In this document: piece after piece, positions 1-64,000 of the stretch
How the letters are laid out: the number at the start of each line of letters is the position of its first letter
Position numbering within the stretch: the first letter of the stretch is position 1
Origin: Laetmonice hystrix
Lineage: Eukaryota
NCBI GenBank assembly: GCA_965235115.1
Contig: OZ249436.1
Location: 31,622,001 to 31,686,000, forward strand
DNA: 64,000 nt
Reading direction: 5' to 3'
The notes under the pieces: generated by a model
What the model saw: the letters and a program-made list of their open reading frames with translations, nothing else
What the model was told of the DNA's origin: nothing
The model's database searches: none
Translations under genes and position numbers: made by a program

Positions 1-38
1 GATATGATCGTCCGTTGCTATATAATACTAGCACTTAC

Positions 39-139
39 TTTGTTTCCAGAACGAGGGCGAGAATTCCTACCGCCAGGGGCGCTGATGCTGAAGTGCCCGT
101 ATGTGACATGGTGCATTTATCATGGAGGTCTGTGCTGAT
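39..139 (-). CDS. PCSK1: PC1/3-like coding exon 10 (catalytic Ser); gene continues beyond window
   Basis: atctag|[35 protein letters not shown]|gtaagt, 101 nt. Confidence 0.95.
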
Positions 140-621
140 CTAGATGCATTTCAAAACAATATCATTGCAATTTACTATAGATATTCATTGAAAATAAAGC
201 CGGGGAAATTTTAAGGACATGATTAAAACTCTATTTATCAATTTAAACCATCTACGGAATTGGAAACGAAAGCAATGAGCTAATCTGTTTTACACCTCAT
301 CAGCTCCTTTCGTTCTCAGGACAGAACTCACGGGTCCCTACGACTTTCCAATTTCGTTTCACATTCTCTTTTAATCCCTGGCAGCGATTACTTTTTACCT
401 TCGTTTCCTACAATTGTCATAGCGTCACCTTCCCAGTGGGACTACTCAATTATTCCGATTCTCTTGAGGTGGTTTACTCTTACGCCGGCAGACTCGTTTT
501 CTATCACTTTAAAAATATTGCCGGATTGCGTTACTTGCGTTTTTTCTTTCTGCAATTATTACCACCTCTAGCTCAGCATACGGTCTTGTCCATTTTATTG
601 TATTGTGACCATTTCACGTAC

Positions 622-834
622 TATTTTCTGATCACTGATGGTACCGGAAGAGTAGGTGGTTGCCATGGTGGAGGCACATTTCTCGGCGTACCATGGCGAC
701 TGGCAGTGCTGGGAGGCCGAGGACACAGATATGGTATAGATGGAGCCAGTGTAACCGTCACAGTTACAGTTGTCGTCGTGCATGCCACCGTTTCCAGACG
801 CCCACACGTACAACACCCCTTTACCTCCGCGGCC
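622..834 (-). CDS. PCSK1: PC1/3-like coding exon 9 (oxyanion Asn)
   Basis: tcaaag|[36 protein letters not shown]...SDQKI|gtacgt, 213 nt; ASGNGG has Asn (PC2 has Asp). Confidence 0.95.
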
Positions 835-1324
835 CTTTGAAGTAAAAGATAATCCCTTGGATTAGAAATACTTGTAAACGACCTCAGGATGGGCTACTGT
901 TCCAAGGTTATGAGGGTTATTTATTTAGAATTGACATGGTGTAAGGCTACTAAGGTGACGTCCATGGTTGAAGACAGACTTTTAAAGCTTCTAATGTTAT
1001 AAAATACAACGGACTAATTGGTCATATTTTATAGGCACCTAAAATTTATTTTATGGCGGTTGTTTGAAAAAGTCTGGAAGAATATTCTGTGCCAGATTTA
1101 GGCCTGCAGTTTGTTTTGCCACAGTTCAAAACTTTTACGAAAAATTAGCAAACTTTTCTAAAAAGCCCTGCAGTTTCAAAACTTTTACGAAAAGTTAGCA
1201 AACCTTTTTTAAAAGGCCTGCAATTTCTCTTACCATAGTTCAAAACGTTTACGGGAACTTAGCAAACCTTTCTGAAACATTAAAAGAACCGAAAAAGAAC
1301 TGATGGAAGTGTTTGAAGGCCTAC

Positions 1325-1497
1325 CTTTGTGATACCTTCTTGGAATGCTTTGGAAGCGAGCTGGCCGGGACCCTCCACTGTCTTACCGTCATCATTGGGG
1401 CCCCAGGAGGCGCTAAAGATGTCCACCACACCGAGGCCGTGCGACAGCGCATGCGCCTCAAGGCGGTCGGTCACCCGGCCGTCCAACATCCGGATTC
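1325..1497 (-). CDS. PCSK1: PC1/3-like coding exon 8
   Basis: tgtcag|[57 protein letters not shown]|gtaggc, 173 nt. Confidence 0.95.
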
Positions 1498-2012
1498 CTG
1501 ACAAAATGTAGTGGCAACTGATTAAACAAAACCAGGCAATCCTTGTAACAGTTCCATCTTCTTTATTTCAGGCACGTCTATATTCCATGACGACAGCTCC
1601 GGAGTAGCCTATAACCCAGTCTTCACCTATTTCGAACGCGACGCCAAACGTCTATATTCAAAGACTTCATTACTGACAAAGATCAATTACATAGAAGGTT
1701 CGGTAATTAGGGATTCGACTTAATTCAAGTTTTTTGGGGCACCTACTATACTAGTGGTAGGTTTATTAGACGGAGAAAAACAGAAATGTATTAGGCCTAC
1801 TATAGTAGGCCTATATAAATTATAAAACGTAGGCCAAACAGGAGGCCTATAGCCACGTATCCTAATGCCCTATAGTGCCTATCTAAATCTCTGGCCTACA
1901 GAAACGTTGTTTTCAACGTTTATTATAGACTCTAACCTTCTTTTAAAAACTTATTTTTATTACGCTCAAAATGTATCCTTGAGGTGTGTGTGCCTGCGAA
2001 CGTGTCACTAAC

Positions 2013-2101
2013 CTCCGACCTTGGCATTGTAGGCCACGCCCACCCCGCACTTGTTATTGTTGGCAACCATTGCGATTTCACCTGCACAACGTGTTCCATG
2101 T
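2013..2101 (-). CDS. PCSK1: PC1/3-like coding exon 7 (catalytic His)
   Basis: tgccag|[30 protein letters not shown]|gttagt, 89 nt. Confidence 0.95.
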
Positions 2102-3160
2102 CTGGCAAAAGTACAAAACACAAATTAAAACCATTTCTCTCAAGGCTGGATCTACGTTATGCAAACATGTTTACCGGCATTGACTTGAACGGCTTGCTGT
2201 TAACTACTGACACTCTAGTATCGGTAGGGCCTACACTTGTGCCCGTCATCTGCCGTAGTCGTGGCTACGCTTTCTCCCATGGCAAACATACCGCGTTGAA
2301 GTAGCCATGTTTGGTCTGTCCCTGGTCTATGAATATTCAAGATGTTAATCTTGCCGGCTAACAGTTACACCCCCCGGCAACGGTACGCACTCAATCCCTA
2401 TTATCTGAAAGGATTTGGGATAGAAAGTAGGTTCGTATCGCCATCCCTTGGGGGATTTGAAAAGGAACAAGGGTAAATATATACAAAAAGTTGTTTCTGG
2501 GCTGGAATAATTATTAAGGCGGTTCCGCACATGCTTGGGTATCAGACAGGGAAACGTCTTTTTATCCAACAAGAAAAACGATGATTTGCCTGCGATTTTA
2601 AACCTCAAGCCCGCGATGCAGTAAAATAAAAGCTTCCAATGTGTCTGTGATTCTGAATTTAAAAGTTGAAACTCACCTTGTGTATCTACAGTGGATAGCA
2701 TGGAATTATGTAATGGTGAGTGCTAGTCTATCGAAAACATATCTCAGCAAAATGTAACTATAGTTGCGCATTATAAGGGCCGATAATGCTTATTGTAGAA
2801 AGGTCATGAGATACGTATCAACGAGGGCAATACCTGCAGGACAACTCACCGTTTGCCACCAGCGATTCGTAGCATAACATTGCAAGAGTTTTAAAGGTGC
2901 ATATAAAGTTCCTCGAAAAGTGACCTTTCATCCTCAGCAACACCATGTTAAAATTTCAGGTTTGAATGATCAGTGAAAGTATAGAGAAATGGAGTTACAA
3001 TTGGCCGCCGTCTTGTTACCGTTCGGACCGAACGCTATCTGCCCTTTTTCCTTGCGATACGGTTTGGGATTAAGCGCCTCACACAACATATAAGTGAAGC
3101 ATGGCCTTCCGCTGGAAACGATGGGGTCTGTGTACGTCATGTAGGTCGATATATACTCAC

Positions 3161-3237
3161 TTATTCTCGTTTGATATGTCGTATCGTGGGAAGGGGTCAT
3201 CGTCGTCGTCGTTTAAGTCTATGCTCGCTTCTGGTGA
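3161..3237 (-). CDS. PCSK1: PC1/3-like coding exon 6
   Basis: ggacag|SPEASIDLNDDDDDPFPRYDISNEN-K|gtgagt, 77 nt. Confidence 0.92.
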
Positions 3238-5226
3238 CTGTCCCGGAACGAAAAGTTAACACAGGTAAATTGTCGAATGAAGAAGTACAATGAAACAGGC
3301 TCCCGCCTTTTTTACATCTTACATATACTTTTGACAAAGAGTGTCTCAATCTCTTATCACAAACTAGAATGGGTCGTAAAATCAGGAATGTATATAACAC
3401 ATGCACAACGGATAGCAGAATATCTGATGTTAACGAATCTATTGTTTAAAAAATTATCTCCGAAAATTTCACATTGCACGGCACTGAAAAACAAATTCAC
3501 TTTGTAAGTGTGGAGATGACCTAATCAAAACAGCGACGTTCCCCTAATCCATCTGCTATCAGGATCAGGAGATGGACTTCTAATCAAAATAGCGATAAAG
3601 GAGATTAACCGGCCAATATCGCATCCTATTTGATCTGAACTGAACGACAAGCTGATGCCAAGAAAGTGGTGTTGACAGCAAGTCTCCTTGACACCACCGC
3701 CAAATAGGTTCCACACTCCAATGGCTACAAATGAGTGTTTACAAATTCGCAACACCTCTCGGAACATCTGTTGCCTTCCTTATCGCGCATAAAATAGCTC
3801 CATTAAGGCACGCCTGTGTATTAAAGAGTCCATTAGGCTAGATGCGAAGAAAAGGTGTGGGCCATCGTCAACAGTCCGTCGCCCCCAATGATCAATGCCT
3901 ATGGACACGTAACATAAGTGAATTAATCTACATGGGAGGATAGAACGGAGACGAGCAAATGATACAGCTAGCAGGGTGTCCCACTGTGGTCGGTTGATGC
4001 TGATTGCAGCATTGGTTTGTCGTTACACTGTGAAAGATCTGTTTAAATCGGTGCAATCTTTGCTTGCACTACTATATGCAGTGATTGGTTACATCCTCAC
4101 TGTTATTGAATGTACTTCCGCCACGCGTCGTATTCAGATAACCAGCTAGTCGCTCACTGCTCTTCAAACCGTGCGAGTTATTATGCTGACAGAGATTCTG
4201 AGGTTTCAATTTTGGGAAAACTATAAAGGAATCCGTGGCTGCGGTTTCCTTAGGTACTGTGTGTAAAGGGGTTTCTGTTAGGATCTTCGGAACTTAAATA
4301 ATTATTGTGTTCAGCGGTCTCTATTTATTCTCCACTTTCTGACTTGGGTCATGAATCGCTTGACGTTTTACACCCAACACTATAAGTTCGCCAAATGTTA
4401 TCGTCACAGCTTTCATCTTGGTCAGGTAATATGCTGACCGTATAACGGTGACACACTACTAGTCGTCGCTTCCAAACATCGGGCGTACGTCAATTTTCCG
4501 TATCTGTGCTGACGTTTACAAACACGTACGTTTAGGATCATGACGTCGGTCAATGTCCACACGCGCGTCGTTTCCAATTTCCGTGTCACTCTTCGTCGTA
4601 TAATCATACTATAGCATCATGGGACGGCGGCTTGGGAATATTCTGAATTCATCCGGCCTATTACTGTCAAAATCCATAAAGTGGTAACATTTGTTTCCGG
4701 GTGACCTTCGTATAACCTTGGCAACATCAGATTCCGATAAGCTCGCCCTCGCGTGTCGTCCAATGCCGTTCCTGTTGTTGTTATTGCAATGGATCCATCC
4801 TGGCTAACTCTCCACATTTATTCTGAGTTTGGAACTGGTTCTATGTGTGCAAAGTGTCATATCTTTCATATCTCGCGATCTCCCATATGTTCGGATAAGG
4901 ATATGTGTCGTTCAAATCCTGACATTTATATTGGATATTTCTAGGGCTCACATGCCGCTACACACAGAGGTATGTAGAAATCGCAAGGTTAATTCCCTTG
5001 GGCTACGCACTTAATTTTTCTTCACATGCCGACGATTTTATCATACTCTTGGGGGAAATGAGGTGAACAAAAACATTCCGCGATAATTGAAATGTGTCCC
5101 ATTGAACTAGTCAATGCACCAGAGACGGCGCATGGTGCTCAACTGGAGCAGACTCTATGACCTAAGTAAGATGTTAATTATAGATGGTGCGTTAGCTTCA
5201 AATAGATTTCCTGGATGTATACTTAC

Positions 5227-5264
5227 ATAGTTGGGGGCGATATCTGTGTGGTTATGTTCAAGAC
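5227..5264 (-). CDS. PCSK1: PC1/3-like coding exon 5 (38-nt micro-exon)
   Basis: ttacag|(G)LEHNHTDIAPNY|gtaagt; restores frame between exon 4 (phase 1) and exon 6 (phase 0). Confidence 0.9.
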
Positions 5265-5624
5265 CTGTAATTACAACAATAAAACAGAGGATCTGAAACA
5301 TTTGAAATTTTAAGCCGACCAACAGTGGACAAAAGACTACGATTACGGTTATGCTCTATCCCATACAACAGTCACTCTCATGAATTATATAACGATTCCG
5401 AGGTTTGGAGTGATGATTATCGATACCAAGTACTTTTTAGGCATCTCTCTACTATTTACCCCCGTATTCCGTGCTCCGCATTGCTTGTTTAGGTAATAGT
5501 GGGGTGCTAAAATTGACATTTGGGGGGGGGGGGGTTATCGGAAAAAGACTGTGGGTTTAAAATATACTTTTGTATCTAGTATCCGTTTGTTTTGGAATCT
5601 AATGTCCTTTAAATATTGTAAATG

Positions 5625-5858
5625 TATACAGAAATGGAGATATCAATGGAAATTCAACATTCCAGTTGCCTGTCGTCTCATGGCTGGACAAAATCGTTGA
5701 CCTGGCATTGACTTGAACAGCCAATAAAATTCACTGGTTCATCGCCCGATGAATTTGCTGTTCAAGTCAACAATTTTGTCAACAAGCAGCCATAAGCCGA
5801 TCGCTTCATAGTGACAACAGGCAACTGGTATTGAATTTCCTTAGATATCCATTATACA
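5625..5858. mobile_element. Palindromic MITE-like element
   Basis: Nested inverted arms gatatc..ggaaattcaa..ccagttgcctgt / acaggcaactgg..ttgaatttcc..gatatc and ttgacttgaacagc / gctgttcaagtcaa. Confidence 0.6.
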
Positions 5859-6609
5859 TTATATCAATTTATGTAGCTTCTCTAACCTAACAACCTATGT
5901 CCTAATTGTAGAGTTATTGAAACGAGAGATACCCGTTGATTGCTTTAAGACCTCATCTGTCTGATTGTTTGTTTATAAAGTAATCAAGAGAGCGTATTTT
6001 GTAATCTCTGTCATTTCTAGTTTGTCTAAGAATCCCACGTGTCTCCTAAATAGCTAACGGTTTCAGGAAATGGTCGATACACTCCGAAATGTTGTAGGAT
6101 TCACTATACAGTTTGAAAATATTGGTCTGGCATGGGGCATTCTATTTGGGATTGTCCATTTTTTCCAAATCCTTCTGAATTGTAGGTAGAAGATATATCT
6201 GAGTAGGTCTCGGAGGTTTCTGCCTCCTTTATGTAGCCGTATCTTCTCATTATCAGGGTCGCTGATCTGTCTGCCTTTGGTATTACTAGGTGATTGTTAT
6301 CTTTAAGATTTTAGTGTTCCTAACTGAGTTCTGGTTGGGTTTGGTTTGTCCTTCATCTTTGTTAATTACGTTCCGCAATTTTTCTGATAAGGCGTCTAAG
6401 TTTTGATGAGTTTAAACTGGTATTAATTAATTTAGTAGCGCCCACTATGACTGTGTCAATGGCTAGGGGCTGAACTGCTGTCACCCCTTGAAAGGTTTCT
6501 GGGGCTTATTGGTGAACTTTAACGGTCAACCAGACCTGTATATGGTGGCACTGGTGACGTTTGTTCGGAGTGCCAGAAGGCCTCCCCAAATTTCCTGGTA
6601 AATTTCCAG

Positions 6610-6965
6610 GCCCCGGTTTTTAGTTTGCAAACAGAGTCTTAAAGCGACAGTCTCGTCCTTTAGCATTGTGCGCTAGGCTGGCCATCCTAACGGTCGATGT
6701 GCTATTTATAGACGTCAGTTTCTATGCTGTAGCATAGGAACTGACGTCCATAATAATAGTACATCGACTGTTGTCGGAGGTACGCCTATCGCACAATGCT
6801 GAAGGACGAGACCGTCGCTTTAAGATTCAACTCGTAAGACTGAATTTTTGTTTCTGAGCTCCGATTGGTCCTTCAAATGAAGTCGACCAATGACAGACCA
6901 CAAAACAAGTCAGTCTTAAAATTCCAGTCTTAAGATTGGTAAAATTACAAACTAAAAACTGGGCC
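6610..6965. mobile_element. PIF/Harbinger-like MITE (CAG TSD)
   Basis: TIR gccccggtttttagtttg / caaactaaaaactgggcc flanked by CAG on both sides. Confidence 0.6.
6643..6819. mobile_element. Kolobok-like palindromic MITE nested in the previous element
   Basis: TTAA|agcgacagtctcgtcctt...aaggacgagaccgtcgct|TTAA; near-complete 177-bp hairpin; AG..CT termini. Confidence 0.65.
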
Positions 6966-7111
6966 CAGGTCTGTCGGTTCCCTAAAAAAGTCTGGGACTG
7001 TGTGGATCAATTCGGATTCACTCTCTGAAGTGATCTTATCTCATGACAGGACAGTCTTATCGCAAAAAGGACTGCACCAATCATAGTCAGTTCCTCTCTG
7101 AAGGTCTCTAA

Positions 7112-7769
7112 AGCTGCGTGTCCACAGGTCCGGATGCGACCACGGATACGGATACGGATTTTTAAAAACACATTACAAATATTGGCAGGGTTTCCGCCAG
7201 AAAATAATTAATGGGGGGGACGGGCGAGCCCGTCGAAGGCGGGCCAGAAGGGTGGGTCTGGGGGCCCTCCCCCAGAAAAAAACTTTTTCAGGAGCTCCGG
7301 AGATGCGTTTTCCTGGCCTCTCAGAGCGAGAATCTTCACTAAATCTACCACAAAAAAATCCACAATTTTTACGCCAATAACGCAAAATTGGCAGTGACAG
7401 CAAACAGAATCATACCAACGTTTTAAATAAATGCATCATTACAATATTATTCGACATCAGAAGGAAGGATTGTCAGGATTATTCATAGACATTTCGTTGT
7501 CGACGTTGAAACTATGTTCAGATACCTTTAAAAAAACACTGCTCTGCAGATTGATGGGGGGATATCCCCCTCATGTCCCAATCATGGGGGGGGGATAAAT
7601 CCCCCCCGCCCCCCCCCCCCCCTCTGTATGAAACCCTGATAGGGACTGTGTCGGATGGGTCGCCGTGTCTGGACCCGCATGAGTGGACACAGTCTCTATA
7701 TTTGTAATGTGTTTTTAAAAAATCCGTATCCGTATCCGTGTCCGCATCCGGACCTGTGGACACACAGCT
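7112..7769. mobile_element. PIF/Harbinger-like MITE (TAA TSD)
   Basis: TAA|agctgcgtgtccacaggtccggatgcg...cgcatccggacctgtggacacacagct|TAA; arms with (cggata)n. Confidence 0.75.
7186..7638. mobile_element. CAGGG-terminal MITE with 5-bp TSD, nested in the Harbinger MITE
   Basis: cagggtttc...gaaaccctg; flanks attgg/atagg; the host's other arm shows the uninterrupted sequence. Confidence 0.65.
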
Positions 7770-9679
7770 TAAAAGTTCCCTTATCTCATGACAGGACAGT
7801 TTGCTCACAAAAAGGACTGCACCAATCGACTTGCCATGCATGGAAACCCACATAAAGTGGTACGATATGACTAGGTTTGTCGATACCATGACTTTGACTT
7901 CGTCGATTTAACCGGAAGTCGGTGAGTCACTTCCGGTCGCTTTGAAAGTGCCATAAATGGACTTAGGGTCATCCATAGTCCCCAAAACGATCCTAAGATC
8001 ATGAAAATAGGTTCATAATTAGCGAAGATAGGCGCAGAGTCAGTCTGGAAGATCCCGGGAGGTCCCGAGACCGACATGGCCCCGTAAGGGGGGGGGGTCG
8101 GAAAATTTAAACCAAATCATTTTCCGATAATGACGCCAAATCAACCCGATAAAAAATCAATTTGAGCACATAAATCCTACGGGATTACATTTCATTCTCC
8201 ACTCTAAAGTAACTTAAGGCCGGACCATTTGATACCCGTGGAGACATGCTTTTCTTCATAAGCAAACTTTTGTCATCACTGGTCAAAGCTATGTTGTTTT
8301 CACCTTAACCATTAATCAAACGTGTGGTCATTGTATATATAGTCGAGTAGCCGCCCTTACCATTTCTATTAGGGACCTGGAAATCCCGTTAAGTACAAGG
8401 TTTTGCGATTGAAATGTGTTCCCATGGGCCCTAGGAATATTTTGAACTTTGTTGGCAATGAAACAACTTTGGGGAAAATTTTTAATTAGCTAATTAGCAT
8501 AATTAGCCTGAATTAGCTTAAGAAAAAATAACTTTTGAACCAGGAGGCTTAGAATCATGAACGAAGACACTTTTCCATACAAGTTCAAACCGAGGAATCC
8601 ATTTCCGGCAATATTTCTCAATTCAGAGGTCAAGGTCAAGGTCAAAGGTCAAGTTCAAAGTCATTCTTATGGAACATTAACACATTTTGCTTTTTCTCTG
8701 TTATTTCGCCTTATTTGGCATAGACTCATGCGTAATGGTATATTGTAGATAAAGTTTGATATAGGTAACTTTTTTTAGACTAAAACTTTTCATCCGAGGT
8801 CAAGAACAATGTCAAATATGATGTAAAATTAAGACATTTAAGGGGGTTTTCATCACATTCATGCATACTTATAGGTCTAGATAAGGCATGATTGCACTTT
8901 TTGACTAAAATTCCACCTGGGCTATTAAGCAGAGATATCAAGCAGCATCCTTAGGAGAGTTTTTTAAAAGTCTAGGTGGATCCCTAGAGCCAAAATCCAA
9001 GATGGCTGCCGTCTGCCATCTTGGAAAACAAGGCAGACTCAGACTGGGAACCGTTTGTCTTAGAAGTTAATATGACACATGTTTTTCGACTGAATTGAGG
9101 TCGCTGAACTCATTTCTGACGTCAATTTTTAGAAAGGGACGGTGTTTTATGAAATTTAAGATGGCAGCCGTCCGCCATCTTGGAAAACAAGGCGGACTCG
9201 TAGTTAGGAACGGCGTGCCCGTCCTCTCATGACTGTAAAATTAGGAAGATTCACTGCATTTAGATGCCTGTTGAAAAGGCGTTGTGTTTTTTTCTGGTCT
9301 TTAAATGCCTGCATATATATTCGTCATTAAATCATGGACTTGTTTAGGAATTGTGGAGGATTTAGAAATTGTCCTGTCTGCAATGGAGATTAAAAATAGG
9401 TGAAATGGTCCATTGCATCAGGATGATTTATGTTGTTTGCTGTGAATTGCTCCTAACAAAGGGTCTGGAAGCCGTGCCAGTTGCCCTTTTTAAGTTGCCA
9501 AGTGCTTTGGTTGTTTTTCCCCTATGTTGGGTCCTTCATATTGAATTATTAGGGAGAAGTGGTCACTCCCACAAAGGCTCTGCTCTATTAAGCAGAGATG
9601 TCAAGCAGCATCCTGAGGAACTCAAGTTTTCCAAAGGTCAAGGTGGGTCCCTACATGGCCATAGGACGTCTCGTGTAGA

Positions 9680-10620
9680 AATTAACAGAAATGTTCCAAA
9701 TGCTCCGAAAAACAGGCCGTGACCATACCAGCTGTGAAACCCTCTCCAAATGTGCCAAGTGCGGGGATTTGGAAGGTCATTCTGAAAGCGAATAATCTTC
9801 ACAATGTTAAAATGGCTGATGCTACGACTTCTCGTAGTCGCAGCCTTTCCCCCAAAATAATGGGCGTTTGCCTGTTAATCCACCTTGATGGCAAGCACAC
9901 GCTTCCTTCAATGGAATTGTCGAGGTTTTAGAGCCAATTTTTGCCCTTTACCTACATTTCTTACTGCCCAAGACAAGGTCTCGTTCAAGAGAAATCAGGC
10001 GCACTTTGGTTTTACAACAGATGGCGGCCATGCTGCTGGCGGCACTGCCATTCTGGTTCGACAAGATATCATCCATAGCCCTGTTACAATAGACACCCCT
10101 TTACAGGCAAGAGCCATTCGCCTAGCTCTGCATAAAGCCATAACTATCTGCTCCATATACATTACCCCAGTGTCTTAACCCACCATGATCTAGTTGGTCA
10201 ACTGCCATTCCCATATCTTCTTCCAGGAGACTTTAACGGCCACAATGTGGGGTGGCACCACAAGTGATGCCGGTGATGGCGAAGGCAAGAGGATTGAAAA
10301 GTTCATTGACAACCACTATATGCATTTATAATGATGGTTCCAACATATATACTTGCATCCCGGTCATGGCACCTATACAGCCATTGACCTGGCAATAGCT
10401 GAACCAAATCTGCTGCTGGAATTTTCCTGGAGGATATGGTATGACCTTTGTGGGAGTGAACACTTCTCCCTAATAATTCAATATAAAGGACCCAACATAT
10501 AGAGGAAAAACAACCAAGGTGGCAACTTAAAAAAGGCGGCACGGTTCCAGACCCTGTGTCGGGAGCAATTCATTTAATATAATGTCCCTTGCAGACAGGA
10601 CAGTTTCTAAATCCTCGACA
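9680..10620 (+). pseudogene. Degenerate LINE fragment (ORF1 Cys-knuckle remnant + APE endonuclease)
   Basis: KCSKC..H..CE..KCAKC; LQWNCRG, GGTAILVR, ITICSIY, GDFNGHN, YLHPGHGTYTAIDLA, CGSEH motifs across frameshifts and stops. Confidence 0.8.
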
Positions 10621-10728
10621 ATTCCTAAACACGTCTCAAATCCATGATTTAATGACGAATGTAAGCAGGCATTTAAATACCAGAAAAAAAGCACAATGCC
10701 TTTTCAACAGGCATCCAAATGCAGTGAA

Positions 10729-11120
10729 CAGGGTTCCCAGCTTTTTGTGAATATCAAATTCATTGAGTTTTCCCTGAATATTCTCTGAGAAATTTCCAAA
10801 ATTCCATTGAGAAATATTTTGTGTTTCATAGGTAGCATAACTGATTATAATGATCTTGAGAGGTATATGCTGCGCACTCTATGAACACTAAAAAGCCACG
10901 ATACAAATTAATCAATGGATACAACTTCGGACACACTAAAGATGCGCCCGCCAAATTGAATTAACTGATGAATACCTTTCCCATCTGGGGCATTGTCAAA
11001 TTCCCTGCGTTTTCTCTGATTTTATATGTTTTCCCCCAATTCCCTGAGTTTTCCCTGACTGGAAAAATGGAACACCAATTTCAAGGATTTCCCTGATTTC
11101 CAGAGTGGCTGGGAAGCCTG
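10729..11120. mobile_element. CAGGG-terminal MITE with 5-bp TSD inserted in the right arm of the fold-back element
   Basis: cagggttcccagc...gctgggaagcctg; flanks gtgaa/gtgga; absent from the left arm; internal ttccctga repeats. Confidence 0.75.
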
Positions 11121-12240
11121 GTGGACCATCCTAATGTTGCAATCATGAGGGGACGGGCACGCCGTTCCAAACTATGAGTCGGCCTTGTTTTCCAAGAGGG
11201 CGGACGGCAGCCATCTTGAATTTCATAAAACACAGTCCCCCTCTTAAAATTGACGTCAAAAATGAGTTCAGCGACCTCAATTTAGTTGAAAAACATGTGT
11301 CATATTAATTTCTAAGACAAACGGTTCCCAGGCTTTGAGTCTGCCTTGTTTTCCAAGATGGTGGACGGCAGCCATTTTGGCTCTAGGGATCCACCTTTAC
11401 TTTTACAAAACTGTCCTCAGGATGCCGCTTGACATCTCTGCTTAATAGCTCAGGTGAAATTTTCATCAAAAAGTGCCACCATGCCTATCTAGACCTAATT
11501 AAGATCTAAGATAAAAAAAACCCTAAATATCTTATTTCTACATAATTTGACCTTGTCCTTGACCTCGGATGAAAAGTATTAGTCTGAAATAGATTACCTG
11601 TATCAAAGTTGTATCTACAATATACCATTACGGATGAGTCTATGCCAAATAAGATGAAATAACAGAGAAAAGGCAAAGTGTGTTAATTTTCCATGAGAAT
11701 TACAGTGAACTTGACCTTTGACCTTGAATTTGACCTCTGAATTGAGAAATATTGCCGGAAATGGATTCCTCGGTTTGAACTTGTATGGAAAAGTGTCTTC
11801 GTTCATGATTCTATGCCTCCTGGTTCAAAAGTTATTTTTCATTAAACTAATTCAGGCTAATTATGCTAATTAGCTAATTAAAAATTTTCCCCAAAGTTGT
11901 TTCATTGCCAACAAAGTTCAAAATATTCCTAGGGCCCATGGGAACACATTTCAATCATAAAACCTTGTACTTAACAGGATTTCCAGGTCCAGTTGGGCGG
12001 CAACTCGACTAATACCAAAAAAAAATGGAAAGGTTTTTTAAATGTTTGGCGTGCACCTTTTTTCTGTAGATGATGTAGGTATCAATTGGTCCTCTCTTGA
12101 AAATCCTTTTCTTATAGAATTAAGATATTTTAAATATCGACTTGAAACCTTTCCGCAAGACTTGCGTTATCAATGCGGTGGAATTCTAATGGCGACTATG
12201 ATCTCTCAGGTTGGCTCCGATGCTCCGTCCACATGCTTAC

Positions 12241-12364
12241 CGTCATCAAGCACGGTGACGGTGACGCCCTGTCCAGTGATGTTCCTGCTCCATACCGGCA
12301 AGACGTGCAGGTCGAGCCGGGGCAGGCTTGGGTCTGTCTCCATCTCCACCGCTCGCTCGTCGTG
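12241..12364 (-). CDS. PCSK1: PC1/3-like coding exon 4 (catalytic Asp)
   Basis: gtgcag|[42 protein letters not shown]|gtaagc, 124 nt; [11 protein letters not shown] is PC1-type. Confidence 0.93.
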
Positions 12365-13470
12365 CTGCACAATTCGTACAATGTGAATGTGAATACCAGT
12401 GGAACCAGTACCAGTAAATTGCCATCTCTGTGGTGAGCAACGTGGAAGGATCATGTCCCCACTGATACCTATACGCTTTAGTACTATAATTTATACCAGC
12501 TGGATGTTTCAGCTTTACCCCTGGTAGCTCGTATACTGCAGACGGTCTAAAGCTGATTACGAAATATGAAACATGAGAAAGGGTACAAGGGCAGTGTGTA
12601 TCCAGGGGAAGATCAAACGGGAGCCACAGCTAGCCATTCGCTTCGAAAGGAAATATTGTGGGGATTTTCGACAAATTCTGCCAAAGTTTTTCTAGATGTT
12701 GGTTTCCAAGTCAAGTTCTTTCACTTATAGCCAGCTTTCAGTATACGCTGGAAGAGCTGTGAAACTGACGTCGTAAGAACATATGAAACTGACCCTGAAG
12801 CCGCAGAATCAAAGTGTTTCGATGGCCTTGCACTGTATCTAAAGAATTTCCTGTAAGGAAGGTCGCTTGGGGGAGGTATGGTCCGATATTATCCGTTCCT
12901 TTTCATACTCATATATAATTACAGCAATATTTGGACACCTTACGAATTGGTACGGCGCTGTTCAAGCCAAACAAAGTCAAGTTTAAAGTAGAAAAAAAAG
13001 TAATACGGTCTCTAAAGATGATGGATGAGGAACAGTGGAAATTGTATGCATCTACAAATGGTACTCAGTTAAAAATAAATGGAAGCACGTGGTGGGCTTT
13101 GGTAGCCTGGATATACAGACGGGTAGTGATTCATGCATGGAAACAAACCGTATACCGACCGCATGCATATCGCTCCCAGTGTGTATGCAATTGCATTGCA
13201 AGACATCAGTTAAATACAGGGTGTCGCATCCCTTGGGACACAGAGCGAACGTAGGTAATACATCCTCGAAAGTTGCAACTGAGTGATTATCTAAATGATA
13301 GATTCCACTGTAAGCGGTTTTTACGTTTCCATGAGCTCCGACTCCCTGGTCATTCCCAAACGTCTACATCTATAGATCTATGTGACAGAGCAACATTGAT
13401 AGGAGTTATTATGTTTGGATTGAAGACTGTACAGGGAAAGGTTTGTGTAAGAAATACGTGTAGGTCTCAC

Positions 13471-13599
13471 CAGATACCACTCATCGCCCCAGTAGTCATC
13501 CTTGAAGCGTATTTCCCGGTACGCCCGCAGCTCGTCCCGTTTTGTTATCAGGTCGCGTTTCACCCTCAGCCGTGAGACCTGTTGCTCCACCCAGCGGAC
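13471..13599 (-). CDS. PCSK1: PC1/3-like coding exon 3 (prodomain cleavage site)
   Basis: ctttag|VRWVEQQVSRLRVKRDLITKRDELRAYREIRFKDDYWGDEWYL|gtgaga, 129 nt; W.EQQ...RVKR primary autocatalytic site. Confidence 0.92.
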
Positions 13600-14258
13600 C
13601 TAAAGCGAACCAATAACGTGCACATTCCATTAACGGCGAGATCCGTCACTGCAAGTCCTCGGAGACACAGTAGCATTAACTAATATAGCATTGTGTCAGC
13701 CTCAGTCAGAGTCAATTTCGTACCAGTCGGAGGACGCTTTCATGAACTTAATGGTATTATGGTATTACGTCCCTCGTGTCTTGGGTCGTCTGATCAGATA
13801 GCGTCACCGTGATATCACCATGGCGCCAAATTCCAACCCGTCACAGGGTGTATTGTTGCATGGAGAGTTTTGAAACATCAATGGCACAGGGCTGGTGAAT
13901 TGTACATGAGATCAGATGGCAGGGTAGTTACTCTGACACCAAGTCCGACCGATCATTCACGTTCCCTGCGGTGACCGAGTAACAGGTGTAAGGGTTGGTC
14001 TGGTCAATTATGTACATTCGTTCAATTTCAAAGTAATTTCGCCACCTACACCACAAGAGAAATGGAACTTACGAGTCTAGTTATTTACACTTGAAAAGTC
14101 GGCCTCGGTCTAGCCGGGCTCTTTTGTAAAGTACATCTCTGAAGGAAATACAAATTCTTGGTTATCGAAACAAAAAACCTGCCCAGGCTTGTACAGGCTG
14201 AGACATATCGACTCTATGGATTGGTACATTCTGAGCATCTGCAACACAATGGGTGTCA

Positions 14259-14842
14259 CCGCCCATACAATAAATTGTGTACAGTCTATGTCTAGGTTTC
14301 TTCATCCTTGTACAAACAAACGCTTGAGCTCCGCCCATACAATAAATTGTATACACTCTATGTCTAGGTTTGGTCATCCTCGTAAAAACACACGCTTGAG
14401 CTCCGCCCATACAATAAATTGTATACACTCTATGTCTAGGTTTCTTCCTCCTCGTACAAACAAACGCTTGAGCTCCGCCCATACAATAAATTGTATACCC
14501 TCTATGTCTAGGTTTCTTCCTCCTCGTACAAACAAACGCTTGAGCTCCGCCCATACAATAAATTGTATACACTCTATGTCTAGGTTTCTTCCTCCTCGTA
14601 CAAACAAACGCTTGAGCTCCGCCCATACAATAAATTGTATACCCTCTATGTCTAGGTTTCTTCATCTTCGTACAAACAAACGCTTGAGCTCCGCCCATAC
14701 AATAAATTGTATACCCTCTATGTCTAGGTTTCTTCATCCTCGTACAAACAAACGCTTGAGCTCCGCCCATACAATAAATTGTGTACAGTCTATGTCTAGG
14801 TTTCGTCATCCTCGTACAAACAAACGCCCGAGCTCCGCCCAT
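14259..14842. repeat. 72-bp minisatellite, about 8 copies
   Basis: gcccatacaataaattgtatacactctatgtctaggtttcttc...cgcttgagctcc recurring every 72 nt. Confidence 0.95.
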
Positions 14843-17800
14843 GCAGGTGTATACAGCCTAGTTCTAACTCTTCACGTTGCGTTGATTTGCTCGGCCATTG
14901 GTCCGGCGACACGGACAACATCCGTTGTCGGCTGAACACGGGACGCCCACTCAACTAGAGGGTTCACTAAAGAGTTCACTAATATCTTAGTGCCAGGTGG
15001 GTCCACTATAGGCAGTCTTTAATCATAACGCTAACAGGAGACACTTAAGATTATCTCGTTACCATGGTCACGCGGGAAGATTAATAAAATAATTCGGCTG
15101 AAGGGGTTGCACACCACCTAGTGTACACAGGCGTGTAGTCTGATGTCAAGTGAAGCATGCGCAGTAAATAGGAAGCGCTTGATGTCGAGGGGGAGGCTTC
15201 TAGCTCGTCATGCGATGGCATATCACAGAACATTTCGGCATTTGTTGCATTAACCTTCAGAGACCTTCTTATCGACTAATCGACTGACCTTCGCTTGTTA
15301 TCAGCACAAACTATCTAAAGCCGCTCCAACTTAGTAAACATAGGAGGGGTTGTCAAAATGCCCGCGCACTGTAACTCCTTTTACGTCCCAAATGTCCTTT
15401 ATTTGACCGCTCGTCAAGTCGCGTTTAGGACGAACTTCCTGGAATCCCTGGAAGCCAATATCATGGAGTGACGTTTTTAGACAACATACAATGACCATTC
15501 CGAGAATGCTATCTCTGTCAGCGCTCGCCCAGTTAACTCTGCAGTTAAAATCCATTTGGTGCGCGAGATTATGAAATACTTATAGTTCTGGTTATCAAGT
15601 ATGAGTCTGACTTACGCACTGTGGTTAGAATGGCACGGTCATTCAGTACAATTGCAAACCAAAGTGATTCTGTTCAAGGGACCCTTGCGCCAACATTGCC
15701 AGTTTCCGACGCCTCGTGAGGTCCCGCATGGCGCGCGCGTGGGCGATTTTCTGTATCGCGTATGGCAGTGGCTTCCCTATGGGGACACCAAATCAGCAAC
15801 AGCTACTTGTCATAAGCCATCAGCGCACGCCGGAGGACTTGCACGTCCAACCCCCCGACAGGAGTATTAGATTATTGATGATGCCGGCGGTCGCGATCTG
15901 CAGAGGGGGGTATCCCTCGGACAAAGGGGTGCAAGACCACGGCCCGGGCTACAGACCGTGTCTGTGCAGGCGTGAAATTGCTACCAACCCACGTCCATAG
16001 AACATCCGCACACCGAGTCGGCTGGAATAGACAACTGGGACCCGTTTACCCAGAGTTCATCATTTGACCTGCACTACCAGCCCCCCGCCCTGGCCCCTCG
16101 CCATGCAATTGGTAGCTCTGCCGCCCTTTATCACAATAAGTCATTATTGAATTCCTGCTTAAAGTAAACACCAAGGGTGTAACGCTATTACGTTAGATGT
16201 TCAACCTTACCCTATGGGGTTCGCGCGGAATCACTATCAAGAGCAATTGCTTTTAGCACTTCATTAAATGTAATAGATATACGATGACCTTCAAGGGTCA
16301 CGTTGTTATATAAGAGTCACTGGAACATGTTGCGTTTGGTGCTCGGTAGACCTAAGTGGTACGTAAAGCGAGTTGCAGACATCTGACAGCATTCACTGGC
16401 TGTTGTCTGATAAGACTTTCTCATTACAAGCGGCCCGAACTTCTGAAGTTCCTCGTCGCCGTCGTATTCCCTGCGGTGACGTTTGAGCCAGAGTAACTCG
16501 CTCTTTGGAAGGAAACTTTGTTGTATCTACTGGTCTTTTAACAATCACTGGAACATGGTATTGAGGGCGAAGAGAAACGGATGACCTCAAAAATCATCTT
16601 GCCTCGCCGACCAGAGATCAGCCCAAAAGAGTGCGACAATTCACTAAAAAGGTCTTTACCTTGTATTGAGACGAGATCAACGCTGCGTGTTTATTTATAC
16701 GCTCTCAACGCCTACCTGCTCATCGTGATCTTTAAAGTAATCTGTTGGGGTTGACAGGGTATTTTGAAGAATCCAACGATGACCGATCGTCTGCCGAACA
16801 AACCCGTAGCGGAAAGCGCGCGAACTGCTTGCCTGATGGTTTGGATGTGGCATGCTCGTTTAACGCAAACGCTGCAATCCGTCAGCTCGGTAAACCTTTA
16901 TTCTATCAAATGTCACGCGTCAAGGCTCATTCTATAATGGACAAATATCCCCCTCTCAGAATACGTGGGTGCATTTGCGCCAGTTCCCAGGAAATTGGAG
17001 AACGAAGTCCGGTTTAGATTACGGCCGCCCGGCCACTGATGTGAGCGCTTTGGTGGGCGACACGCATTGTTTGCGTGAAGAGAATTATAGAAGCAGAGTG
17101 GCCCGCCCTGCCAGTCACTGTAGATGGACGTTAAGATTGGCCCCTTGCTGTCTTAAACGTGCTGGAATAAGGACCCAATACGTAACGGGAACGGTTTCGG
17201 GAAAACGTTCCACGTCACAATGTGATGGAGACCACAAGGTCCCTCACAAGTATTTGACACTATAGCTTTACCACAATCCACCCCGTCTCGCTCAGCACAG
17301 GAAGTAAGGCGTTCCTCTCAATAAAGATCTAAATAAATACCGCTGCTTGAGCCGTAATATTGACACGTAATGAAAAGTGATGAAAGCCGGCAACTCTAGC
17401 TAAATCGGCCTTAATTTGGCATTTCTGCCGAGATGACTAGAAGGGCATAGAAAGGGCACGCACAGGAGGGGGTAAGTCAGCAGGCCACAGTGGGCGAGGC
17501 AATCAGTTCCCAATACGACTCTCATTATACGGCATGGAGTGTGCGACGCCATCACGCCTTACCCCAAATACTCCCCATGATAACAGGAATATAAATGACC
17601 AAATTGACGGTAGCGCGGGGCCCAACACCAAGATCTGTATGGTGCTGGAGGGAAACCTAAGGCCAAACCAGTTTTATTTGTTCTAGATAAACATGTTTGC
17701 CGATTTATGACGAGGTCGTGGGCCTTAACAGAAGGCCGCCGATATTAGCCGCTCAGAGATGATGGCCCATGAAGCAGACTATGACAAACGCCGGCCATCT

Positions 17801-18575
17801 CGTTTCATTTGTGGGGATTGTAGGAGGTGGCTGACAGCCACAAGTATGGCGGGTTATTCATTGTCTTGATATTGTTTCTTTGTGAATAGTCCAGTCATTC
17901 AGAGTTACATAAATCCGTCAGAGATTTCTCCGCCACGATTACCCTCGCATGCCGCCAAATGGGCGAGTGACGCGGGCGACGCACGAAACGTGCGCGACTC
18001 GCTGAGAATAGAAGCCCCCAAATCGTCTGACAACATCGTGAATTGGCCGCTTCGGTAATTACAAAGCGGTGTGAAAAGGGGAGCAGAATATCAGGAAGAT
18101 AAATCAAACATAAGGAAATGGAAACGAAGGTTCAACCACTAAGACTTTCTCACCAACAATGACTCAGATTCTTAAGTAGAAACTATTAGACATTGTCCCT
18201 CTACCCTGACGTACGAAAACAATTACAGATATTACAGAGGAGATCAAATAGTATTCTCTCTCTCTCTCTGTCTCTCTCTCACCAACAATGGCTTCTTATA
18301 AGACACTTCTTATAACACTTATAACACTCTTATAAGTAGGCATATAGAAAGTAGAAACAGTCGAAGAGATAGGGACAATTTTAATAACCTTTCCGTATAT
18401 AGGAAGGTCAGACCAACGCTTGGATCAGTTTGGATAATATTTCATGTAATATACGCGTCGAATATGAAACTAACAGCAGGTACGATTACTCCATCACGAA
18501 GAAGTGAAACTCTTCGTTCGTAAAGAACCCCCTACTAAAGACAAACAATCAGTGCGAGTATACAACAGTACATAC

Positions 18576-18680
18576 CCGACGGTCACCCCGGAGTGCCCGC
18601 GTGTGGAACTGGGCTGACCTCTTTGACCTGTGTGGATGGGACCTCCGGACAAGCAGGTATCGGTCTTGAAGTGCTCCGAT
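18576..18680 (-). CDS. PCSK1: PC1/3-like coding exon 2 (prodomain)
   Basis: tttcag|IGALQDRYLLVRRSHPHRSKRSAQFHTRALRGDRR|gtatgt, 105 nt, phase 0/0; RSKR internal prodomain site; reading frame not in the ORF track, translated manually. Confidence 0.9.
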
Positions 18681-21031
18681 CTGAAATGCGACAACAATTT
18701 CAAAATTCTAAAACAATTTTAACGATCGATATCTGTTTCAATGTATGCGGCCACCCCCAGTTTTTATCAGATATAAATCATGCTCCTGATACACTTTGTT
18801 GAAAAATCAAACCAATGGAAATCAATAGCCTAAGAAAACTCCAAAAACATTGATAATAGAGCGGAAATCCTCATGGGGACATTAATTTTACTGTGGTAAA
18901 TAAAACTGTTTGGGAAATCATGCTGAGGAAGAAATGAAGGGAATGCATAAGCAATACGGTAACGGAACAAAGTGCTGTAAGTGTATAATAGACAGAAATA
19001 TCAGTAGATAAAAATTAACCTTCGATCATCAACAAAACAAAAACCTTCTTATTTAATTAGATGAGACTTGATTGTAAAACGTATAGAAATGCATATATAG
19101 TTGCGCTATAGAAACAAACAATTAACATAACATAACAAAAGTCAGATTTATAACTGGATTCACGGTTACTGCTGAAAACGTAGTGAATAGGGGGTGCTTT
19201 TTGTCGTCGTTTTGTGGTTTTGTAAAGTGAAATCGAATTTGTATTTGAATTTCTTGGTATTTGTATATATGTCTACTCATGTGCAACCAACCGACTGGCA
19301 GATAGACCCAGTGTTGACTCTGATGTTTATGGTAATCCACATGAAGGCAGGTGGAAAATCCATAAATTATCAACCACAGGATGGTTCACGGTCAAGTCAG
19401 GGTTATGTCACGTTGGCGTGAACAGTATTGCGGCACCTGGTGGTCGCTAAAGTAATTAGGAGTTCAACCCGAGTTATTACGAAACGCACTTGAAGGTTAT
19501 GCCATGGGGGTGACGGTAATGATTCCAAATAGGGTCATTATAGGGTAACGATGTGACTTTTCGTGACGCAAGCGAACCTAGCGTATGGGAAGAGCACCAA
19601 AACCACATTCAGGTTACGACCTTGTATATATGTAACCAGCTGTAGCAGGTATATTGACAAATGATAATCTCACACCTGTGCCTGCGTCGACCTGCGTGGA
19701 CCATATTTAATACGTGCATTTATCATAAGCATGCATTTCAATAACGGATTTCAATAAGAATTGTGAACCAATACGTGGATATCCCGTACTAACGGAGTGT
19801 TTAAGCTCAGAATTTCTCTAATTTCTCAACTTCATTTACCCCCCCCCCCCAATGCCCCCTCCCCAGCGCAACATCACCTTAGTCTCCGTTGCCAGTTCGG
19901 TATGTTCAACTGATATGCGTCTGATTTTGACTTCAACAGGCACATATATAGCATATAACATCCTTGTCTCGTTTTTTTTCAAAATCTTACTTGTATTTCA
20001 GCTGAAACCGCGTGATTGTGAAATACATGTATATAAATCTTTTGAAGATCTAACAATGACTTTTGCCTATTGCTGTCTGATACGTAGCAAGTGGGTGTGC
20101 AAGAGGGCTCTCTTTGACTGACGTTAGTAAGAGCACAGAAGTCGATCGTAAAGTGCCCACAAAAGAAGCCGTCGTCCTGAGATCGAAAGCAAGACCCTGT
20201 AATCTTCTCATTTTCTAGGTAATCCAACGAAATGTGCAGGTCTTTTCATTTCATTGACAAATCGGTCCTACTCCAATAATGTATGCGGAACCGCTACAGC
20301 ACGGCTGAGTCAGGAAGGAGAAGCGCTGGTCGACCAATCCTTAATTTAAGACGATTATTTATTTTACTTTTACTCTGAGTAAAAGTTGTCTTTAGGAGGA
20401 CATTTAGTCTTAAGCCAGCTATATATGCATTATATTAAGTAGCTTTTCTTGAGGCAACTTGCCTCCTCACGCTACCGGTCACCCTTATCGGCAACTTTCA
20501 CATAAATCCGCGACCTATAATCCTCGACGTTTTCTTTTAGGAGAACGAAAACGTTTCAGTATAATTATACACTAAACGAGTTCATTGTTACAATCGACTT
20601 GTTGATATCCAAGTCATCATAATGAAGAACAAACATCGGAGACACTGATAAAGCTCACTATAAAAAGAAAAGTAATATAGAAACGGCAAGTCTCCATACA
20701 CTGGATAGGTCTGAAGTTGATGGTGTGGTGGTTGTCCAGCAGTGAACGCCCCCGTTAGTACGGGGGAGTGAGGAGTCGTCAGTCGTATACGTCCAGCCAG
20801 GTAACTATTGGCTGTGATGGATGGCTAGGGGTGATCTGCCTGTAACCCGTGCCCTTTATACAAACTGAATACCCTGTCCCTCACCTCACCACCTCCCAGC
20901 CCGCACTTAAAGGGATCGCAGCTCCGGCCGACGGAAACTCAAGCCATTGCATGGAAACGGCTAAGTCCGACGAAATTACTGGGTATTATCGACTGAACTC
21001 AAACAAAACACACCAAGAGGTGGATGGTAGC

Positions 21032-21033
<2 letters not shown>

Positions 21034-21092
<59 letters not shown>

Positions 21093-21101
21093 TCTCTCTT
21101 C

Positions 21102-21139
<38 letters not shown>

Positions 21140-21144
21140 TTCTC

Positions 21145-21193
<49 letters not shown>

Positions 21194-21209
21194 TTCTCTC
21201 TCTCTCTCC

Positions 21210-21273
<64 letters not shown>

Positions 21274-21306
21274 GTCTCTTTATCTCTCTCTCGCTCTTTC
21301 TCTCTT
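21034..21306. repeat. (CT)n microsatellite
   Basis: About 270 bp imperfect CT run. Confidence 0.95.
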
Positions 21307-22877
21307 TGAGAACAAACACACCCCAATTTAATCATTACATATGGAAAATGATGTCATTCTGAAACATCTTCTGTAAGAAACTATGAGCAGACCTAGGGGA
21401 TCGGCTCTTGTGTACATACATTGATAGGAGTGCACGTAAAGCCGCAAGGACCGTGGTCGTAAACGTGCAATGTTAACATGTCTGTATGAGGCCTGAGGCA
21501 GAAAGACGCCACATTTGGACATCAAAGAGAGAAAAGAAATTATTACACGGCGAGTGTACATCTATACCGTTCAAAACGGATATAGAAACGCTTTGTATAC
21601 TGATATGAAAACGAAAAGAGCTGCTTCGAAAGTGTCTATTTATTTTGGACAAACACCAATAATCAGTTCGTTGAGCCCCAAGTGCAATGAACCCGTCAAC
21701 CCACGGCATCTATTCAGTGGGAAGTTGGAGTTTTGATCGCCGCCGCTCAAGGACGTCACCACAACGAAGCCCGCCTCGTATACCCGCCGGCGATCTATAG
21801 CACTGCTCTGAGAAACGAGAGTCACTTCGCAGCCATGAGGAACCGAACGAAAATGGCGGCGCAACTTGGCTGCGTGGTAGAAACCTGCCGCGGGCTGGCA
21901 AGTTGGCAACTCTTTGTGGCCGACACTTCTCTACTATTGTTGACGGATACCGTATGGGAAAGTTTGTGCGCGATCCGCCACTACAAGGACAAAGACAAAG
22001 TCTTTGAGTTTTGCTACAGGCTGCTGCTGCAGCTTTCAGAGTCACGTTCTCTAGAAATGCACCGGCTGTGGATACGTGAATGTATCGACTGCGCCTGTAG
22101 ACCAGTCCTGTTGACGAGAACCAGCAGTCATACCACAGCCAAGAGTGACGGCTCAAGCAGCGCCATGCTGTTTGCGTCGGCCCTTCCACTTTAATTTCAA
22201 TTATTGGCCGCACAGCGCGCTGCCTCAATCTTCCCGCATTCAATACATTGACGATTACCCGATTTCTTATTGAATCGGCGCGCCAATATCAGTTGGTCTG
22301 TTGCACAAGGGATATGGACTTGATGACATTTGCAGACCCCCCCCCATCCCCATCTACACACGGCTGACTTCGTCACATAAAATTATGTCGCTCAGAGTAA
22401 ATGGTACATTAATTAACGCTGTTTTCTTGTCAGTAGATGAAGGAATTGCGAAAAAGTTTCCTCAAGTGGGACGTTCAGTGTTGGCTGACGTCTGTTCATA
22501 CTCTCCCATGTTTACTAACTCGTTACTAATCTCATGATGTCCATGGCTAATGGCTTCGCTTGCTGAAACGTTAAAGATTGATAACCAAAAGTTTTAGGTC
22601 AATAAACCCGTCTGTCAGTCTCTGCTTGAATCAAAATAGACTTCGGGGTTAGACATAGCCGGGCCTTTCAAGTTGGTGTTGGGGGAAGTGCACTATCCCC
22701 ATTTACATCATTACTTTTAACCGCCCGTTGTAACTTATTAGGCATTCTGTTGTAACGGGTAGGCTCGAGTTTCTGACGGCATGGACGTGTGTGGTATGTG
22801 TGGGCGCGCGCCAAGTTCAGTCCGTCAGGGTGCACGTGGTCTGATGTGAGTGAAACATTCGCCCACGCATCTACTCT

Positions 22878-25260
22878 ACAGGTTCGGACTATACCCGCCT
22901 CCACATTCCATCTACACTATAGGCTCGGACTTCCCGCCTCCACATTCCATCTACACTATAGGCTCGGACTTCCCGCCTCCACATTCCATCTACACTATAG
23001 GCTCGGACTCCCCGCCTCCACATTCCATCTACTCTATAGGCTCGGACTTCCCGCCTCCACATTACATCTACTCTATAGGCTCGGACTCCCCGCCTCCACA
23101 TTCCATCTACACTATAGGCTCGGACTTCCCGCCTCCACATTCCATCTACACTATAGGCTCGGACTCCCCGCCTCCACATTACATCTATACACTATAGGCT
23201 CGGACTTCCCGCCTCCACATTACATCTATACACTATAGGCTCGGACTTCCCGCCTCCACATTCCATCTACACTATAGGCTCGGACTTCCCGCCTCCACAT
23301 TACATCTACTCTATAAGCTCGGACTTCCCGCCTCCACATTCCATCTACACTATAGGCTCGGACTTCCCGCCTCCACATTCCATCTACACTATAGGCTCGG
23401 ACTCCCCGCCTCCACATTACATCTATACACTATAGGCTCGGACTTCCCGCCTCCACATTACATCTATACACTATAGGCTCGGACTTCCCGCCTCCACATT
23501 CCATCTACACTATAGGCTCGGACTTCCCGCCTCCACATTACATCTACACTATAGGCTCGGACTTCCCGCCTCCACATTACATCTACACTATAGGCTCGGA
23601 CTTCCTGCCTCCACATTACATCTATACACTATAGGCTCGGACTTCCCGCCTCCAAATTACATCTACACTATAGGCTCGGACTTCCCGCCTCCACATTCCA
23701 TCTACACTATAGGCTTGGACTTCCCGCCTCCACATTCCATCTACTCTATAGGCTCGGACTCCCCGCCTTCACTTTACATCTACACTATAGGCTCGGACTT
23801 CCCGCCTCCACATTACATCTACACTATAGGCTCGGACTTCCCGCCTCCACATTACATCTACACTATAGGCTCGGACTTCCCGCCTCCACATTCCATCTAC
23901 ACTATAGGCTCGGACTTCCCGCCTCCACATTCCATCTACACTATAGGCTCGGACTCCCCGCCTCCACATTCCATCTACACTATAGGCTCGGACTTCCCGC
24001 CTCCACATTCCATCTACACTATAGGCTCGGACTCCCCGCCTCCACATTCCATCTACTCTAGAGGCTCGGACTTCCCGCCTCCACATTACATCTACACTAT
24101 AGGCTTGGACTTCCCGCCTCCACATTCCATCTACTCTATAGGCTCGAACTTCCTGCCTCTACATTACGTCTACACTATAGGCTCGGACTTCCCGCCTCCA
24201 CATTCCATCTACACTACAGGCTCGGACTTCCCGCCTCCACATTCCATCTACACTATAGGCTCGGACTTCCCGCCTCCACATTACATCTACACTATAGGCT
24301 TGGACTTCCCGCCTCCACATTCCATCTACTCTATAGGCTCGAACTTCCTGCCTCTACATTACGTCTACACTATAGGCTCGGACTTCCCGCCTCCACATGA
24401 CATCTACACTATAGGCTCGGACTTCCCGCCTCCACATTCCGTCTACACTATAGGCTCGGACTTCCCGCCTCCACTTTACATCTACACTATAGGCTGGGAC
24501 TTCCCGCCTCCACATTACATCTACACTATAGGCTCGGACTTCCCGCCTCCACATTCCATCTACTCTATAGGCTCGGACTTCCCGCCTCCACATTACGTCT
24601 ACACTATAGGCTCGGACTCCCCGCCTCCACATTCCATCTACACTATAGGCTCGGACTTCCCGCCTCCACATCCCAGCTACTCTATAGGCTCGGACTTCCC
24701 TCCTCCACATTCCATCTACTCTATAGGCTCGGACTTCCCTCCTCCACATCCCATCTACTCTATAGGCTCGGACTTCCCGCCTTCAAATTACATCTACACT
24801 ATAGGCTCGGACTCCCCGCCTCCACATTCCATCTACTCTATAGGCTCGGACTTCCCTCCTCCACATCCCAGCTACTCTATAGGCTCGGACTTCCCGCCTC
24901 CACATTACGTCTACTCTATAGGCTCGGACTTCCCGCCTCCACATTACATCTACTCTATAAGCTCGGACTTCCCGCCTCCACATTCCATCTACACTATAGG
25001 CTCGGACTTCCCGCCTCCACATTACATCTACTCTATAGGCTCGGACTTCCCGCCTCCACATTACATCTACTCTATAGGCTCGGACTTCCTGCCTCTACAT
25101 TACATCTACTCTATAGGCTCGGACTTCCCGCCTCCACATTACATCTACACTATAGGCTCGGACTTCCCGCCTCCACATTCCATCTACTCTATAGGCTCGG
25201 ACTTCCCGCCTCCACATTACATCTACACTATAGGCTCGGACTTCCCGCCTCCACATTATA
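22878..25260. repeat. 39-bp minisatellite, about 60 copies
   Basis: ctataggctcggacttcccgcctccacattccatctaca unit; occasional 41-bp variants. Confidence 0.97.
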
Positions 25261-25928
25261 CATGCTCAATAACATTCGCATTGTTTGCAGAACTCGGCCC
25301 CAGCTTTTATCTTCACTTTGATGGAATCACTAAATAGTAGCCAGCCGCGTCTGTGCATTGCGTCTGAATTATTCAACGATTGCAATTAGGCTACGACTCG
25401 ATCCTTTTAAATCTCAATTCAGTGGGAAAGGTAAAAACTGATTGGCCACATGGTCGGGACGCTATATCTTAATAGTTTAACAGAGGCCGATTGCCGTGAT
25501 ACATTAGCAGAGGCTGATCGCTCGGATACTTTAAACGTTAAAGTGGGATTCTGACCGGAAGTGACGTTACATCAGGCCATCTCGTATGGTAGATTAGTTC
25601 CGGGTTCATATAGCCTACCTTTACGTGTAATTATATAACACATTCATTTACACATAATATCCTCTAGTACCAAAAAAGGTTAGCAATAAGCGACTAGGAA
25701 GACAAATCCGGTAATTGGGGTTTTAGGGAAGTTCATACCTAAATATAACAGAGTTGGAGGTCAATGCGGTCCAGACATTATGAGAGAGAAGGGCAGAGAA
25801 CATGTATCTAGTTCTCTCCTCGCCTTTTTTACCACTATAGAGCTGACCATTTCTGGACAGAAAGTCACTGTGTGTCGGCCTACACATAATTCGTTAAAGT
25901 GTTGTGTCAGTTTACATAATTAGAGCTC

Positions 25929-26006
25929 CCTCTCTCTCTCCCTCTCTCTCTCTATCTCTCTCTCTGAGTCTCTCTCTGTCTCTGTGTCTGTCTGTCTCTC
26001 TCTGAG

Positions 26007-26067
<61 letters not shown>

Positions 26068-26083
26068 CTCCCCCTCTCTCTCT
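25929..26083. repeat. (CT)n microsatellite
   Basis: Imperfect CT run followed by poly-G. Confidence 0.9.
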
Positions 26084-27512
26084 CGGGGGGGGGGGGGGCT
26101 GGTTATTATGTACGCTAGATTGTGGTGACATTGCAGCACTCTCAGCAAACATGAACACTATATTATTGACTCCACAAAACCGGCGGTGAAGATCAGGACG
26201 TGCAAGCTGACTGCAGATCGAACCAGTTTAACTGGTTTATTTGGAGCATGCTGATAATTCCCTCAGTTGCCAGAGATATTCACTGCTGCTTCGTCAGGAA
26301 CGTGCAAGCAACATTGTGGCAGCATCTCAGGGGAGAAATAAACATTAAAGTAGCACGGAAGGGACCCCCCGCCAGAGAAGAAAATTGCCTATTCAGAAAA
26401 GTAATTTGGTGCACCAGAGAAGTTGTGGTTTGGGACCTCATGCAGTGCACCTGTTGAATCTAGACTATAAACACCGACTCTGGGGGCATGCAGGATGCAG
26501 CAGCTGCCCCGATCAATATTTAATAAAGAGGTTGTGGATGAGGTTCATCTAAATCTTGATCTGCGGGTAAATTCGTATCAGTCTCGTCAGGACACGGAAA
26601 CTCAAAGTCGAGTGCGCTCTGAGCCATGGGTCTCTCTATCTCTCTGTTTCTCTGTCCGATTCCCGATTAAAAAAAAATCTACGTGGATCCCATCGCTCCA
26701 CTCGGAACCCCAAAACTCCCCAGGGCCATACGGGGGAGGGGGGGTGTCGGTAACCCCCTATGCAAAATAAAGTCATTTCAGACCTTATTTTTAAGATGCA
26801 CCAAATGCCGCCAAATTACACCTTAAATGTCAAATTCCGGCATGCCCCCGGACGCCCCTATAGTATGGCTTCCCCTGGCCCAAGTGTACCCCCCCCCCAG
26901 TAACCCCCCCCCCCCCCCCCCCCCCCCCCCGTAATTGAGAACTACTGCTAAAGGGGAATGCGCTACAGCTTTTTATGGGGTTTGCCGTGAGTTGTGTCGC
27001 TCTTGTCGTGAGCCGGGAATCCCTGGACGGATGTTTGTTTCAAATAAGACCAGTGACCTTACGTGCCAAGCCCATGGCGGCCGTCCTCTCCCGACACGCC
27101 ATTGCCGTGGCAGCAAGAGCCACCCCTCCTGATAAGCCGGAAAACTCCTGTGACATGTCGCGACCTCTCGCTGTGGCCGAGACTATGGCCTCGTACTTTG
27201 TTCCGTGATGACAGAGAAGAGCCGTTCGCTCGTGTCGTCGTAGCACGCCCCGTTCTTTTGATGAACCGAACACACACAGCGCAGTGGGGGGGAAGTACTA
27301 GGCGTTTGTGTTGTATTCTCCGCTGGATGATCTTTCATAATGGTGCCAAAGATCATTCCATCGATCGGGGGCCATGTGGTGCTTTCGTGCCAGACTACGT
27401 ACGTGCGGCTGTTAGAGGGAATCAATGAGACACAGGGGTCACTAGAGGTGGGAGAGGGCCTGCAGATTCCTTCCTTCCCTGGAGTTGAGGGTATATGGAC
27501 ATGCTATATAGG

Positions 27513-28174
27513 CAGGGGCGGATTCAGGGGGCGTGGGGCCATTGAAAAAAATAGAATATAAAAAAGAGACTCCGCACAGGGCACCTTAAAGGTAAATAAT
27601 CACCCTAGGGCCGCCGAGTTTGGTCGGAGCGGTGTCCCCATCTCCTACGAATCCGCGTATTTCAAGCTTACCTGATCTTGAATCTATCCCACTGGACTGA
27701 TAAAACATTCTGTCGTAATCATAACATTGTTGTGCTAGGTCTGTTGTTGATTATGAGCCATAATGTGGCGATACATCCCATATTTTTCATCTCAATGGAC
27801 TGAGAACCTAGAAAACTGCCGCCCTAACGGTCATGGCGGTCGTGGCGGCCCTATCGCACAGCGCGCATGCGCTGCCTCGCACTGCTCCCCTCCCCGGCGC
27901 CCGCCCTCCCCCATAATCCAAATAAGGGCATGATTTGATTCGCGTGCTCTCGTCTCTAGCCAAATAGGTAAGCGCTTAATTAATTAATTAAAAATATTGT
28001 CGGTATGGACGCGACATGGTACCACACTGCTAGAACCCCCTTAAAATAATTGTTTTTACTCAAGTTTTGTTGAATTGACTGCGTTTATTTCAATTTTCGG
28101 ACTGATTTCCTTTAATAACGCTGCTTGTTCACCATTTAACCCCCCCCCCTTCCAAAATCCTGAATCCGCCCCTG
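27513..28174. mobile_element. CAGGG-terminal MITE with 5-bp TSD
   Basis: Perfect 16-bp TIR caggggcggattcagg/cctgaatccgcccctg; flanks atagg/atggg. Confidence 0.65.
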
Positions 28175-28812
28175 ATGGGGATGCGTACATCATCACTTGT
28201 ATATGTTTGACTGACATATATATATTTTTTATTTGGTCTCTCCTTGATCGAAATGTGACTGATATACACATTTATCACACGGTACATTTACCCTATATAG
28301 GACTACTAAAACAGTGCAGGAAGGGACAAAACAAAGTTACGAATGTTTTGCATAAGTCCGGAAATGATGGTTAGAATAACTGTATAGTGTCCTGTGTGGG
28401 GAGTGGTCCCATCTTGTTGGAAACATTGTACATCCCTAGTAATGTTGCCTAATCTTCGCTGACACAAAACTCTCCAAAACTTGCGAATCACCTTCATATT
28501 GATCTAGCATATAGAGTGGCTAAGACAGAAATTTTGACTAGCACAAATTGGCGATAGTTTTCCCACTGGTAACCCCTGGAAATATTTGAATTTGAAGCGA
28601 CATGAGATATAGGTAAACGATCTGAAAAGATGCAAGATTAAAAGAAAACTCGATGAGAGTTTAGCCAAAGTTATGCTGCTGTCACTTCCAAAAACGTAAA
28701 TTATAAAACATACTGCGATTATAAAGAGAACGTACGGGGTTTAAAGCAAAAATCACAAAAGAAAGTATGTACATGTATACGGATACAAAGTGTTATCCAT
28801 CCAGGTATTATT

Positions 28813-29642
28813 TACCGTATATTGCCTCACACTATGTGAGCGTTCAAAGTATCAGTCTCATTGTATTGGTTGAATGGTTGGTTACCTTATATATGCCTCA
28901 CACTATGTGAGCGTTCAAGTTACCAGTCTCATTGTACTGGTTGAATGGTTACCTTATATATGCCTCACACTATGTGAGCGTTCAAATTACCAGTCTCATT
29001 GTACTGGTTGAATGGTTGGTTACTTTATATATGCCTCACACTATGTGAGCGTTCAAGTTACCAGTCTCATTGTACTGGTTGAATGGTTACCTTATATATG
29101 CCTCACACTATGTGAGCGTTCAAATTATCAGTCTCATTGTATTGGTTGAATGGTTGGTTACCTTATATATGCCTCACACTATGTGAGCGTTCAAGTTACC
29201 AGTCTCATTGTACTGGTTGAATGGTTACCTTATATATGCCTCACACTATGTGAGCGTTCAAATTACCAGTCTCATTGTACTGGTTGAATGGTTGGTTACT
29301 TTATATATGCCTCACACTATGTGAGCGTTCAAGTTACCAGTCTCATTGTACTGGTTGAATGGTTACCTTATATATGCCTCACACTATGTGAGCGTTCAAA
29401 TTATCAGTCTCATTGTATTGGTTGAATGGTTAGTTACCTTATATATGCCTCACACTATGTGAGCGTTCAAGTTACCAGTCTCATTGTACTGGTTGAATGG
29501 TTACCTTATATATGCCTCACACTATGTGAGCGTTCAAATTACCAGTCTCATTGTACTGGTTGAATGGTTGGTTACTTTATATATGCCTCACACTATGTGA
29601 GCGTTCAAGTTACCAGTCTCATTGTACTGGTTGAATGGTTAC
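28813..29642. repeat. Tandem repeat with alternating 71/67-bp units (12 units, 276-bp higher-order period)
   Basis: gcctcac starts at 28824, 28895, 28962, 29033, 29100, 29171...29585. Confidence 0.93.
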
Positions 29643-32262
29643 TGATTCAGTCACGTGATACTTGTCCACTGAGGACCCGAAACCTCGTGTAAATACTGTT
29701 CTATCCTGGGCAAGACTCTTTTTTTACTACCGTGGCACGGCTGCAGTATATAATCGTGAAAAGCGTCAGAAACTGAGCTTACTACATGGCCTATTTCGTT
29801 GAAGCTTATAGTCTAAAGTTGAAGTAACTAGGCTAGGACCCCTATAATCAGTGGGCTATAATGTTCCACGGGGCTATAAGGATGGATATGAACAGCCCTT
29901 TTTGAGGGATTTCCCCGATGGCTCCTCCCCCTCTTGAGCCCCCACCCCATTTCGGTGGTTATTTTACACAGTGGCTGTATAAGCTGACTGCTACACGGTA
30001 CAGTGTGCCACTACTCGCGGGACAGTGCTGTCCTCCATGGCCGCGGTCGACCTGCCAGGACGACACTGACCTTTCGTTCGATGCCTGCTCGGACATTAAG
30101 TGCGCCGCTCTGGGACGGCCCGGGCCCGTGTCGCGCCCTCTACCAGGCAGCGGCCCCCATCCACAGGTACCCGGCTAGTCGTTAAGTGTCCAGTCGTCAC
30201 TCCCTCGGTGGATGTTCCAGTCGGCAGCCCTCGGAGGCGTTATCCCATAATCGCATCCAAAACCGCTCTTGTTTCCGTATGAGTGTACAGGGTATGCACA
30301 TGTGGATGGATCTATGCAGACATGGGTAGTCTTCTTCTTAATGGATTCTCAACGCTATAAACGACAACAATATACTCTATAGCGATGAGCACTATCGTAT
30401 CCACGAGGCCGGCCGGCCGACCGACCGGTCATCCGATATCGAAAATGAACGATGGTTGTTTGCCCATTACACTGAATGTAGTAGATATAAATAAGGTACT
30501 TTGCGAGAACATATAAATGCCAAATATGGGGGCGAGAAATCTGCTTTTTGTGTGTGCGGTTTTTTTACACGCATGACGATTTTTTCAGCTCACAGCTTTT
30601 GACACCGTGCCGACGTTGTTCTGGAGTGTAAGCCGGGTACCCTGGGGACCCGCAGGTGGTATCGACATGCTGGCAGACGATCTGTCACATCCCGTAAACA
30701 CTAACAGCATGTAAACCGTGCTTTTCGCGCCACAAGTCGCCGCAAGAAACGGCCCCTAATTTGTAATCGCGCCGCTTATGACTGCGATCAATTTAAGACC
30801 GTTACTTTACAGTGAAGTGTAGAGTGGTCCGATGTTTGACCACATGTGACGAACTAGTTCAGATGCTGATTTCCACTCCTTCCTGCTCCTACTCACTGCT
30901 TTACTTTTGGTATTTCGAAATGTATCACTTGCTGTTCATGTGCGGGCATTTATAGTTTTAAATATACTGTATTTCTCGCATACTCCTTCTTTGAAACATC
31001 AAATCCTATAGATGTGTCTTCTGAAGACCTTTACAACACTGGAATGGTTCAGAATTGACTTTGCACGCACAGGGAGTATTCAATGCCAAGCGTGGTCGAG
31101 AAGAAGTATTATATAACACTTAAGAAACCAGCAATTGTATATGCATAGGCTATACAATGGCACAGTAATGACAGGACCCAAGTGTAAATATATTACATAA
31201 TTATTCTACCGTTAATCATTACCCTCTACTTAAGTTAACCATCTTGAACCACATCTTGCTGACCACTACGTGTGTGCTAACGCCAAAATGTGGGCCTATA
31301 ATCACACGGACAGATTATACCTTGTCCAAAACTACAGTTTATCGACCTTTCCACCGTTATCAAAATTACACAGATGCCTTGTAACTATATGCAACATTCA
31401 GAAGAGACCCGAGACGAATCGATTGAGCCCACATTGCCGATGGGGTTGTCCGTTCCCAAGTGTGGCTAAATGCCACGTGTAATTATTGGCTACGCCTACC
31501 AGGATTAGCCACATGTGAAATGCACCGACGACAAAATTCTTCCAAAGGCTAATCCATGTTAGAAGAAGTCTTACGAAAAGTGCACTGTACTAAGAACACG
31601 ATAATCTCCGACTTTCTCCATACATGTTAAAGTGACAATCAAATGTGTATACTCATTCATCAGTGGCGGATTCAGGGGGGGGGGGGCGGCCCGGCGGCCT
31701 GCCCCCATTTGCCAAACTCTTGCCTATTTTCTATATGATTCATGCCTAAAAGTAATGGAATTTCGCTAAAAGATTTGGGAGAAATTTCTACCAGGCCTCC
31801 CACTGCCCCTCTTCCTCAATATAGGTGTTTTTTTATAGGTTTCGAAAATCAAAATATAGGTTTTTAAAGGTTTCTAAAAAGGCAAAAAATATGCTTTAAT
31901 AGGTTTTTAGGGTAGAATTTTTCAGAATGAAGTAGTGGAAATACAGTCCGCAACCGTCGTAGGCGGGAAGCGTGCGTGTGCCAAAAACGAGGAACCTTTC
32001 TAGGGACAGTGCAAGTTACCCGCGATGTCAGGCTAAGGGGACACTCCTACAAAAAGGTCACACCAATGCTCTGTGCTCACTGTTCATGGCAAGAAAAGGT
32101 AATAGGCCCTATGTCTTAATCTATTACACATGTCTTCTATTCTTCTGGAAAAGGTCGCCATTCGCTGCCCCCATCACTCTGTTTATTGTTCACGTTAGAG
32201 ATAATAATGTGACCTTTGGCGGGAATGAGACAGCTCCTGCCGTGTCGTGGGCCATCCTGCCG

Positions 32263-32483
32263 CTTTGTTTATAATGCCGGCCTTTGTTTATAATGCCGGC
32301 CTTTGTTTATAATGCCGGCCTTTGTTTATAATGCCACACTTTGTTTATAATGCTGGACTTTGTTTATAATGCCGGCCTTTTTTATAATGCCGGACTTTGT
32401 TTATAATGCCGGCCTTTTTTATAATGCCGGACTTTGTTTATAATGCCACACTTTGTTTATAATGCCACACTTTGTTTATAATG
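32263..32483. repeat. About 19-bp minisatellite
   Basis: ctttgtttataatgccggc units, about 11 copies. Confidence 0.9.
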
Positions 32484-32842
32484 GTGCACTTTGTTGTTAT
32501 TACCGGACTTGCACATGTATGTCTTTTGCTAATTTTTTGTTTGATTCATGTATGAAATATTATGAAATTCGAATAACTGTCGTATTGAATGGTTATACAA
32601 TTTTTGCAAATTATTGCAGATTCGATAGATGTACACTATCGAATCGATTCGAGTCGTCCTTTGTCATGACCTTGCATGTCTTCATCACGTGTGTCACTCT
32701 CTTTATTTCAGACTTTCCCGGCGGTCAATGTTGTCATCAACGCTGAAATGTGATTTCCCGATGGTAACATTCCCACGAAATCGGGTATTATTATAGGGTA
32801 TAGAGGCAGGGGCAGATATGTAGGCCTATAGGGACTACGTTA

Positions 32843-33243
32843 CTGTGGGCATGTCTGGGGACCGAGGGTAGAGGCTAAGGGCAGGGATAGGGATAGGGAT
32901 AGGGATAACTGTTTGCGGGCATGTCTGGAGACCGCGATGAGTAGCAGGGGTAGGGATATGGATAAAGTTTGTGGGCATGTCTGGGGGCCGAGGTTAGGGT
33001 TATAGGAGCAGGGATAGGGATAAAGTTTGTGGGCATGTCTGGGGACCGAGGTTAGGGGTTATGGGCAGGGATAGGGATAGGGATAAAGTTTGTGGGCATG
33101 TCTGGGGACCGAGGTTAGGGGTTATGGGCAGGGATAGGGATAGGGATAAAGTTTGTGGGCATGTCTGGGGGCCGAGATTAGGGGTTACGGGCAGGGATAG
33201 GGATAGGGATAAAGTTTGTGGGCATGTCTGGGGACCGAGGTTA
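32843..33243. repeat. About 63-bp minisatellite containing (gggata)n
   Basis: gggcatgtctggggaccgaggttaggggttatgggcagggatagggatagggataaagtttgt, 6-7 copies. Confidence 0.9.
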
Positions 33244-35436
33244 GTTCTTGCAATCAAATTCGGTGGATATTTTACGGTGGGATTCTATCCACTGAAAAGG
33301 TACGAGAGAAGAGCACTCATACGGACAGCATACGCTGGACGTACGTATATGGGACCGCTGGTATATCAAGGACCATGGTATCACTGGACGATCAGGTGAC
33401 CTTTCGGTATAATCTAGCTAAGACAAACACCGCAGGCCTCTGCAATGTGAAATGACAGCACGCCATCGCCAGATCGGGTATGTCCATAACATGACTGGCA
33501 GATTAATTCGGCGAACCCATAACAATAATGGACATTGTTTTCTCGGATAGTGCAGGTAGTCCACGGTGGATTTGAGTCCGGATTTTGATAGATAATAATG
33601 ACATTCAAATTCACAGGGACAAACGTGCGTAACGGTAACCCGTAATCATGACTCCTCAGGTCGCAGCTAGGTGGCAGGACAGCACCGGATAACATCCCAG
33701 TTGAAACAAAGCTCAACTCTTGTTTGTCTGGTGTATCGGTATACAACTCAATGAAAATCGGTGTTGTTGAATTTTTATTTCATTTATCAAATGTGCTAAC
33801 TCCGGATATGTTTAAAGACATTGGGGCCTAAAGACTGGAGAGCAATGACGAAATACTGACCAGGCAAGAGAGACATGGTTAGTCAGGGTGTCATTTTGGA
33901 CTTCTAAAATTTTCGCCGAGGCGAATGTCGACAGAGCTGTGGTGAGTCGGTGTAAGTGCTTGCCGTCCAGCGGTCGGGAGGGGTCCTTGCCCACTCCCCC
34001 GCCACCGCCACACTGGCCCGATTTTATAATAGCGCCGTCGATGGTGTAATAAAAGTGGCACCATTCACCCGAGTCCCCAGGCGGGTTGCGCCGACCCATT
34101 GCTATAGGACTCTATAATATGCGCGGTTCACAGGGAAATTATTATAGATGTCGACTGGACAGACAGTGGAATGAACGTTTGCCGATGGACGGGTTTCCCT
34201 GCTGAACGCGCCGCTCTTTACTTTGGTGTGACTTTTTTAAAGTACAGGCTTGCGGTTCACTGCGTACCTATCTCGAATACCCAACATAGGAAATCGATTA
34301 GGCTCTCCCTCCATACACCACGGAAGATACAGCTCCAGTGCGCCACCATGTTATATACAGACGCCCCCAGGTGGCTTTGTCTATAATGATCACCCATATC
34401 TGAATAGATAATTATGATTTTTATTTTTCAATATGAACAATATAACTAGATTATCAGTAAGATTAATCAGAATCAGTTTTTACTATATTTTGGACTTGCC
34501 CGCTTTCACGATGAAAATATAAGCTCCATCCTTAAATACACTTGTTGACATGATATTAATAAAATAATTCGTCAACTATTATATGAGACGTTTTTCCATA
34601 ATTTAGCGGATATTATCCTTAACACCGCTCCATTCCCAAGTTTGCTATCACATAGTCAAAGTGATAATTCCAGTGGCAAGGGGGCAAGCACACTTCCTTT
34701 TCTTCTTCTTGTTCTTCTTCCTTTCCTTCTTTCTTTTCCTCTTTTAATTTTTTTATAATGTGTTGTCAGTTATCGCATTGTGATCACTGTCGACTCCTCA
34801 CTGTAGACCATGTTATCACACTTCTGCGTCCAGTCTCTATAAGAGCCCCCTAGTCACCGATTGCGTTACATTCGAATTCTTCAGGCGTTTACAATGTTCC
34901 TCGTGTTATAAGTCCAGACACATCGATCACATAGATTTGGTTTGAGGGCAGGCGTGTTCTCTTTCACACACACACTGTTACTTTTTGTTAACGAATGTCT
35001 TGAGGAGCCCAGCACTCAGCCCATGCACATCGTGAAACATACGTGCATACATCCCACCATTGGTTGGTGTTTTTATGTTGTTTTTCCCCAGGACATAGAA
35101 GGAAGACCCGGCAAATGCTGCCATGATGATCCCTCAGGCAACCATGCACTCGGTCCAGGGCTCCGACATCAGCAAACATTGAACGTCCGAAACGATAACA
35201 CCAACATACGCCGACTACATTTTCCGAGGTCATAAACTCAGTTTTCTTCAATGTATCATCGAGAACGTATACAATTAAATAAAGAATATACAGACAGCAT
35301 AAAAAGTGATTTTCCACGTATAGAGATTCCTATTGATAGTAATGACTGTACATGTATCGATATTATGAATGAATGGTACGAGAATTCGCATCAATGTGCT
35401 CTATATAGGGTGTAGTGTGAGAAGGGTAATAGACAT

Positions 35437-36921
35437 AACTAGATACGTTGTGGAGTACCACAATGGATCCCATCCCCGGGGTGTCCCATGTAACATGTTC
35501 TGAATAGGGATAACTATGGTACTATCTTGCACCCGTGACGACTTATGAGCCTTAGAAGATGGAAGTTACGTCATTATGACCTTATGCTACGTCATAAATA
35601 TTGATCTCAATGGACTTCCTATTCATGTTCAAAAATAACTATAGGTGTATCTAGCACCGTTTGCTAGTTACAGGCTTCTACCAATCCTTAGAAGGGCTCA
35701 GTTACGTCATAAGGATGTAATAGATCACACAACAGAATAAATCTTGGTGTCAATTGAAAGAACATAATGAGGACTTCCTGTTTATATTCAATACTAACTA
35801 TGGGTCTAACTCCTACCATTTACAAGTTAAAACCCTGAGAAAATATCGATGACATCGTTATGTCATGGGTCACGTGACCTAAGAAATAATGATGCCAAAC
35901 GAAAGAGTATACATGACTTCCTATTCGTGTTCAATAGTAACTATGGGTCTAACTTCAAGCATTAACAAGTTATATCCCTTAGAAAATATCGATGACATCT
36001 TTACGACGTCACAGGTCACGTGACCTTAAGGATGACGATACCAAGTGATAGCAAGTTATAGCCCTCACAAAATATAGGTTCACTGGCTGTGGTAATCAGT
36101 ACCAGTTCAATCCAGTATTAGCTTGTCAGATGGCGTAGCACTGGCGATAAGTGTCTTGACTCATATGCTATGGGTCGCCGGTTCAATCCCAGGCCGAGTC
36201 ACCTATTTTTTTGGACTTCTACCGGAAGGGTCCCGCGTTCAATCCCAGGCCGAGTCACGTTTCTTTTTCTTTTTGTTTTTTCCCTCTAATTTTTAAAAAT
36301 GGTCACGTGACCTGAAAAAAAAAATATCATAAAAGAGCATAATGACTTCTTATCTGTGTGTAATAGTAACCAATGCCAAATCTGGCACCGTTTACAAGTT
36401 CTAGAAAATTGACAATTTTTCGAAATTTCAAAGTCACGTGATTCAGCGAATATTAGTCAAATCGCTTATCTTTTGATGATTTGAGACAAGCTCATGTTAG
36501 AGAGTCCGTCTGCCTAATATTGTCGAATTTCACCAAAAAATGAAGAAGGAGTAGCGATTTAAGAGATTTGTGACTGAGGACCCAGTTCTCCCAAAGTTCA
36601 AGGTCAAATGACAAATGAAGGGTCCATGTTAGACTAGACCCTTGCCTGATTAAAACGCCATGATGGGGTTTGGAAATTCCCAATATGAACGTCATGACGT
36701 GACGTCATACGTCACGTCACGTGATATGTCACAACTCATTGTCTGACCAGTCCTTGTCATGGTCAAGATGTGTGCCAAATTTGATTGAGATATCTTGAAA
36801 ACTGACTGAGATAGACGCCACTGTTTACTACTACTACTACTACTACGACGCAAAGAATAATAATAGGGAAGACGAAACCGTACAATCTGAAGATCCCATC
36901 CCCCTGTAGGGGATGGGATAA
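35437..36921. mobile_element. Non-autonomous Helentron-associated (HINE/DINE-1-like) element
   Basis: aactaga start with gatcccatcccc near 35466; spaced internal repeats gacttcctattc..taacta; (cta)n microsatellite near 36826; terminal hairpin atcccatcccc-ctgta-ggggatgggat 36893-36919. Confidence 0.55.
36125..36203 (+). pseudogene. tRNA-derived sequence (SINE head or tRNA pseudogene)
   Basis: A-box tggcgtagcactgg, B-box ggttcaatccc, followed by a T run; poor anticodon and acceptor stems; B-box segment duplicated at 36237-36258. Confidence 0.55.
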
Positions 36922-39900
36922 TGATAACAGTCTATAATGTGGAACAGGTTTCAAACATAGCCGGCTACAATTCTCTTCTTGCGAGGCTCGGTAAGTGATT
37001 TCACTCGTATGAAGACAATGGCGACTTGGTATTTTTTACATTATACCAATCAGACTCGCATAGAAAGGTATACAGGACCGATTGATGGTTTGGCCCTACA
37101 TTAAAGAGAAAGAAAACACACAAAAAAAGATATTCTTGGGAAAATAGCAAGACACTTGGTTTTATCAATCCACTTTTCACTCTGAATAAATTTATGTCAT
37201 CATTATAAAACACCTTTAGAAAGGCATTGACAGGCGAGGCATCCATGAACATTTCATGTCTCAATTGGCATGACTGTACATTTCTGATGGAGATTACTGT
37301 GGTAATTGTTTGGCCAAGGTATGAATATCTTGTCTCTTGCAGAGAAAGTCAGATCTGTGCCGAGGCTGGAAGCTGAGAGCGTATTTGCATATCGCAAGAT
37401 GAATCTTCCTGATGACGAAAGTTCCAATGAATAAACCCCGATAAGAAGAATGCTGAGCTGAGTTTCTGTGGCATGTCGACTTCCTTTTCTCTGCGCATTT
37501 TGCTGCGCAGAATTGTCGTGCAATAATTACAGATATAACGCCCGTCCAACCGTATATTGGTGTCCTATACATGAACGACCTGCCATTGCAATACTTGCTT
37601 GTTTTTCCAACTCTCACCGCTGATGTGCTGTAACAATGCTAAACCTTTAGCTGTTCTCAAACAGGTATAGACGCTTATGAAATTGAAGGCAAGTTATGAA
37701 TGAGAATGGAATGCAATATTTATGACTTTACGCCACAAACCCCGTAAAAGTGGCAACCAAAGAAAGTAGGTTATACGGAATAACATATCGTAGGCCGAAT
37801 TGATAATATTACATGTGTGCCTCGCGGATCCTGTCCGGATCCGAAGTGGACCTAACACAGCATACATATATTTGCCAGAGGATGACAGTTAATCTTGACC
37901 ACTGACACGTTACTGTTACGAATATCACTCTCGAAGAGCAAAGAACACATCTTGTACGCAGCCTCTTCCGCCTCCGAGCGCCAACATGACCCAGTATGAG
38001 CCTACTTATATATCGTTTCCTGATTAGGCCACCTCTGTATCCTCTTCGGCCCGACCTCCACTTGGGTTTACTCGGAGGGAGACCACCTGATCAGACCCCA
38101 GACGCTGTCTCGTCCTACTCACGCGTCTCCCCAATAGGTGCGAATAAACAAACTCGTGTTGATATTTCATTTGCCATTGGTTGGAACGCGACCGGAAGTT
38201 GTGCCAAGCGGCGTTCTCTGGGTCTACTGTTGGGTAGTTTTGATATTGGAGGAGGCCATCATGGCTGACAGCTTAATCCCAAAGAAAAAAATGTTCGAGC
38301 GTAGATCATGTAGTAGAATGTTGTATCGTGTTGTCGTACTAATGAATGTTTCATTTCAGTACTTGGTGGATTCATATGGATCAACTGTTAATATCAGATT
38401 AAAAGAAAATAATTATCTGTCCTTACTGTAAATTCCATGGCGTAGGCCTATTTCAACCATTGTTTATGTAACAAAATAAATGGCAATAGGAAAACAATAT
38501 TTTTCCTCAGTAAATTTCTAGCTTGGATCGTTCCTGGCATAAGTGTTGCAATGACACTTTCAATCCGCCTTCGATAAAATGAATGCAAAGGGGAACGTTG
38601 GCTATATAACAGTTCTTGAGTAGGAAAGATGGTGAATGAAGATATCAAATATATTTATGACGGAGAACATCGATGACTCCATCTGAAGCCCTCGAGCTTT
38701 TACTGTCTATATTTTCTTCAACCATCACCAAAAAGAATTTGGAATTTCCATTCCCCATGGAATCATGTAGTCTACACTGTAAGATTTTTGATAAACTCGT
38801 TACCAAACCATCGAGACCATGGACCATCACTCTGCACTTGTTTATACTTGTATGTCACTGAACATAATCTGGTGTGGTCTGTGCGTCACCGTCAGTTGTT
38901 GCCAGATATTATCATTCTCTTTCCCAAGGACGATTGCCATCGGAGTCACAACAAAGTCCTGCATGGCTGACAAATGACATCAAGGTCGCTGTAAATCGAA
39001 TGAAGATGTACTTGATACTGAAACTATCCACTTGGGTCGGGCCTGTTTCCTCCGCTAAGTGGCTTCGCGGTGAAATCGCCTCTGCCATAATCGGTGCGGG
39101 AGTTCCTTGATGTGGTTGTACGGGGCAGCGGACTCCTGGCGAGTCTCTAGATGATGGAAGCGACAAGGGAGAAACTCGGTTTAAAGGGAATCACATGGAT
39201 CCGGGTTTGAGGGGCAATGTGCCCGGGGATACCAATATCCCAGCCATATGGATATGATCACATGTGGACAGGAGCACACTAATAAACCTCGGGTGTGCCC
39301 CCTTGCCTTCCTGGTCGTATCTTTTGTCGGTAAATATGGCCCAACTCACGTTCCACAGGCGCACCACTTGCGTGACACTCCACATCAGTGGGCCTGCGGC
39401 GGTGGCAGCACTGGGACAGGTCCCTGGACAGTGGCCTGATTCCTTGACCCAATGAACCTTTTTCTTATATGACAGTATCGATCTGAAGTTAAGTGATTGG
39501 TGGCTCTACACTATAGATCGTCATCGACGTATACCTTTTTAGGCCATCACTGAGGGCCAAAACATATACGATACGCCCAACTTGTCTTGTCCTGCTGCAT
39601 GGGGTTGGTATTTACTGGGCATTGAGGACGGTGGCAGCCCATATACTTTTAACGTGCATGCTACACCAGCAGCCGTGCCTGTGAGAATGATTTGCCTGCT
39701 TGGACCATCAGATAATGGAACATATGAATTACAACACATCCACTTCACGTTCTCATTACAAATAACCCCAGAAAAAAGTTCTTATGAACAATTCTAATTC
39801 GTTTTTCCGAATGACATCGGTCCATTAACAAAATTACTGACATTCAAAAGGCCTGGATTGTCACAGCACATCATGTGTCCTCCTTTCTCTTCAATATATG

Positions 39901-40819
39901 ATCAAATAACATCGAATATAATTTGTCATTCCACATTGCGTATAGTTCGAGTGGGTGGCGACTGCATCACGTCGTTTATTGATATATTGGGTAAAACATA
40001 CAGAAATGCTGGTCGTATATGTACGTAACCTAAATCTGGTGGGAGAATAAAAGTGCAAAGTGGTCATAAAGCATGCAAGTTTTAAAATTCTGTCATATCT
40101 TACTAGATAAAGCGTAACTCAGCAAAAGGCCTATACTACACCTATACTTGAGAAATGTTGTACACAACATTGTAAGTTAGTCAACCAACGTAATCACTAT
40201 ATTTTGGCGGAATTCTCATCTAAGAAATTACCTGGGTTTCCAACATTAGACTGGTTTGTAATATATGCTAGTTAGTTCCTCTTCCTTGACCTTGACCTTG
40301 AACAAATATACTTTCGTCCGCGGGTATATCGGGAGAAGGGAGAGGAGCGAGAGGATAACTACAGTGATCTGCATGGAAAAAAACTAGTAAGTCGACTTTT
40401 TGTCCAATTCGAGTTAGTCTAATTTTTGGACTTACTAGGTTTTGTCCTTTCATATAGTCCTATACAAGTGATCAGAACTCTGTGCAATTCATAGTTATTG
40501 ACCTGGAAAAACCTAGCGTTTGCAGCACCTCAATGGGATGAATGGTTTGTTTGTCCCAGTTTTCTCAAAATGAGGCAAAATGGACTTGCTAGGCAGGTTT
40601 TTTTTCAGATCACTGTAGATAAGGCCCTATGTGGGAGAGAATTCAACCTATAGTGGTACACCAGCGTCATTTTATAGCCGCCAAACCAACACTGTGTAAA
40701 CAATCTTCACTCAGCGCTGATGATCTACTATTGTTTGAAGTTTAAAATATTGACCGCAGTGCAAATAGTGCGTCGGGTTTTGGTTTAAAGTGTAGTTAGG
40801 TCGATTACCGGTGCTATGG

Positions 40820-40837
40820 TCTCTCGCTCTCTCTCTA

Positions 40838-40878
<41 letters not shown>
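40820..40878. repeat. (CT)n microsatellite
   Basis: CT run. Confidence 0.85.
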
Positions 40879-40882
<4 letters not shown>

Positions 40883-43271
40883 CCCCACCAAAAGCATTAT
40901 ATCTTAAACACCTATATAGGCAGGATGCCTTTGTTATTGGGCCGTCTAACCTTTGCGATATGGATGCATCTCTAAACTTGCTCATTTCTAATGCTGAAAA
41001 ATAGTATGTATAGCATGCATTCATGAATGTAGCATTATTACATGCCCTCTTTAGGTGTGTTAATCTAGGTCGTTATTATATGGAGCTAAGGTCAATCGCA
41101 TATTATATGTGCAGGAGGTGTAATTTTGTGGAGAGCCCCCCCCCCCTCCCCCATATACCGCATCACGCAGTATATTGTGAAGGGTGATCCGAACACGGAT
41201 TGGAATCTTGGTGTCCAAGTCCTAATTGGTGCAGCTTGCCAACCACGCCGCCGGGACACATGCAGGTAGGTGGTCAGTGGGGGGACAATGGGCCCCTACC
41301 CCCGGTCACCCCGGTCTGTTCTCTCGCCACTGCATCATTGGCCGCCGCCCTAATTGTCCCGCCTAATGTCCCTTAATAATATATGAATATTGCAGCATGA
41401 TTCCGGGTAGCATTTGCCATTTGCAACAAGCATGGTGGGACAGCGACGTGAGGCTGCTCCCCAACCAGCCCGAGGTACTGTGGTACGTGTGTGTTTGTAT
41501 ATATATGTACATACAGACTAACACAGCCGGCTGGTGCCAGCGCCACGTGGGTATACCATATACATCGAATGGTGGATATCAGACCCTCCCGTCATGGGAC
41601 TCCCCTACAGATCAGATGTGTCAACTTTAGTTTTACCCTTATACTAACAAGGTTTCCAAAACTATGGTTGAAAATTCTTCTCTTCACGAGTTGAGCAGTG
41701 ATAAATCAAGCACGACATGATGGGCCTGAGTCTATTTAATTGCGTAATACACATCCTGCATGGTACGGTTTTTCTTATTCTCATGAGAATCTCACAGCCA
41801 GAGAACCGCCTCGGGGCCGCACGCCAAAAAGGTGCGTATGGAAGGGGGAAGGCCCGGATTGAGGGTGCTTTCTTGACCATTCATATTTCCATTTGGGTTC
41901 AAACCCGGATTGTGGGCCGGGTTTTCGCGGAAAGTTAACACTTGGCTTATCAGCAAATACATGTATAACACTTAAAAGGCGTTCCGGTATAGTCCTCCCT
42001 GCAAGGGGGTTTGTCGCACCCCTATCGAGACAGGAGCGACGGGAGGGACACCGCTGTGCATTTCTAGTTGTTCCGCAATTTGTGTTAACGTCCTGGAGAA
42101 ACAGGGAAAAATCGCGTGTCCTAGTAACCCAGCCCTATGGAACGGTACCACTTGGCGCCACCCCAATTCATTAAAAAGATGCGCACGATATAGACATATT
42201 CATTTCACATTATTAGTCTGCAGTACATCTTCTTTTTTCGTCTTCCTAATTAAATATACGTAACATGGCGCATAGGCTCTACGCAGTGGGCTGCAGGCCC
42301 GTTCCCTATAGGCCACTAAAAAGTAGGCAATAAAACAAATAGGCCAAAAATGACGGTATCCCCTTAACACGTTCCCAAAGCTTCGTACCACTTGTGTACC
42401 CCTATACTATAATGATTTACAACACCTCTAAATAGTGTTAACATGAAATGGACTCTTTAAATGATGTTGCTTTGTCTATGTTGTCATTCCATATCACATT
42501 TTTAGTCACAAGACAAGTTTCCCCCCGCCATTATTTTCTTGTCCTTTCTGTAATGTCTAACCCTTTACAAAGTCCACGGAATGAGTGTAGGCGAGATTAC
42601 ATTAACCAAAGGGTATGCTCTGGTGAATAAACCGAAACATCAGAGGTAGTTTCTCAACCCTATAAGGCGGATCCACACTGAGGGATCAATAGTTAACGTG
42701 TATTACCACTACACTGTAGTAAACGATGGACACTTTGTCCCATTTCTTGTACCTGCAGATCATGAAAACGGTTGCCGCTTGAGAAAGTGAATATTACAAA
42801 GATATCAAGATTAAGAAGACCAAAATGAACGGCCAACCTTTACGTCAGTCCCGATCATGTCTCACAACATAGGACCCTCACTCAAGCACAGAAACTTTGC
42901 CGTCGGCTTTCATGGCCTTTTTTTATACGATATAATGTGATTGCTATGTAGTAGGGGTAGCTTACGTGTTAAACCCTATTGGCAATTCTAAAGATCGTCT
43001 TCTAGGCTTCCAATAATATTACAATTTCTAACATTGAGACAGAGATAGACCTACGAAATCCTTGAGAGGATCTATTCTATACCCGGGGGCTGACTGGGAA
43101 ACTGCATTTGGGAGTTCCAGATTCATGACAAAGAGTCTCATGGAAAATCTTTGGTAGCTAATTCACAGTTTACCTTTACCGGAGCCTTGCGGACGGTTCC
43201 ACCATCAATTGGTTTATTCTATTAATTTCAATAAATGGGACTTGAGAGGGAAACAAACAAAAAACACGTAC

Positions 43272-43463
43272 CTGGCCGCGGTATTCGTAGCCCAGGTCGG
43301 ACGCGACCTCACGGGCTATCTGCTCCCCGCCCGGGATGTGAACGGCCCATTCATTGGTGAAGTGTCCCTGAGAGCGGGCGTGTACGGCAGTCGTGCCCGC
43401 ATCATCCAGCAAACAAGCGCATACCACCAGCAGCAGCAACCACAACCCCTGGGTGCCAACCAT
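43272..43463 (-). CDS. PCSK1: Prohormone convertase 1/3-like, coding exon 1 (signal peptide + start of prodomain)
   Basis: ATG at 43463; MVGTQGLWLLLLVVCAC hydrophobic signal; HFTNEWAVHIPGG..A..VA..LGY S8 prodomain motif; ends RGQ|GTACGT donor, phase 0, 192 nt. Confidence 0.9.
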
Positions 43464-43776
43464 ACTACGCACCCACCGCTTCGCCAACCGATCAAACTCC
43501 AAAACTGGATCAGGTCAGCATACGGGCATATAGGTCTCGTCCGATAAAATAACTGTTGGAGCGCAACTTTGGTCAACAGAGAGCAAAGAGGGTAGCGCTG
43601 TAGAAACTTTGCCAATGTACGGCAAGTCCGTTGTCCTTGTCCAAGAAGCAAGAGGGCGTTGTAAGGCGGTAAATAAGACAGTTCTGCGTGGCACGTTACG
43701 CCCTGTACTTGCTTCCCGGCTCCATGGGGGGAAGTAGAACCCGACGACAGATGTCACTCGAGTTAAGAGCAGCTTC

Positions 43777-43870
43777 CGTCACGTACTCGGCATTTTCAAC
43801 TCGCGGACGCGTGACGCCGTCTGCTCTTGGACGAACGCGCATCCGGACTGCGCCGAACGTGGTGACGTCA
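43777..43870. promoter_or_regulatory. CRE cluster in the putative PC1/3 proximal promoter
   Basis: Palindromic TGACGTCA at 43863-43870 plus half-sites CGTCA (43777) and TGACG (43812) in a CpG-rich patch 310-410 bp upstream of the ATG. Confidence 0.5.
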
Positions 43871-46800
43871 TCCCGCGCCCCCACAGGATGATGCTTCGTG
43901 GCCATCTGCGAAATGGTACAAATTACAGCAGGACCGGACATGGGGGAACTCGAAGACCAACTATTGTACACATCTAAACGTTGACGGTCTGGTACATGAG
44001 CGGAGAAAGAGTGACTGTGTCACAAAATCGATGCCGATCACAATGAGCGAAATCGGCTACCCGTTCGCGAAAATAATTGTGCATCGAGTCCCATCGAACT
44101 GGCTTCCAGTGTGACGTGCTGTATGTAGGCCTATCCCGCTCTGGCCGGCTGTTCAAACAACACGGTCGCCTCATCTTCCGGACGTTTGACATAGGCTATC
44201 ATTCTGTACACGCCATTTGTCAGCGTCGGGTGGCTGTCCCAGCGTTTTGTGTGCTACTGTCGGCTATCGTTTGGCCTTTGCATGGGAGATGGGATGTGGG
44301 TAGGCCCTAAAACTAGTCGTGTCAATATCAGACGGTCGGTCATTTCAGTCCATTATAGATTATAAATATTATGCCATTCGTCAATCATGAGAGCAAAGGT
44401 CAAATGGAGGTAGGCCTAAATGATCCAAGCAACCTTACGTTGTTCGGAGCTCGTATAGGAGCAAATGTTATCACAGTCACAATGACTGTTTGGATACATA
44501 TTCATCCTCAACCTTCATGTCCCTATTACGGCATGCAGAGTCCTTCTCAAAACAGCTGATAAATAAAAGAATAGGCCCATAGTATTCTGAGTTAGTACCA
44601 TATCGCCAAAGAAAGCTACTTAAAACTTATGTATGATTTCCTATAAATACTACCTTTGGTGAGCCTTTGCCAAAACATGATAAACTATTTTTTCTCTGGA
44701 AATGCGTGTATTAAATAGAAAAGACAATAGATACCAACTGACTCTAGAAGTAATAGATTTTATATTGAATTCTCACCCCATTTTGATCGTCAGTCTCATG
44801 AACAAGTCTAGACATTTCTGTGCATGTTACGGGCCCCTGTAGATAATGACATGTTGATTAGTCATGCTGCATACCGTTGTTAGCACGAGCACGTGCATGA
44901 AGCACGCAGGTGAGCAATAGCCAGCTGTTGTCACTGCAAACCAGTATTATGACATTATATCACTGTATCATTAACACATAATCACCATTACTTCTAAAAG
45001 AGCATTAATTATACCGTGTAGGTTATATAATGTTTCGAATATTATCGAATACAATTCTTGCATTTATTTCTTTCGCCTTTTGTCACTCTCTGACAAGAAG
45101 AAGCCTATGTCCACATTTTGTTGTTGCAGTATACGCTCAAGCGCTCTCTGTTAGATATGCCCCCCCCCCCCTTCCTATACTTTCCTTCGCGAAAAGGCTC
45201 AAGTCTTCCGTGAAACGATCACTCGGAAGCATCTTCCAGCGACCTTTGACTTGGACTGTTCTGACCCAGTTCTTACTTATAACAGTCACTGCATTTTGAA
45301 TGAATCAAGCTGATGACCGAACGTGGGAGGAAATTCAGGAAAACGATGCATTAGCTTCTGACCAGGAATAGCCTATGGCATTGGTGTCCTTGGCAGCCGG
45401 CGGCTGGAACGTTTAGCGTCGAGGGTAACAGCCCTGTGGACCCCTGAGGAACGCGGGCAGACGGAGGGGTCGCTCTCCTCCCCCTCCAACTCTCTGGGGA
45501 ACGGGAAAGGACGGCATATTGATTCATACGTTTAGCTCTCCGCCCTCAACCTCCCCCGACATGCAGGAAACCAATATGATCAGGCTTTCATCGAGTCTTT
45601 AATATTCATCTTGATATATCATGTATAAATACATTTGGCTGAGGATGAGCATTATCGGCACTGTTTCTCTAATCGTTCTCTCATGATATGACGTTTTGGC
45701 AGGAAGGCAGACCAGAGTGCCAGCTGTACGACAGGAAATCGGTGCGGGTTTTTTTTCTTCTTGGTCCTTTTTTTTTTTTCTTTCTTATAATAACTTACAC
45801 TTCTCTCTTGTGGTTTCTTTGAACTAGACGCCGTGGGGCCTGCTGACTGTCGTCATGCGTGCCGACTGCTGTCGTAAACTCTCTCAGCGACCATCCAAAC
45901 GTGTCTCTGACTGGTAAAGAACAAGAACCAGAAATCATCACACTCTTCACGTAACTATTCCCACCTAATAAAAATCAACGAAAGGAAAAAGCCCGATAAT
46001 TACGGGCGGTTGCCTCTCTTCTGTTCCGCAGAATTGTAATTATTTCTTTCGATTGTACCCGCCAATAGCGGACTCCTTAACACATTCGATTGATCTTATC
46101 CCCCTCCAGCGCAGTGGCGTCACTCACGGGTGATATCAATCTAATTAGGTCAGTCTTCACATTTGTAAATATTATTGCTAACGTTTAAGTAGTTCAAGAA
46201 AAGAACACATCAAAAGGAATTTCACCCCGAGCTCCCACCAAAAGAAATAGTCATGACTGAACTTAGTGCGATGAAATGAAAACGCCTGCTGGGTTTCCTC
46301 CGCCAGCGAAAATCAGAGGTCTCATGGCTGGATTGCCTCAGTCCGGTCAGTTCCGTTATGTTCGTTTCTATACAATAGTCATATATAGCGATACCGTAGG
46401 TTCATTGAATTCCATAATGTCCATAGGTTGATCCATTGTCCTACATGTCTCTGAAACAAAACAATCTAAAGATAGAAAAAGCTCATTCACGTGAGCCTGG
46501 ATCTATGACTTTGGGATTGGAGGGAGTGGTCTAACTCGGTAGGTTCATTCACGTGGGCCTGGATATGACTTTGTAACATGGCGTGGATGGCGGTCTAACC
46601 GTTTTGAAAGCCGAAACTCGTCACCACACCATCATGATAGGCCTAAACATGAACTACAACCCCATATAGTTAGCCCTAAACGTAGATTTACAATTACGAT
46701 TGTAACTGGTGTAAATGTTGACCTTTCCATCGATTTGTCGATGCATACAAAAGGATCGCTATGTGCATTACCTTTTTGGTAACTTATCAATTCGCCTCGC

Positions 46801-47072
46801 CCCTTCATCAAGCTAGCCCTAACGTATTTACCCACCAGATCACACTGATTTCGGTTCTTCGTACAATATCATAAGGTCTACAGCCTGTTGAATCGCATTA
46901 CCTCTAATTACAATTTGCGCCGTCCACAACTTCCGCCACCTGAAGTACCGGTAGTACGAGATCTCGGCCACCGTGACTGAGCAGTTCCGAGGTACCCAAA
47001 ATGGTGCCATTGCAGACGATGCGCATAGACCGTTGGAGTAAAACCACCGTAAAGAATGAGATATACTGAAAG

Positions 47073-47245
47073 CAGGGCCGTAATTCAGAGGGGGGGGGGG
47101 GGTTATGGGGGCTTAACACCCCCCCCCCTCAATATTTCAGTGTTGCCTAATAACTACTTTACCAGGGAGAACTTTGGATCTGTTCGCCGAGCCGCCTCAA
47201 TAATTCCATAGCCCCCTCAATAATTTGATGGAAATTACGGGCCTG
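47073..47245. mobile_element. CAGGG-terminal MITE with 5-bp TSD
   Basis: cagggccgtaatt/aattacgggcctg; flanks gaaag/taaag. Confidence 0.65.
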
Positions 47246-47862
47246 TAAAGGAAAGTCGCTCAGACACTCAGATTGTATGTCATACATGATTTAGATTTTG
47301 TTGGTAAGTTACCCAGAATCGTGTCCACTTGCCACCACTCGGTCATCTTGGTTTAAAATGTAAACAGTATAACCCTAGTCAGCAGCGAAGCGGAGAACTG
47401 ACTACAGGTAGCCGGGTCCCCAGCTCTATATTAACTTCGTATATAGAGCTTGGTGTAGGCCAATCGAAGCGAGCATTGTGATTGGCCCATCGAAAACATG
47501 GACGCAAACCAGGTATAGTTCCGTACCCTCCGTATTTCTCCAACAAGATACAAATATTTTCGTCAATCCCTTTAAAATACAAGTGTTAAATGTCCTCGCT
47601 TTTCTGGATGTAAACATAGCGTCACCAGTCCCCACACCTGCAACGGTCTGCATACGCAGTCGCATGTTGGCCACTCCCGGCCACGCTCCAAGCAGAAGTC
47701 GATCACTCTGTTAACGCCGGAGGCGGAAGTGATTAGCTCCGAGGCGGAAGTGCTTGGAGATCACCACTTCCGTTTTACAGCTTTCTGTTAGCCATCACCG
47801 GGCCTAACATCAAGCGGATGCGTATGGTAAGGCACCGGGGACCAGGCTATGACTACAGGCTG

Positions 47863-48034
47863 CAAGAGTGTAGCCAGGGGGGTTTCCTGGAAACCCCCCT
47901 CCCCAAAAAAAGATAATTAATAACTATTTAAATAACTAAATAGATCTAAATGAATTACTAATATTACGGTTGGGACCCCCCCCCCCCTATCTCAGCCCCC
48001 CCCCCCCCTTATCTCAGTTCTGCCTACACTCCTG
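47863..48034. mobile_element. CA(A/G)G-terminal MITE with 5-bp TSD
   Basis: caagagtgtag/ctacactcctg; flanks ggctg/ggttg. Confidence 0.55.
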
Positions 48035-49266
48035 GGTTGACTAGTCTAACTATTGCTATACATACAGGCTACACTATAAATATCGGCATTTTCAGCTGTC
48101 GAACTTCTTTTGTAGAGCCAGCGGTCATTTTAGTCACTTTCTGATGAGTGGACTATATGACCGGCCCTCTTGTACCGTATAGATCTAAGTATTTGTCTAA
48201 AATAGTGGTTTTCGTGAACCTTCCTCATTACACTAAGTATATAGGCCCACACGTGGAACTGTAGCAATGCTTTACGATTAGGGGACTACTGTATCGGATT
48301 CACTTTGAGCAGTACTGTACCGTGCAGTTTTATCAAATTTGTATAGGCGTCGTCATTGGCCGTGACCTGGCCGTTTTTCATTGTCGCTGAATCACAGGTG
48401 ATGTATCGGCCGGCGTTTGACTTCATTTGTTGGCGCCAGTCTCTTCATTATTGATGCGGTCACATTGGGACTGATTGAAGCGAGAGGTTAGGACGATCGC
48501 AAGTATATGGCTGCCCTGCAGTCGCCGCTTTGTGGGGGCAGACTGTGTTAAATGGGTTCCTGTAGACCCTGTCGTGTCACTCCGTACATACCGTACCTGA
48601 TCGCTTCGACAAACAGCCAGACAGTGGGTGATGAGGCTAGTAAATAGTCGTTCACTGTCACTCGAAGGGCAAATTGCTTCCTCTAATTGATCTTCCATTG
48701 TTTAAATACCATTAACTTCGGCTGTGTGTAACGGCAAACAAAAAGATGTTACCCTCCGTCCGAGCCATGACGTCACTTCCTGACTGCACGCAGCGCCATC
48801 TATAGCACCAGAAATATTGCATGTCTGTGGAAAGGGCCTTGATTGAACCGCCTTTAATACTGACTTAACTTTGTCTTTCAAGATATGCTTATGAATTGAT
48901 TTAAAGAATGAATGACCAAATCTGCCTCAATGTATTTATTTTGATTCTCATTTCGTTTTTGATTTTGATTTTGATTGATGTTCTCGGATCGAGCAGGGTC
49001 ATGAAGTCTGTCTCTCGAGAGTCTGATTTTTAACGTTCGACACCGCGACGTTCCAAACATCATGAAGAGACGCGAGGAAAGAAAATTCGCATCACATTAA
49101 AACTTATGTGCCAAAATGTAAGGAACCCCCTGATTACGGATACCTTAGTGTGTTTAAGCCACCCAAAGTCGTCAAACACTTGGCCTGCTCCTGGAAATAT
49201 ATATTTCGTTTATCCGATCACGTGTTATTTTTAGTCTACAAATCTCTTTGCTTCCGTTATTGACTA

Positions 49267-49489
49267 CTACGGCAGCATTTTAGTGCCACACAATACTTTT
49301 TTAAATCTCGTTATTACGACTTAAAATCTCGTAATTATGACTTACTATATCGTTAATACGACTTTTAAAGAAGTCGTAATTACGAGATAAAAAGTCGTAA
49401 TTACGAGATAAAAAGTCGTAATAACGAGAATAAAAGTCCTTATTACGAGATTTTAACAAATATTGTGTGGTACTTATACGCTGCCGTAG
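49267..49489. mobile_element. Palindromic MITE (TA-flanked)
   Basis: ctacggcagc..ccacacaata / tattgtgtgg..gctgccgtag with internal gtcgtaattacgag repeats. Confidence 0.65.
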
Positions 49490-50467
49490 ATTCCAGCACT
49501 TCCCATTCGTATTTAATTACATGTATGCACGTGGGACCCTAACCCTATCTTTGGAATGCAGATAACGTCGGACAAAATTTAAATAAGCCGCCGTACAATT
49601 TAACAAAACTTGTGGTAGGCTATTTACTTCAGGTTTTCAATTCCATAACAGATCAATGCACGACATAACATGTATGAAGCGTTTCTATATCTGGGGTTAA
49701 GGAATGGGAGAGATAACAAATGGATATACACATGTAGTCCCATCTGAAATGGCTTAGATCTACTGCTATAGAGCTGACCTGTTTCCTAAAGTAAACGATA
49801 ACAACAAAAACAAAACAAACAAACAATAATCAACAAATGGTGATCACAGGATGACCCGTCCAGTCTGTGCAAGTTACAAAATCCATATCTCGGGGGTCAG
49901 GTTGCAACACATTATAAAGATCAGTTCCGTGATATACGCCAGAGGTTTACATTACCCATGCACTCCCTGGAAAACACGGGTTCAATGCATAATAGAGCAA
50001 TCAGCAAATGGTCTGCCCGCCTGACAGGGACGAGCCAATCATTTGTAGTGTTCAACTACAGAAATCATCACGACGAAGCGGTGTCATCACGGACAGTTAA
50101 ATTCACGGAGGCATCGAATGATTCGCTCATTCACACCTTTTCTTTGTTAATCATAATGGGGACCTCCGGGGACGTCCCGCTGCCTTCCATGTAATGAGAT
50201 ACATATTACCTATTCATACAAGTACAAATAATTCAGTTCCATGTTTTCTAATGTTGCACGCCAGCTGTTCTCGATAGTGTAGACAACCACTGATAAGCCA
50301 GGAAGTCAGCACCAAAAACGTTGTCAGTTCACACCACTCGCTTCGGTGAAATTTTACAATAGTTCTTGATGAATTAGGTGAAAAACTGATTCTCAAGTTT
50401 CCCCATGTGCCTGCCATGCTGGTACATTTTAGTATCCTTATATACTACATGTATTATTTTAATTATA

Positions 50468-50690
50468 TCGGGTGGACATAAAAAAACAGTCGAACTGTGG
50501 CGTTAAATATTTCACAAACCCTATATCACAAGCTTATGAAAATTTACCAGAGTAAACACCTCGATGTTCATAATATCTAGTCAAATTAAAATTGTGTCTC
50601 AAAAATTGCTGTTCCAGACTTAGTTGTCATGACGTCTTACCTGGTTTTACTTGAACCGGTGGTCAAGTTAGTGTTTTTATGCCCACCCTA
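50468..50690. mobile_element. Tc1/mariner-like MITE
   Basis: TA|tcgggtggacataaaaa...tttttatgcccacccta|TA. Confidence 0.55.
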
Positions 50691-53325
50691 TATGTTATAC
50701 AAATTAGGGGTATATGTTTAAGCATGCGTTTGTGTAGTATCTCCAGTAAGATTTATTTAAGAATTAAAGAAAAGGGGACGCTCTCTCGAAAAGAGAAGGC
50801 ACCGCAAAATCCCGGACATTTTAGATGTTGAAAAAAAAATCTGTTACTCACGCAGAGTTAATAGAACCAAAAGGGGAGACAGGTCCGGGAAGATGCGGAC
50901 GTATAAGATACCAATGGGTAGGTTGGCACATGCGGACGTAATTAAGATACCAATGGGTAGGTTGGCACATGCGGACGCTGGTTGACTTTAAGTGGTTCAG
51001 GGATCAACAATCAATCATTAATGCCGTATCGATCTCGACAAGGATATCCTGTGAACCAGAGTCCCGTCGGGTATCCGGGACGAGCGGCGGGTACCACCCC
51101 CCCCCCCCTCCCACCGGAGCCCAAGCCGGGTTGAAATGGGCACTGGTTGTGGTCAGACGACCTGTAAATGTCCGTCGCCATCTCCGTACGGGTTGAGACC
51201 AGTGGTACCATTTGACAGTAATGCCTGACGTCCTGGTATGGATCCCGGACTTCAGTTATGCCGTTAATAGCCGAGCATGTCCTTTGTTGTGGACGCCAAG
51301 GTTGGTCGGTGTTATCAGTTCATGTTATGTGGAGGCCGGTTGATATACGACAGGCTGGACGTCAATATAACCCAATAGAGAGAGAGAATGGTACCTGGCA
51401 ACACTCCACATACCGCACATGGATTAGTTACCCTTTTTGTGAATATTAGGTTTTGTGATTAAAGCCGTTATTCTAGTGTCCGCCACATTTTCAATGCATG
51501 TCAGGAAAGTTATCAGTCATTTAGCATTATTATTCAAACAAAATTATGAAGTCCATTATAGAAAATGTTCGGTGTTTCACCATCAGTTGTTACAGCATGC
51601 GTTCTGTAGCATTCTAACCCGCTGTCCAATTAGGGACTCAATTAGTAGAACTTAATTCATAAACTGCTGGACAGCTATAGGTTGAACAAAGCGATTGATA
51701 AAACGTTCTCTTGTATTTTGGCAATTGTTGACAGTGACACCCCATGCATAATCCTGTATGACACATCTATATAGTTGTAATAAAGATGCCCTTTAAAATG
51801 TGTAAATATATTTTATATTTATTCCGTCACAAGGATAATTGTATTGTGTTACATTCACCTAATATAGGAATGAGCTACCTACCACTTGTAAAATAAAACT
51901 TAACTATGACAACAGATAATAAATATAAATATAAAGCGGAATGGCATTTTCGTTTGTTCTTCATAACATGTCGCAGTCCCTTCTTGCTATCACTTTTGGT
52001 CATACACAATAAAGCGCGCGTGTACTGAGATTTTCATACTTGAAACCATCGGCACTTATATTCAGTTCTCAGTTTTTCTCTGATAACAAACCACATAAAC
52101 TGATTACATAGAAACCAGCCCTTGCATAGCAATTCTCTTCTCAGAATATCGCATATAATTGACTTTTGTTTGCGTTGGTTGAAAGGAAGTGATCGGATCC
52201 GGGGCTTCTCGGTCTGTTATTGTGTTGAGGTTTCACTAATAATATTTCAACTACCGGTCCTAAGGTATCTCTTCAACTATAAGTAATTCTTACCATATCA
52301 CATTTCAGTGCGTCGTCGTCGGTCAGAATTAGAAATAGACCATACCATATATATTATATAATATAGTGTACGTAATTAGGTAGTTGACATGTATTTCGTG
52401 TATATGCATTAAAGCTTACTAGCTACACAAACACCGCCCGATATAACAAAACATTGTTTATGCATACGTCATTTGTCAACGTGTAAAACGTCTAGAAAAA
52501 TTGGTTCATGAGATACTTGACAGAACATGACGACACAAGGCAATACATCTTTTAGGTCAACGCTGCTGGAAAACCTTCTGTGATTAAAAAAAGGTGAAAT
52601 AAGACCGACAAAATACTCGGTCAGTCTCGGTTACTGACAGCATTGACAATGACCAATCATAGTCACGACAATTTTGTTCACATGCTTGTAAGATATCTCA
52701 TTAAACGGCAAACCCCGACTGACTTTGCCAAGTATTATTAGCATGGCGTGCTGGACTATAACTGGCATAATAAGGTTTGTCAGATTGCTATTCTCTTCAA
52801 AGGAAAACACCGTCCATGCCTACTGACCAATAATTAATATGCGGGCTTAAAAGTAACGATTCGAGACGAAAACGCCTCATCAACGGGACAAGGAGAATAC
52901 TTATCATTTCTCGAACCTGACTTTGACGTTCGAAAAACAGTTTCGTTTAGAAAAAAAACCCACCTCCTTAGTAATACACAGGGCAGTAAAGGTAAGATGG
53001 AATGTTCCTATTAGGTCTCTTTTCAACTCACACATACACACTAAGTCACACATACCAACCATTTCAGGAGCATCGTACACGGTTAGTTCTTAAAGTAAAT
53101 TAATTGTAATAACATAGTTCAGATCATTATGCCTACAGATTAAACCTATAACGTCGTTAACTACTTGTAAATCGGTGTTCTTTGCTTTGGTACCTTGGTA
53201 TATGTAGAAATATCCTAACAGTTCCGTCTGCAAGCCGGCTTTACCGTACCAAATCACTGACATTCAAGAAATGACTAGCTCTGATTGTATAACATCTGGT
53301 GGCCTTCTACAGAAGCGAGCAGCCA

Positions 53326-53862
53326 CTAAGTATTGGGCGATACGGGATTTGGTCTTGCAGCGGTCGGCCCACTTCGGTGCTCTTTGTCCAGATGCTCCTT
53401 CAGATATTGACTGTAGCGGAATCCCTCTCCACATATCGAACACAAGAAGCTGTTGATCTTGGTATGTACCGTAATGTGTGCCTTGAGATTATTGCTAGCC
53501 GTGAATCCCTTCCCGCAGTACTGACACTTGTACGGGTAGATTCCCTTGTGGGTGTTCATGTGCAGTTTGTGGCCTGACGCCGACGAGAACGTTTTGCCGC
53601 AGGTCGTACATGAGTAGGGCCTGGCCGGGCGGTCGCTCTGAAGGAACACCCGGCTCCGCTGCAGCGTGGCCGGCCAGACGTGGGGCGACATGTCGAAGGG
53701 GATGTATCGGTTGGTCGATTCGCCCTTCAGGACGAGCGCCGTCTGTTGCATCATGTGGGAAGCGAGAAGCTGAGCCATGTTCTCGTCACGGCCGCTAGAT
53801 GTCGCGTCGGATCGCTTGATGGTGTCGGCGTCGCGTGGAGTCGCAGCATGGAATGTTTCGTT
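53326..53862 (-). CDS. Alternative terminal exon D: three C2H2 zinc fingers
   Basis: ttcgactttgcatatttccag|AAC phase-0 acceptor; CTTC..HMNTH, CQYC..HITVH, CSIC..HLDKEH; own stop. Confidence 0.87.
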   Translation of the reverse strand, partial: NETFHAATPRDADTIKRSDATSSGRDENMAQLLASHMMQQTALVLKGESTNRYIPFDMSPHVWPATLQRSRVFLQSDRPARPYSCTTCGKTFSSASGHKLHMNTHKGIYPYKCQYCGKGFTASNNLKAHITVHTKINSFLCSICGEGFRYSQYLKEHLDKEHRSGPTAARPNPVSPNT

Positions 53863-55596
53863 CTGGAAATATGCAAAGTCGAAGTGGACATGAATCAACG
53901 CGGGTTTAGAATAACCTTAAAACGTTAACATTTTCAGTTGTCAGAAACCGATAGGGTGGCTGGGCCGTTTTGTACTCACTCTCAAAATAGTTGCATTAAT
54001 GCCCGCTATGCCTCCTCTCATAGCCCCTTTCCCCTCCCCTCGACTTCCTATTAATTTTATTGGATTCCTCTTGCCGCCGATAGCTACACCCCTATATAAA
54101 CACAAGGGAAGGTGTAGACGTTAATTTAATAACCTGAGTAAAATTCTACTTTTCTTCTACTACTTACATGGAAATTGCCTGCTTCAATTTAACTTTTCCA
54201 TATACTACTTAAAAAGACAGGCCTCCAAGTGGGCAGAGAAAAAAAGTTTTTTTTAAAGGTTCTCATTTCCAAAATATACAGCGTTTATACCGTCTACTAC
54301 ATTTCTCTTATACATGTACTTACATACTGTTCAAATTCTCTCCATAATATACACCCATCATGCATCGTGCCGCCCACCAGACCATATAATTCACGGCTTA
54401 TAGTAAATGCTTCATGGTATTGGTAGGGTATGTTTTGAGGGCAACCATTCCGATTCTTATGCCGCTGCCTTCACTAAATATGCCCCCAAAAACGTGCCAG
54501 GTAAACCGTTAAGCAGCACGAATCATCCCCTGAATTGCCGAAAGTCTCAAAAACAAATATTTTCGCGACAATTTGCGAAGGAAAATAAAGGTCCCAGACC
54601 GGAAATATAGGTTTTAACGGTGCTTTGAACCAAATAAAGGAAATATAATGCCATAAAAATAAAGGTTTAAAAAGGTTTTACTTGGAAGGCTGCAAAATAA
54701 GTTTCATGAACTTATATAAGAAGATGGCTAATGTACAAAATAACACAAAACACGAATGAGGAGAGGTCATTCAATAGTTGCCAAAAATATAACAAAAAGA
54801 CCGACCGTTTTGCATACATTTACATGTACATGTACTGAAATGGTCACTTTATTATAAGTTCACGCAAAATCAAAGTCGACCATCCTTGACAAAGCATATT
54901 CCTTTTCGCTGGAATATGCTTTGTATATGTATTTGTTGAACGGGGTTTTCCAATGAGGTCCTTGGCAAAGACCTGTTGCAGTGAGTGATTTAACAAAATG
55001 AGGGTTCTGGCTTCTAAGACAGAAAGAAAAGAAAACTATTAAATGCCCATATTTATTTGGTAAAGCAAACGGAAATATCGTAGAACATGACTAGCCAGCG
55101 TATTCATTGAAAAGGTCTGGGCAATACATAATCACTCCATATTAATTGCCCAAAAGACTATGATTAAGGTGCTTCTAGCGACATATCAAACAACAGCTGA
55201 CCATTAGCCGATGAAGTTATTGAAGTAAGCCTATTGATAAGGTTGATTAAAGTTCGCTCTAACAACTGCACATCTTCTTTTGTATTGGGTAAACTATGAC
55301 TTGATCCATACGAATGATGCTATCTCAGCGAGAATGACACGGTGTACACTGCCATAAAGCTATAACCATGAACGGATATACACAGTTGATAAAGTGAGTT
55401 GTCTATAAAAAGAGTTGCCGCCAAAGAGCGGAGAGGCTCTATCTATTTTGTACGTCAATGTCCACCCGACAGTTTATTATCCCTACTATTCTGTCCCTTT
55501 CAATTTTTTTCTGTCATCAATGCATGTAATGATATATATTGTGGTTGAATGTTGACATCAGCTCTGATGCTCATTGAGTCCTTGCCCGGTTGTGTA

Positions 55597-56295
55597 TTAT
55601 TGTCTGGGTCCCTGGCGATCAGTGGCGCTGCACCTTGTTTCATCACTGTCGGCCGGGACACCTCGATCTGACTCAATTCTGGCCACTGACGTTTCTATAG
55701 AGATCACCTCGGTGGCTGACCGCGGATGTAATTCGAGACCTGTGGGGGCGCCACTGCACGGTTGTTGACACGATAACATGGCTAACGTGTCAATAAACGT
55801 GGCTTCGTCCGAGTGGCTCCTGTGTATGTGGGCCATCAGGTCCTTCTTGTACCTGAACTCCTTTTGACAGAAGCCACACTTGAATTCAAAAACATTCATA
55901 TGAGATGTGAGGTGACCGCGCAGATTCGACTTGCACGTGAAACCCTTTCCACAGAATTGACATTTCAGAGGATACACGCCCTTGTGGCGGTCAACGTGCA
56001 GCTTGTGTCCAACCACGGACGAAAACCGCTTGTCGCAAATACTGCAAACAAACGGTCGTACTTTGGAACCGTGCGAGTCCCAACCCTTGGACATAACGTT
56101 TTGCCACGGAGTCTGCCGCACGCACGCACTATGCGGGCTTCTCGGAGATTGCGTTTGATCATCTGTTTCACTTTTCCGACTCGTTCTGGACCGGTGGTCC
56201 CGAATCCGTTCCACTTGACCGGCCAGGGTCTGAGCGTGGACATGAGCATCGTTTAGAAATGGCGATGTGTGGAGCCTGGGTTTGGTGTCCACCAT
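55597..56295 (-). CDS. Alternative terminal exon C: three C2H2 zinc fingers
   Basis: ctctgttccattggttgcag|ATG phase-0 acceptor; CSIC..HVDRH, CQFC..HLTSH, CGFC..HIHRSH; stop, then AATAAA (minus) at 55473-55478. Confidence 0.85.
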   Translation of the reverse strand: MVDTKPRLHTSPFLNDAHVHAQTLAGQVERIRDHRSRTSRKSETDDQTQSPRSPHSACVRQTPWQNVMSKGWDSHGSKVRPFVCSICDKRFSSVVGHKLHVDRHKGVYPLKCQFCGKGFTCKSNLRGHLTSHMNVFEFKCGFCQKEFRYKKDLMAHIHRSHSDEATFIDTLAMLSCQQPCSGAPTGLELHPRSATEVISIETSVARIESDRGVPADSDETRCSATDRQGPRQ

Positions 56296-56685
56296 CTGCA
56301 ACCAATGGAACAGAGGTTTGAGCTGCGTTCTCCCAGTTTGGGCGGAGTCTCCGTGCTGGCCACTCCATGGGATCCCACCTACATATCCCCACCCTCCCCT
56401 CACTGTGTGCTTCGCCTTTACAAGCTCTTTCATTTCACCACTCACGACATGAACATTCATGGTCAATTACAACTACAAAAGTCCCCTACCATAAAAGGCA
56501 AGGATAATTCGTTGGCGAAACTGGATTAAATAAATAATTCAAATAATTCAAACTGTATTACAGTACTGTAGAGATGCCCTTAAATTTAATCTCTCGGTTG
56601 AAATTTGGTAGGGAACATGAATTTGACCATAGGCATTTATTTGAGTCAAATTATGTCCCTAAAACCTGTCCACAACAAGCAAACT

Positions 56686-56844
56686 CAGGGGCGGATCGGG
56701 GGGGGGGGCATGATAGGGCCATTAGGGGCCATGCCCCCCTAAAAATAACGAGTGCAGTTCTTAGCCGAGGCCTAGATCTATACGCCCGTTGTAGGGTCAT
56801 TGCCCCCCCCCCCCCCTCCAACTGAAATTTCTGGATCAGCCCTG
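56686..56844. mobile_element. CAGGG-terminal MITE with perfect 5-bp TSD
   Basis: AAACT|caggggcggatc...gatcagccctg|AAACT. Confidence 0.75.
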
Positions 56845-57814
56845 AAACTTGCTTGGGCGTAATGACGAGTATATGAGTTGAGCACGGAGCTGTCACACAA
56901 ACGGAGTGATGGGTAACCCTCATTGACGGTTCTGACTTGAACCATCCGTCTCTCTTCTTGTCACAGAGTCCCTACAAATCTACCAGTACCTGATTCATTC
57001 ATCCACAAGGCCTATGTAGAGTCATGATGACTTGCCTCTAACTTATCACTATGAGGTTCTCTTATATCTTCTTCTCACCAAAATAACATGACAACATAAC
57101 CGAGAATGAGAAAGGTTTATCTCAAAGTCAACCAATACTAATTATTGTCATTTTCGCACAATCACAAATCGAGACATTGGCACCAGATAACAATAATTTC
57201 CTGAAAGTATCTGTACACTTAACTATGACAAAAATAACCATAGAATTACGCTGGAAATGATTCCCATAAAGTCCCGACGTCAAGGTCTGCTGCTTTGTTG
57301 GATAACTTCTCCGTCATATTGACTGTTGTCGCTGTCCAGAATGGGAAGAAAAACTAAATTTTATCCTGTACAAAACATTCCGCAGCACCAGCCACACATT
57401 CCTCCGGGTTACCAATCTGTATTATATCAGTACGGAGGTCAGGTACTTTAAAATAATTTTAAAAATATAATCATATATAAAATAAATAACAAAGGAGCAA
57501 ACCAGGATCATCACTTATGCTGGTATCAAGTCAGACAGCATTATTTAAGCAGTCCTCTTACTTATATTCGCAAGGTCATATTGCAAGAATGGCAACATTG
57601 ATCAAACTGAGGCTGGCTGTCATCTGCAATCGCCCACTGTTCAGATAGATACTGAAGTTTCCGCCTCAAGTCAAAAGTCAAGTCAAAACAAATGAGCACT
57701 ATATGTAAGATCCATCGTTGGGGTTATATATCTGCCTCCATTATTCTCTTGCGCCACCCTCTGACCGACCCTCAGTGGGCCTGTGAATGAACAGTCATTG
57801 ACCTCTGACTGATC

Positions 57815-58240
57815 TCAGACTGACATCTCCCTGATGTCCTCCCCGATGTCCCTACTAAAGGCAGGTGGCGGCAGACCTTGCCTGCGGGAGTTACACTGGG
57901 AGCGTGCTGGCCGGCTGCCGTCGGAACCACTCCAGTGTCGGGTCCAGATCCGCCACACTGTCGTCTTGCCCAGACAGAAGAGGTCAGCCGTCTGGGTGAG
58001 CAGCCCGAATGGAACACTCCCCGACGTCAGGTTGCCTCCATTCTCAACGATATGCGCAACTACAATCCGCCTCTCCTCTTGAGTTGTGGCCTTCACCTCC
58101 CGACCTCTGATATTGATGCGCGGTCCATAGCGAACTCCCACCGCGGCGGTGGCGGCAGACGGCTTGACTGTAAGGTTGGAGGCAGAGCCATAGAACGACA
58201 AAGGAGCAGGTCTCTGTATCCATCCCGCGGTAGACTGAGT
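57815..58240 (-). CDS. Alternative terminal exon B: paired/Tc1-transposase-like HTH
   Basis: ttgtttctggaccttgacag|ACT phase-0 acceptor; TQSTAGW...RINIRGRE...ERRIVVAHIVENGGNLTSGSVPFGLLTQTADLFCLGKTTVWRIW; aligns without gaps to exon A; own stop. Confidence 0.72.
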   Translation of the reverse strand, partial: TQSTAGWIQRPAPLSFYGSASNLTVKPSAATAAVGVRYGPRINIRGREVKATTQEERRIVVAHIVENGGNLTSGSVPFGLLTQTADLFCLGKTTVWRIWTRHWSGSDGSRPARSQCNSRRQGLPPPAFSRDIGEDIREMSV

Positions 58241-58920
58241 CTGTCAAGGTCCAGAAACAACACGGATACAGTATCATGTAGTGTCAGACATCACCTTGGG
58301 TCTAGTCAGATGAATGTGGCACTCGCAGCACTTAGTGACCCGGCATTCTGGTACTACATCAGGGATGGAGTTGGAGTAGAAACTAGTACTTCAACAACTG
58401 TTGGTTCGATTACATGGGGTCAGGCGTTCACATATGGCACAAAGAATGAAGTTCATACTCGACAGGGCTATATATAATTATTATATTCCATCGTAAATTA
58501 TAAGACAACTATAAAAGACTTAAAGAATGTATACGAGACAACTCATAACTCCTATCATACCATTTCTTTTTAAAAGTTACTGCACAAACATCACAGACAC
58601 AGATAATTACATGTACTGGATATCAACAAGACATCTTTACATCTAGAGTAATACGTTTCTCCAATTGATAACAGGATATAAATCTTTCAATGTCTGAGTG
58701 TATAACAGCAAATAGCACTTTCTGAAACTTCTTTCATATTGGCACTTCATTTGTCAACCTTTGCCGCTACTGATCAACTTATAATCTTACAACAATGAAA
58801 AGATAGGATGACATGAACTCATAAAAATCCAGGTTTTGACACCTTATGTTACCGTTCTCTTCCATAACTCTTTATGCTCATAACCAAGTACTCTCATGAC
58901 AGGTAATCTTTTGGCGTTTA

Positions 58921-59195
58921 AAGCCTGCCATACACTATACAATTCCCAGTCGGCAGCAAATCACACGCCCCGGCACACTATACGACTCGAGTCATAAGCC
59001 CCCTCACACTTTGAGTTTGAGATCCGACTGTGGGTGACTGTGATCCGATTCAAAATTCGAATCGACTGTTTGGGGCCTTGCGACCCATTCCGATCGTCGT
59101 AGGCGAGTCGTAGGCGAGTCATAAGCAAGTCATAAGCGGGTCGTAAGCTCCAGAATGCGATCGGATCATAAGAAAATTGTATAGTGTGTGGGGAG
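58921..59195. mobile_element. Harbinger-like MITE remnant
   Basis: ccatacactatacaatt / aattgtatagtgtgtgg inverted pair with internal gagtcgtaggc repeats. Confidence 0.5.
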
Positions 59196-59324
59196 AACGA
59201 CGTTGAAAAAACTCCTCAGAGGACTGCTGTGTTTTATCAGTTAATACTTGATGTCTATCCTGACACCCAGGTTTAGTACCGGGTTAAGTCTTTCTGGTAG
59301 AGCCTTAACACCTTCAGGATTAAT

Positions 59325-59747
59325 TCAGGAATAGTTCCACGGCTTGTCCCTGTTTGTACCTTGTGAGCAGTTCATATTTTCTTGCTCCAACATTGACTCT
59401 TGTGGAGAGCAGTGCTCGTTTGCAGTCCGGCTGCAAGAATGGCTTTCCACTGGGATTCCATGATCCCCGATATTGACCCTACCAAGACCAGAGACACTTC
59501 GGTGTCTCCAGTACGGGGTCCAGATGTTCCAAATGGTTGCCTTGCTGACCCGGTAAATATTGGAGACTTTGGTAAGGGTGCCGTTCGGGGCCTTCCCAGT
59601 CCGTGGGTTTCCCCCCATGTCGATTATTTGCTGAATGATGTTGACGCGCTCCTTGGTGGACACAACCCCGATCCGGCGACCCTTTTGGTTGACTTTGGAT
59701 GTGCCGTCCCCTGTGGCTGGGGGCCACCTGCACTGCCACCCCATGGT
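59325..59747 (-). CDS. Alternative terminal exon A: paired/Tc1-transposase-like HTH
   Basis: ctttttgtcttcccaccag|ACC phase-0 acceptor; TMGWQ...KVNQKGRR...ERVNIIQQIIDMGGNPRTGKAPNGTLTKVSNIYRVSKATIWNIW; own stop codon. Confidence 0.72.
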   Translation of the reverse strand, partial: TMGWQCRWPPATGDGTSKVNQKGRRIGVVSTKERVNIIQQIIDMGGNPRTGKAPNGTLTKVSNIYRVSKATIWNIWTPYWRHRSVSGLGRVNIGDHGIPVESHSCSRTANEHCSPQESMLEQENMNCSQGTNRDKPWNYS

Positions 59748-61249
59748 CTGGTGGGAAGACAAAAAGTTCTCTTTTAGTTTGTGTGCGGTGGGTTCGGTAA
59801 GCAATGGTCGAGGGAAAGATCAGCCTGCTGGCAGCACACATTCCAGATGAACGTCAGCCTTGGCTAGTACTTCGGCCAGTCTCACTTCCTGCAGAAATGC
59901 TGGCTTACTTGGGATTGTTCCAATAAGTTCAGTCTTGGGGAACAAAATACCGGACAAAAAGAAACGGAACAAAAAGAACTAAGTTATCAGTTTTAATTGA
60001 TTGACAGCCCACAGAAAAACTGCTCTTTTTTCAAATGACATTTGGAAAATTATGTTAGTTCTTGTGTCACTTCAAAATTAATATAACACATCTGCTATTT
60101 CACGTCTAAGTATTGTAAAGGTGTTTTTTTAAAAATACAGGTTAACTGATAAACGTAACAGTAAACCTGAAACTCAATTCACCAGATGTGCAGTCATAGG
60201 AACATTACAGCCAGCCACCTTAGAATTAAAAAAAGCCAAACGTGCACGTTGTTTTCATTCCAGTTAATCATAGAAATTTATCTATATTTCTAATGACGGG
60301 CAACTCTCCTTCCTTAATCTCCCTTTTGAAGAATTGTTTGCCCTGTTTTTATATTAACTCTGCATGTAATCTCTCTGCCCTGGCAACATCACTCTATAAA
60401 AACGATGGCTTGGCAAGTTGTTGGATTACCGCTATTCAGTGCAAATTGTGAATATTTCTAGTGAAGCACATTTTTTAACAATTTACTTTGTATGACTCCT
60501 GCCACTAGATGTGACACACATATAATTTATCAAAATAAGTACCTTTGTCAGGTGACTGTGAGAATATAACCCTTCAATGACTGCAACCACTGGTTATAAA
60601 AGAGAGACTTATGGTCTGTGTTACATAAATGACTTCTCCAAAAGACGGAAAAGACAGGCCATAGTCGTTGTTATATAAATGCAACAGCTGCTCCTGGTAG
60701 TGAAGAAAGTGCACCCACTGACCCCTGTTCCTGGCTAAAAAGAAATAAATATCTTTCCCACTGGCCATTTCTGGGAGGGAAACATATACCTACTAGTCCT
60801 TCCTAGATGTTTACCACATGAACCACAAGCTCATTCTTAGTAAACCACCCTTGCCATCACTTACATTCTTACATTTTACACTTAAAACTCAGAAAGTTGG
60901 AGCTGTTTGAAATTATTACCTAGTACAAAATTGGAGCACATACTAAAGCTTCTTAAAATGCAGTCATACCCCAAGTTAGTCAGTCCTGAATAGCCTATGA
61001 TGGTAGGCCTAAACGTCAACACGACGTCACAAACATTACCTAAAAAAACTGTGAAAAAGTATGTACATTCATGAGTATAGACACTGCAGTTCTGGAGATA
61101 GTGTAAAGGGCAGATTTCCTTTTAAGTAGATTATTTATATATTGTGTCACACACACCAAAAGAGAAACCTCCATAGAGCACCAGAAAAAAAAAGGATAAA
61201 AGCATAAAGACACCAAGTACCAAGACGTCAGAAAAGATGGTAATCTCAC

Positions 61250-61900
61250 CTGAGTGTGTCCTCCAGGTAAGGGCGAGGAGGGTATGGAGGAGCCTGGAGA
61301 GAAACTGGAGGTTCCGCTGTGTCCAGGCCAGGACATCTGTCCTAACTTAGACTCGTGTGTATTATGTAGAGTGTCACTGTCATCCACTGAATACATGCCA
61401 CCGTGTGGTGGCTCGGATAATCCAAAAGTTTGTTGTATATATTGATCCTGATCACCAGCATCATCCGAGTCTAGGATCTCTTCCTTTATAACAATAGGGT
61501 CTTCTGTTGTGTTTTGATCATCCCGTAACCCAGCCCGCCTTTTTCCATTGTCAGTCCTGTGAAACTCGCTAGGTTCATGCCAGGATCGCTTGCGGAATGA
61601 CGTTTCATTAGCAATATGATCACTAGTTGGTGTTGATGAAGAAGATGATAGCCTTGCTGGCACGACTTTCTGTTCATTGTCTGCAACAACGGACCTGCAC
61701 ATTGAACTAAGGTCCACCCGGCCTTCCTTACTGATCGTTTCATTGATCTTGACCAGAAAGACATCCTGTTTATCAACAGTTATTCCCAACAAACCGTCAA
61801 TGGTGAATTCTAAGTCATAACCGAGGCCATTTTTACAGAGAACCGTGATGGCCTCGGTCAGTAAGGCTTTGATGCGGTCCTGATCTGTGTTTACTACCAT
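61250..61900 (-). CDS. Common coding exon of a multi-isoform DNA-binding protein gene (unassigned ~55-aa N-terminal domain + low-complexity linker)
   Basis: Acceptor ttttttcag at 61953, ATG 61900, 217 open codons MVVNTDQDRIKALLTEAITVLCKNGL...PGGHTQ, donor CAG|GTGAGA phase 0; IKEE motif at 61478-61489. Confidence 0.85.
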
Positions 61901-64000
61901 CTTCACAACTCGTTGTCTCTCCAATTATACCAATCAATCAACCTCTCATATTCTGAAAAAATAAATACATTAATATTCAGTAAAAGTGCCACTGCAGAGA
62001 TTTTTTTAAAGTAAAAATTTGATCCAAACATCATTAGATTACCCTTAACTCGAGTTTTCTCCCAATTAAAAATCTTAAAATACACAATTTTGCACTTTAT
62101 TTTACTTCCCACAAATTGATTTTGGTGCCTGCCAAAGTTCACAGCTGTACATTGCATCAATCAGACTGTATGTCTAGAGAATGCAATATTTAATTTTCAC
62201 CCGCCCATGTGATGGCTCGGGGGTTATTGAAGTCAAAGTGTCCGTCCCGGAAGTCAATGAGGCTTCCCCCGTCCTCTCCCGCCGTCCTGGCCCAGCCGAG
62301 TGACCGAGAGCGAGCGCTGGCCTGAGCACGATCACACTGATGTCAGTCGAGACTAAGCATGGCTGTAACACAGTGCAGTGCAGGGGGTTTCCACGTATCC
62401 CGGAAACCCTTTCCCCCTTTTGGACAGTTTGGTAAAAAAAAGGGGATGTAAAATCAGGCCTGATTTTAAGATGTGAACGATCGTTTTGTTCGCGTGTCAT
62501 TCACCTAAAATGGAAAGGCCGAGAACGAAAATCCGTTCACCTGCAAATTTTGCAATCCTGAGATTAACAGGTGAACGATCGTTTCGTTTGCCTGTCGTTT
62601 ACCTAAAATAAATAACGGGAATAAAAAATGGGTTACGCAAATTTCCCCTAATTTCAGGCCTGTAAAATGCATTATTTTTTAACCAAAGGAAACTTTCATA
62701 TTTCCAAACAAGATGTCCCGAAATTGCTTTATTTGATGTCTTTCTTTTTAATTTTCCAGAGCATGGCCTAATGGCCATCTCTGGAGTACCGAAACTTTGC
62801 AAACCCCCGTAAAAAATTTCTAGATATGCCAGTGAATTGTTATCAGTTTCAACTGCCTCTGGGGTTTCAGTATTTTCCATCCTCAAAAGACTTGTCATAC
62901 CTTATTTCTGTATAATTTCATAATAAAAGATGTATCTTAAAAGTACTTCTGGAGGATGTGTCCTCGTACAGGATATATATGTGGCATCTGTAAATAGGTG
63001 AGGAATTTTTGGATTCCCCAGGTTGGCAACACTGCTAACGTACTTGAGGTGGAGCTAAATTAGGCCACTTAAAATTAATAAATTGTTTTACATGGCCGGC
63101 CGCCTCAATTTTTTGGCGCCGCCTTGATTTTTTTATATTTTATATTTTTCAAAAAGTCCGTTTTTTTTCATCCCCAAAACCGTTAGAGATCGTCAGTGCA
63201 AGCGCACGCCGCGCACCATCTGTCGGTGGTGCATAAAACGAGTACCCGTGGTCGTTCAGAATATTGAGGACTCTATGTGCATATCTTTTGAAGCTTCAAT
63301 TGTTGGCTTTTTTAATGTTCAGTATTCTAGCTTTAAAATTTCTTGTTAAACCTAGTCTCCCACAGTTCTGTCAGGGTGTTACAGTTAAAGTGACCCTCAA
63401 GGTATAGAATGGTTGTACAAAATGTTGAGATATTGAGAAATTAAAAGTATTTTTCCAGTATTGGTGATCTCTGCTGTCCTTCTTCTTGTCGAGGAAAAAT
63501 ATAAAATATAAAATATAAAATGCCCTACTCACCAACATTTCAGAAGTTGGAGTCATGTAAAACAATTTATTAATTTTAAGTGGCCTTATGATCAATGTTC
63601 AAAAAATGAAGCGGCATATATTCAATTGTAATTGCTGAGGTCACTTCTGACAGGCCAGCCAACTTCCCCAGACACTCTGACCAACCAATGAAAACACTTT
63701 GACCAACCCCACCGGACACTCTGACCAACTGCCGGACACACTGACTTGCCGGATGCTCTGACCATCGGACGCACTGACTAGGATAAATCTGACGGCCCAT
63801 ACCATGGCCATGCCAATAGATGGTAATTTTGTCTTTTTGACATTTTCTATCATTTAGTATTTAGATATCTACACTAAGAAGACAAAGAGGGGCCCTTTGC
63901 ACTTTGTTGATCCCAAACCTAATCTGCTATAATGCTATGACCTATGTGTGAGCCTAGTATAATTAATATTATAGCTTTACCTTACAGTTACAATAATTGT

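Follow-up and report, generated by a model that had tools for sequence, protein, structure and literature searches.

Genes with constant and variable exons

Broad, fruitless and tramtrack are laid out as a constant part followed by variable zinc-finger exons. KRAB, ZAD and SCAN genes carry a short, lineage-restricted N-terminal module on an exon of its own, with the C2H2 fingers on a separate exon, and occur as clustered paralogues. Each of these genes normally has one finger exon, whereas in the family described here many are possible per gene, and they encode unrelated folds.

Lola shares the layout found here, a constant part with variable zinc-finger exons, and is described in PMC13490949 as mixing cis and trans splicing. 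It differs in its N-terminal domain, and the variable exons found here add HTH-like, DUF3504/QRICH1 and two Pfam-less domains. Mod(mdg4) is one locus, reported from arthropods only (PMC4208683). This BTB gene is wholly trans-spliced, with separate promoters on both strands; here, by contrast, there are about 38 loci without BTB, a single exon holds the constant coding part, and cis splicing can reach every mapped exon. Capitella and molluscs have domesticated transposase DNA-binding domains, among them CENP-B, HTH and related ones, although the accessible text of that study mentions no isoforms, alternative exons or the N-terminal domain discussed below (PMC10027918).

Has the present family been described? 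A literature search, which did not extend to most subscription papers or to theses, found no published description of the N-domain family. A mention of it at the level of a thesis may exist.

The locus in Laetmonice hystrix

The window is a 64,000-nucleotide stretch of the Laetmonice hystrix genome. The parts listed below very probably form one gene, in which a constant coding exon is followed by four last exons that exclude one another; the gene is a member of a family that counts about 38 loci. All parts lie on the minus strand, the constant exon first and then the four phase-0 exons, each with its own stop:

62201..62330, minus strand: candidate non-coding first exon, GC-rich, donor CGG/GTGAAA at 62200; proposed from the sequence and the donor list
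61250..61952, minus strand: constant coding exon; acceptor 61952, ATG 61900, 217 codons, phase-0 GT donor after 61250
61721..61900, minus strand: N-terminal domain of about 57 aa; helix 4-25, strands 31-42 and 46-57 (beta-hairpin)
61250..61720, minus strand: Ser-rich linker, poorly conserved; basic clusters (aa 103, 120) and [IV]KxE motif (aa 138)
59325..59747, minus strand: terminal exon 1, 140 aa, probable transposase-type HTH
57815..58240, minus strand: terminal exon 2, 141 aa, probable transposase-type HTH, without a usable start codon
55597..56295, minus strand: terminal exon 3, 232 aa, 3xC2H2
53326..53862, minus strand: terminal exon 4, 178 aa, 3xC2H2

The initial annotation of this DNA had proposed a common exon that ends at a phase-0 donor (61250), and the frame from ATG 61900 to this donor (CAG/GTGAGA) indeed runs for 651 nt in phase 0 without a stop. 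The constant exon has no Pfam match at E<=0.1, in agreement with the claim that it lacks a DNA-binding domain. As a single common exon it holds only for the coding part: the constant exon opens at an acceptor (61952), and at least one non-coding exon must therefore lie upstream. The four ORFs proposed downstream stand at every coordinate. The acceptor is CAG in every case (59747, 58240, 56295 and 53862), and the phase-0 frames behind it have 140, 141, 232 and 178 codons and close at 59325, 57815, 55597 and 53326. Joining the constant exon to any of them keeps the frame and introduces no stop. The layout is that of BTB-ZF complex loci, a row of in-phase 3' exons that exclude one another and each carry a stop. 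Every AG between 61200 and 44000 was screened for a YAG, a pyrimidine content of at least 0.6 and a phase-0 frame of at least 70 aa. Six sites pass: the four already named, 56229 (nested in exon 3) and 47707, whose frame has no recognisable domain. AATAAA is found for exon 2 (56641), exon 3 (55478) and exon 4 (51823); exon 1 has neither AATAAA nor ATTAAA ahead of the next acceptor.

Exons 3 and 4 encode 3xC2H2 arrays that exceed the Pfam cut-off, with 49% identity between them over the fingers. Exons 1 and 2, which are 32% identical over their domain, probably encode a transposase-type HTH, to judge from sequence comparison. Both match DUF7769 (E 0.0018 and 0.023) and HTH_Tnp_ISL3 below the Pfam cut-off; in Atlas the top match is again DUF7769, at 0.89 against a mark of 0.9, followed lower down by HTH_SB, HTH_23, HTH_28 and HTH_29. 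No PDB sequence matches this HTH. Among longer proteins, a homologue search returned the orthologous exon only and no full transposase. A search of the genome with the DUF7769 family gave 0 matches, as it did in the controls, and therefore carries no information. Two folds in one array, as first claimed, are thus present as C2H2 and HTH-like exons, but the HTH assignment lies below the cut-offs and is weaker than had been stated. Six of the seven variants listed within the terminal exons are synonymous.

The N-terminal domain

What kind of module does the constant exon encode? The AlphaFold2 model shows a helix and a hairpin with a mean pLDDT of 87.7. Membership of the BTB family can be rejected, in line with the earlier claim of a different N-terminal domain: neither the constant exon nor 26 N-domain homologues have a BTB match at E<=0.1, and the fold is a helix plus hairpin. 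KRAB, ZAD (zf-AD) and SCAN are rejected as well, there being no such Pfam match and a single invariant Cys in the N-domain alignment; ZAD has four invariant Cys. No Pfam family exceeds its cut-off in the 26 members, seven of which match STN1_2 weakly (best E 0.00093). Searches with the fold gave no Foldseek match at E<=0.001 and a best Z of 4.1 (hot-dog thioesterases); there was no PDB sequence match and nothing usable in Atlas. The domain has homologues in 1444 clusters at 50% identity. A homodimer prediction run without use of the alignment scored 0.02, which speaks neither for nor against a dimer. We infer that the domain serves as an oligomerisation or cofactor module, in a role like that of BTB, KRAB or ZAD.

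The [IV]KxE motif of the linker recurs in 89 of 109 homologues (against a mean of 7.7 and a maximum of 14 in shuffled sequences) and in 18 of 20 paralogues, and a basic cluster in 103 of the 109 homologues (shuffle mean 33). The former can be read as a SUMO site and the basic clusters as a nuclear localisation signal.

A family of about 38 loci

The initial annotation had considered a single locus, a scale that proved too small. The N-domain occurs 38 times in the genome, 31 of these clustered on one contig (C1), and at least 13 of the roughly 38 loci carry rows of candidate terminal exons, 13 to 20 of them at some loci. These exon counts are lower bounds, since 20 of the 37 other loci were sampled at 10 kb each and the remainder were assessed by match position. 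In 3 of the 20 sampled paralogues (L067, L072 and L076) no recognised domain exon lies within 10 kb. By our own tally, six loci mix unrelated folds.

The phase seen at this locus is a property of the family. Within the final 150 nt of the constant frame, the best donor falls in phase 0 in 20/20 paralogues, against a background of 73/188 for all GT (p about 6e-9). Upstream of the domain, the best acceptor is in phase 0 in 32/34 scorable domain frames, against 99/237 for all YAG (p about 1e-10); two further frames had no candidate, and L075:4165-4473, a C2H2 regex match that looks spurious, was counted as a miss.

The paralogues add further kinds of exon, namely DUF3504/QRICH1 and two domains without a Pfam family. 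Genome-wide, all matches to the first of these two (56/56), to the second (7/7) and to the HTH (3/3) lie downstream of a same-strand constant exon and within 55 kb of it, a zone that makes up about 0.17% of the genome. The first Pfam-less domain (alignment A2, 56 copies) is possibly Rep/HUH-like and perhaps inactive. The top VIA-align matches are SIRV1 ORF119 (Z 7.1, rmsd 3.1, 112 aligned), a Helitron transposase (Z 6.4, rmsd 3.5, 127 aligned) and Vientovirus Rep (Z 5.8), all below the mark of 8. The best BFVD entry (E 8.8e-5) carries no name, Foldseek finds no PDB match at E<=0.001, and 10 sequences show no conserved His pair, which a Rep-type fold would have alongside a catalytic Tyr.

Relatives in other species

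Relatives of the family are present in several annelids. Another species has an orthologue that keeps both the constant exon, with its donor, and one HTH exon: P0006 is 69% identical to the constant exon up to the same donor position, and P0246 is 68% identical to exon 2 over 77 aa. The contig of the exon 2 orthologue equals in size that with the orthologous constant exon. Among homologue frames, the donor read-through dipeptide QV stands near the end in 59/109, compared with 39/294 control windows. A Pfam domain of any kind occurs in 4 of the 150 best homologues; so low a number is to be expected of single-exon frame calls, but it is not positive evidence.

Joined forms have been found in relatives. 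A constant part with more than one 3' tail is seen in one case, a homologue from another species that a stricter isoform screen gave as its one pair. The two Logan proteins of this pair, P0164 and P0256, have 222/223 constant residues in common and end in two different C2H2 tails, 56% identical to each other; both diverge from the read-through form P0255 at one and the same point. Joined and read-through forms also split at the same residue in P0213/P0248, P0240/P0252 and P0268/P0214, and of all the proteins fetched, P0213 and P0268 have the tails that match exons 3 and 4 best. In Logan protein P0230 the N-domain is joined to the second Pfam-less domain (probability 96.6). For BEN, CENP-B/Tc5 HTH and zf-Tnp_2, the joins are those of gene models rather than of transcripts. 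A lola/mod(mdg4)-like reading without BTB is supported across the family by exon phase and position, by the orthologue and by these joined relatives.

Sequencing-run contigs over the locus

One contig of run X4 aligns at 61613-61953, and its other 77 letters leave the genome at the constant-exon acceptor. The alignment ends after a single base of the acceptor AG, as it would if the upstream exon ended in G with a non-A before it. Further X4 contigs lie over exon 2 (57826-58025), over exon 3 (55858-56210 and 55402-55679) and at exon 4 (53082-53454, 52812-53050 and 52438-52784). Most intron bins have no X4 cover, and such gaps carry no weight as evidence. The introns are covered by contigs of three other runs from the same organism.

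Alternative explanations

Could the same proteins arise by partial or full trans-splicing, from terminal exons with their own promoters that are perhaps common to several paralogues? The clustering of the paralogues on C1 would suit such an arrangement, and mod(mdg4) sets a precedent with independent promoters on both strands, according to PMC13490949. At C1:30440869-30447029, three plus-strand exons stand antisense to a minus-strand constant exon that is 7-13 kb away, and their own same-strand constant exon is at 25-31 kb. However, the four exons here and all 66 exons mapped genome-wide have a same-strand constant exon upstream, and trans-splicing is therefore not required; we consider it improbable. 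A slightly lower probability still attaches to the use of only one or two exons, the others being independent small genes, decaying duplicates or transposon remnants. An in-frame ATG stands at codon 2 of exon 1, codon 1 of exon 3 and codon 29 of exon 4, so ATG opens exons 1 and 3, and the HTH exons resemble transposase N-termini. Yet exon 2, whose first Met is residue 139 of 141, cannot be translated alone and is nevertheless conserved in another species. The HTH frames have no catalytic transposase part or stop in or beside them, all three HTH copies in the genome stand behind constant exons, and the phase bias of the family would not be expected of independent genes.

The joints listed for four runs, none of them recorded as RNA, include none from 61250 to any acceptor, as independent genes would predict; repeats at 58974-59188 and 62500-63700 dominate the run tables, and the missing joint thus says nothing. 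Chaining of the exons in one mRNA, or an array created by misassembly, has hardly any probability left. Three of the four terminal exons have no strong internal donor, and exon 3 has a single weak donor-like site (5/7, phase 2) that could speak for chaining, but every terminal exon closes with its own stop and chaining is rejected. Misassembly is likewise rejected, as the contigs of the three other runs bridge neighbouring exons collinearly.

A proposed socket for DNA-binding domains

The exon anatomy, the phase and position of exons across the family and the joins in relatives are observed; joins at this locus, splicing in cis and DNA binding by the products are our inference. The phase-0 donor at 61250 would be spliced, most simply in cis, to one of the four phase-0 acceptors, and the choice of terminal exon would be coupled with that of the poly(A) site. 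The predicted products are four nuclear proteins of 357, 358, 449 and 395 aa, with the N-terminal helix-hairpin and disordered linker in common and a different DNA-binding end in each (two HTH-like, two 3xC2H2). The fixed phase-0 donor may act as a socket, such that every single-exon domain lying downstream would give a new isoform if its acceptor is in phase 0. Tandem exon duplication could then enlarge the arrays, and several of the plugged-in domains may derive from DNA transposons.

We give an even chance to a broader proposal. It holds that this is an undescribed socket family of annelids, probably of wider lophotrochozoans. The roughly 38 loci of the one genome would carry no fewer than 90 candidate terminal exons, and these would fall into at least five unrelated kinds: C2H2, HTH-like, DUF3504 of Crypton origin, a Rep/HUH-like domain that is possibly inactive, and the second Pfam-less one. 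Several of them would come from mobile elements. Single loci would switch unrelated folds by splicing, the lola/mod(mdg4) strategy would have originated independently, the family would be a candidate counterpart of the KRAB zinc-finger genes, and most isoforms would have been missed by annotation. Transcription-factor counts in such genomes would be underestimated because only one tail of each locus is kept in a gene model.

The N-domain and the two exon domains without a Pfam family are clear targets for work on structure and binding. The constant-plus-variable-exon design documented for insect BTB genes recurs here on an unrelated domain, in another animal group and across a whole family. 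It would also let transposon DNA-binding domains turn directly into host factors, with no need for a promoter or effector domain of their own.

The constant exon and its terminal exons

The initial annotation placed a common exon with a phase-0 GT donor at 61250 ahead of four open frames, each starting at a phase-0 CAG acceptor and ending at its own stop. The same donor was found at the end of a 651-nt open frame, and all four downstream frames were recovered.

Features of the locus (window positions)
61900-61250, minus strand: constant coding frame from ATG 61900 to the GT donor after 61250, 651 nt, phase 0
61952: acceptor forming the 5' boundary of the constant exon
59747, minus strand: CAG acceptor of exon 1, phase-0 frame of 140 codons with its own stop
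58240, minus strand: CAG acceptor of exon 2, phase-0 frame of 141 codons with its own stop
56295, minus strand: CAG acceptor of exon 3, phase-0 frame of 232 codons with its own stop
53862, minus strand: CAG acceptor of exon 4, phase-0 frame of 178 codons with its own stop

The constant exon opens with an acceptor, and a non-coding exon therefore lies upstream. An upstream frame of three codons (ATG 61949; 61938-61949, minus strand) lies just within the constant exon, ahead of the main ATG. When 17 kb were filtered for acceptors followed by a phase-0 frame, six AG sites passed: four are those of exons 1-4, and a fifth lies inside exon 3.

What do the four ends encode? Two helix-turn-helix (HTH) and two 3xC2H2 ends had been proposed. 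The 3xC2H2 arrays of exons 3 and 4 stand, while HTH domains in exons 1 and 2 are probable, because their DUF7769 and HTH_Tnp_ISL3 matches are sub-threshold and the Atlas lead is at 0.89. By sequence the exons form two pairs, 1/2 (32% identical) and 3/4 (49% identical).

Exon 1 has no canonical poly(A) signal, and a high-copy repeat (58974-59188) lies directly behind it; here and in the repeat at 62500-63700 depth runs into the thousands. The next gene downstream is a subtilisin-type proprotein convertase (first coding exon 43271-43450, minus strand, Peptidase S8 pro-domain), and minisatellite arrays at 14114-14935 and 22777-25337 produce long repetitive open frames.

The constant domain

Residues 1-57 of the constant exon (the N-domain) are conserved across 1444 protein clusters, the named carriers being the annelids Helobdella, Paralvinella and Lamellibrachia; the remainder of the exon diverges fast. 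Neither Pfam nor the PDB has a match for the N-domain, which is predicted to fold into a helix plus a long beta-hairpin (pLDDT 87.7). An [IV]KxE motif, which we take to be a SUMO site, is kept in 89 of 109 homologues (7.7 in shuffles), and a basic cluster, presumably a nuclear localisation signal, in 103 of 109 (33 in shuffles). By analogy, the N-domain may serve in oligomerisation or cofactor binding. Some homologues (P0005, P0007-P0011) have two tandem copies, which would fit an N-domain that normally pairs with itself.

Paralogous loci

How widespread is this arrangement in the genome? Two probes found 38 constant exons, 31 of them on one contig. Twenty paralogues were fetched, 10 kb each; the best donor close to where the constant frame ends is phase 0 in all 20, and no candidate terminal exon was found within 10 kb at three.

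Arrays and terminal exons at paralogous loci (L, fetched locus; G000:C1, genome contig)
L078: array of seven C2H2 frames
L073: array of four C2H2 frames
L061: array of C2H2 frames mixed with domains lacking a Pfam family
L074: array of DUF3504/QRICH1, C2H2 and one domain lacking a Pfam family
L074:3043-4221: QRICH1 + DUF3504 frame in the array, 393 codons, domains above cut-off, phase-0 acceptor
G000:C1:19918609-19946382: 17 copies of a 200-aa domain
G000:C1:46591161-46642308: 17 copies of the 200-aa domain
L061:4788-5333, L065:8004-8600, L068:2873-3451: 140-aa domain, no Pfam family
L068:7583-8215, L064:7831-8811: Arg/Glu-rich helical exon, found in two copies, each behind a constant exon; no Pfam family above cut-off

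The 200-aa domain likewise has no Pfam family, and all of its genome copies lie behind constant exons. Its best structural neighbours are Rep/HUH proteins (Z under 8), which suggests a possible Rep/HUH-like fold; the 200-aa domain shows no conserved His pair. Pfam supports a transposon origin for the CENP-B/Tc5 and zf-Tnp_2 tails of homologues, and we take DUF3504 to be Crypton-derived and BEN to be transposon-derived. For the HTH of exons 1 and 2 and for the 200-aa domain, such an origin is only a lead.

On the same strand as the constant exon are 19 of 19 clustered C2H2 frames and 10 of 10 frames of the 200-aa domain. Of the 34 domain frames that could be scored, 32 have a phase-0 site as their best acceptor. 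A genome-wide search for the exon domains, made irrespective of position, matched the 200-aa domain 56 times, the 140-aa domain seven times and the HTH three times; all 66 matches have a constant exon upstream on their own strand, at most 55 kb away, and the zone so defined makes up about 0.17% of the genome. Ordinary C2H2 clusters elsewhere have no tie to the family. By hand tally, at least 13 of the 38 loci carry more than one candidate exon, and unrelated domains are mixed at six.

Some paralogues are paired. One at G000:C1:31691601 lies head-to-head with the window gene, 7.7 kb upstream of its constant exon, and further such pairs lie at C1:47052062/47055026 and C1:20789164/20797297. At G000:C1:30416040-30453743, two convergent paralogues have interleaved arrays, with three plus-strand exons (~2.9 kb apart) antisense within the region behind the minus-strand gene.

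Homologues in other species

Orthologues of the constant exon (69% identity, donor at the same position) and of an HTH exon (68% identity) each come from an ENA contig of length 573335, most likely the same one. The initial annotation had suggested looking for such arrays in relatives, and they occur behind a constant exon elsewhere: metagenome contig L010, from an animal, has some seven C2H2 frames in a 10-kb stretch, and L012 and L016 have two or more.

Is the donor used in homologues? Read-through of the phase-0 donor gives the dipeptide QV, and when frames are called on genomic DNA they usually stop just past it; QV occurs near the end of 59 of 109 genomic homologue frames, compared with 39 of 294 control windows. 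In four Logan protein clusters, joined and read-through forms part exactly at the QV/donor residue. In one of these clusters, P0164 and P0256 have a common 223-residue constant part (one mismatch) and two different C2H2 tails. Gene models join the N-domain to BEN, CENP-B/Tc5 HTH and a piggyBac-type zinc finger, and in Logan protein P0230 it is joined to the 140-aa domain.

Relation to known systems

As the initial annotation proposed, the locus appears to operate like Drosophila mod(mdg4) and lola, going by the available portions of PMC13490949 and PMC4208683. Those genes carry BTB; the window gene does not, and thus falls outside their families. The available part of PMC10027918, which surveys factors derived from transposons in lophotrochozoans, makes no mention of such isoforms. 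A literature search judged by titles and abstract openings turned up no description of the N-domain family. A thesis-level report is said to cover 'lophotrochozoan zinc finger' genes with a common 5' exon followed by numerous alternative zinc-finger exons; the literature search for it found nothing. We lean slightly against the basic zinc-finger version having been described already, and an earlier description is less likely for the combination of unrelated folds and for the two domains lacking Pfam families.

Proposed splicing and origin of isoforms

Four runs, none recorded as RNA, were compared with the window. Three cover exons and introns equally, which confirms the assembly. Listed contigs of the fourth, X4, fall on the constant exon, on exons 2 and 3, and on the end of exon 4 with the sequence that follows it; for exon 1 there is depth in the corresponding bin and no piece among the matches listed. 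One X4 contig aligns at 61613-61953 and continues for 77 letters off the genome precisely at the predicted acceptor, and resembles a spliced transcript. The matches listed for these four runs include no joint from the 61250 donor, and we infer its splicing to exons 1-4. Independent lines of evidence support the swappable-end locus as real, with its own splice junctions predicted.

How would the ends be joined? Trans-splicing of constant to terminal exons could produce the same proteins, but is unneeded by the data and improbable. Slightly less probable still is that the exons are independent or dead frames. Exons 1 and 3 do have an in-frame ATG at their start, but this explanation fits poorly with exon 2, whose first Met is residue 139, and with the phase bias. 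Very probably, a choice of last exon in cis, coupled to polyadenylation, yields four proteins with a common effector end and different DNA-binding ends. With the phase-0 donor fixed, any phase-0 exon placed behind it would become an isoform, and the arrays may have expanded by tandem exon duplication, as in the exon pairs 1/2 and 3/4.

What the first reader, a model, noticed from the sequence alone, without database searches (positions are those of the whole stretch)
57815..59747. Two paralogous HTH exons that look like domesticated paired/Tc1-type transposase DNA-binding domains
Seen: a gap-free alignment of about 63 aa between exon A (VNQKGRR..ERVNIIQQIIDMGGNPRTGKAPNGTLTKVSNIYRVSKATIWNIW) and exon B (INIRGRE..ERRIVVAHIVENGGNLTSGSVPFGLLTQTADLFCLGKTTVWRIW). 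The pattern is conserved despite low identity, frames are intact, and I see no DDE domain or TIRs around them. Established: the paired PAI subdomain starts with a VNQLG beta motif followed by an HTH and is related to Tc1/mariner transposase DNA-binding domains. Inference: exon capture of a transposase DBD followed by duplication.
Basis: partly seen in the sequence, partly recalled or inferred. Interest (0 to 1): 0.7.

Follow-up and report, generated by a model that had tools for sequence, protein, structure and literature searches.

The report
Captured transposase domains as swappable tails
An invertebrate (probably annelid) gene appears to keep two old, intact copies of a transposon's DNA-gripping domain as two of four interchangeable last exons behind one shared front exon, so that one gene could make several DNA-binding proteins; the splicing itself has not been seen in RNA.

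Summary
Observation confirmed: exons A and B align without gaps over 63 aa (33% identity, E 3e-15). They match only the first (PAI) subdomain of a paired-like DD37E IS630-Tc1-mariner transposase lineage; no second subdomain, catalytic domain or flanking TIRs were found. Three copies were found in the genome. Synonymous sites are saturated while the protein is kept, and each exon has its own counterpart in another assembly (81% and 68% identical), so they are domesticated, not debris. At least 38 paralogous head exons exist, many followed by such arrays; the third HTH copy lies in one. This works like Drosophila lola/mod(mdg4) but without a BTB domain. No RNA junction, DNA binding or oligomerisation was shown. 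The scan noted this family before at three other loci of this genome (unchecked notes). My eight paper searches found no description. New variant of known kinds.

The parts
61250..61952 (-). Shared (common) coding exon: ATG at 61900, 217 codons; first ~60 aa are an unnamed helix + beta-hairpin domain, the rest looks low in structure; acceptor at 61953/61952, phase-0 donor at 61250/61249
   Evidence: (donor 6 of 7 consensus positions); 38 paralogous exons in genome; AF2 model pLDDT 84.7; 95% identical domain in P0101
59325..59747 (-). Alternative last exon A: 140 codons plus stop; PAI-like HTH at about 59508-59696
   Evidence: phase-0 acceptor, best of the locus by my crude score; AF2 three helices, pLDDT 92; 35 of 43 identical to P0008
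57815..58240 (-). Alternative last exon B: 141 codons plus stop; PAI-like HTH at about 57932-58120. 5' end less sure: an out-of-frame acceptor at 58167 scores about the same
   Evidence: 52 of 77 identical to P0005
55597..56295 (-). Alternative last exon Z1: 232 codons, three C2H2 fingers
   Evidence: Pfam zf-C2H2 above cut-off; phase-0 acceptor
53326..53862 (-). Alternative last exon Z2: 178 codons, three C2H2 fingers
   Evidence: Pfam zf-C2H2 above cut-off; phase-0 acceptor
58928..59191 (.). Unrelated short high-copy MITE-like insertion between A and B (not a TIR of either exon)
   Evidence: 17-nt arms, 94% complementary; summed contig depth 1826 and 3466 in that bin against about 40 and 55 nearby in the two deeper runs

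Best explanation
A paired-like DD37E IS630-Tc1-mariner transposon once lay in a gene of a head-plus-variable-tail family. Only its first DNA-binding subdomain (PAI: beta strand, then three helices) was kept, as a last exon with a phase-0 acceptor (homology shown; the insertion event inferred). The exon was duplicated in tandem (A, B) and to a paralogous locus (C), and all copies stayed under purifying selection (shown). The shared exon, with a small N-terminal domain and a long linker, is spliced to one of four last exons, giving about 357 aa (A), 358 aa (B), 449 aa (Z1) or 395 aa (Z2) (inferred from splice signals, phases and stops). The products are most likely transcription or chromatin factors: the tail picks the DNA site, and the head domain probably oligomerises and so makes up for the short, half-paired DNA contact, as TTK-type BTB domains do in lola and Mod(mdg4) (inferred by analogy; neither binding nor oligomerisation was shown).
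For: Origin: the A/B/C profile gave 60 hits among 1.84 billion proteins. Of 36 scanned, 8 are full DDE_3 transposases above cut-off and 12 match PAX at E<=0.001, 6 above cut-off. All 8 have D..37..E spacing; their profile hits A at E 1e-12, C 4e-11, B 7e-8, at positions 3-77 of 361 only. Family profile hits PAX5/8/6/Prd at E 5e-7 to 5e-6 and Sleeping Beauty PAI at 0.018. Foldseek top three: PAX6, Prd, PAX5, TMq 0.67-0.69. Domestication: three searches with A, B and P0006 return the same 3 places; a full transposase query returns only exon A. pS 0.72-0.80 against pN 0.38-0.44; pS>pN in 999, 1000 and 1000 of 1000 bootstraps. A pairs with P0008 (98/85) and B with P0005 (100/100) in the tree. Architecture: 71 of 84 domain-bearing ORFs behind head exons have their best acceptor in phase 0, against 84 of 334 antisense controls; 26 of 31 head exons have their best donor in phase 0; only 2 of 84 have a strong donor before the stop. 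8 of 9 coding differences seen in the run contigs are synonymous. One contig of run X4 lies on 61613-61953 and has 77 further letters that leave the window at the predicted acceptor.
Against: No splice junction between the shared exon and any tail was seen, and none of the 120 listed head-domain proteins carries a finger or the HTH (nearly all are read-through gene calls or partial models). A and B have no Pfam PAX hit at E<=1; their best hits are DUF7769 and HTH_Tnp_ISL3 below cut-off. Foldseek E-values are 0.05-0.11 and VIA Z-scores (Tc3 5.8, CENP-B 5.9, top 7.0) are in the range common for small helical domains. B's best-scoring acceptor was out of frame (18.5 against 18.0). The clade A+B+C+relatives has only 92/65 support on 77 columns and the bootstrap had not settled. 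Synteny elsewhere rests on equal contig lengths, not on DNA read. Paralogous exons are not independent data in the phase test, and the splice scores are my own crude ones. None of the 9 SNPs lies in A or in an HTH core.
Confidence: 0.78

Rival explanations
1. Same parts, other joining: the tails are transcribed from their own promoters and are trans-spliced to the shared exon, as in mod(mdg4), or A is also made as a short stand-alone protein from its own ATG.
For: mod(mdg4) makes all isoforms by trans-splicing and lola mixes cis and trans (passages of PMC13490949). Exon A has an ATG in a good context at its second codon and Z1 starts with ATG.
Against: All four tails lie downstream of the shared exon on the same strand, within 8 kb, so cis-splicing suffices. 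Multi-finger ORFs behind head exons were found only on the sense strand; the antisense hits were single motifs.
Confidence: 0.12
2. The HTH comes from the plant/oomycete-type mariner N-terminus (DUF7769) rather than from the DD37E lineage.
For: DUF7769 is the best Pfam hit (18.3 and 14.8 bits, cut-off 27) and the best ESM Atlas row (0.89). One DUF7769 protein, P0039, falls among the stand-alone HTHs in the tree.
Against: Most real hits are DD37E-type N-termini, several of which also match DUF7769 weakly, so the model catches the shared fold. P0039 is on a long branch (1.42). The DD37E profile aligns with A, B and C from the N-x-x-G-R strand on.
Confidence: 0.06
3. A and B are spliced one after the other into one mRNA, giving a two-HTH protein like a rebuilt paired domain.
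For: Weak in-frame GT sites exist after the HTH of A (best 4 of 7 consensus positions), and bipartite HTH domains are the rule in this superfamily (PMC13548663 passages).
Against: The shared exon's donor scores 6 of 7. A and P0008 stay similar up to their stops (alignment). The third copy lies alone among 15 finger ORFs.
Confidence: 0.04
4. A and B are neutral transposon relics, or pieces of a PAX gene, that happen to lie in an intron.
For: No junction seen; the tails behind the HTH have no known domain.
Against: Open frames despite saturated synonymous sites, 3 copies only, counterparts in another assembly that are conserved in the HTH and diverged outside it, phase-0 acceptors, and an insert between helices 1 and 2 that the transposases have and PAX proteins lack.
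Confidence: 0.03

Closest known systems
Drosophila lola and mod(mdg4) (TTK-type BTB genes with alternative 3' exons)
   Same: One constant 5' part with an N-terminal domain, followed by an array of alternative last exons with short DNA-binding modules. 17 of 20 lola isoforms carry different C2H2 fingers and most Mod(mdg4) isoforms carry FLYWCH (PMC11426971 passages), a domain traced to Mutator transposase (PMC10027918 passages).
   Different: The head here is a ~60-aa helix + hairpin with no BTB match in 31 of 31 members. TTK-type BTBs were not found in annelids or molluscs (PMC11426971 passages). The design is spread over at least 38 head exons. The captured module is a Tc1/mariner-type PAI, not FLYWCH. 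Trans-splicing is untested.
Host-transposase fusions (SETMAR, KRABINER; 106 tetrapod fusions, as reviewed in PMC8616336)
   Same: A transposase domain captured by splicing behind a host domain and kept by selection; Tc1/mariner is a main source.
   Different: Only the PAI half is kept; it is one choice among several tails, duplicated within and between loci; the host is an invertebrate; the donor element was not found in the genome.
PAX paired domain; Drosophila CG4570 (DNA-binding-domain-only domestication, PMC13548663 passages)
   Same: Same fold and ultimate source: N-x-x-G strand, then three helices.
   Different: No RED subdomain or linker, an insert of about 11 residues before helix 2, a 3-residue deletion in the beta-turn region, no Pfam PAX match. 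An independent domestication.
DD37E IS630-Tc1-mariner transposases with paired-like N-terminus (example XP_069109704.1 of Argopecten irradians; possibly the DD37E(L31) group of PMC7325037)
   Same: N-terminal 75 residues, including the insert.
   Different: No RED, no DDE domain, no TIRs, 3 copies. Which published DD37E family these transposases belong to was not tested.

Membership tests
PAX genes | Full paired domain (PAI + linker + RED); Pfam PAX above cut-off | tested here: not met
   No PAX hit for A or B at E<=1; transposase profile matches positions 3-77 only
PAX genes / paired-like domains | PAI fold: beta strand plus three-helix HTH | tested here: met
   AF2 pLDDT 92, helices 16-28, 42-50, 54-67; PAX6, Prd, PAX5 top Foldseek rows, prob 0.99-1.0 but E 0.05-0.11; family profile hits PAX chains at E 5e-7 to 5e-6, mostly through members that keep the linker and RED
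IS630-Tc1-mariner transposon (element) | DDE/D catalytic domain in the same ORF or nearby | tested here: not met
IS630-Tc1-mariner transposon (element) | Terminal inverted repeats around the coding part; many copies | tested here: not met
   No bracketing TIR pair in 56900-60900; 3 copies found, a lower bound by the tool's own note
Host-transposase fusion | Domain homologous to a transposase | tested here: met
Host-transposase fusion | Purifying selection and retention in other species | tested here: met
   pN about half of saturated pS between paralogues; counterparts 81% and 68% identical; orthologue dN/dS not computable, no DNA
Host-transposase fusion | Spliced in frame to a host exon in mRNA | tested here: inconclusive
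   Phase-0 donor and acceptors; no junction in the contigs laid
Host-transposase fusion | Sequence-specific DNA binding | not testable with these tools
   needs SELEX, ChIP or gel shift
lola / mod(mdg4) (TTK-BTB genes) | N-terminal BTB domain | tested here: not met
   0 of 31 head domains match a BTB family at E<=0.1; model is one helix and one hairpin of about 57 residues
lola / mod(mdg4) (TTK-BTB genes) | Constant 5' exon plus array of alternative last exons with DNA-binding modules | tested here: met
   At DNA level only: 4 tails here, 15 finger ORFs plus one HTH at C1:19.88-19.91 Mb; phase test 71 of 84
lola / mod(mdg4) (TTK-BTB genes) | Trans-splicing; tails with their own promoters | not testable with these tools
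   no RNA reads
lola / mod(mdg4) (TTK-BTB genes) | Head domain forms oligomers | not tested
DUF7769 (PF24964) | Score above 27 bits | tested here: not met
   18.3 (A) and 14.8 (B) bits; relatives P0006 and P0007 just pass
DD37E(L31) family, for the donor transposases | DD37E spacing | tested here: met
   8 of 8 full-length hits; at least four unrelated DD37E groups exist (PMC7325037, PMC10379824 passages), so this does not name the family
DD37E(L31) family, for the donor transposases | Placement in the L31 clade of a DDE tree | not tested

The most novel reading that the evidence does not exclude
Annelids, and perhaps other spiralians, independently built a genome-wide lola/mod(mdg4)-like system on an undescribed oligomerising head domain. 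Dozens of genes each swap last exons, and their arrays act as landing pads that recruit new DNA-binding modules from transposons. A half paired domain from a DD37E transposase was one such recruit, a second, PAX-independent domestication of the paired-like fold that has been kept and diversified across several species. Mixed oligomers of isoforms would give a combinatorial DNA-binding code.
Probability: 0.45. Interest if true: 0.8.

Novelty: new variant of a known kind. Interest (0 to 1): 0.62.

Why it matters
It would be a second lineage in which a paired-like transposase DNA-binding domain became part of host transcription factors, and it shows a route for that step: capture as one optional last exon, where the gene's other isoforms stay intact. 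It also suggests that the constant-head, variable-tail design thought typical of arthropod TTK-BTB genes arose again in another phylum with an unrelated head. Gene models seen here stop at the head exon, so annotation-based surveys of transposon-derived factors would miss these isoforms. The claims are cheap to test by RT-PCR, long reads and SELEX.

Tried and rejected
Word-indexed search with exon A for longer proteins: 0 of 11 candidates. Pfam DUF7769 in the own genome: no match and no control rang, so uninformative. Sequencing runs: no RNA holder listed. Run X4 (kind not on record, 58 Mb of contigs) has no cover in several bins that are mostly predicted intron while the two deeper runs cover all 30 bins, and its repeat depths do not scale with theirs; this fits RNA but low-depth DNA is not excluded, and lack of cover is no evidence. 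A/B/C profile against PDB sequences: only chance hits. JGI metagenome scan for the HTH: 21 pattern matches, none confirmed. One search had exon B four codons out of register; its A-B and B-C values are void and were redone. Head domain: no Pfam family above cut-off, one weak phage row in the ESM Atlas (0.75), no fold match (best Z 4.2; best Foldseek E 0.67); this does not show a new fold. Homodimer prediction of the head domain: tool not available, nothing folded. A tryptophan near the start of tail exons looked like a signature but was in 10 of 46, against about 11% expected; dropped. Eight repetitive or unrelated rows of the 60 hits (P0010, P0013, P0015, P0036, P0037, P0045, P0046, P0062) were left out of the tree. 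Look-up of earlier findings by head-domain sequence: nothing. Paper searches that found no description of this family; the library lacks most subscription papers, and no supplements were read.

Full report
Observation. They align over 63 residues without gaps, with 21 identities and E 3e-15. The window is G000:C1:31622001-31686000 of a 627-Mb, 35-contig genome. The only named relatives of the gene's head domain among the 120 listed of 599 are from the annelids Ridgeia piscesae and Lamellibrachia satsuma, so the host is probably an annelid; I did not try to identify it. That similar head domains occur in molluscs is my recall, not a call result.

What the domain is. Pfam gives only sub-cut-off hits for A and B (DUF7769, HTH_Tnp_ISL3) and no PAX hit; the ESM Atlas also points to DUF7769 at 0.89, a lead only. 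A profile of A, B and a third genomic copy C found 60 proteins among 1.84 billion. I scanned 36 of them: 8 are 347-369 aa transposases with DDE_3 above cut-off, and 12 match PAX at E<=0.001, 6 above cut-off. One is XP_069109704.1 of Argopecten irradians. All 8 have 37 residues between the second D and the E. A profile of 10 such transposases matches A (E 1e-12), C (4e-11) and B (7e-8) at positions 3-77 of 361 and nothing else in the window or in about 480 kb of fetched DNA. The 38-sequence family profile hits PAX5, PAX8, PAX6 and Prd at E 5e-7 to 5e-6 and Sleeping Beauty PAI at 0.018; the alignment shows an insert of about 11 residues before helix 2 that PAX lacks, and A, B and C carry it. The AF2 model of A has three helices, pLDDT 92. 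Its top Foldseek rows are PAX6, Prd and PAX5 (TMq 0.67-0.69, but E 0.05-0.11). VIA lists Tc3 (Z 5.8, rmsd 2.7, 49 aligned) and CENP-B (Z 5.9, rmsd 2.6, 53 aligned) among many tied HTHs. So A and B are the PAI half of a paired-like DD37E transposase DNA-binding domain. They are not PAX genes. Several unrelated DD37E groups are described (passages of PMC7325037, and PMC10379824); I did not test which one this is.

Domesticated, not debris. Searches of the genome with A, B and P0006 each return the same three places; a full-length transposase returns only exon A. The tool calls such counts lower bounds. Between A, B and C, synonymous sites differ at 0.72-0.80 (saturated) and non-synonymous at 0.38-0.44, with pS>pN in 999, 1000 and 1000 of 1000 bootstraps. 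A, B, C and P0005 share a 3-residue deletion after the G-R strand (52 residues to the conserved W, against 54-59 in 28 of the other 29 rows measured; P0009 was misaligned at 84), which suggests one capture followed by duplication. In a tree of 55 rows (52 of the 60 hits plus A, B, C) the 8 stand-alone HTHs group apart from the transposases together with one long-branched DUF7769 protein (96/97). A pairs with P0008 (98/85) and B with P0005 (100/100). The six-member group has only 92/65, on 77 columns and an unsettled bootstrap. P0008 is 35 of 43 identical to A and P0005 52 of 77 identical to B, with diverged flanks. Both, and P0101 (95% identical to the head domain), have a contig of 573,335 bases. 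Thus 5 of 5 ENA contig lengths that hold a stand-alone HTH recur for a head-exon protein. This is inference from equal lengths; the DNA could not be read. The two Logan proteins (P0007, P0066) are on contigs too short to test.

The gene. Upstream lies an exon at 61250-61952 with an ATG at 61900, a ~60-residue domain and a phase-0 donor. A scan of the minus strand from 61200 to 44000 for strong acceptors followed by 45 or more open codons gave 7 sites; the four longest frames are A (140 codons), B (141), Z1 (232) and Z2 (178), each ending in its own stop. Z1 and Z2 hold three C2H2 fingers each. The next gene, with a peptidase S8 pro-domain, starts near 43500. The head exon has 38 matches in the genome, 31 of them on C1. 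I examined 31 of the 38 with 8-42 kb downstream. Copy C lies among 15 finger ORFs behind the head exon at C1:19879873. Of 84 motif-bearing ORFs behind head exons, 71 have their best acceptor in phase 0, against 84 of 334 antisense control ORFs (Fisher p 1e-23); 26 of 31 head exons have their best donor in phase 0; 2 of 84 have a strong donor before the stop. The scores are my own crude consensus counts, paralogous exons are not independent, and the set includes a few ORFs that do not belong to the family. For B the best score went narrowly to an out-of-frame site at 58167. Of the 40 difference rows shown (79 more were not shown), 9 fall in these frames and 8 are synonymous (p 2e-4 if 27% is expected, an assumed value); none is in A or an HTH core. 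Contigs of run X4, whose kind is not on record, cover parts of the shared exon, B, Z1, Z2 and sequence behind the stops. One lies on 61613-61953 and has 77 more letters that leave the window at the predicted acceptor. No joint between the shared exon and a tail was listed.

How it most likely works. One promoter, one shared exon, and a choice among four last exons with their own stops give four proteins of about 357-449 aa. The tail sets the DNA target: three fingers, or a lone PAI-like HTH. A lone PAI covers a short site, so oligomerisation by the head would supply avidity and allow mixed complexes. The head folds as one helix and a beta-hairpin (pLDDT 84.7), a shape that usually needs partners, but it has no family or fold match and the complex could not be predicted. 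Homology, selection and splice-phase bias are shown; splicing, DNA binding and oligomerisation are inferred.

What is known. lola and mod(mdg4) use the same layout with a TTK-type BTB head; that BTB type was not found in annelids or molluscs (passages of PMC11426971). mod(mdg4) is trans-spliced from tails with their own promoters (passages of PMC13490949). FLYWCH derives from Mutator transposase (passages of PMC10027918; that survey covered six other transposon-derived families and its text has no match for 'paired' or 'PAX'). Transposase capture by splicing is well documented in tetrapods (passages of the review PMC8616336; the primary paper was not read). The paired domain itself comes from a Tc1/mariner-like transposase, and DNA-binding-domain-only domestication is described in Drosophila (passages of PMC13548663). 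Eight searches (listings and abstract starts only for papers not named above) found no description of this head domain or of this capture. Most subscription papers are not in the library, and no supplements were read. The scan's own notes, which I looked up only after reaching this reading, describe the same family at three other loci of this genome; they are unchecked AI notes and add no independent support.

Verdict. The larger finding is the context: a domesticated half paired domain serving as a swappable tail in a BTB-free lola-like gene family. It is a new variant of two known kinds. Confidence in domestication is about 0.95, in alternative-last-exon use about 0.8. Interest 0.62, held down by the lack of RNA junctions and of any functional data.

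Noticed in passing
G000:C1:19918549-19938108 (- strand; L008, L009, L012): At least 15 tandem paralogous ~225-aa exons of a domain with no Pfam match above cut-off lie behind the head exon at C1:19946382, 14 of 15 with best acceptor in phase 0; one or two copies also follow five other head exons. Already noted by the scan as e1-8075044.
   Followed up: partly
L012:8170-8715 (-), L010:8473-9051 (+), L021:6261-6860 (+), L024 near C1:4740783: A second unnamed ~190-aa tail domain recurs behind several head exons; no Pfam match above cut-off.
   Followed up: partly
G000:C1:31691583-31699815 (+; L010, L011), 5.6 kb beyond the window's end: A paralogous head exon points away from the window's gene (head-to-head pair), followed by its own non-finger tails, one basic and coiled-coil-like.
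   Followed up: partly
window 1283-43514 (-): Multi-exon gene with a peptidase S8 pro-domain; looks like a proprotein convertase of the furin/PC1 kind (label recalled).
   Followed up: no
window 22868-25257, 14259-14842, 28812-29642: Tandem arrays: 39-base unit x61, 72-base unit x8, 138-base unit x6, in introns or between genes.
   Followed up: no
window 59745-59747 and 56293-56295 (-): Exon A has an ATG in a good start context at its second codon and Z1 begins with ATG; many tails of the unnamed-domain array do too, so short stand-alone products are possible.
   Followed up: no
G000:C1:30421174-30437930 (L021-L023): A Polinton/Maverick-like element (long polymerase-like ORF, integrase-like, ATPase-like and capsid-like ORFs; labels recalled, not tested) lies between two converging head-exon genes. 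Observed only.
   Followed up: no
G000:C1:36478515-36488855 (+; L018, L019): Paired-class homeobox gene with an OAR-like tail (label recalled) next to a family member.
   Followed up: no
P0073-P0076: Some relatives in other organisms carry two head domains in tandem (seen in P0074 and P0076), which would fit a domain that works as a dimer.
   Followed up: no

What the first reader, a model, noticed from the sequence alone, without database searches (positions are those of the whole stretch)
61733..61900. Compact unassigned N-terminal domain, a candidate oligomerisation/effector module
Seen: DQDRIKALLTEAITVLCKNGL has an amphipathic-helix pattern, followed by alternating hydrophobic strands LEFTIDGLLGITVD and VFLVKINETI. 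It is sharply bounded by a Ser/acidic low-complexity linker containing basic patches (RKRS, KRR) and a psi-K-x-E SUMO consensus (IKEE). I do not recognise it as BTB, KRAB, SCAN or ZAD. Inference: it fills the role those domains fill, letting isoforms with different DNA-binding exons hetero-oligomerise.
Basis: partly seen in the sequence, partly recalled or inferred. Interest (0 to 1): 0.75.

Follow-up and report, generated by a model that had tools for sequence, protein, structure and literature searches.

The report
Unnamed annelid transcription-factor head domain
A small protein domain with no match in the family libraries searched starts at least 38 genes of this animal (probably an annelid worm) and is followed by sets of different DNA-binding exons, so it likely acts as a docking module that lets many different gene regulators pair up, as the unrelated BTB domain does in flies.

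Summary
Window 61900-61733 (minus strand) encodes a 56-residue N-terminal domain, predicted as one helix plus a beta-hairpin (pLDDT 89). It has at least 38 copies in this genome and 1,861 relatives among 50%-identity cluster representatives. All six named relatives seen are annelids. It matches no Pfam or NCBIfam family, and profile tests against BTB and MADS failed.

The exon that carries it ends in a phase-0 donor. One sequencing-run contig joins it to the first of four downstream DNA-binding exons (two HTH-like, two C2H2); the other three joins are inferred. Paralogues show the same layout: 51 same-strand versus 1 opposite-strand candidate end exons near 37 copies, and 85 zinc-finger exons behind one copy. 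Other species fuse the domain to C2H2, BEN, Psq and two unnamed domains. The SUMO consensus is family-wide (26 of 30; 75 of 80).

Oligomerisation is my best reading (about 0.6) but rests on indirect evidence: an acidic surface, hairpin residues hydrophobic on both faces, and tandem doubles. The scan had already noted this family and its lola-like layout at five other loci of this genome; this report adds the domain-level tests.

The parts
61733..61900 (-). Unnamed 56-aa N-terminal domain, predicted helix + beta-hairpin; Cys22 invariant
   Evidence: C22 in 286 of 286 distinct homologous domains, D43 in 285, L14 in 283
61250..61952 (-). Shared (constant) exon: acceptor AG at 61954-61953, start codon at 61900, 217 codons, phase-0 donor CAG|GTGAGA
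   Evidence: a contig of run X4 stops matching at 61953 with 77 further letters, and another joins 61250 to 59747
61583..61594 (-). Basic patch RKRS, candidate nuclear localisation signal (untested)
   Evidence: motif class enriched in the family
61535..61543 (-). Basic patch KRR, candidate nuclear localisation signal (untested)
61478..61489 (-). IKEE followed by acidic residues: SUMO-consensus site (modification untested)
   Evidence: psi-K-x-E plus acidic tail in 24 of 30 paralogues against a shuffle mean of 1.0
59748..61249 (-). 1,502-nt GT-AG intron from the shared exon to end exon 1
   Evidence: Joint 59747/61250, ends CT..AC, 95 letters on the shorter side, one contig of run X4
59325..59747 (-). 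End exon 1 (coding part): HTH-like domain, in frame with the shared exon, ends in a stop
   Evidence: Join seen; weak Pfam DUF7769 E=0.0015, below cut-off; 33% identical to end exon 2 over 63 aa
57815..58240 (-). Candidate end exon 2: second HTH-like domain, phase-0 acceptor (join inferred)
   Evidence: partly covered by an X4 contig, 57826-58025
55597..56295 (-). Candidate end exon 3: three C2H2 zinc fingers, phase-0 acceptor (join inferred; a second phase-0 acceptor lies at 56229)
   Evidence: Pfam zf-C2H2; acceptors; X4 contigs cover 55858-56210 and 55402-55679
53326..53862 (-). Candidate end exon 4: three C2H2 zinc fingers, phase-0 acceptor (join inferred)
   Evidence: Pfam zf-C2H2; acceptor; X4 contigs cover 53082-53454 and further 3' stretches to 52438

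Best explanation
This conserved 56-residue domain opens a large family of probable annelid transcription factors and is likely a self-association module, through which isoforms and paralogues carrying different DNA-binding ends would form homo- and hetero-oligomers. Shown: the domain, its N-terminal position, the shared exon, one splice to an HTH-like end exon, and fusion to C2H2, BEN, Psq and two unnamed domains in other species. Inferred: each transcript takes one end exon by alternative splicing from the single phase-0 donor. Predicted: a helix-plus-hairpin fold in which the helix covers only one face of a hairpin that is hydrophobic on both, so a partner copy would bury the other face. Inferred: the linker supplies nuclear import and SUMO attachment, and oligomers combine short two- or three-finger or HTH units into longer DNA-reading surfaces.
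For: Anatomy: 22 of 56 positions are at least 94% hydrophobic across 178 distinct domains, including consecutive strand positions 37-38 and 47-50; one helix and two long strands at mean pLDDT 89. Net charge is 0 or negative in 30 of 30 paralogues, mean -3, unlike a DNA-binding surface. 10 of 318 homologous proteins carry two copies, some only about 6 residues apart, as expected of a unit that packs against itself. The first copy starts within 30 residues of the N-terminus in 302 of 318. Partners: within 9 kb downstream of 37 paralogues lie 51 same-strand against 1 opposite-strand candidate end exons; 24 of 37 have at least one and 14 of 37 at least two. Behind one paralogue lie 85 plus-strand against 1 minus-strand zinc-finger ORFs, 79 of 85 with the strongest acceptor in phase 0. 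The best donor is phase 0 in 23 of 30 shared exons. Single ORFs from other organisms join the domain to C2H2 (P0127, P0162, P0229, P0300, P0316), BEN (P0131), Psq (P0133, P0135), domain X (P0145, P0193) and domain Y (P0141). TTK-type BTB proteins have overlapping partners (C2H2, HTH, Psq), many isoforms and broad heteromeric binding (PMC11426971, abstract and passages).
Against: No direct evidence of self-association was obtained; the case is anatomical and by analogy. KRAB also sits N-terminal to zinc fingers and recruits a co-repressor instead (recalled). Only 1 of the 4 joins in this gene was seen, in one contig of one run whose type is not on record. No two isoforms of one gene were found as database proteins. 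13 of 37 paralogues showed none of my four end-exon types within 9 kb, although Pfam found other DNA-binding domains behind several of them. The X, Y, HTH and finger profiles were built from some of the loci counted, so part of the tally is circular. Many database hits are ORF calls on genomic DNA that start at the exon's first Met, which inflates the N-terminal count. Coevolution was underpowered (effective depth 91) and did not separate intra- from inter-chain contacts.
Confidence: 0.6

Rival explanations
1. The domain is mainly a cofactor-recruiting effector (KRAB-like): it folds against a co-repressor or chromatin factor, and self-association is absent or secondary.
For: Very high conservation across paralogues and species (55 of 56 to P0066; C22 invariant) fits one common partner. 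It is small and acidic and travels with a SUMO-consensus site. Several partner exons resemble transposase domains, as in KRAB-transposase fusions (10.1101/2020.05.07.082677, abstract).
Against: Tandem doubles (10 of 318), a hairpin hydrophobic on both faces, and very short DNA-binding ends (mostly two fingers) that would gain from oligomerisation. The two roles are not exclusive.
Confidence: 0.22
2. It is a highly diverged fragment or relative of a known family, most plausibly the N-terminal part of BTB.
For: By eye this paralogue's helix-G-x-x-D-strand-DG stretch resembles the BTB start, and HHalign places its only local match there. Position and partners are BTB-like.
Against: HHalign probability 0.7%, 21 columns, P=0.086 against 25 BTBs of the same genome. 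No BTB hit for any of 30 members at E<=1. The Asp that drives the likeness is a minority state (D in 29 of 178 at position 30 against T 38). It is half the BTB length and has a different predicted strand layout.
Confidence: 0.08
3. The domain is a MADS-like helix-plus-hairpin dimer that itself contacts DNA.
For: MEF2A and SEPALLATA3 MADS chains appear among weak structural rows (Z 3.3, rmsd 4.0-4.1, 45-48 aligned). The order of elements is the same.
Against: HHalign probability 0.2% against three MADS sequences of this genome. Net charge <=0 in 30 of 30. No basic N-terminal arm. Z 3.3 is at the level of unrelated rows.
Confidence: 0.05
4. The domain is real, but the downstream exons are mostly separate genes or transposon remains, so there is no isoform system behind it.
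For: Three of four joins here and all array joins are unseen. Some neighbouring ORFs are transposon-like, and one DUF3504 fragment has only a phase-1 acceptor.
Against: Join seen. Strand bias 51:1. Phase 0 in 79 of 85. This HTH type was found at only 3 places in the genome, all downstream of family members. Fusions occur in single ORFs of other organisms.
Confidence: 0.05

Closest known systems
Tramtrack-group (TTK-type) BTB transcription factors of arthropods: lola, mod(mdg4) (PMC11426971, abstract and passages)
   Same: N-terminal domain on a constant part; many isoforms with different C-terminal DNA-binding domains (lola: 17 of 20 isoforms with different C2H2 ends; mod(mdg4): at least 30 isoforms); C2H2, HTH and Psq partners; lineage-specific expansion.
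   Different: No detectable sequence relation to BTB; 56 versus about 110 residues. The paper finds TTK-type BTB only in arthropods, whereas named hits here are annelids. Arrays reach 85 exons. Hexamer formation and trans-splicing are reported for TTK genes and untested here.
KRAB zinc-finger and KRAB-transposase fusion proteins of tetrapods (10.1101/2020.05.07.082677, abstract only)
   Same: Small N-terminal effector on its own exon, joined by splicing to zinc fingers or to transposase-type DNA-binding domains.
   Different: No KRAB match; predicted alpha-beta-beta; each gene offers alternative short ends instead of one long finger array; repression untested.
ZAD (insects) and SCAN (vertebrates) dimerisation domains (properties recalled)
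   Same: Lineage-restricted N-terminal modules expanded on clustered zinc-finger genes.
   Different: ZAD needs four Zn-binding cysteines and this domain has one conserved Cys; SCAN is all-helical and this one has a long predicted hairpin. No Pfam match to either.
MADS-box core (MEF2A, SEPALLATA3)
   Same: Helix followed by a beta-hairpin; weak structural rows at Z 3.3.
   Different: No profile similarity; acidic rather than basic; a separate DNA-binding domain is supplied at the C-terminus.

Membership tests
BTB/POZ (PF00651), incl. TTK type | Match to the BTB profile | tested here: not met
   No BTB row for 30 of 30 members at E<=1; HHalign against 25 BTBs of this genome: probability 0.7%, 21 columns
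BTB/POZ (PF00651), incl. TTK type | Domain of about 110 residues with a helical core | tested here: not met
   Conservation ends at about residue 56; the model has one helix and two strands; the Pfam model has 110 positions
BTB/POZ (PF00651), incl. TTK type | Structural superposition on solved BTB domains | tested here: inconclusive
   Small monomer model; no fold search gave a clear match to anything
BTB/POZ (PF00651), incl. TTK type | Dimer or hexamer formation in solution | not testable with these tools
   Needs SEC-MALS, SAXS or cryo-EM
KRAB | Match to the KRAB profile | tested here: not met
   No such row among the 8 Pfam families hit by any of 30 members at E<=1
KRAB | Repression through TRIM28 (recalled) | not testable with these tools
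   Needs reporter and pull-down assays
ZAD (zf-AD) | Four conserved zinc-binding cysteines (recalled) | tested here: not met
   Only one conserved Cys (C22) in the column table; no Pfam row
SCAN | All-helical domain of about 84 residues (recalled) matching the SCAN profile | tested here: not met
   56 residues with two predicted strands; no Pfam row
MADS box (PF00319) | Match to the MADS profile and a basic DNA-contacting N-terminal part | tested here: not met
   HHalign probability 0.2% (only 3 MADS rows); net charge <=0 in 30 of 30
MADS box (PF00319) | Same fold as the MADS core | tested here: inconclusive
   Z 3.3, rmsd 4.0, 48 aligned to MEF2A; level of unrelated rows
lola/mod(mdg4)-type variable-end locus (gene layout, not homology) | One constant exon followed by several same-strand, same-phase DNA-binding end exons, each ending in a stop | tested here: met
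   Four such exons here; 85 behind another paralogue, 79 in phase 0; 14 of 37 paralogues with two or more
lola/mod(mdg4)-type variable-end locus (gene layout, not homology) | Two or more different ends shown joined to the constant exon in RNA | tested here: inconclusive
   One join seen; contigs cover parts of the other three exons but no join was listed, and the tables were cut
lola/mod(mdg4)-type variable-end locus (gene layout, not homology) | Trans-splicing | not tested
   The strand bias (51:1) needs only cis-splicing; no allele-resolved RNA data

The most novel reading that the evidence does not exclude
An unnamed helix-hairpin domain, unrelated to BTB, KRAB, SCAN and ZAD, is the annelid counterpart of those modules. 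It hetero-oligomerises hundreds of isoforms from about 38 genes whose constant exon captures new DNA-binding exons through one phase-0 splice site. The captured ends include transposase-type domains (Crypton DUF3504, piggyBac-type finger, Brinker/CENP-B HTH, Psq) and two undescribed domains, one with a HUH/Rep-like fold. This would be an independent origin of the lola/TTK-BTB system, on a larger scale.
Probability: 0.35. Interest if true: 0.85.

Novelty: new variant of a known kind. Interest (0 to 1): 0.62.

Why it matters
Vertebrates use KRAB and SCAN, and insects use ZAD and TTK-type BTB, as lineage-specific heads on expanded zinc-finger families (recalled; the TTK part from PMC11426971). 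My nine literature searches found no such module described for annelids. This domain fills that slot in anatomy, so it names a large unannotated regulator family (1,861 clusters at 50% identity). It explains a class of stand-alone two-finger ORFs as alternative ends of few genes. It also gives a 56-residue, easily expressed test of whether combinatorial DNA-reading by oligomerisation plus swappable ends arose twice from unrelated parts.

Tried and rejected
Complex prediction of four copies gave no verdict (score 0.01, the alignment was not used, the fold was uncertain). It is not evidence either way.

Fold searches with the monomer model found nothing clear: Foldseek PDB best E=0.51, VIA best Z 4.2 among 48,161 chains, viral library best E=0.097. 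These blanks do not show a new fold.

Library searches were blank or weak: PDB sequence search best E=0.8; Pfam best rows STN1_2 (8 of 30 members, E=0.004) and RelB-like (E=0.04, below cut-off), both judged chance helix matches; NCBIfam nothing under E=0.05. ESM Atlas gave one unnamed cluster at 0.75 for the domain and only lead-level hits for domain X.

BTB and MADS ancestry were tested by profile comparison and rejected. Coevolution analysis was underpowered.

No RNA holder was listed for the stretch. X1-X3 cover introns and exons alike and behave as DNA. X4 is patchy and holds a GT-AG joint, so I read it as RNA, which is an inference. Parts without X4 cover were not used as evidence.

A search for two isoforms of one gene among database proteins found only genomic read-through versus one spliced form.

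Taxonomic range stayed open: 30 proteins were looked up, and only 2 of them carried a species name.

Literature: nine searches found no description of the domain; the one motif hit (an MDA5 protocol, listing only) is unrelated. Subscription journals, InterPro/PANTHER and supplements were not seen and could hold a name for it.

Full report
Observation. The minus strand of window 61733-61900 reads as 56 residues from a Met, exactly as quoted. It lies on one exon: acceptor AG at 61954-61953, 217 codons, and a phase-0 donor after 61250. RKRS, KRR and IKEE are at residues 103, 120 and 138. Against a close unnamed relative (P0066) the domain keeps 55 of 56 residues and the linker 98 of 161. AlphaFold2 with 30 paralogues gives helix 4-25 and strands 31-42 and 46-57 at mean pLDDT 89.3. 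On this single sequence the helix moment (P=0.18) and second-strand alternation (P=0.27) are not significant; the first strand is (P=0.006). The pattern is clear only at family level.

Family. The genome (627 Mb) holds 37 matches to this domain and 38 loci over three queries, 31 of them on contig C1; these are lower bounds. A profile of 30 paralogues finds 1,121 proteins among 7,992 scored candidates and 1,861 of 1.84 billion 50%-cluster representatives at E<=0.001, 1,393 at 1e-10. Six proteins carried a species name: Lamellibrachia satsuma (2), Ridgeia piscesae (2), Helobdella robusta and Paralvinella palmiformis. All are annelids by my own knowledge, so the window's animal is probably an annelid. 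Only top-ranked hits were listed and most are unnamed, so restriction to annelids is not shown. C22 is invariant in 286 of 286 distinct domains, D43 in 285 and L14 in 283. The first copy begins within 30 residues of the start in 302 of 318 proteins, and 10 of 318 have two copies.

Known families. No Pfam family reaches its cut-off for any of 30 members, and NCBIfam gives nothing. MADS chains appeared among weak fold rows (Z 3.3), so I tested those too: probability 0.2%. One conserved cysteine excludes ZAD and the strands exclude SCAN (defining features recalled). Fold searches were blank and are treated as inconclusive.

What follows the domain in this gene. Four same-strand ORFs lie downstream: two related HTH-like exons (59747-59325 and 58240-57815; 33% identical over 63 residues; only a weak DUF7769 row) and two three-finger C2H2 exons (56295-55597 and 53862-53326). 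Each has a phase-0 acceptor and ends in a stop. One contig of run X4 joins 61250 to 59747 across a 1,502-nt GT-AG intron, with 95 letters on the shorter side; this keeps the frame. X4 contigs cover parts of the other three exons, but no join was listed and the tables were cut. The type of X4 is not on record; I infer RNA. This HTH type was found at three places in the genome: twice here and once among the finger exons behind another paralogue.

The layout is general. Within 9 kb downstream of 37 paralogues I counted 51 same-strand against 1 opposite-strand exons of four types; 24 of 37 have at least one and 14 of 37 at least two. The profiles came partly from these loci, so part of the count is circular. 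Behind the copy at C1:29,172,074 lie 85 plus-strand and 1 minus-strand zinc-finger ORFs over 76 kb, 79 of 85 with the strongest acceptor in phase 0 and a median of 7 residues from the last finger to the stop. Behind the copy at C1:19,946,215 lie two finger exons, one exon of an unnamed domain X and about 17 exons (one partial) of an unnamed 210-residue domain Y. A crude donor score picks phase 0 in 23 of 30 shared exons. Other paralogues are followed by Myb/SANT, DUF3504/QRICH1, Brinker/CENP-B-type HTH and a piggyBac-type finger; some of these have a phase-0 acceptor and some none found, and none is shown joined. In other organisms single ORFs join the domain to C2H2 (P0127, P0162, P0229, P0300, P0316), BEN (P0131, a Helobdella gene model), Psq (P0133, P0135), X (P0145, P0193) and Y (P0141). 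In one cluster the read-through and spliced forms part at one codon boundary.

Linker. psi-K-x-E is present in 26 of 30 paralogues (shuffle mean 3.1, max 8) and 75 of 80 database homologues (mean 7.9, max 19; the script's label says '/30' but n was 80). An acidic tail follows it in 24 of 30 (mean 1.0). Basic patches occur in 16 of 30 and 54 of 80, and a GCSxW motif in 17 of 30 (absent from this gene). These motifs are under selection; SUMOylation and nuclear import are inferred.

Mechanism. The domain is acidic or neutral in 30 of 30 paralogues, so DNA reading is likely left to the end exons. 22 of 56 positions are almost always hydrophobic, with consecutive ones on the strands (37-38, 47-50). 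One helix can cover one face of the hairpin, so the other face likely needs a partner. Tandem doubles with short linkers point to self-packing. Ends of two or three fingers or one HTH read short sites and would gain from oligomerisation. Arthropod TTK-type BTB factors work this way, with many isoforms differing in the DNA-binding domain and broad heteromeric binding (PMC11426971; abstract and seven passages read). I put self-association at 0.6, cofactor recruitment as the main role at 0.22, a hidden BTB relation at 0.08, DNA binding at 0.05 and no isoform system at 0.05. No result here tests binding directly.

Novelty. Nine searches of the held library found no description of the domain. Subscription journals, InterPro and supplements were not seen. 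PMC10027918 (passages) lists transposon-derived factors in Capitella without this domain in the passages shown; 10.1101/2020.05.07.082677 was read as abstract and outline only. The scan's own index shows five earlier notes on this family in this genome. Verdict: a real, unnamed domain family, with a known kind of role built from unrelated parts; the oligomerisation claim is plausible and untested. Interest 0.62.

Noticed in passing
G000:C1:19,918,500-19,938,100 (L036, L037, L067); also L074, L107, L108, L111, L114, L115: Domain Y: about 17 tandem exons of a 210-residue domain with no Pfam match behind one paralogue, and copies behind several others. AlphaFold2 pLDDT 87. Top structural rows are HUH/Rep origin-binding folds (SIRV1 ORF119 Z 6.9, Vientovirus Rep 6.5, Helitron transposase 6.2), mixed with general ferredoxin-like folds; all are under Z 8, so a lead only.
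   Followed up: partly
L036:4170-4715, L044:7283-7879, L032:473-1051, L049:568-1131; opposite-strand copies in L040 and L041: Domain X: a roughly 130-residue unnamed domain behind four paralogues, fused to the N-terminal domain in database proteins P0145 and P0193. No Pfam match; Atlas hits at lead level only.
   Followed up: partly
G000:C1:31,691,601 (+), about 5.6 kb beyond the window's end (L010): A second family member lies head-to-head with this gene, 7.7 kb from its start codon; similar facing pairs occur elsewhere on C1.
   Followed up: no
window 61938-61949 (-): A three-codon upstream ORF (Met-Arg-Gly-stop) in the shared exon ahead of the main start.
   Followed up: no
L040:7074-8054 and L032:5183-5815: Two paralogues are followed by a related Arg/Glu-rich, probably helical ORF with no Pfam match; a possible further type of end exon.
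   Followed up: no
L107:7503-8216 (-), L103:1944-3098 (+): Further ORFs with phase-0 acceptors behind paralogues and no Pfam match; the second looks to me like a pogo/CENP-B-type HTH (recalled, untested).
   Followed up: no
L043:1477-5928; L041:3-2297: Polinton-like element genes near two paralogues: a 1,484-aa ORF that looks like a DNA polymerase B (by eye), and A32 ATPase and integrase matches.
   Followed up: no
window 43176-43514 (-): An exon reading like a signal peptide plus the prodomain of a furin/prohormone convertase (recalled, not scanned); probably the next gene downstream.
   Followed up: no
window 22,800-25,300: A long tandem repeat with a 13-codon (39-nt) period and strong negative GC skew, giving spurious long ORFs.
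   Followed up: no
window 47,200-47,850; 58,950-59,200; 62,450-63,500: High-copy interspersed repeats; summed contig depth reaches about 150,000-200,000 in the first.
   Followed up: no
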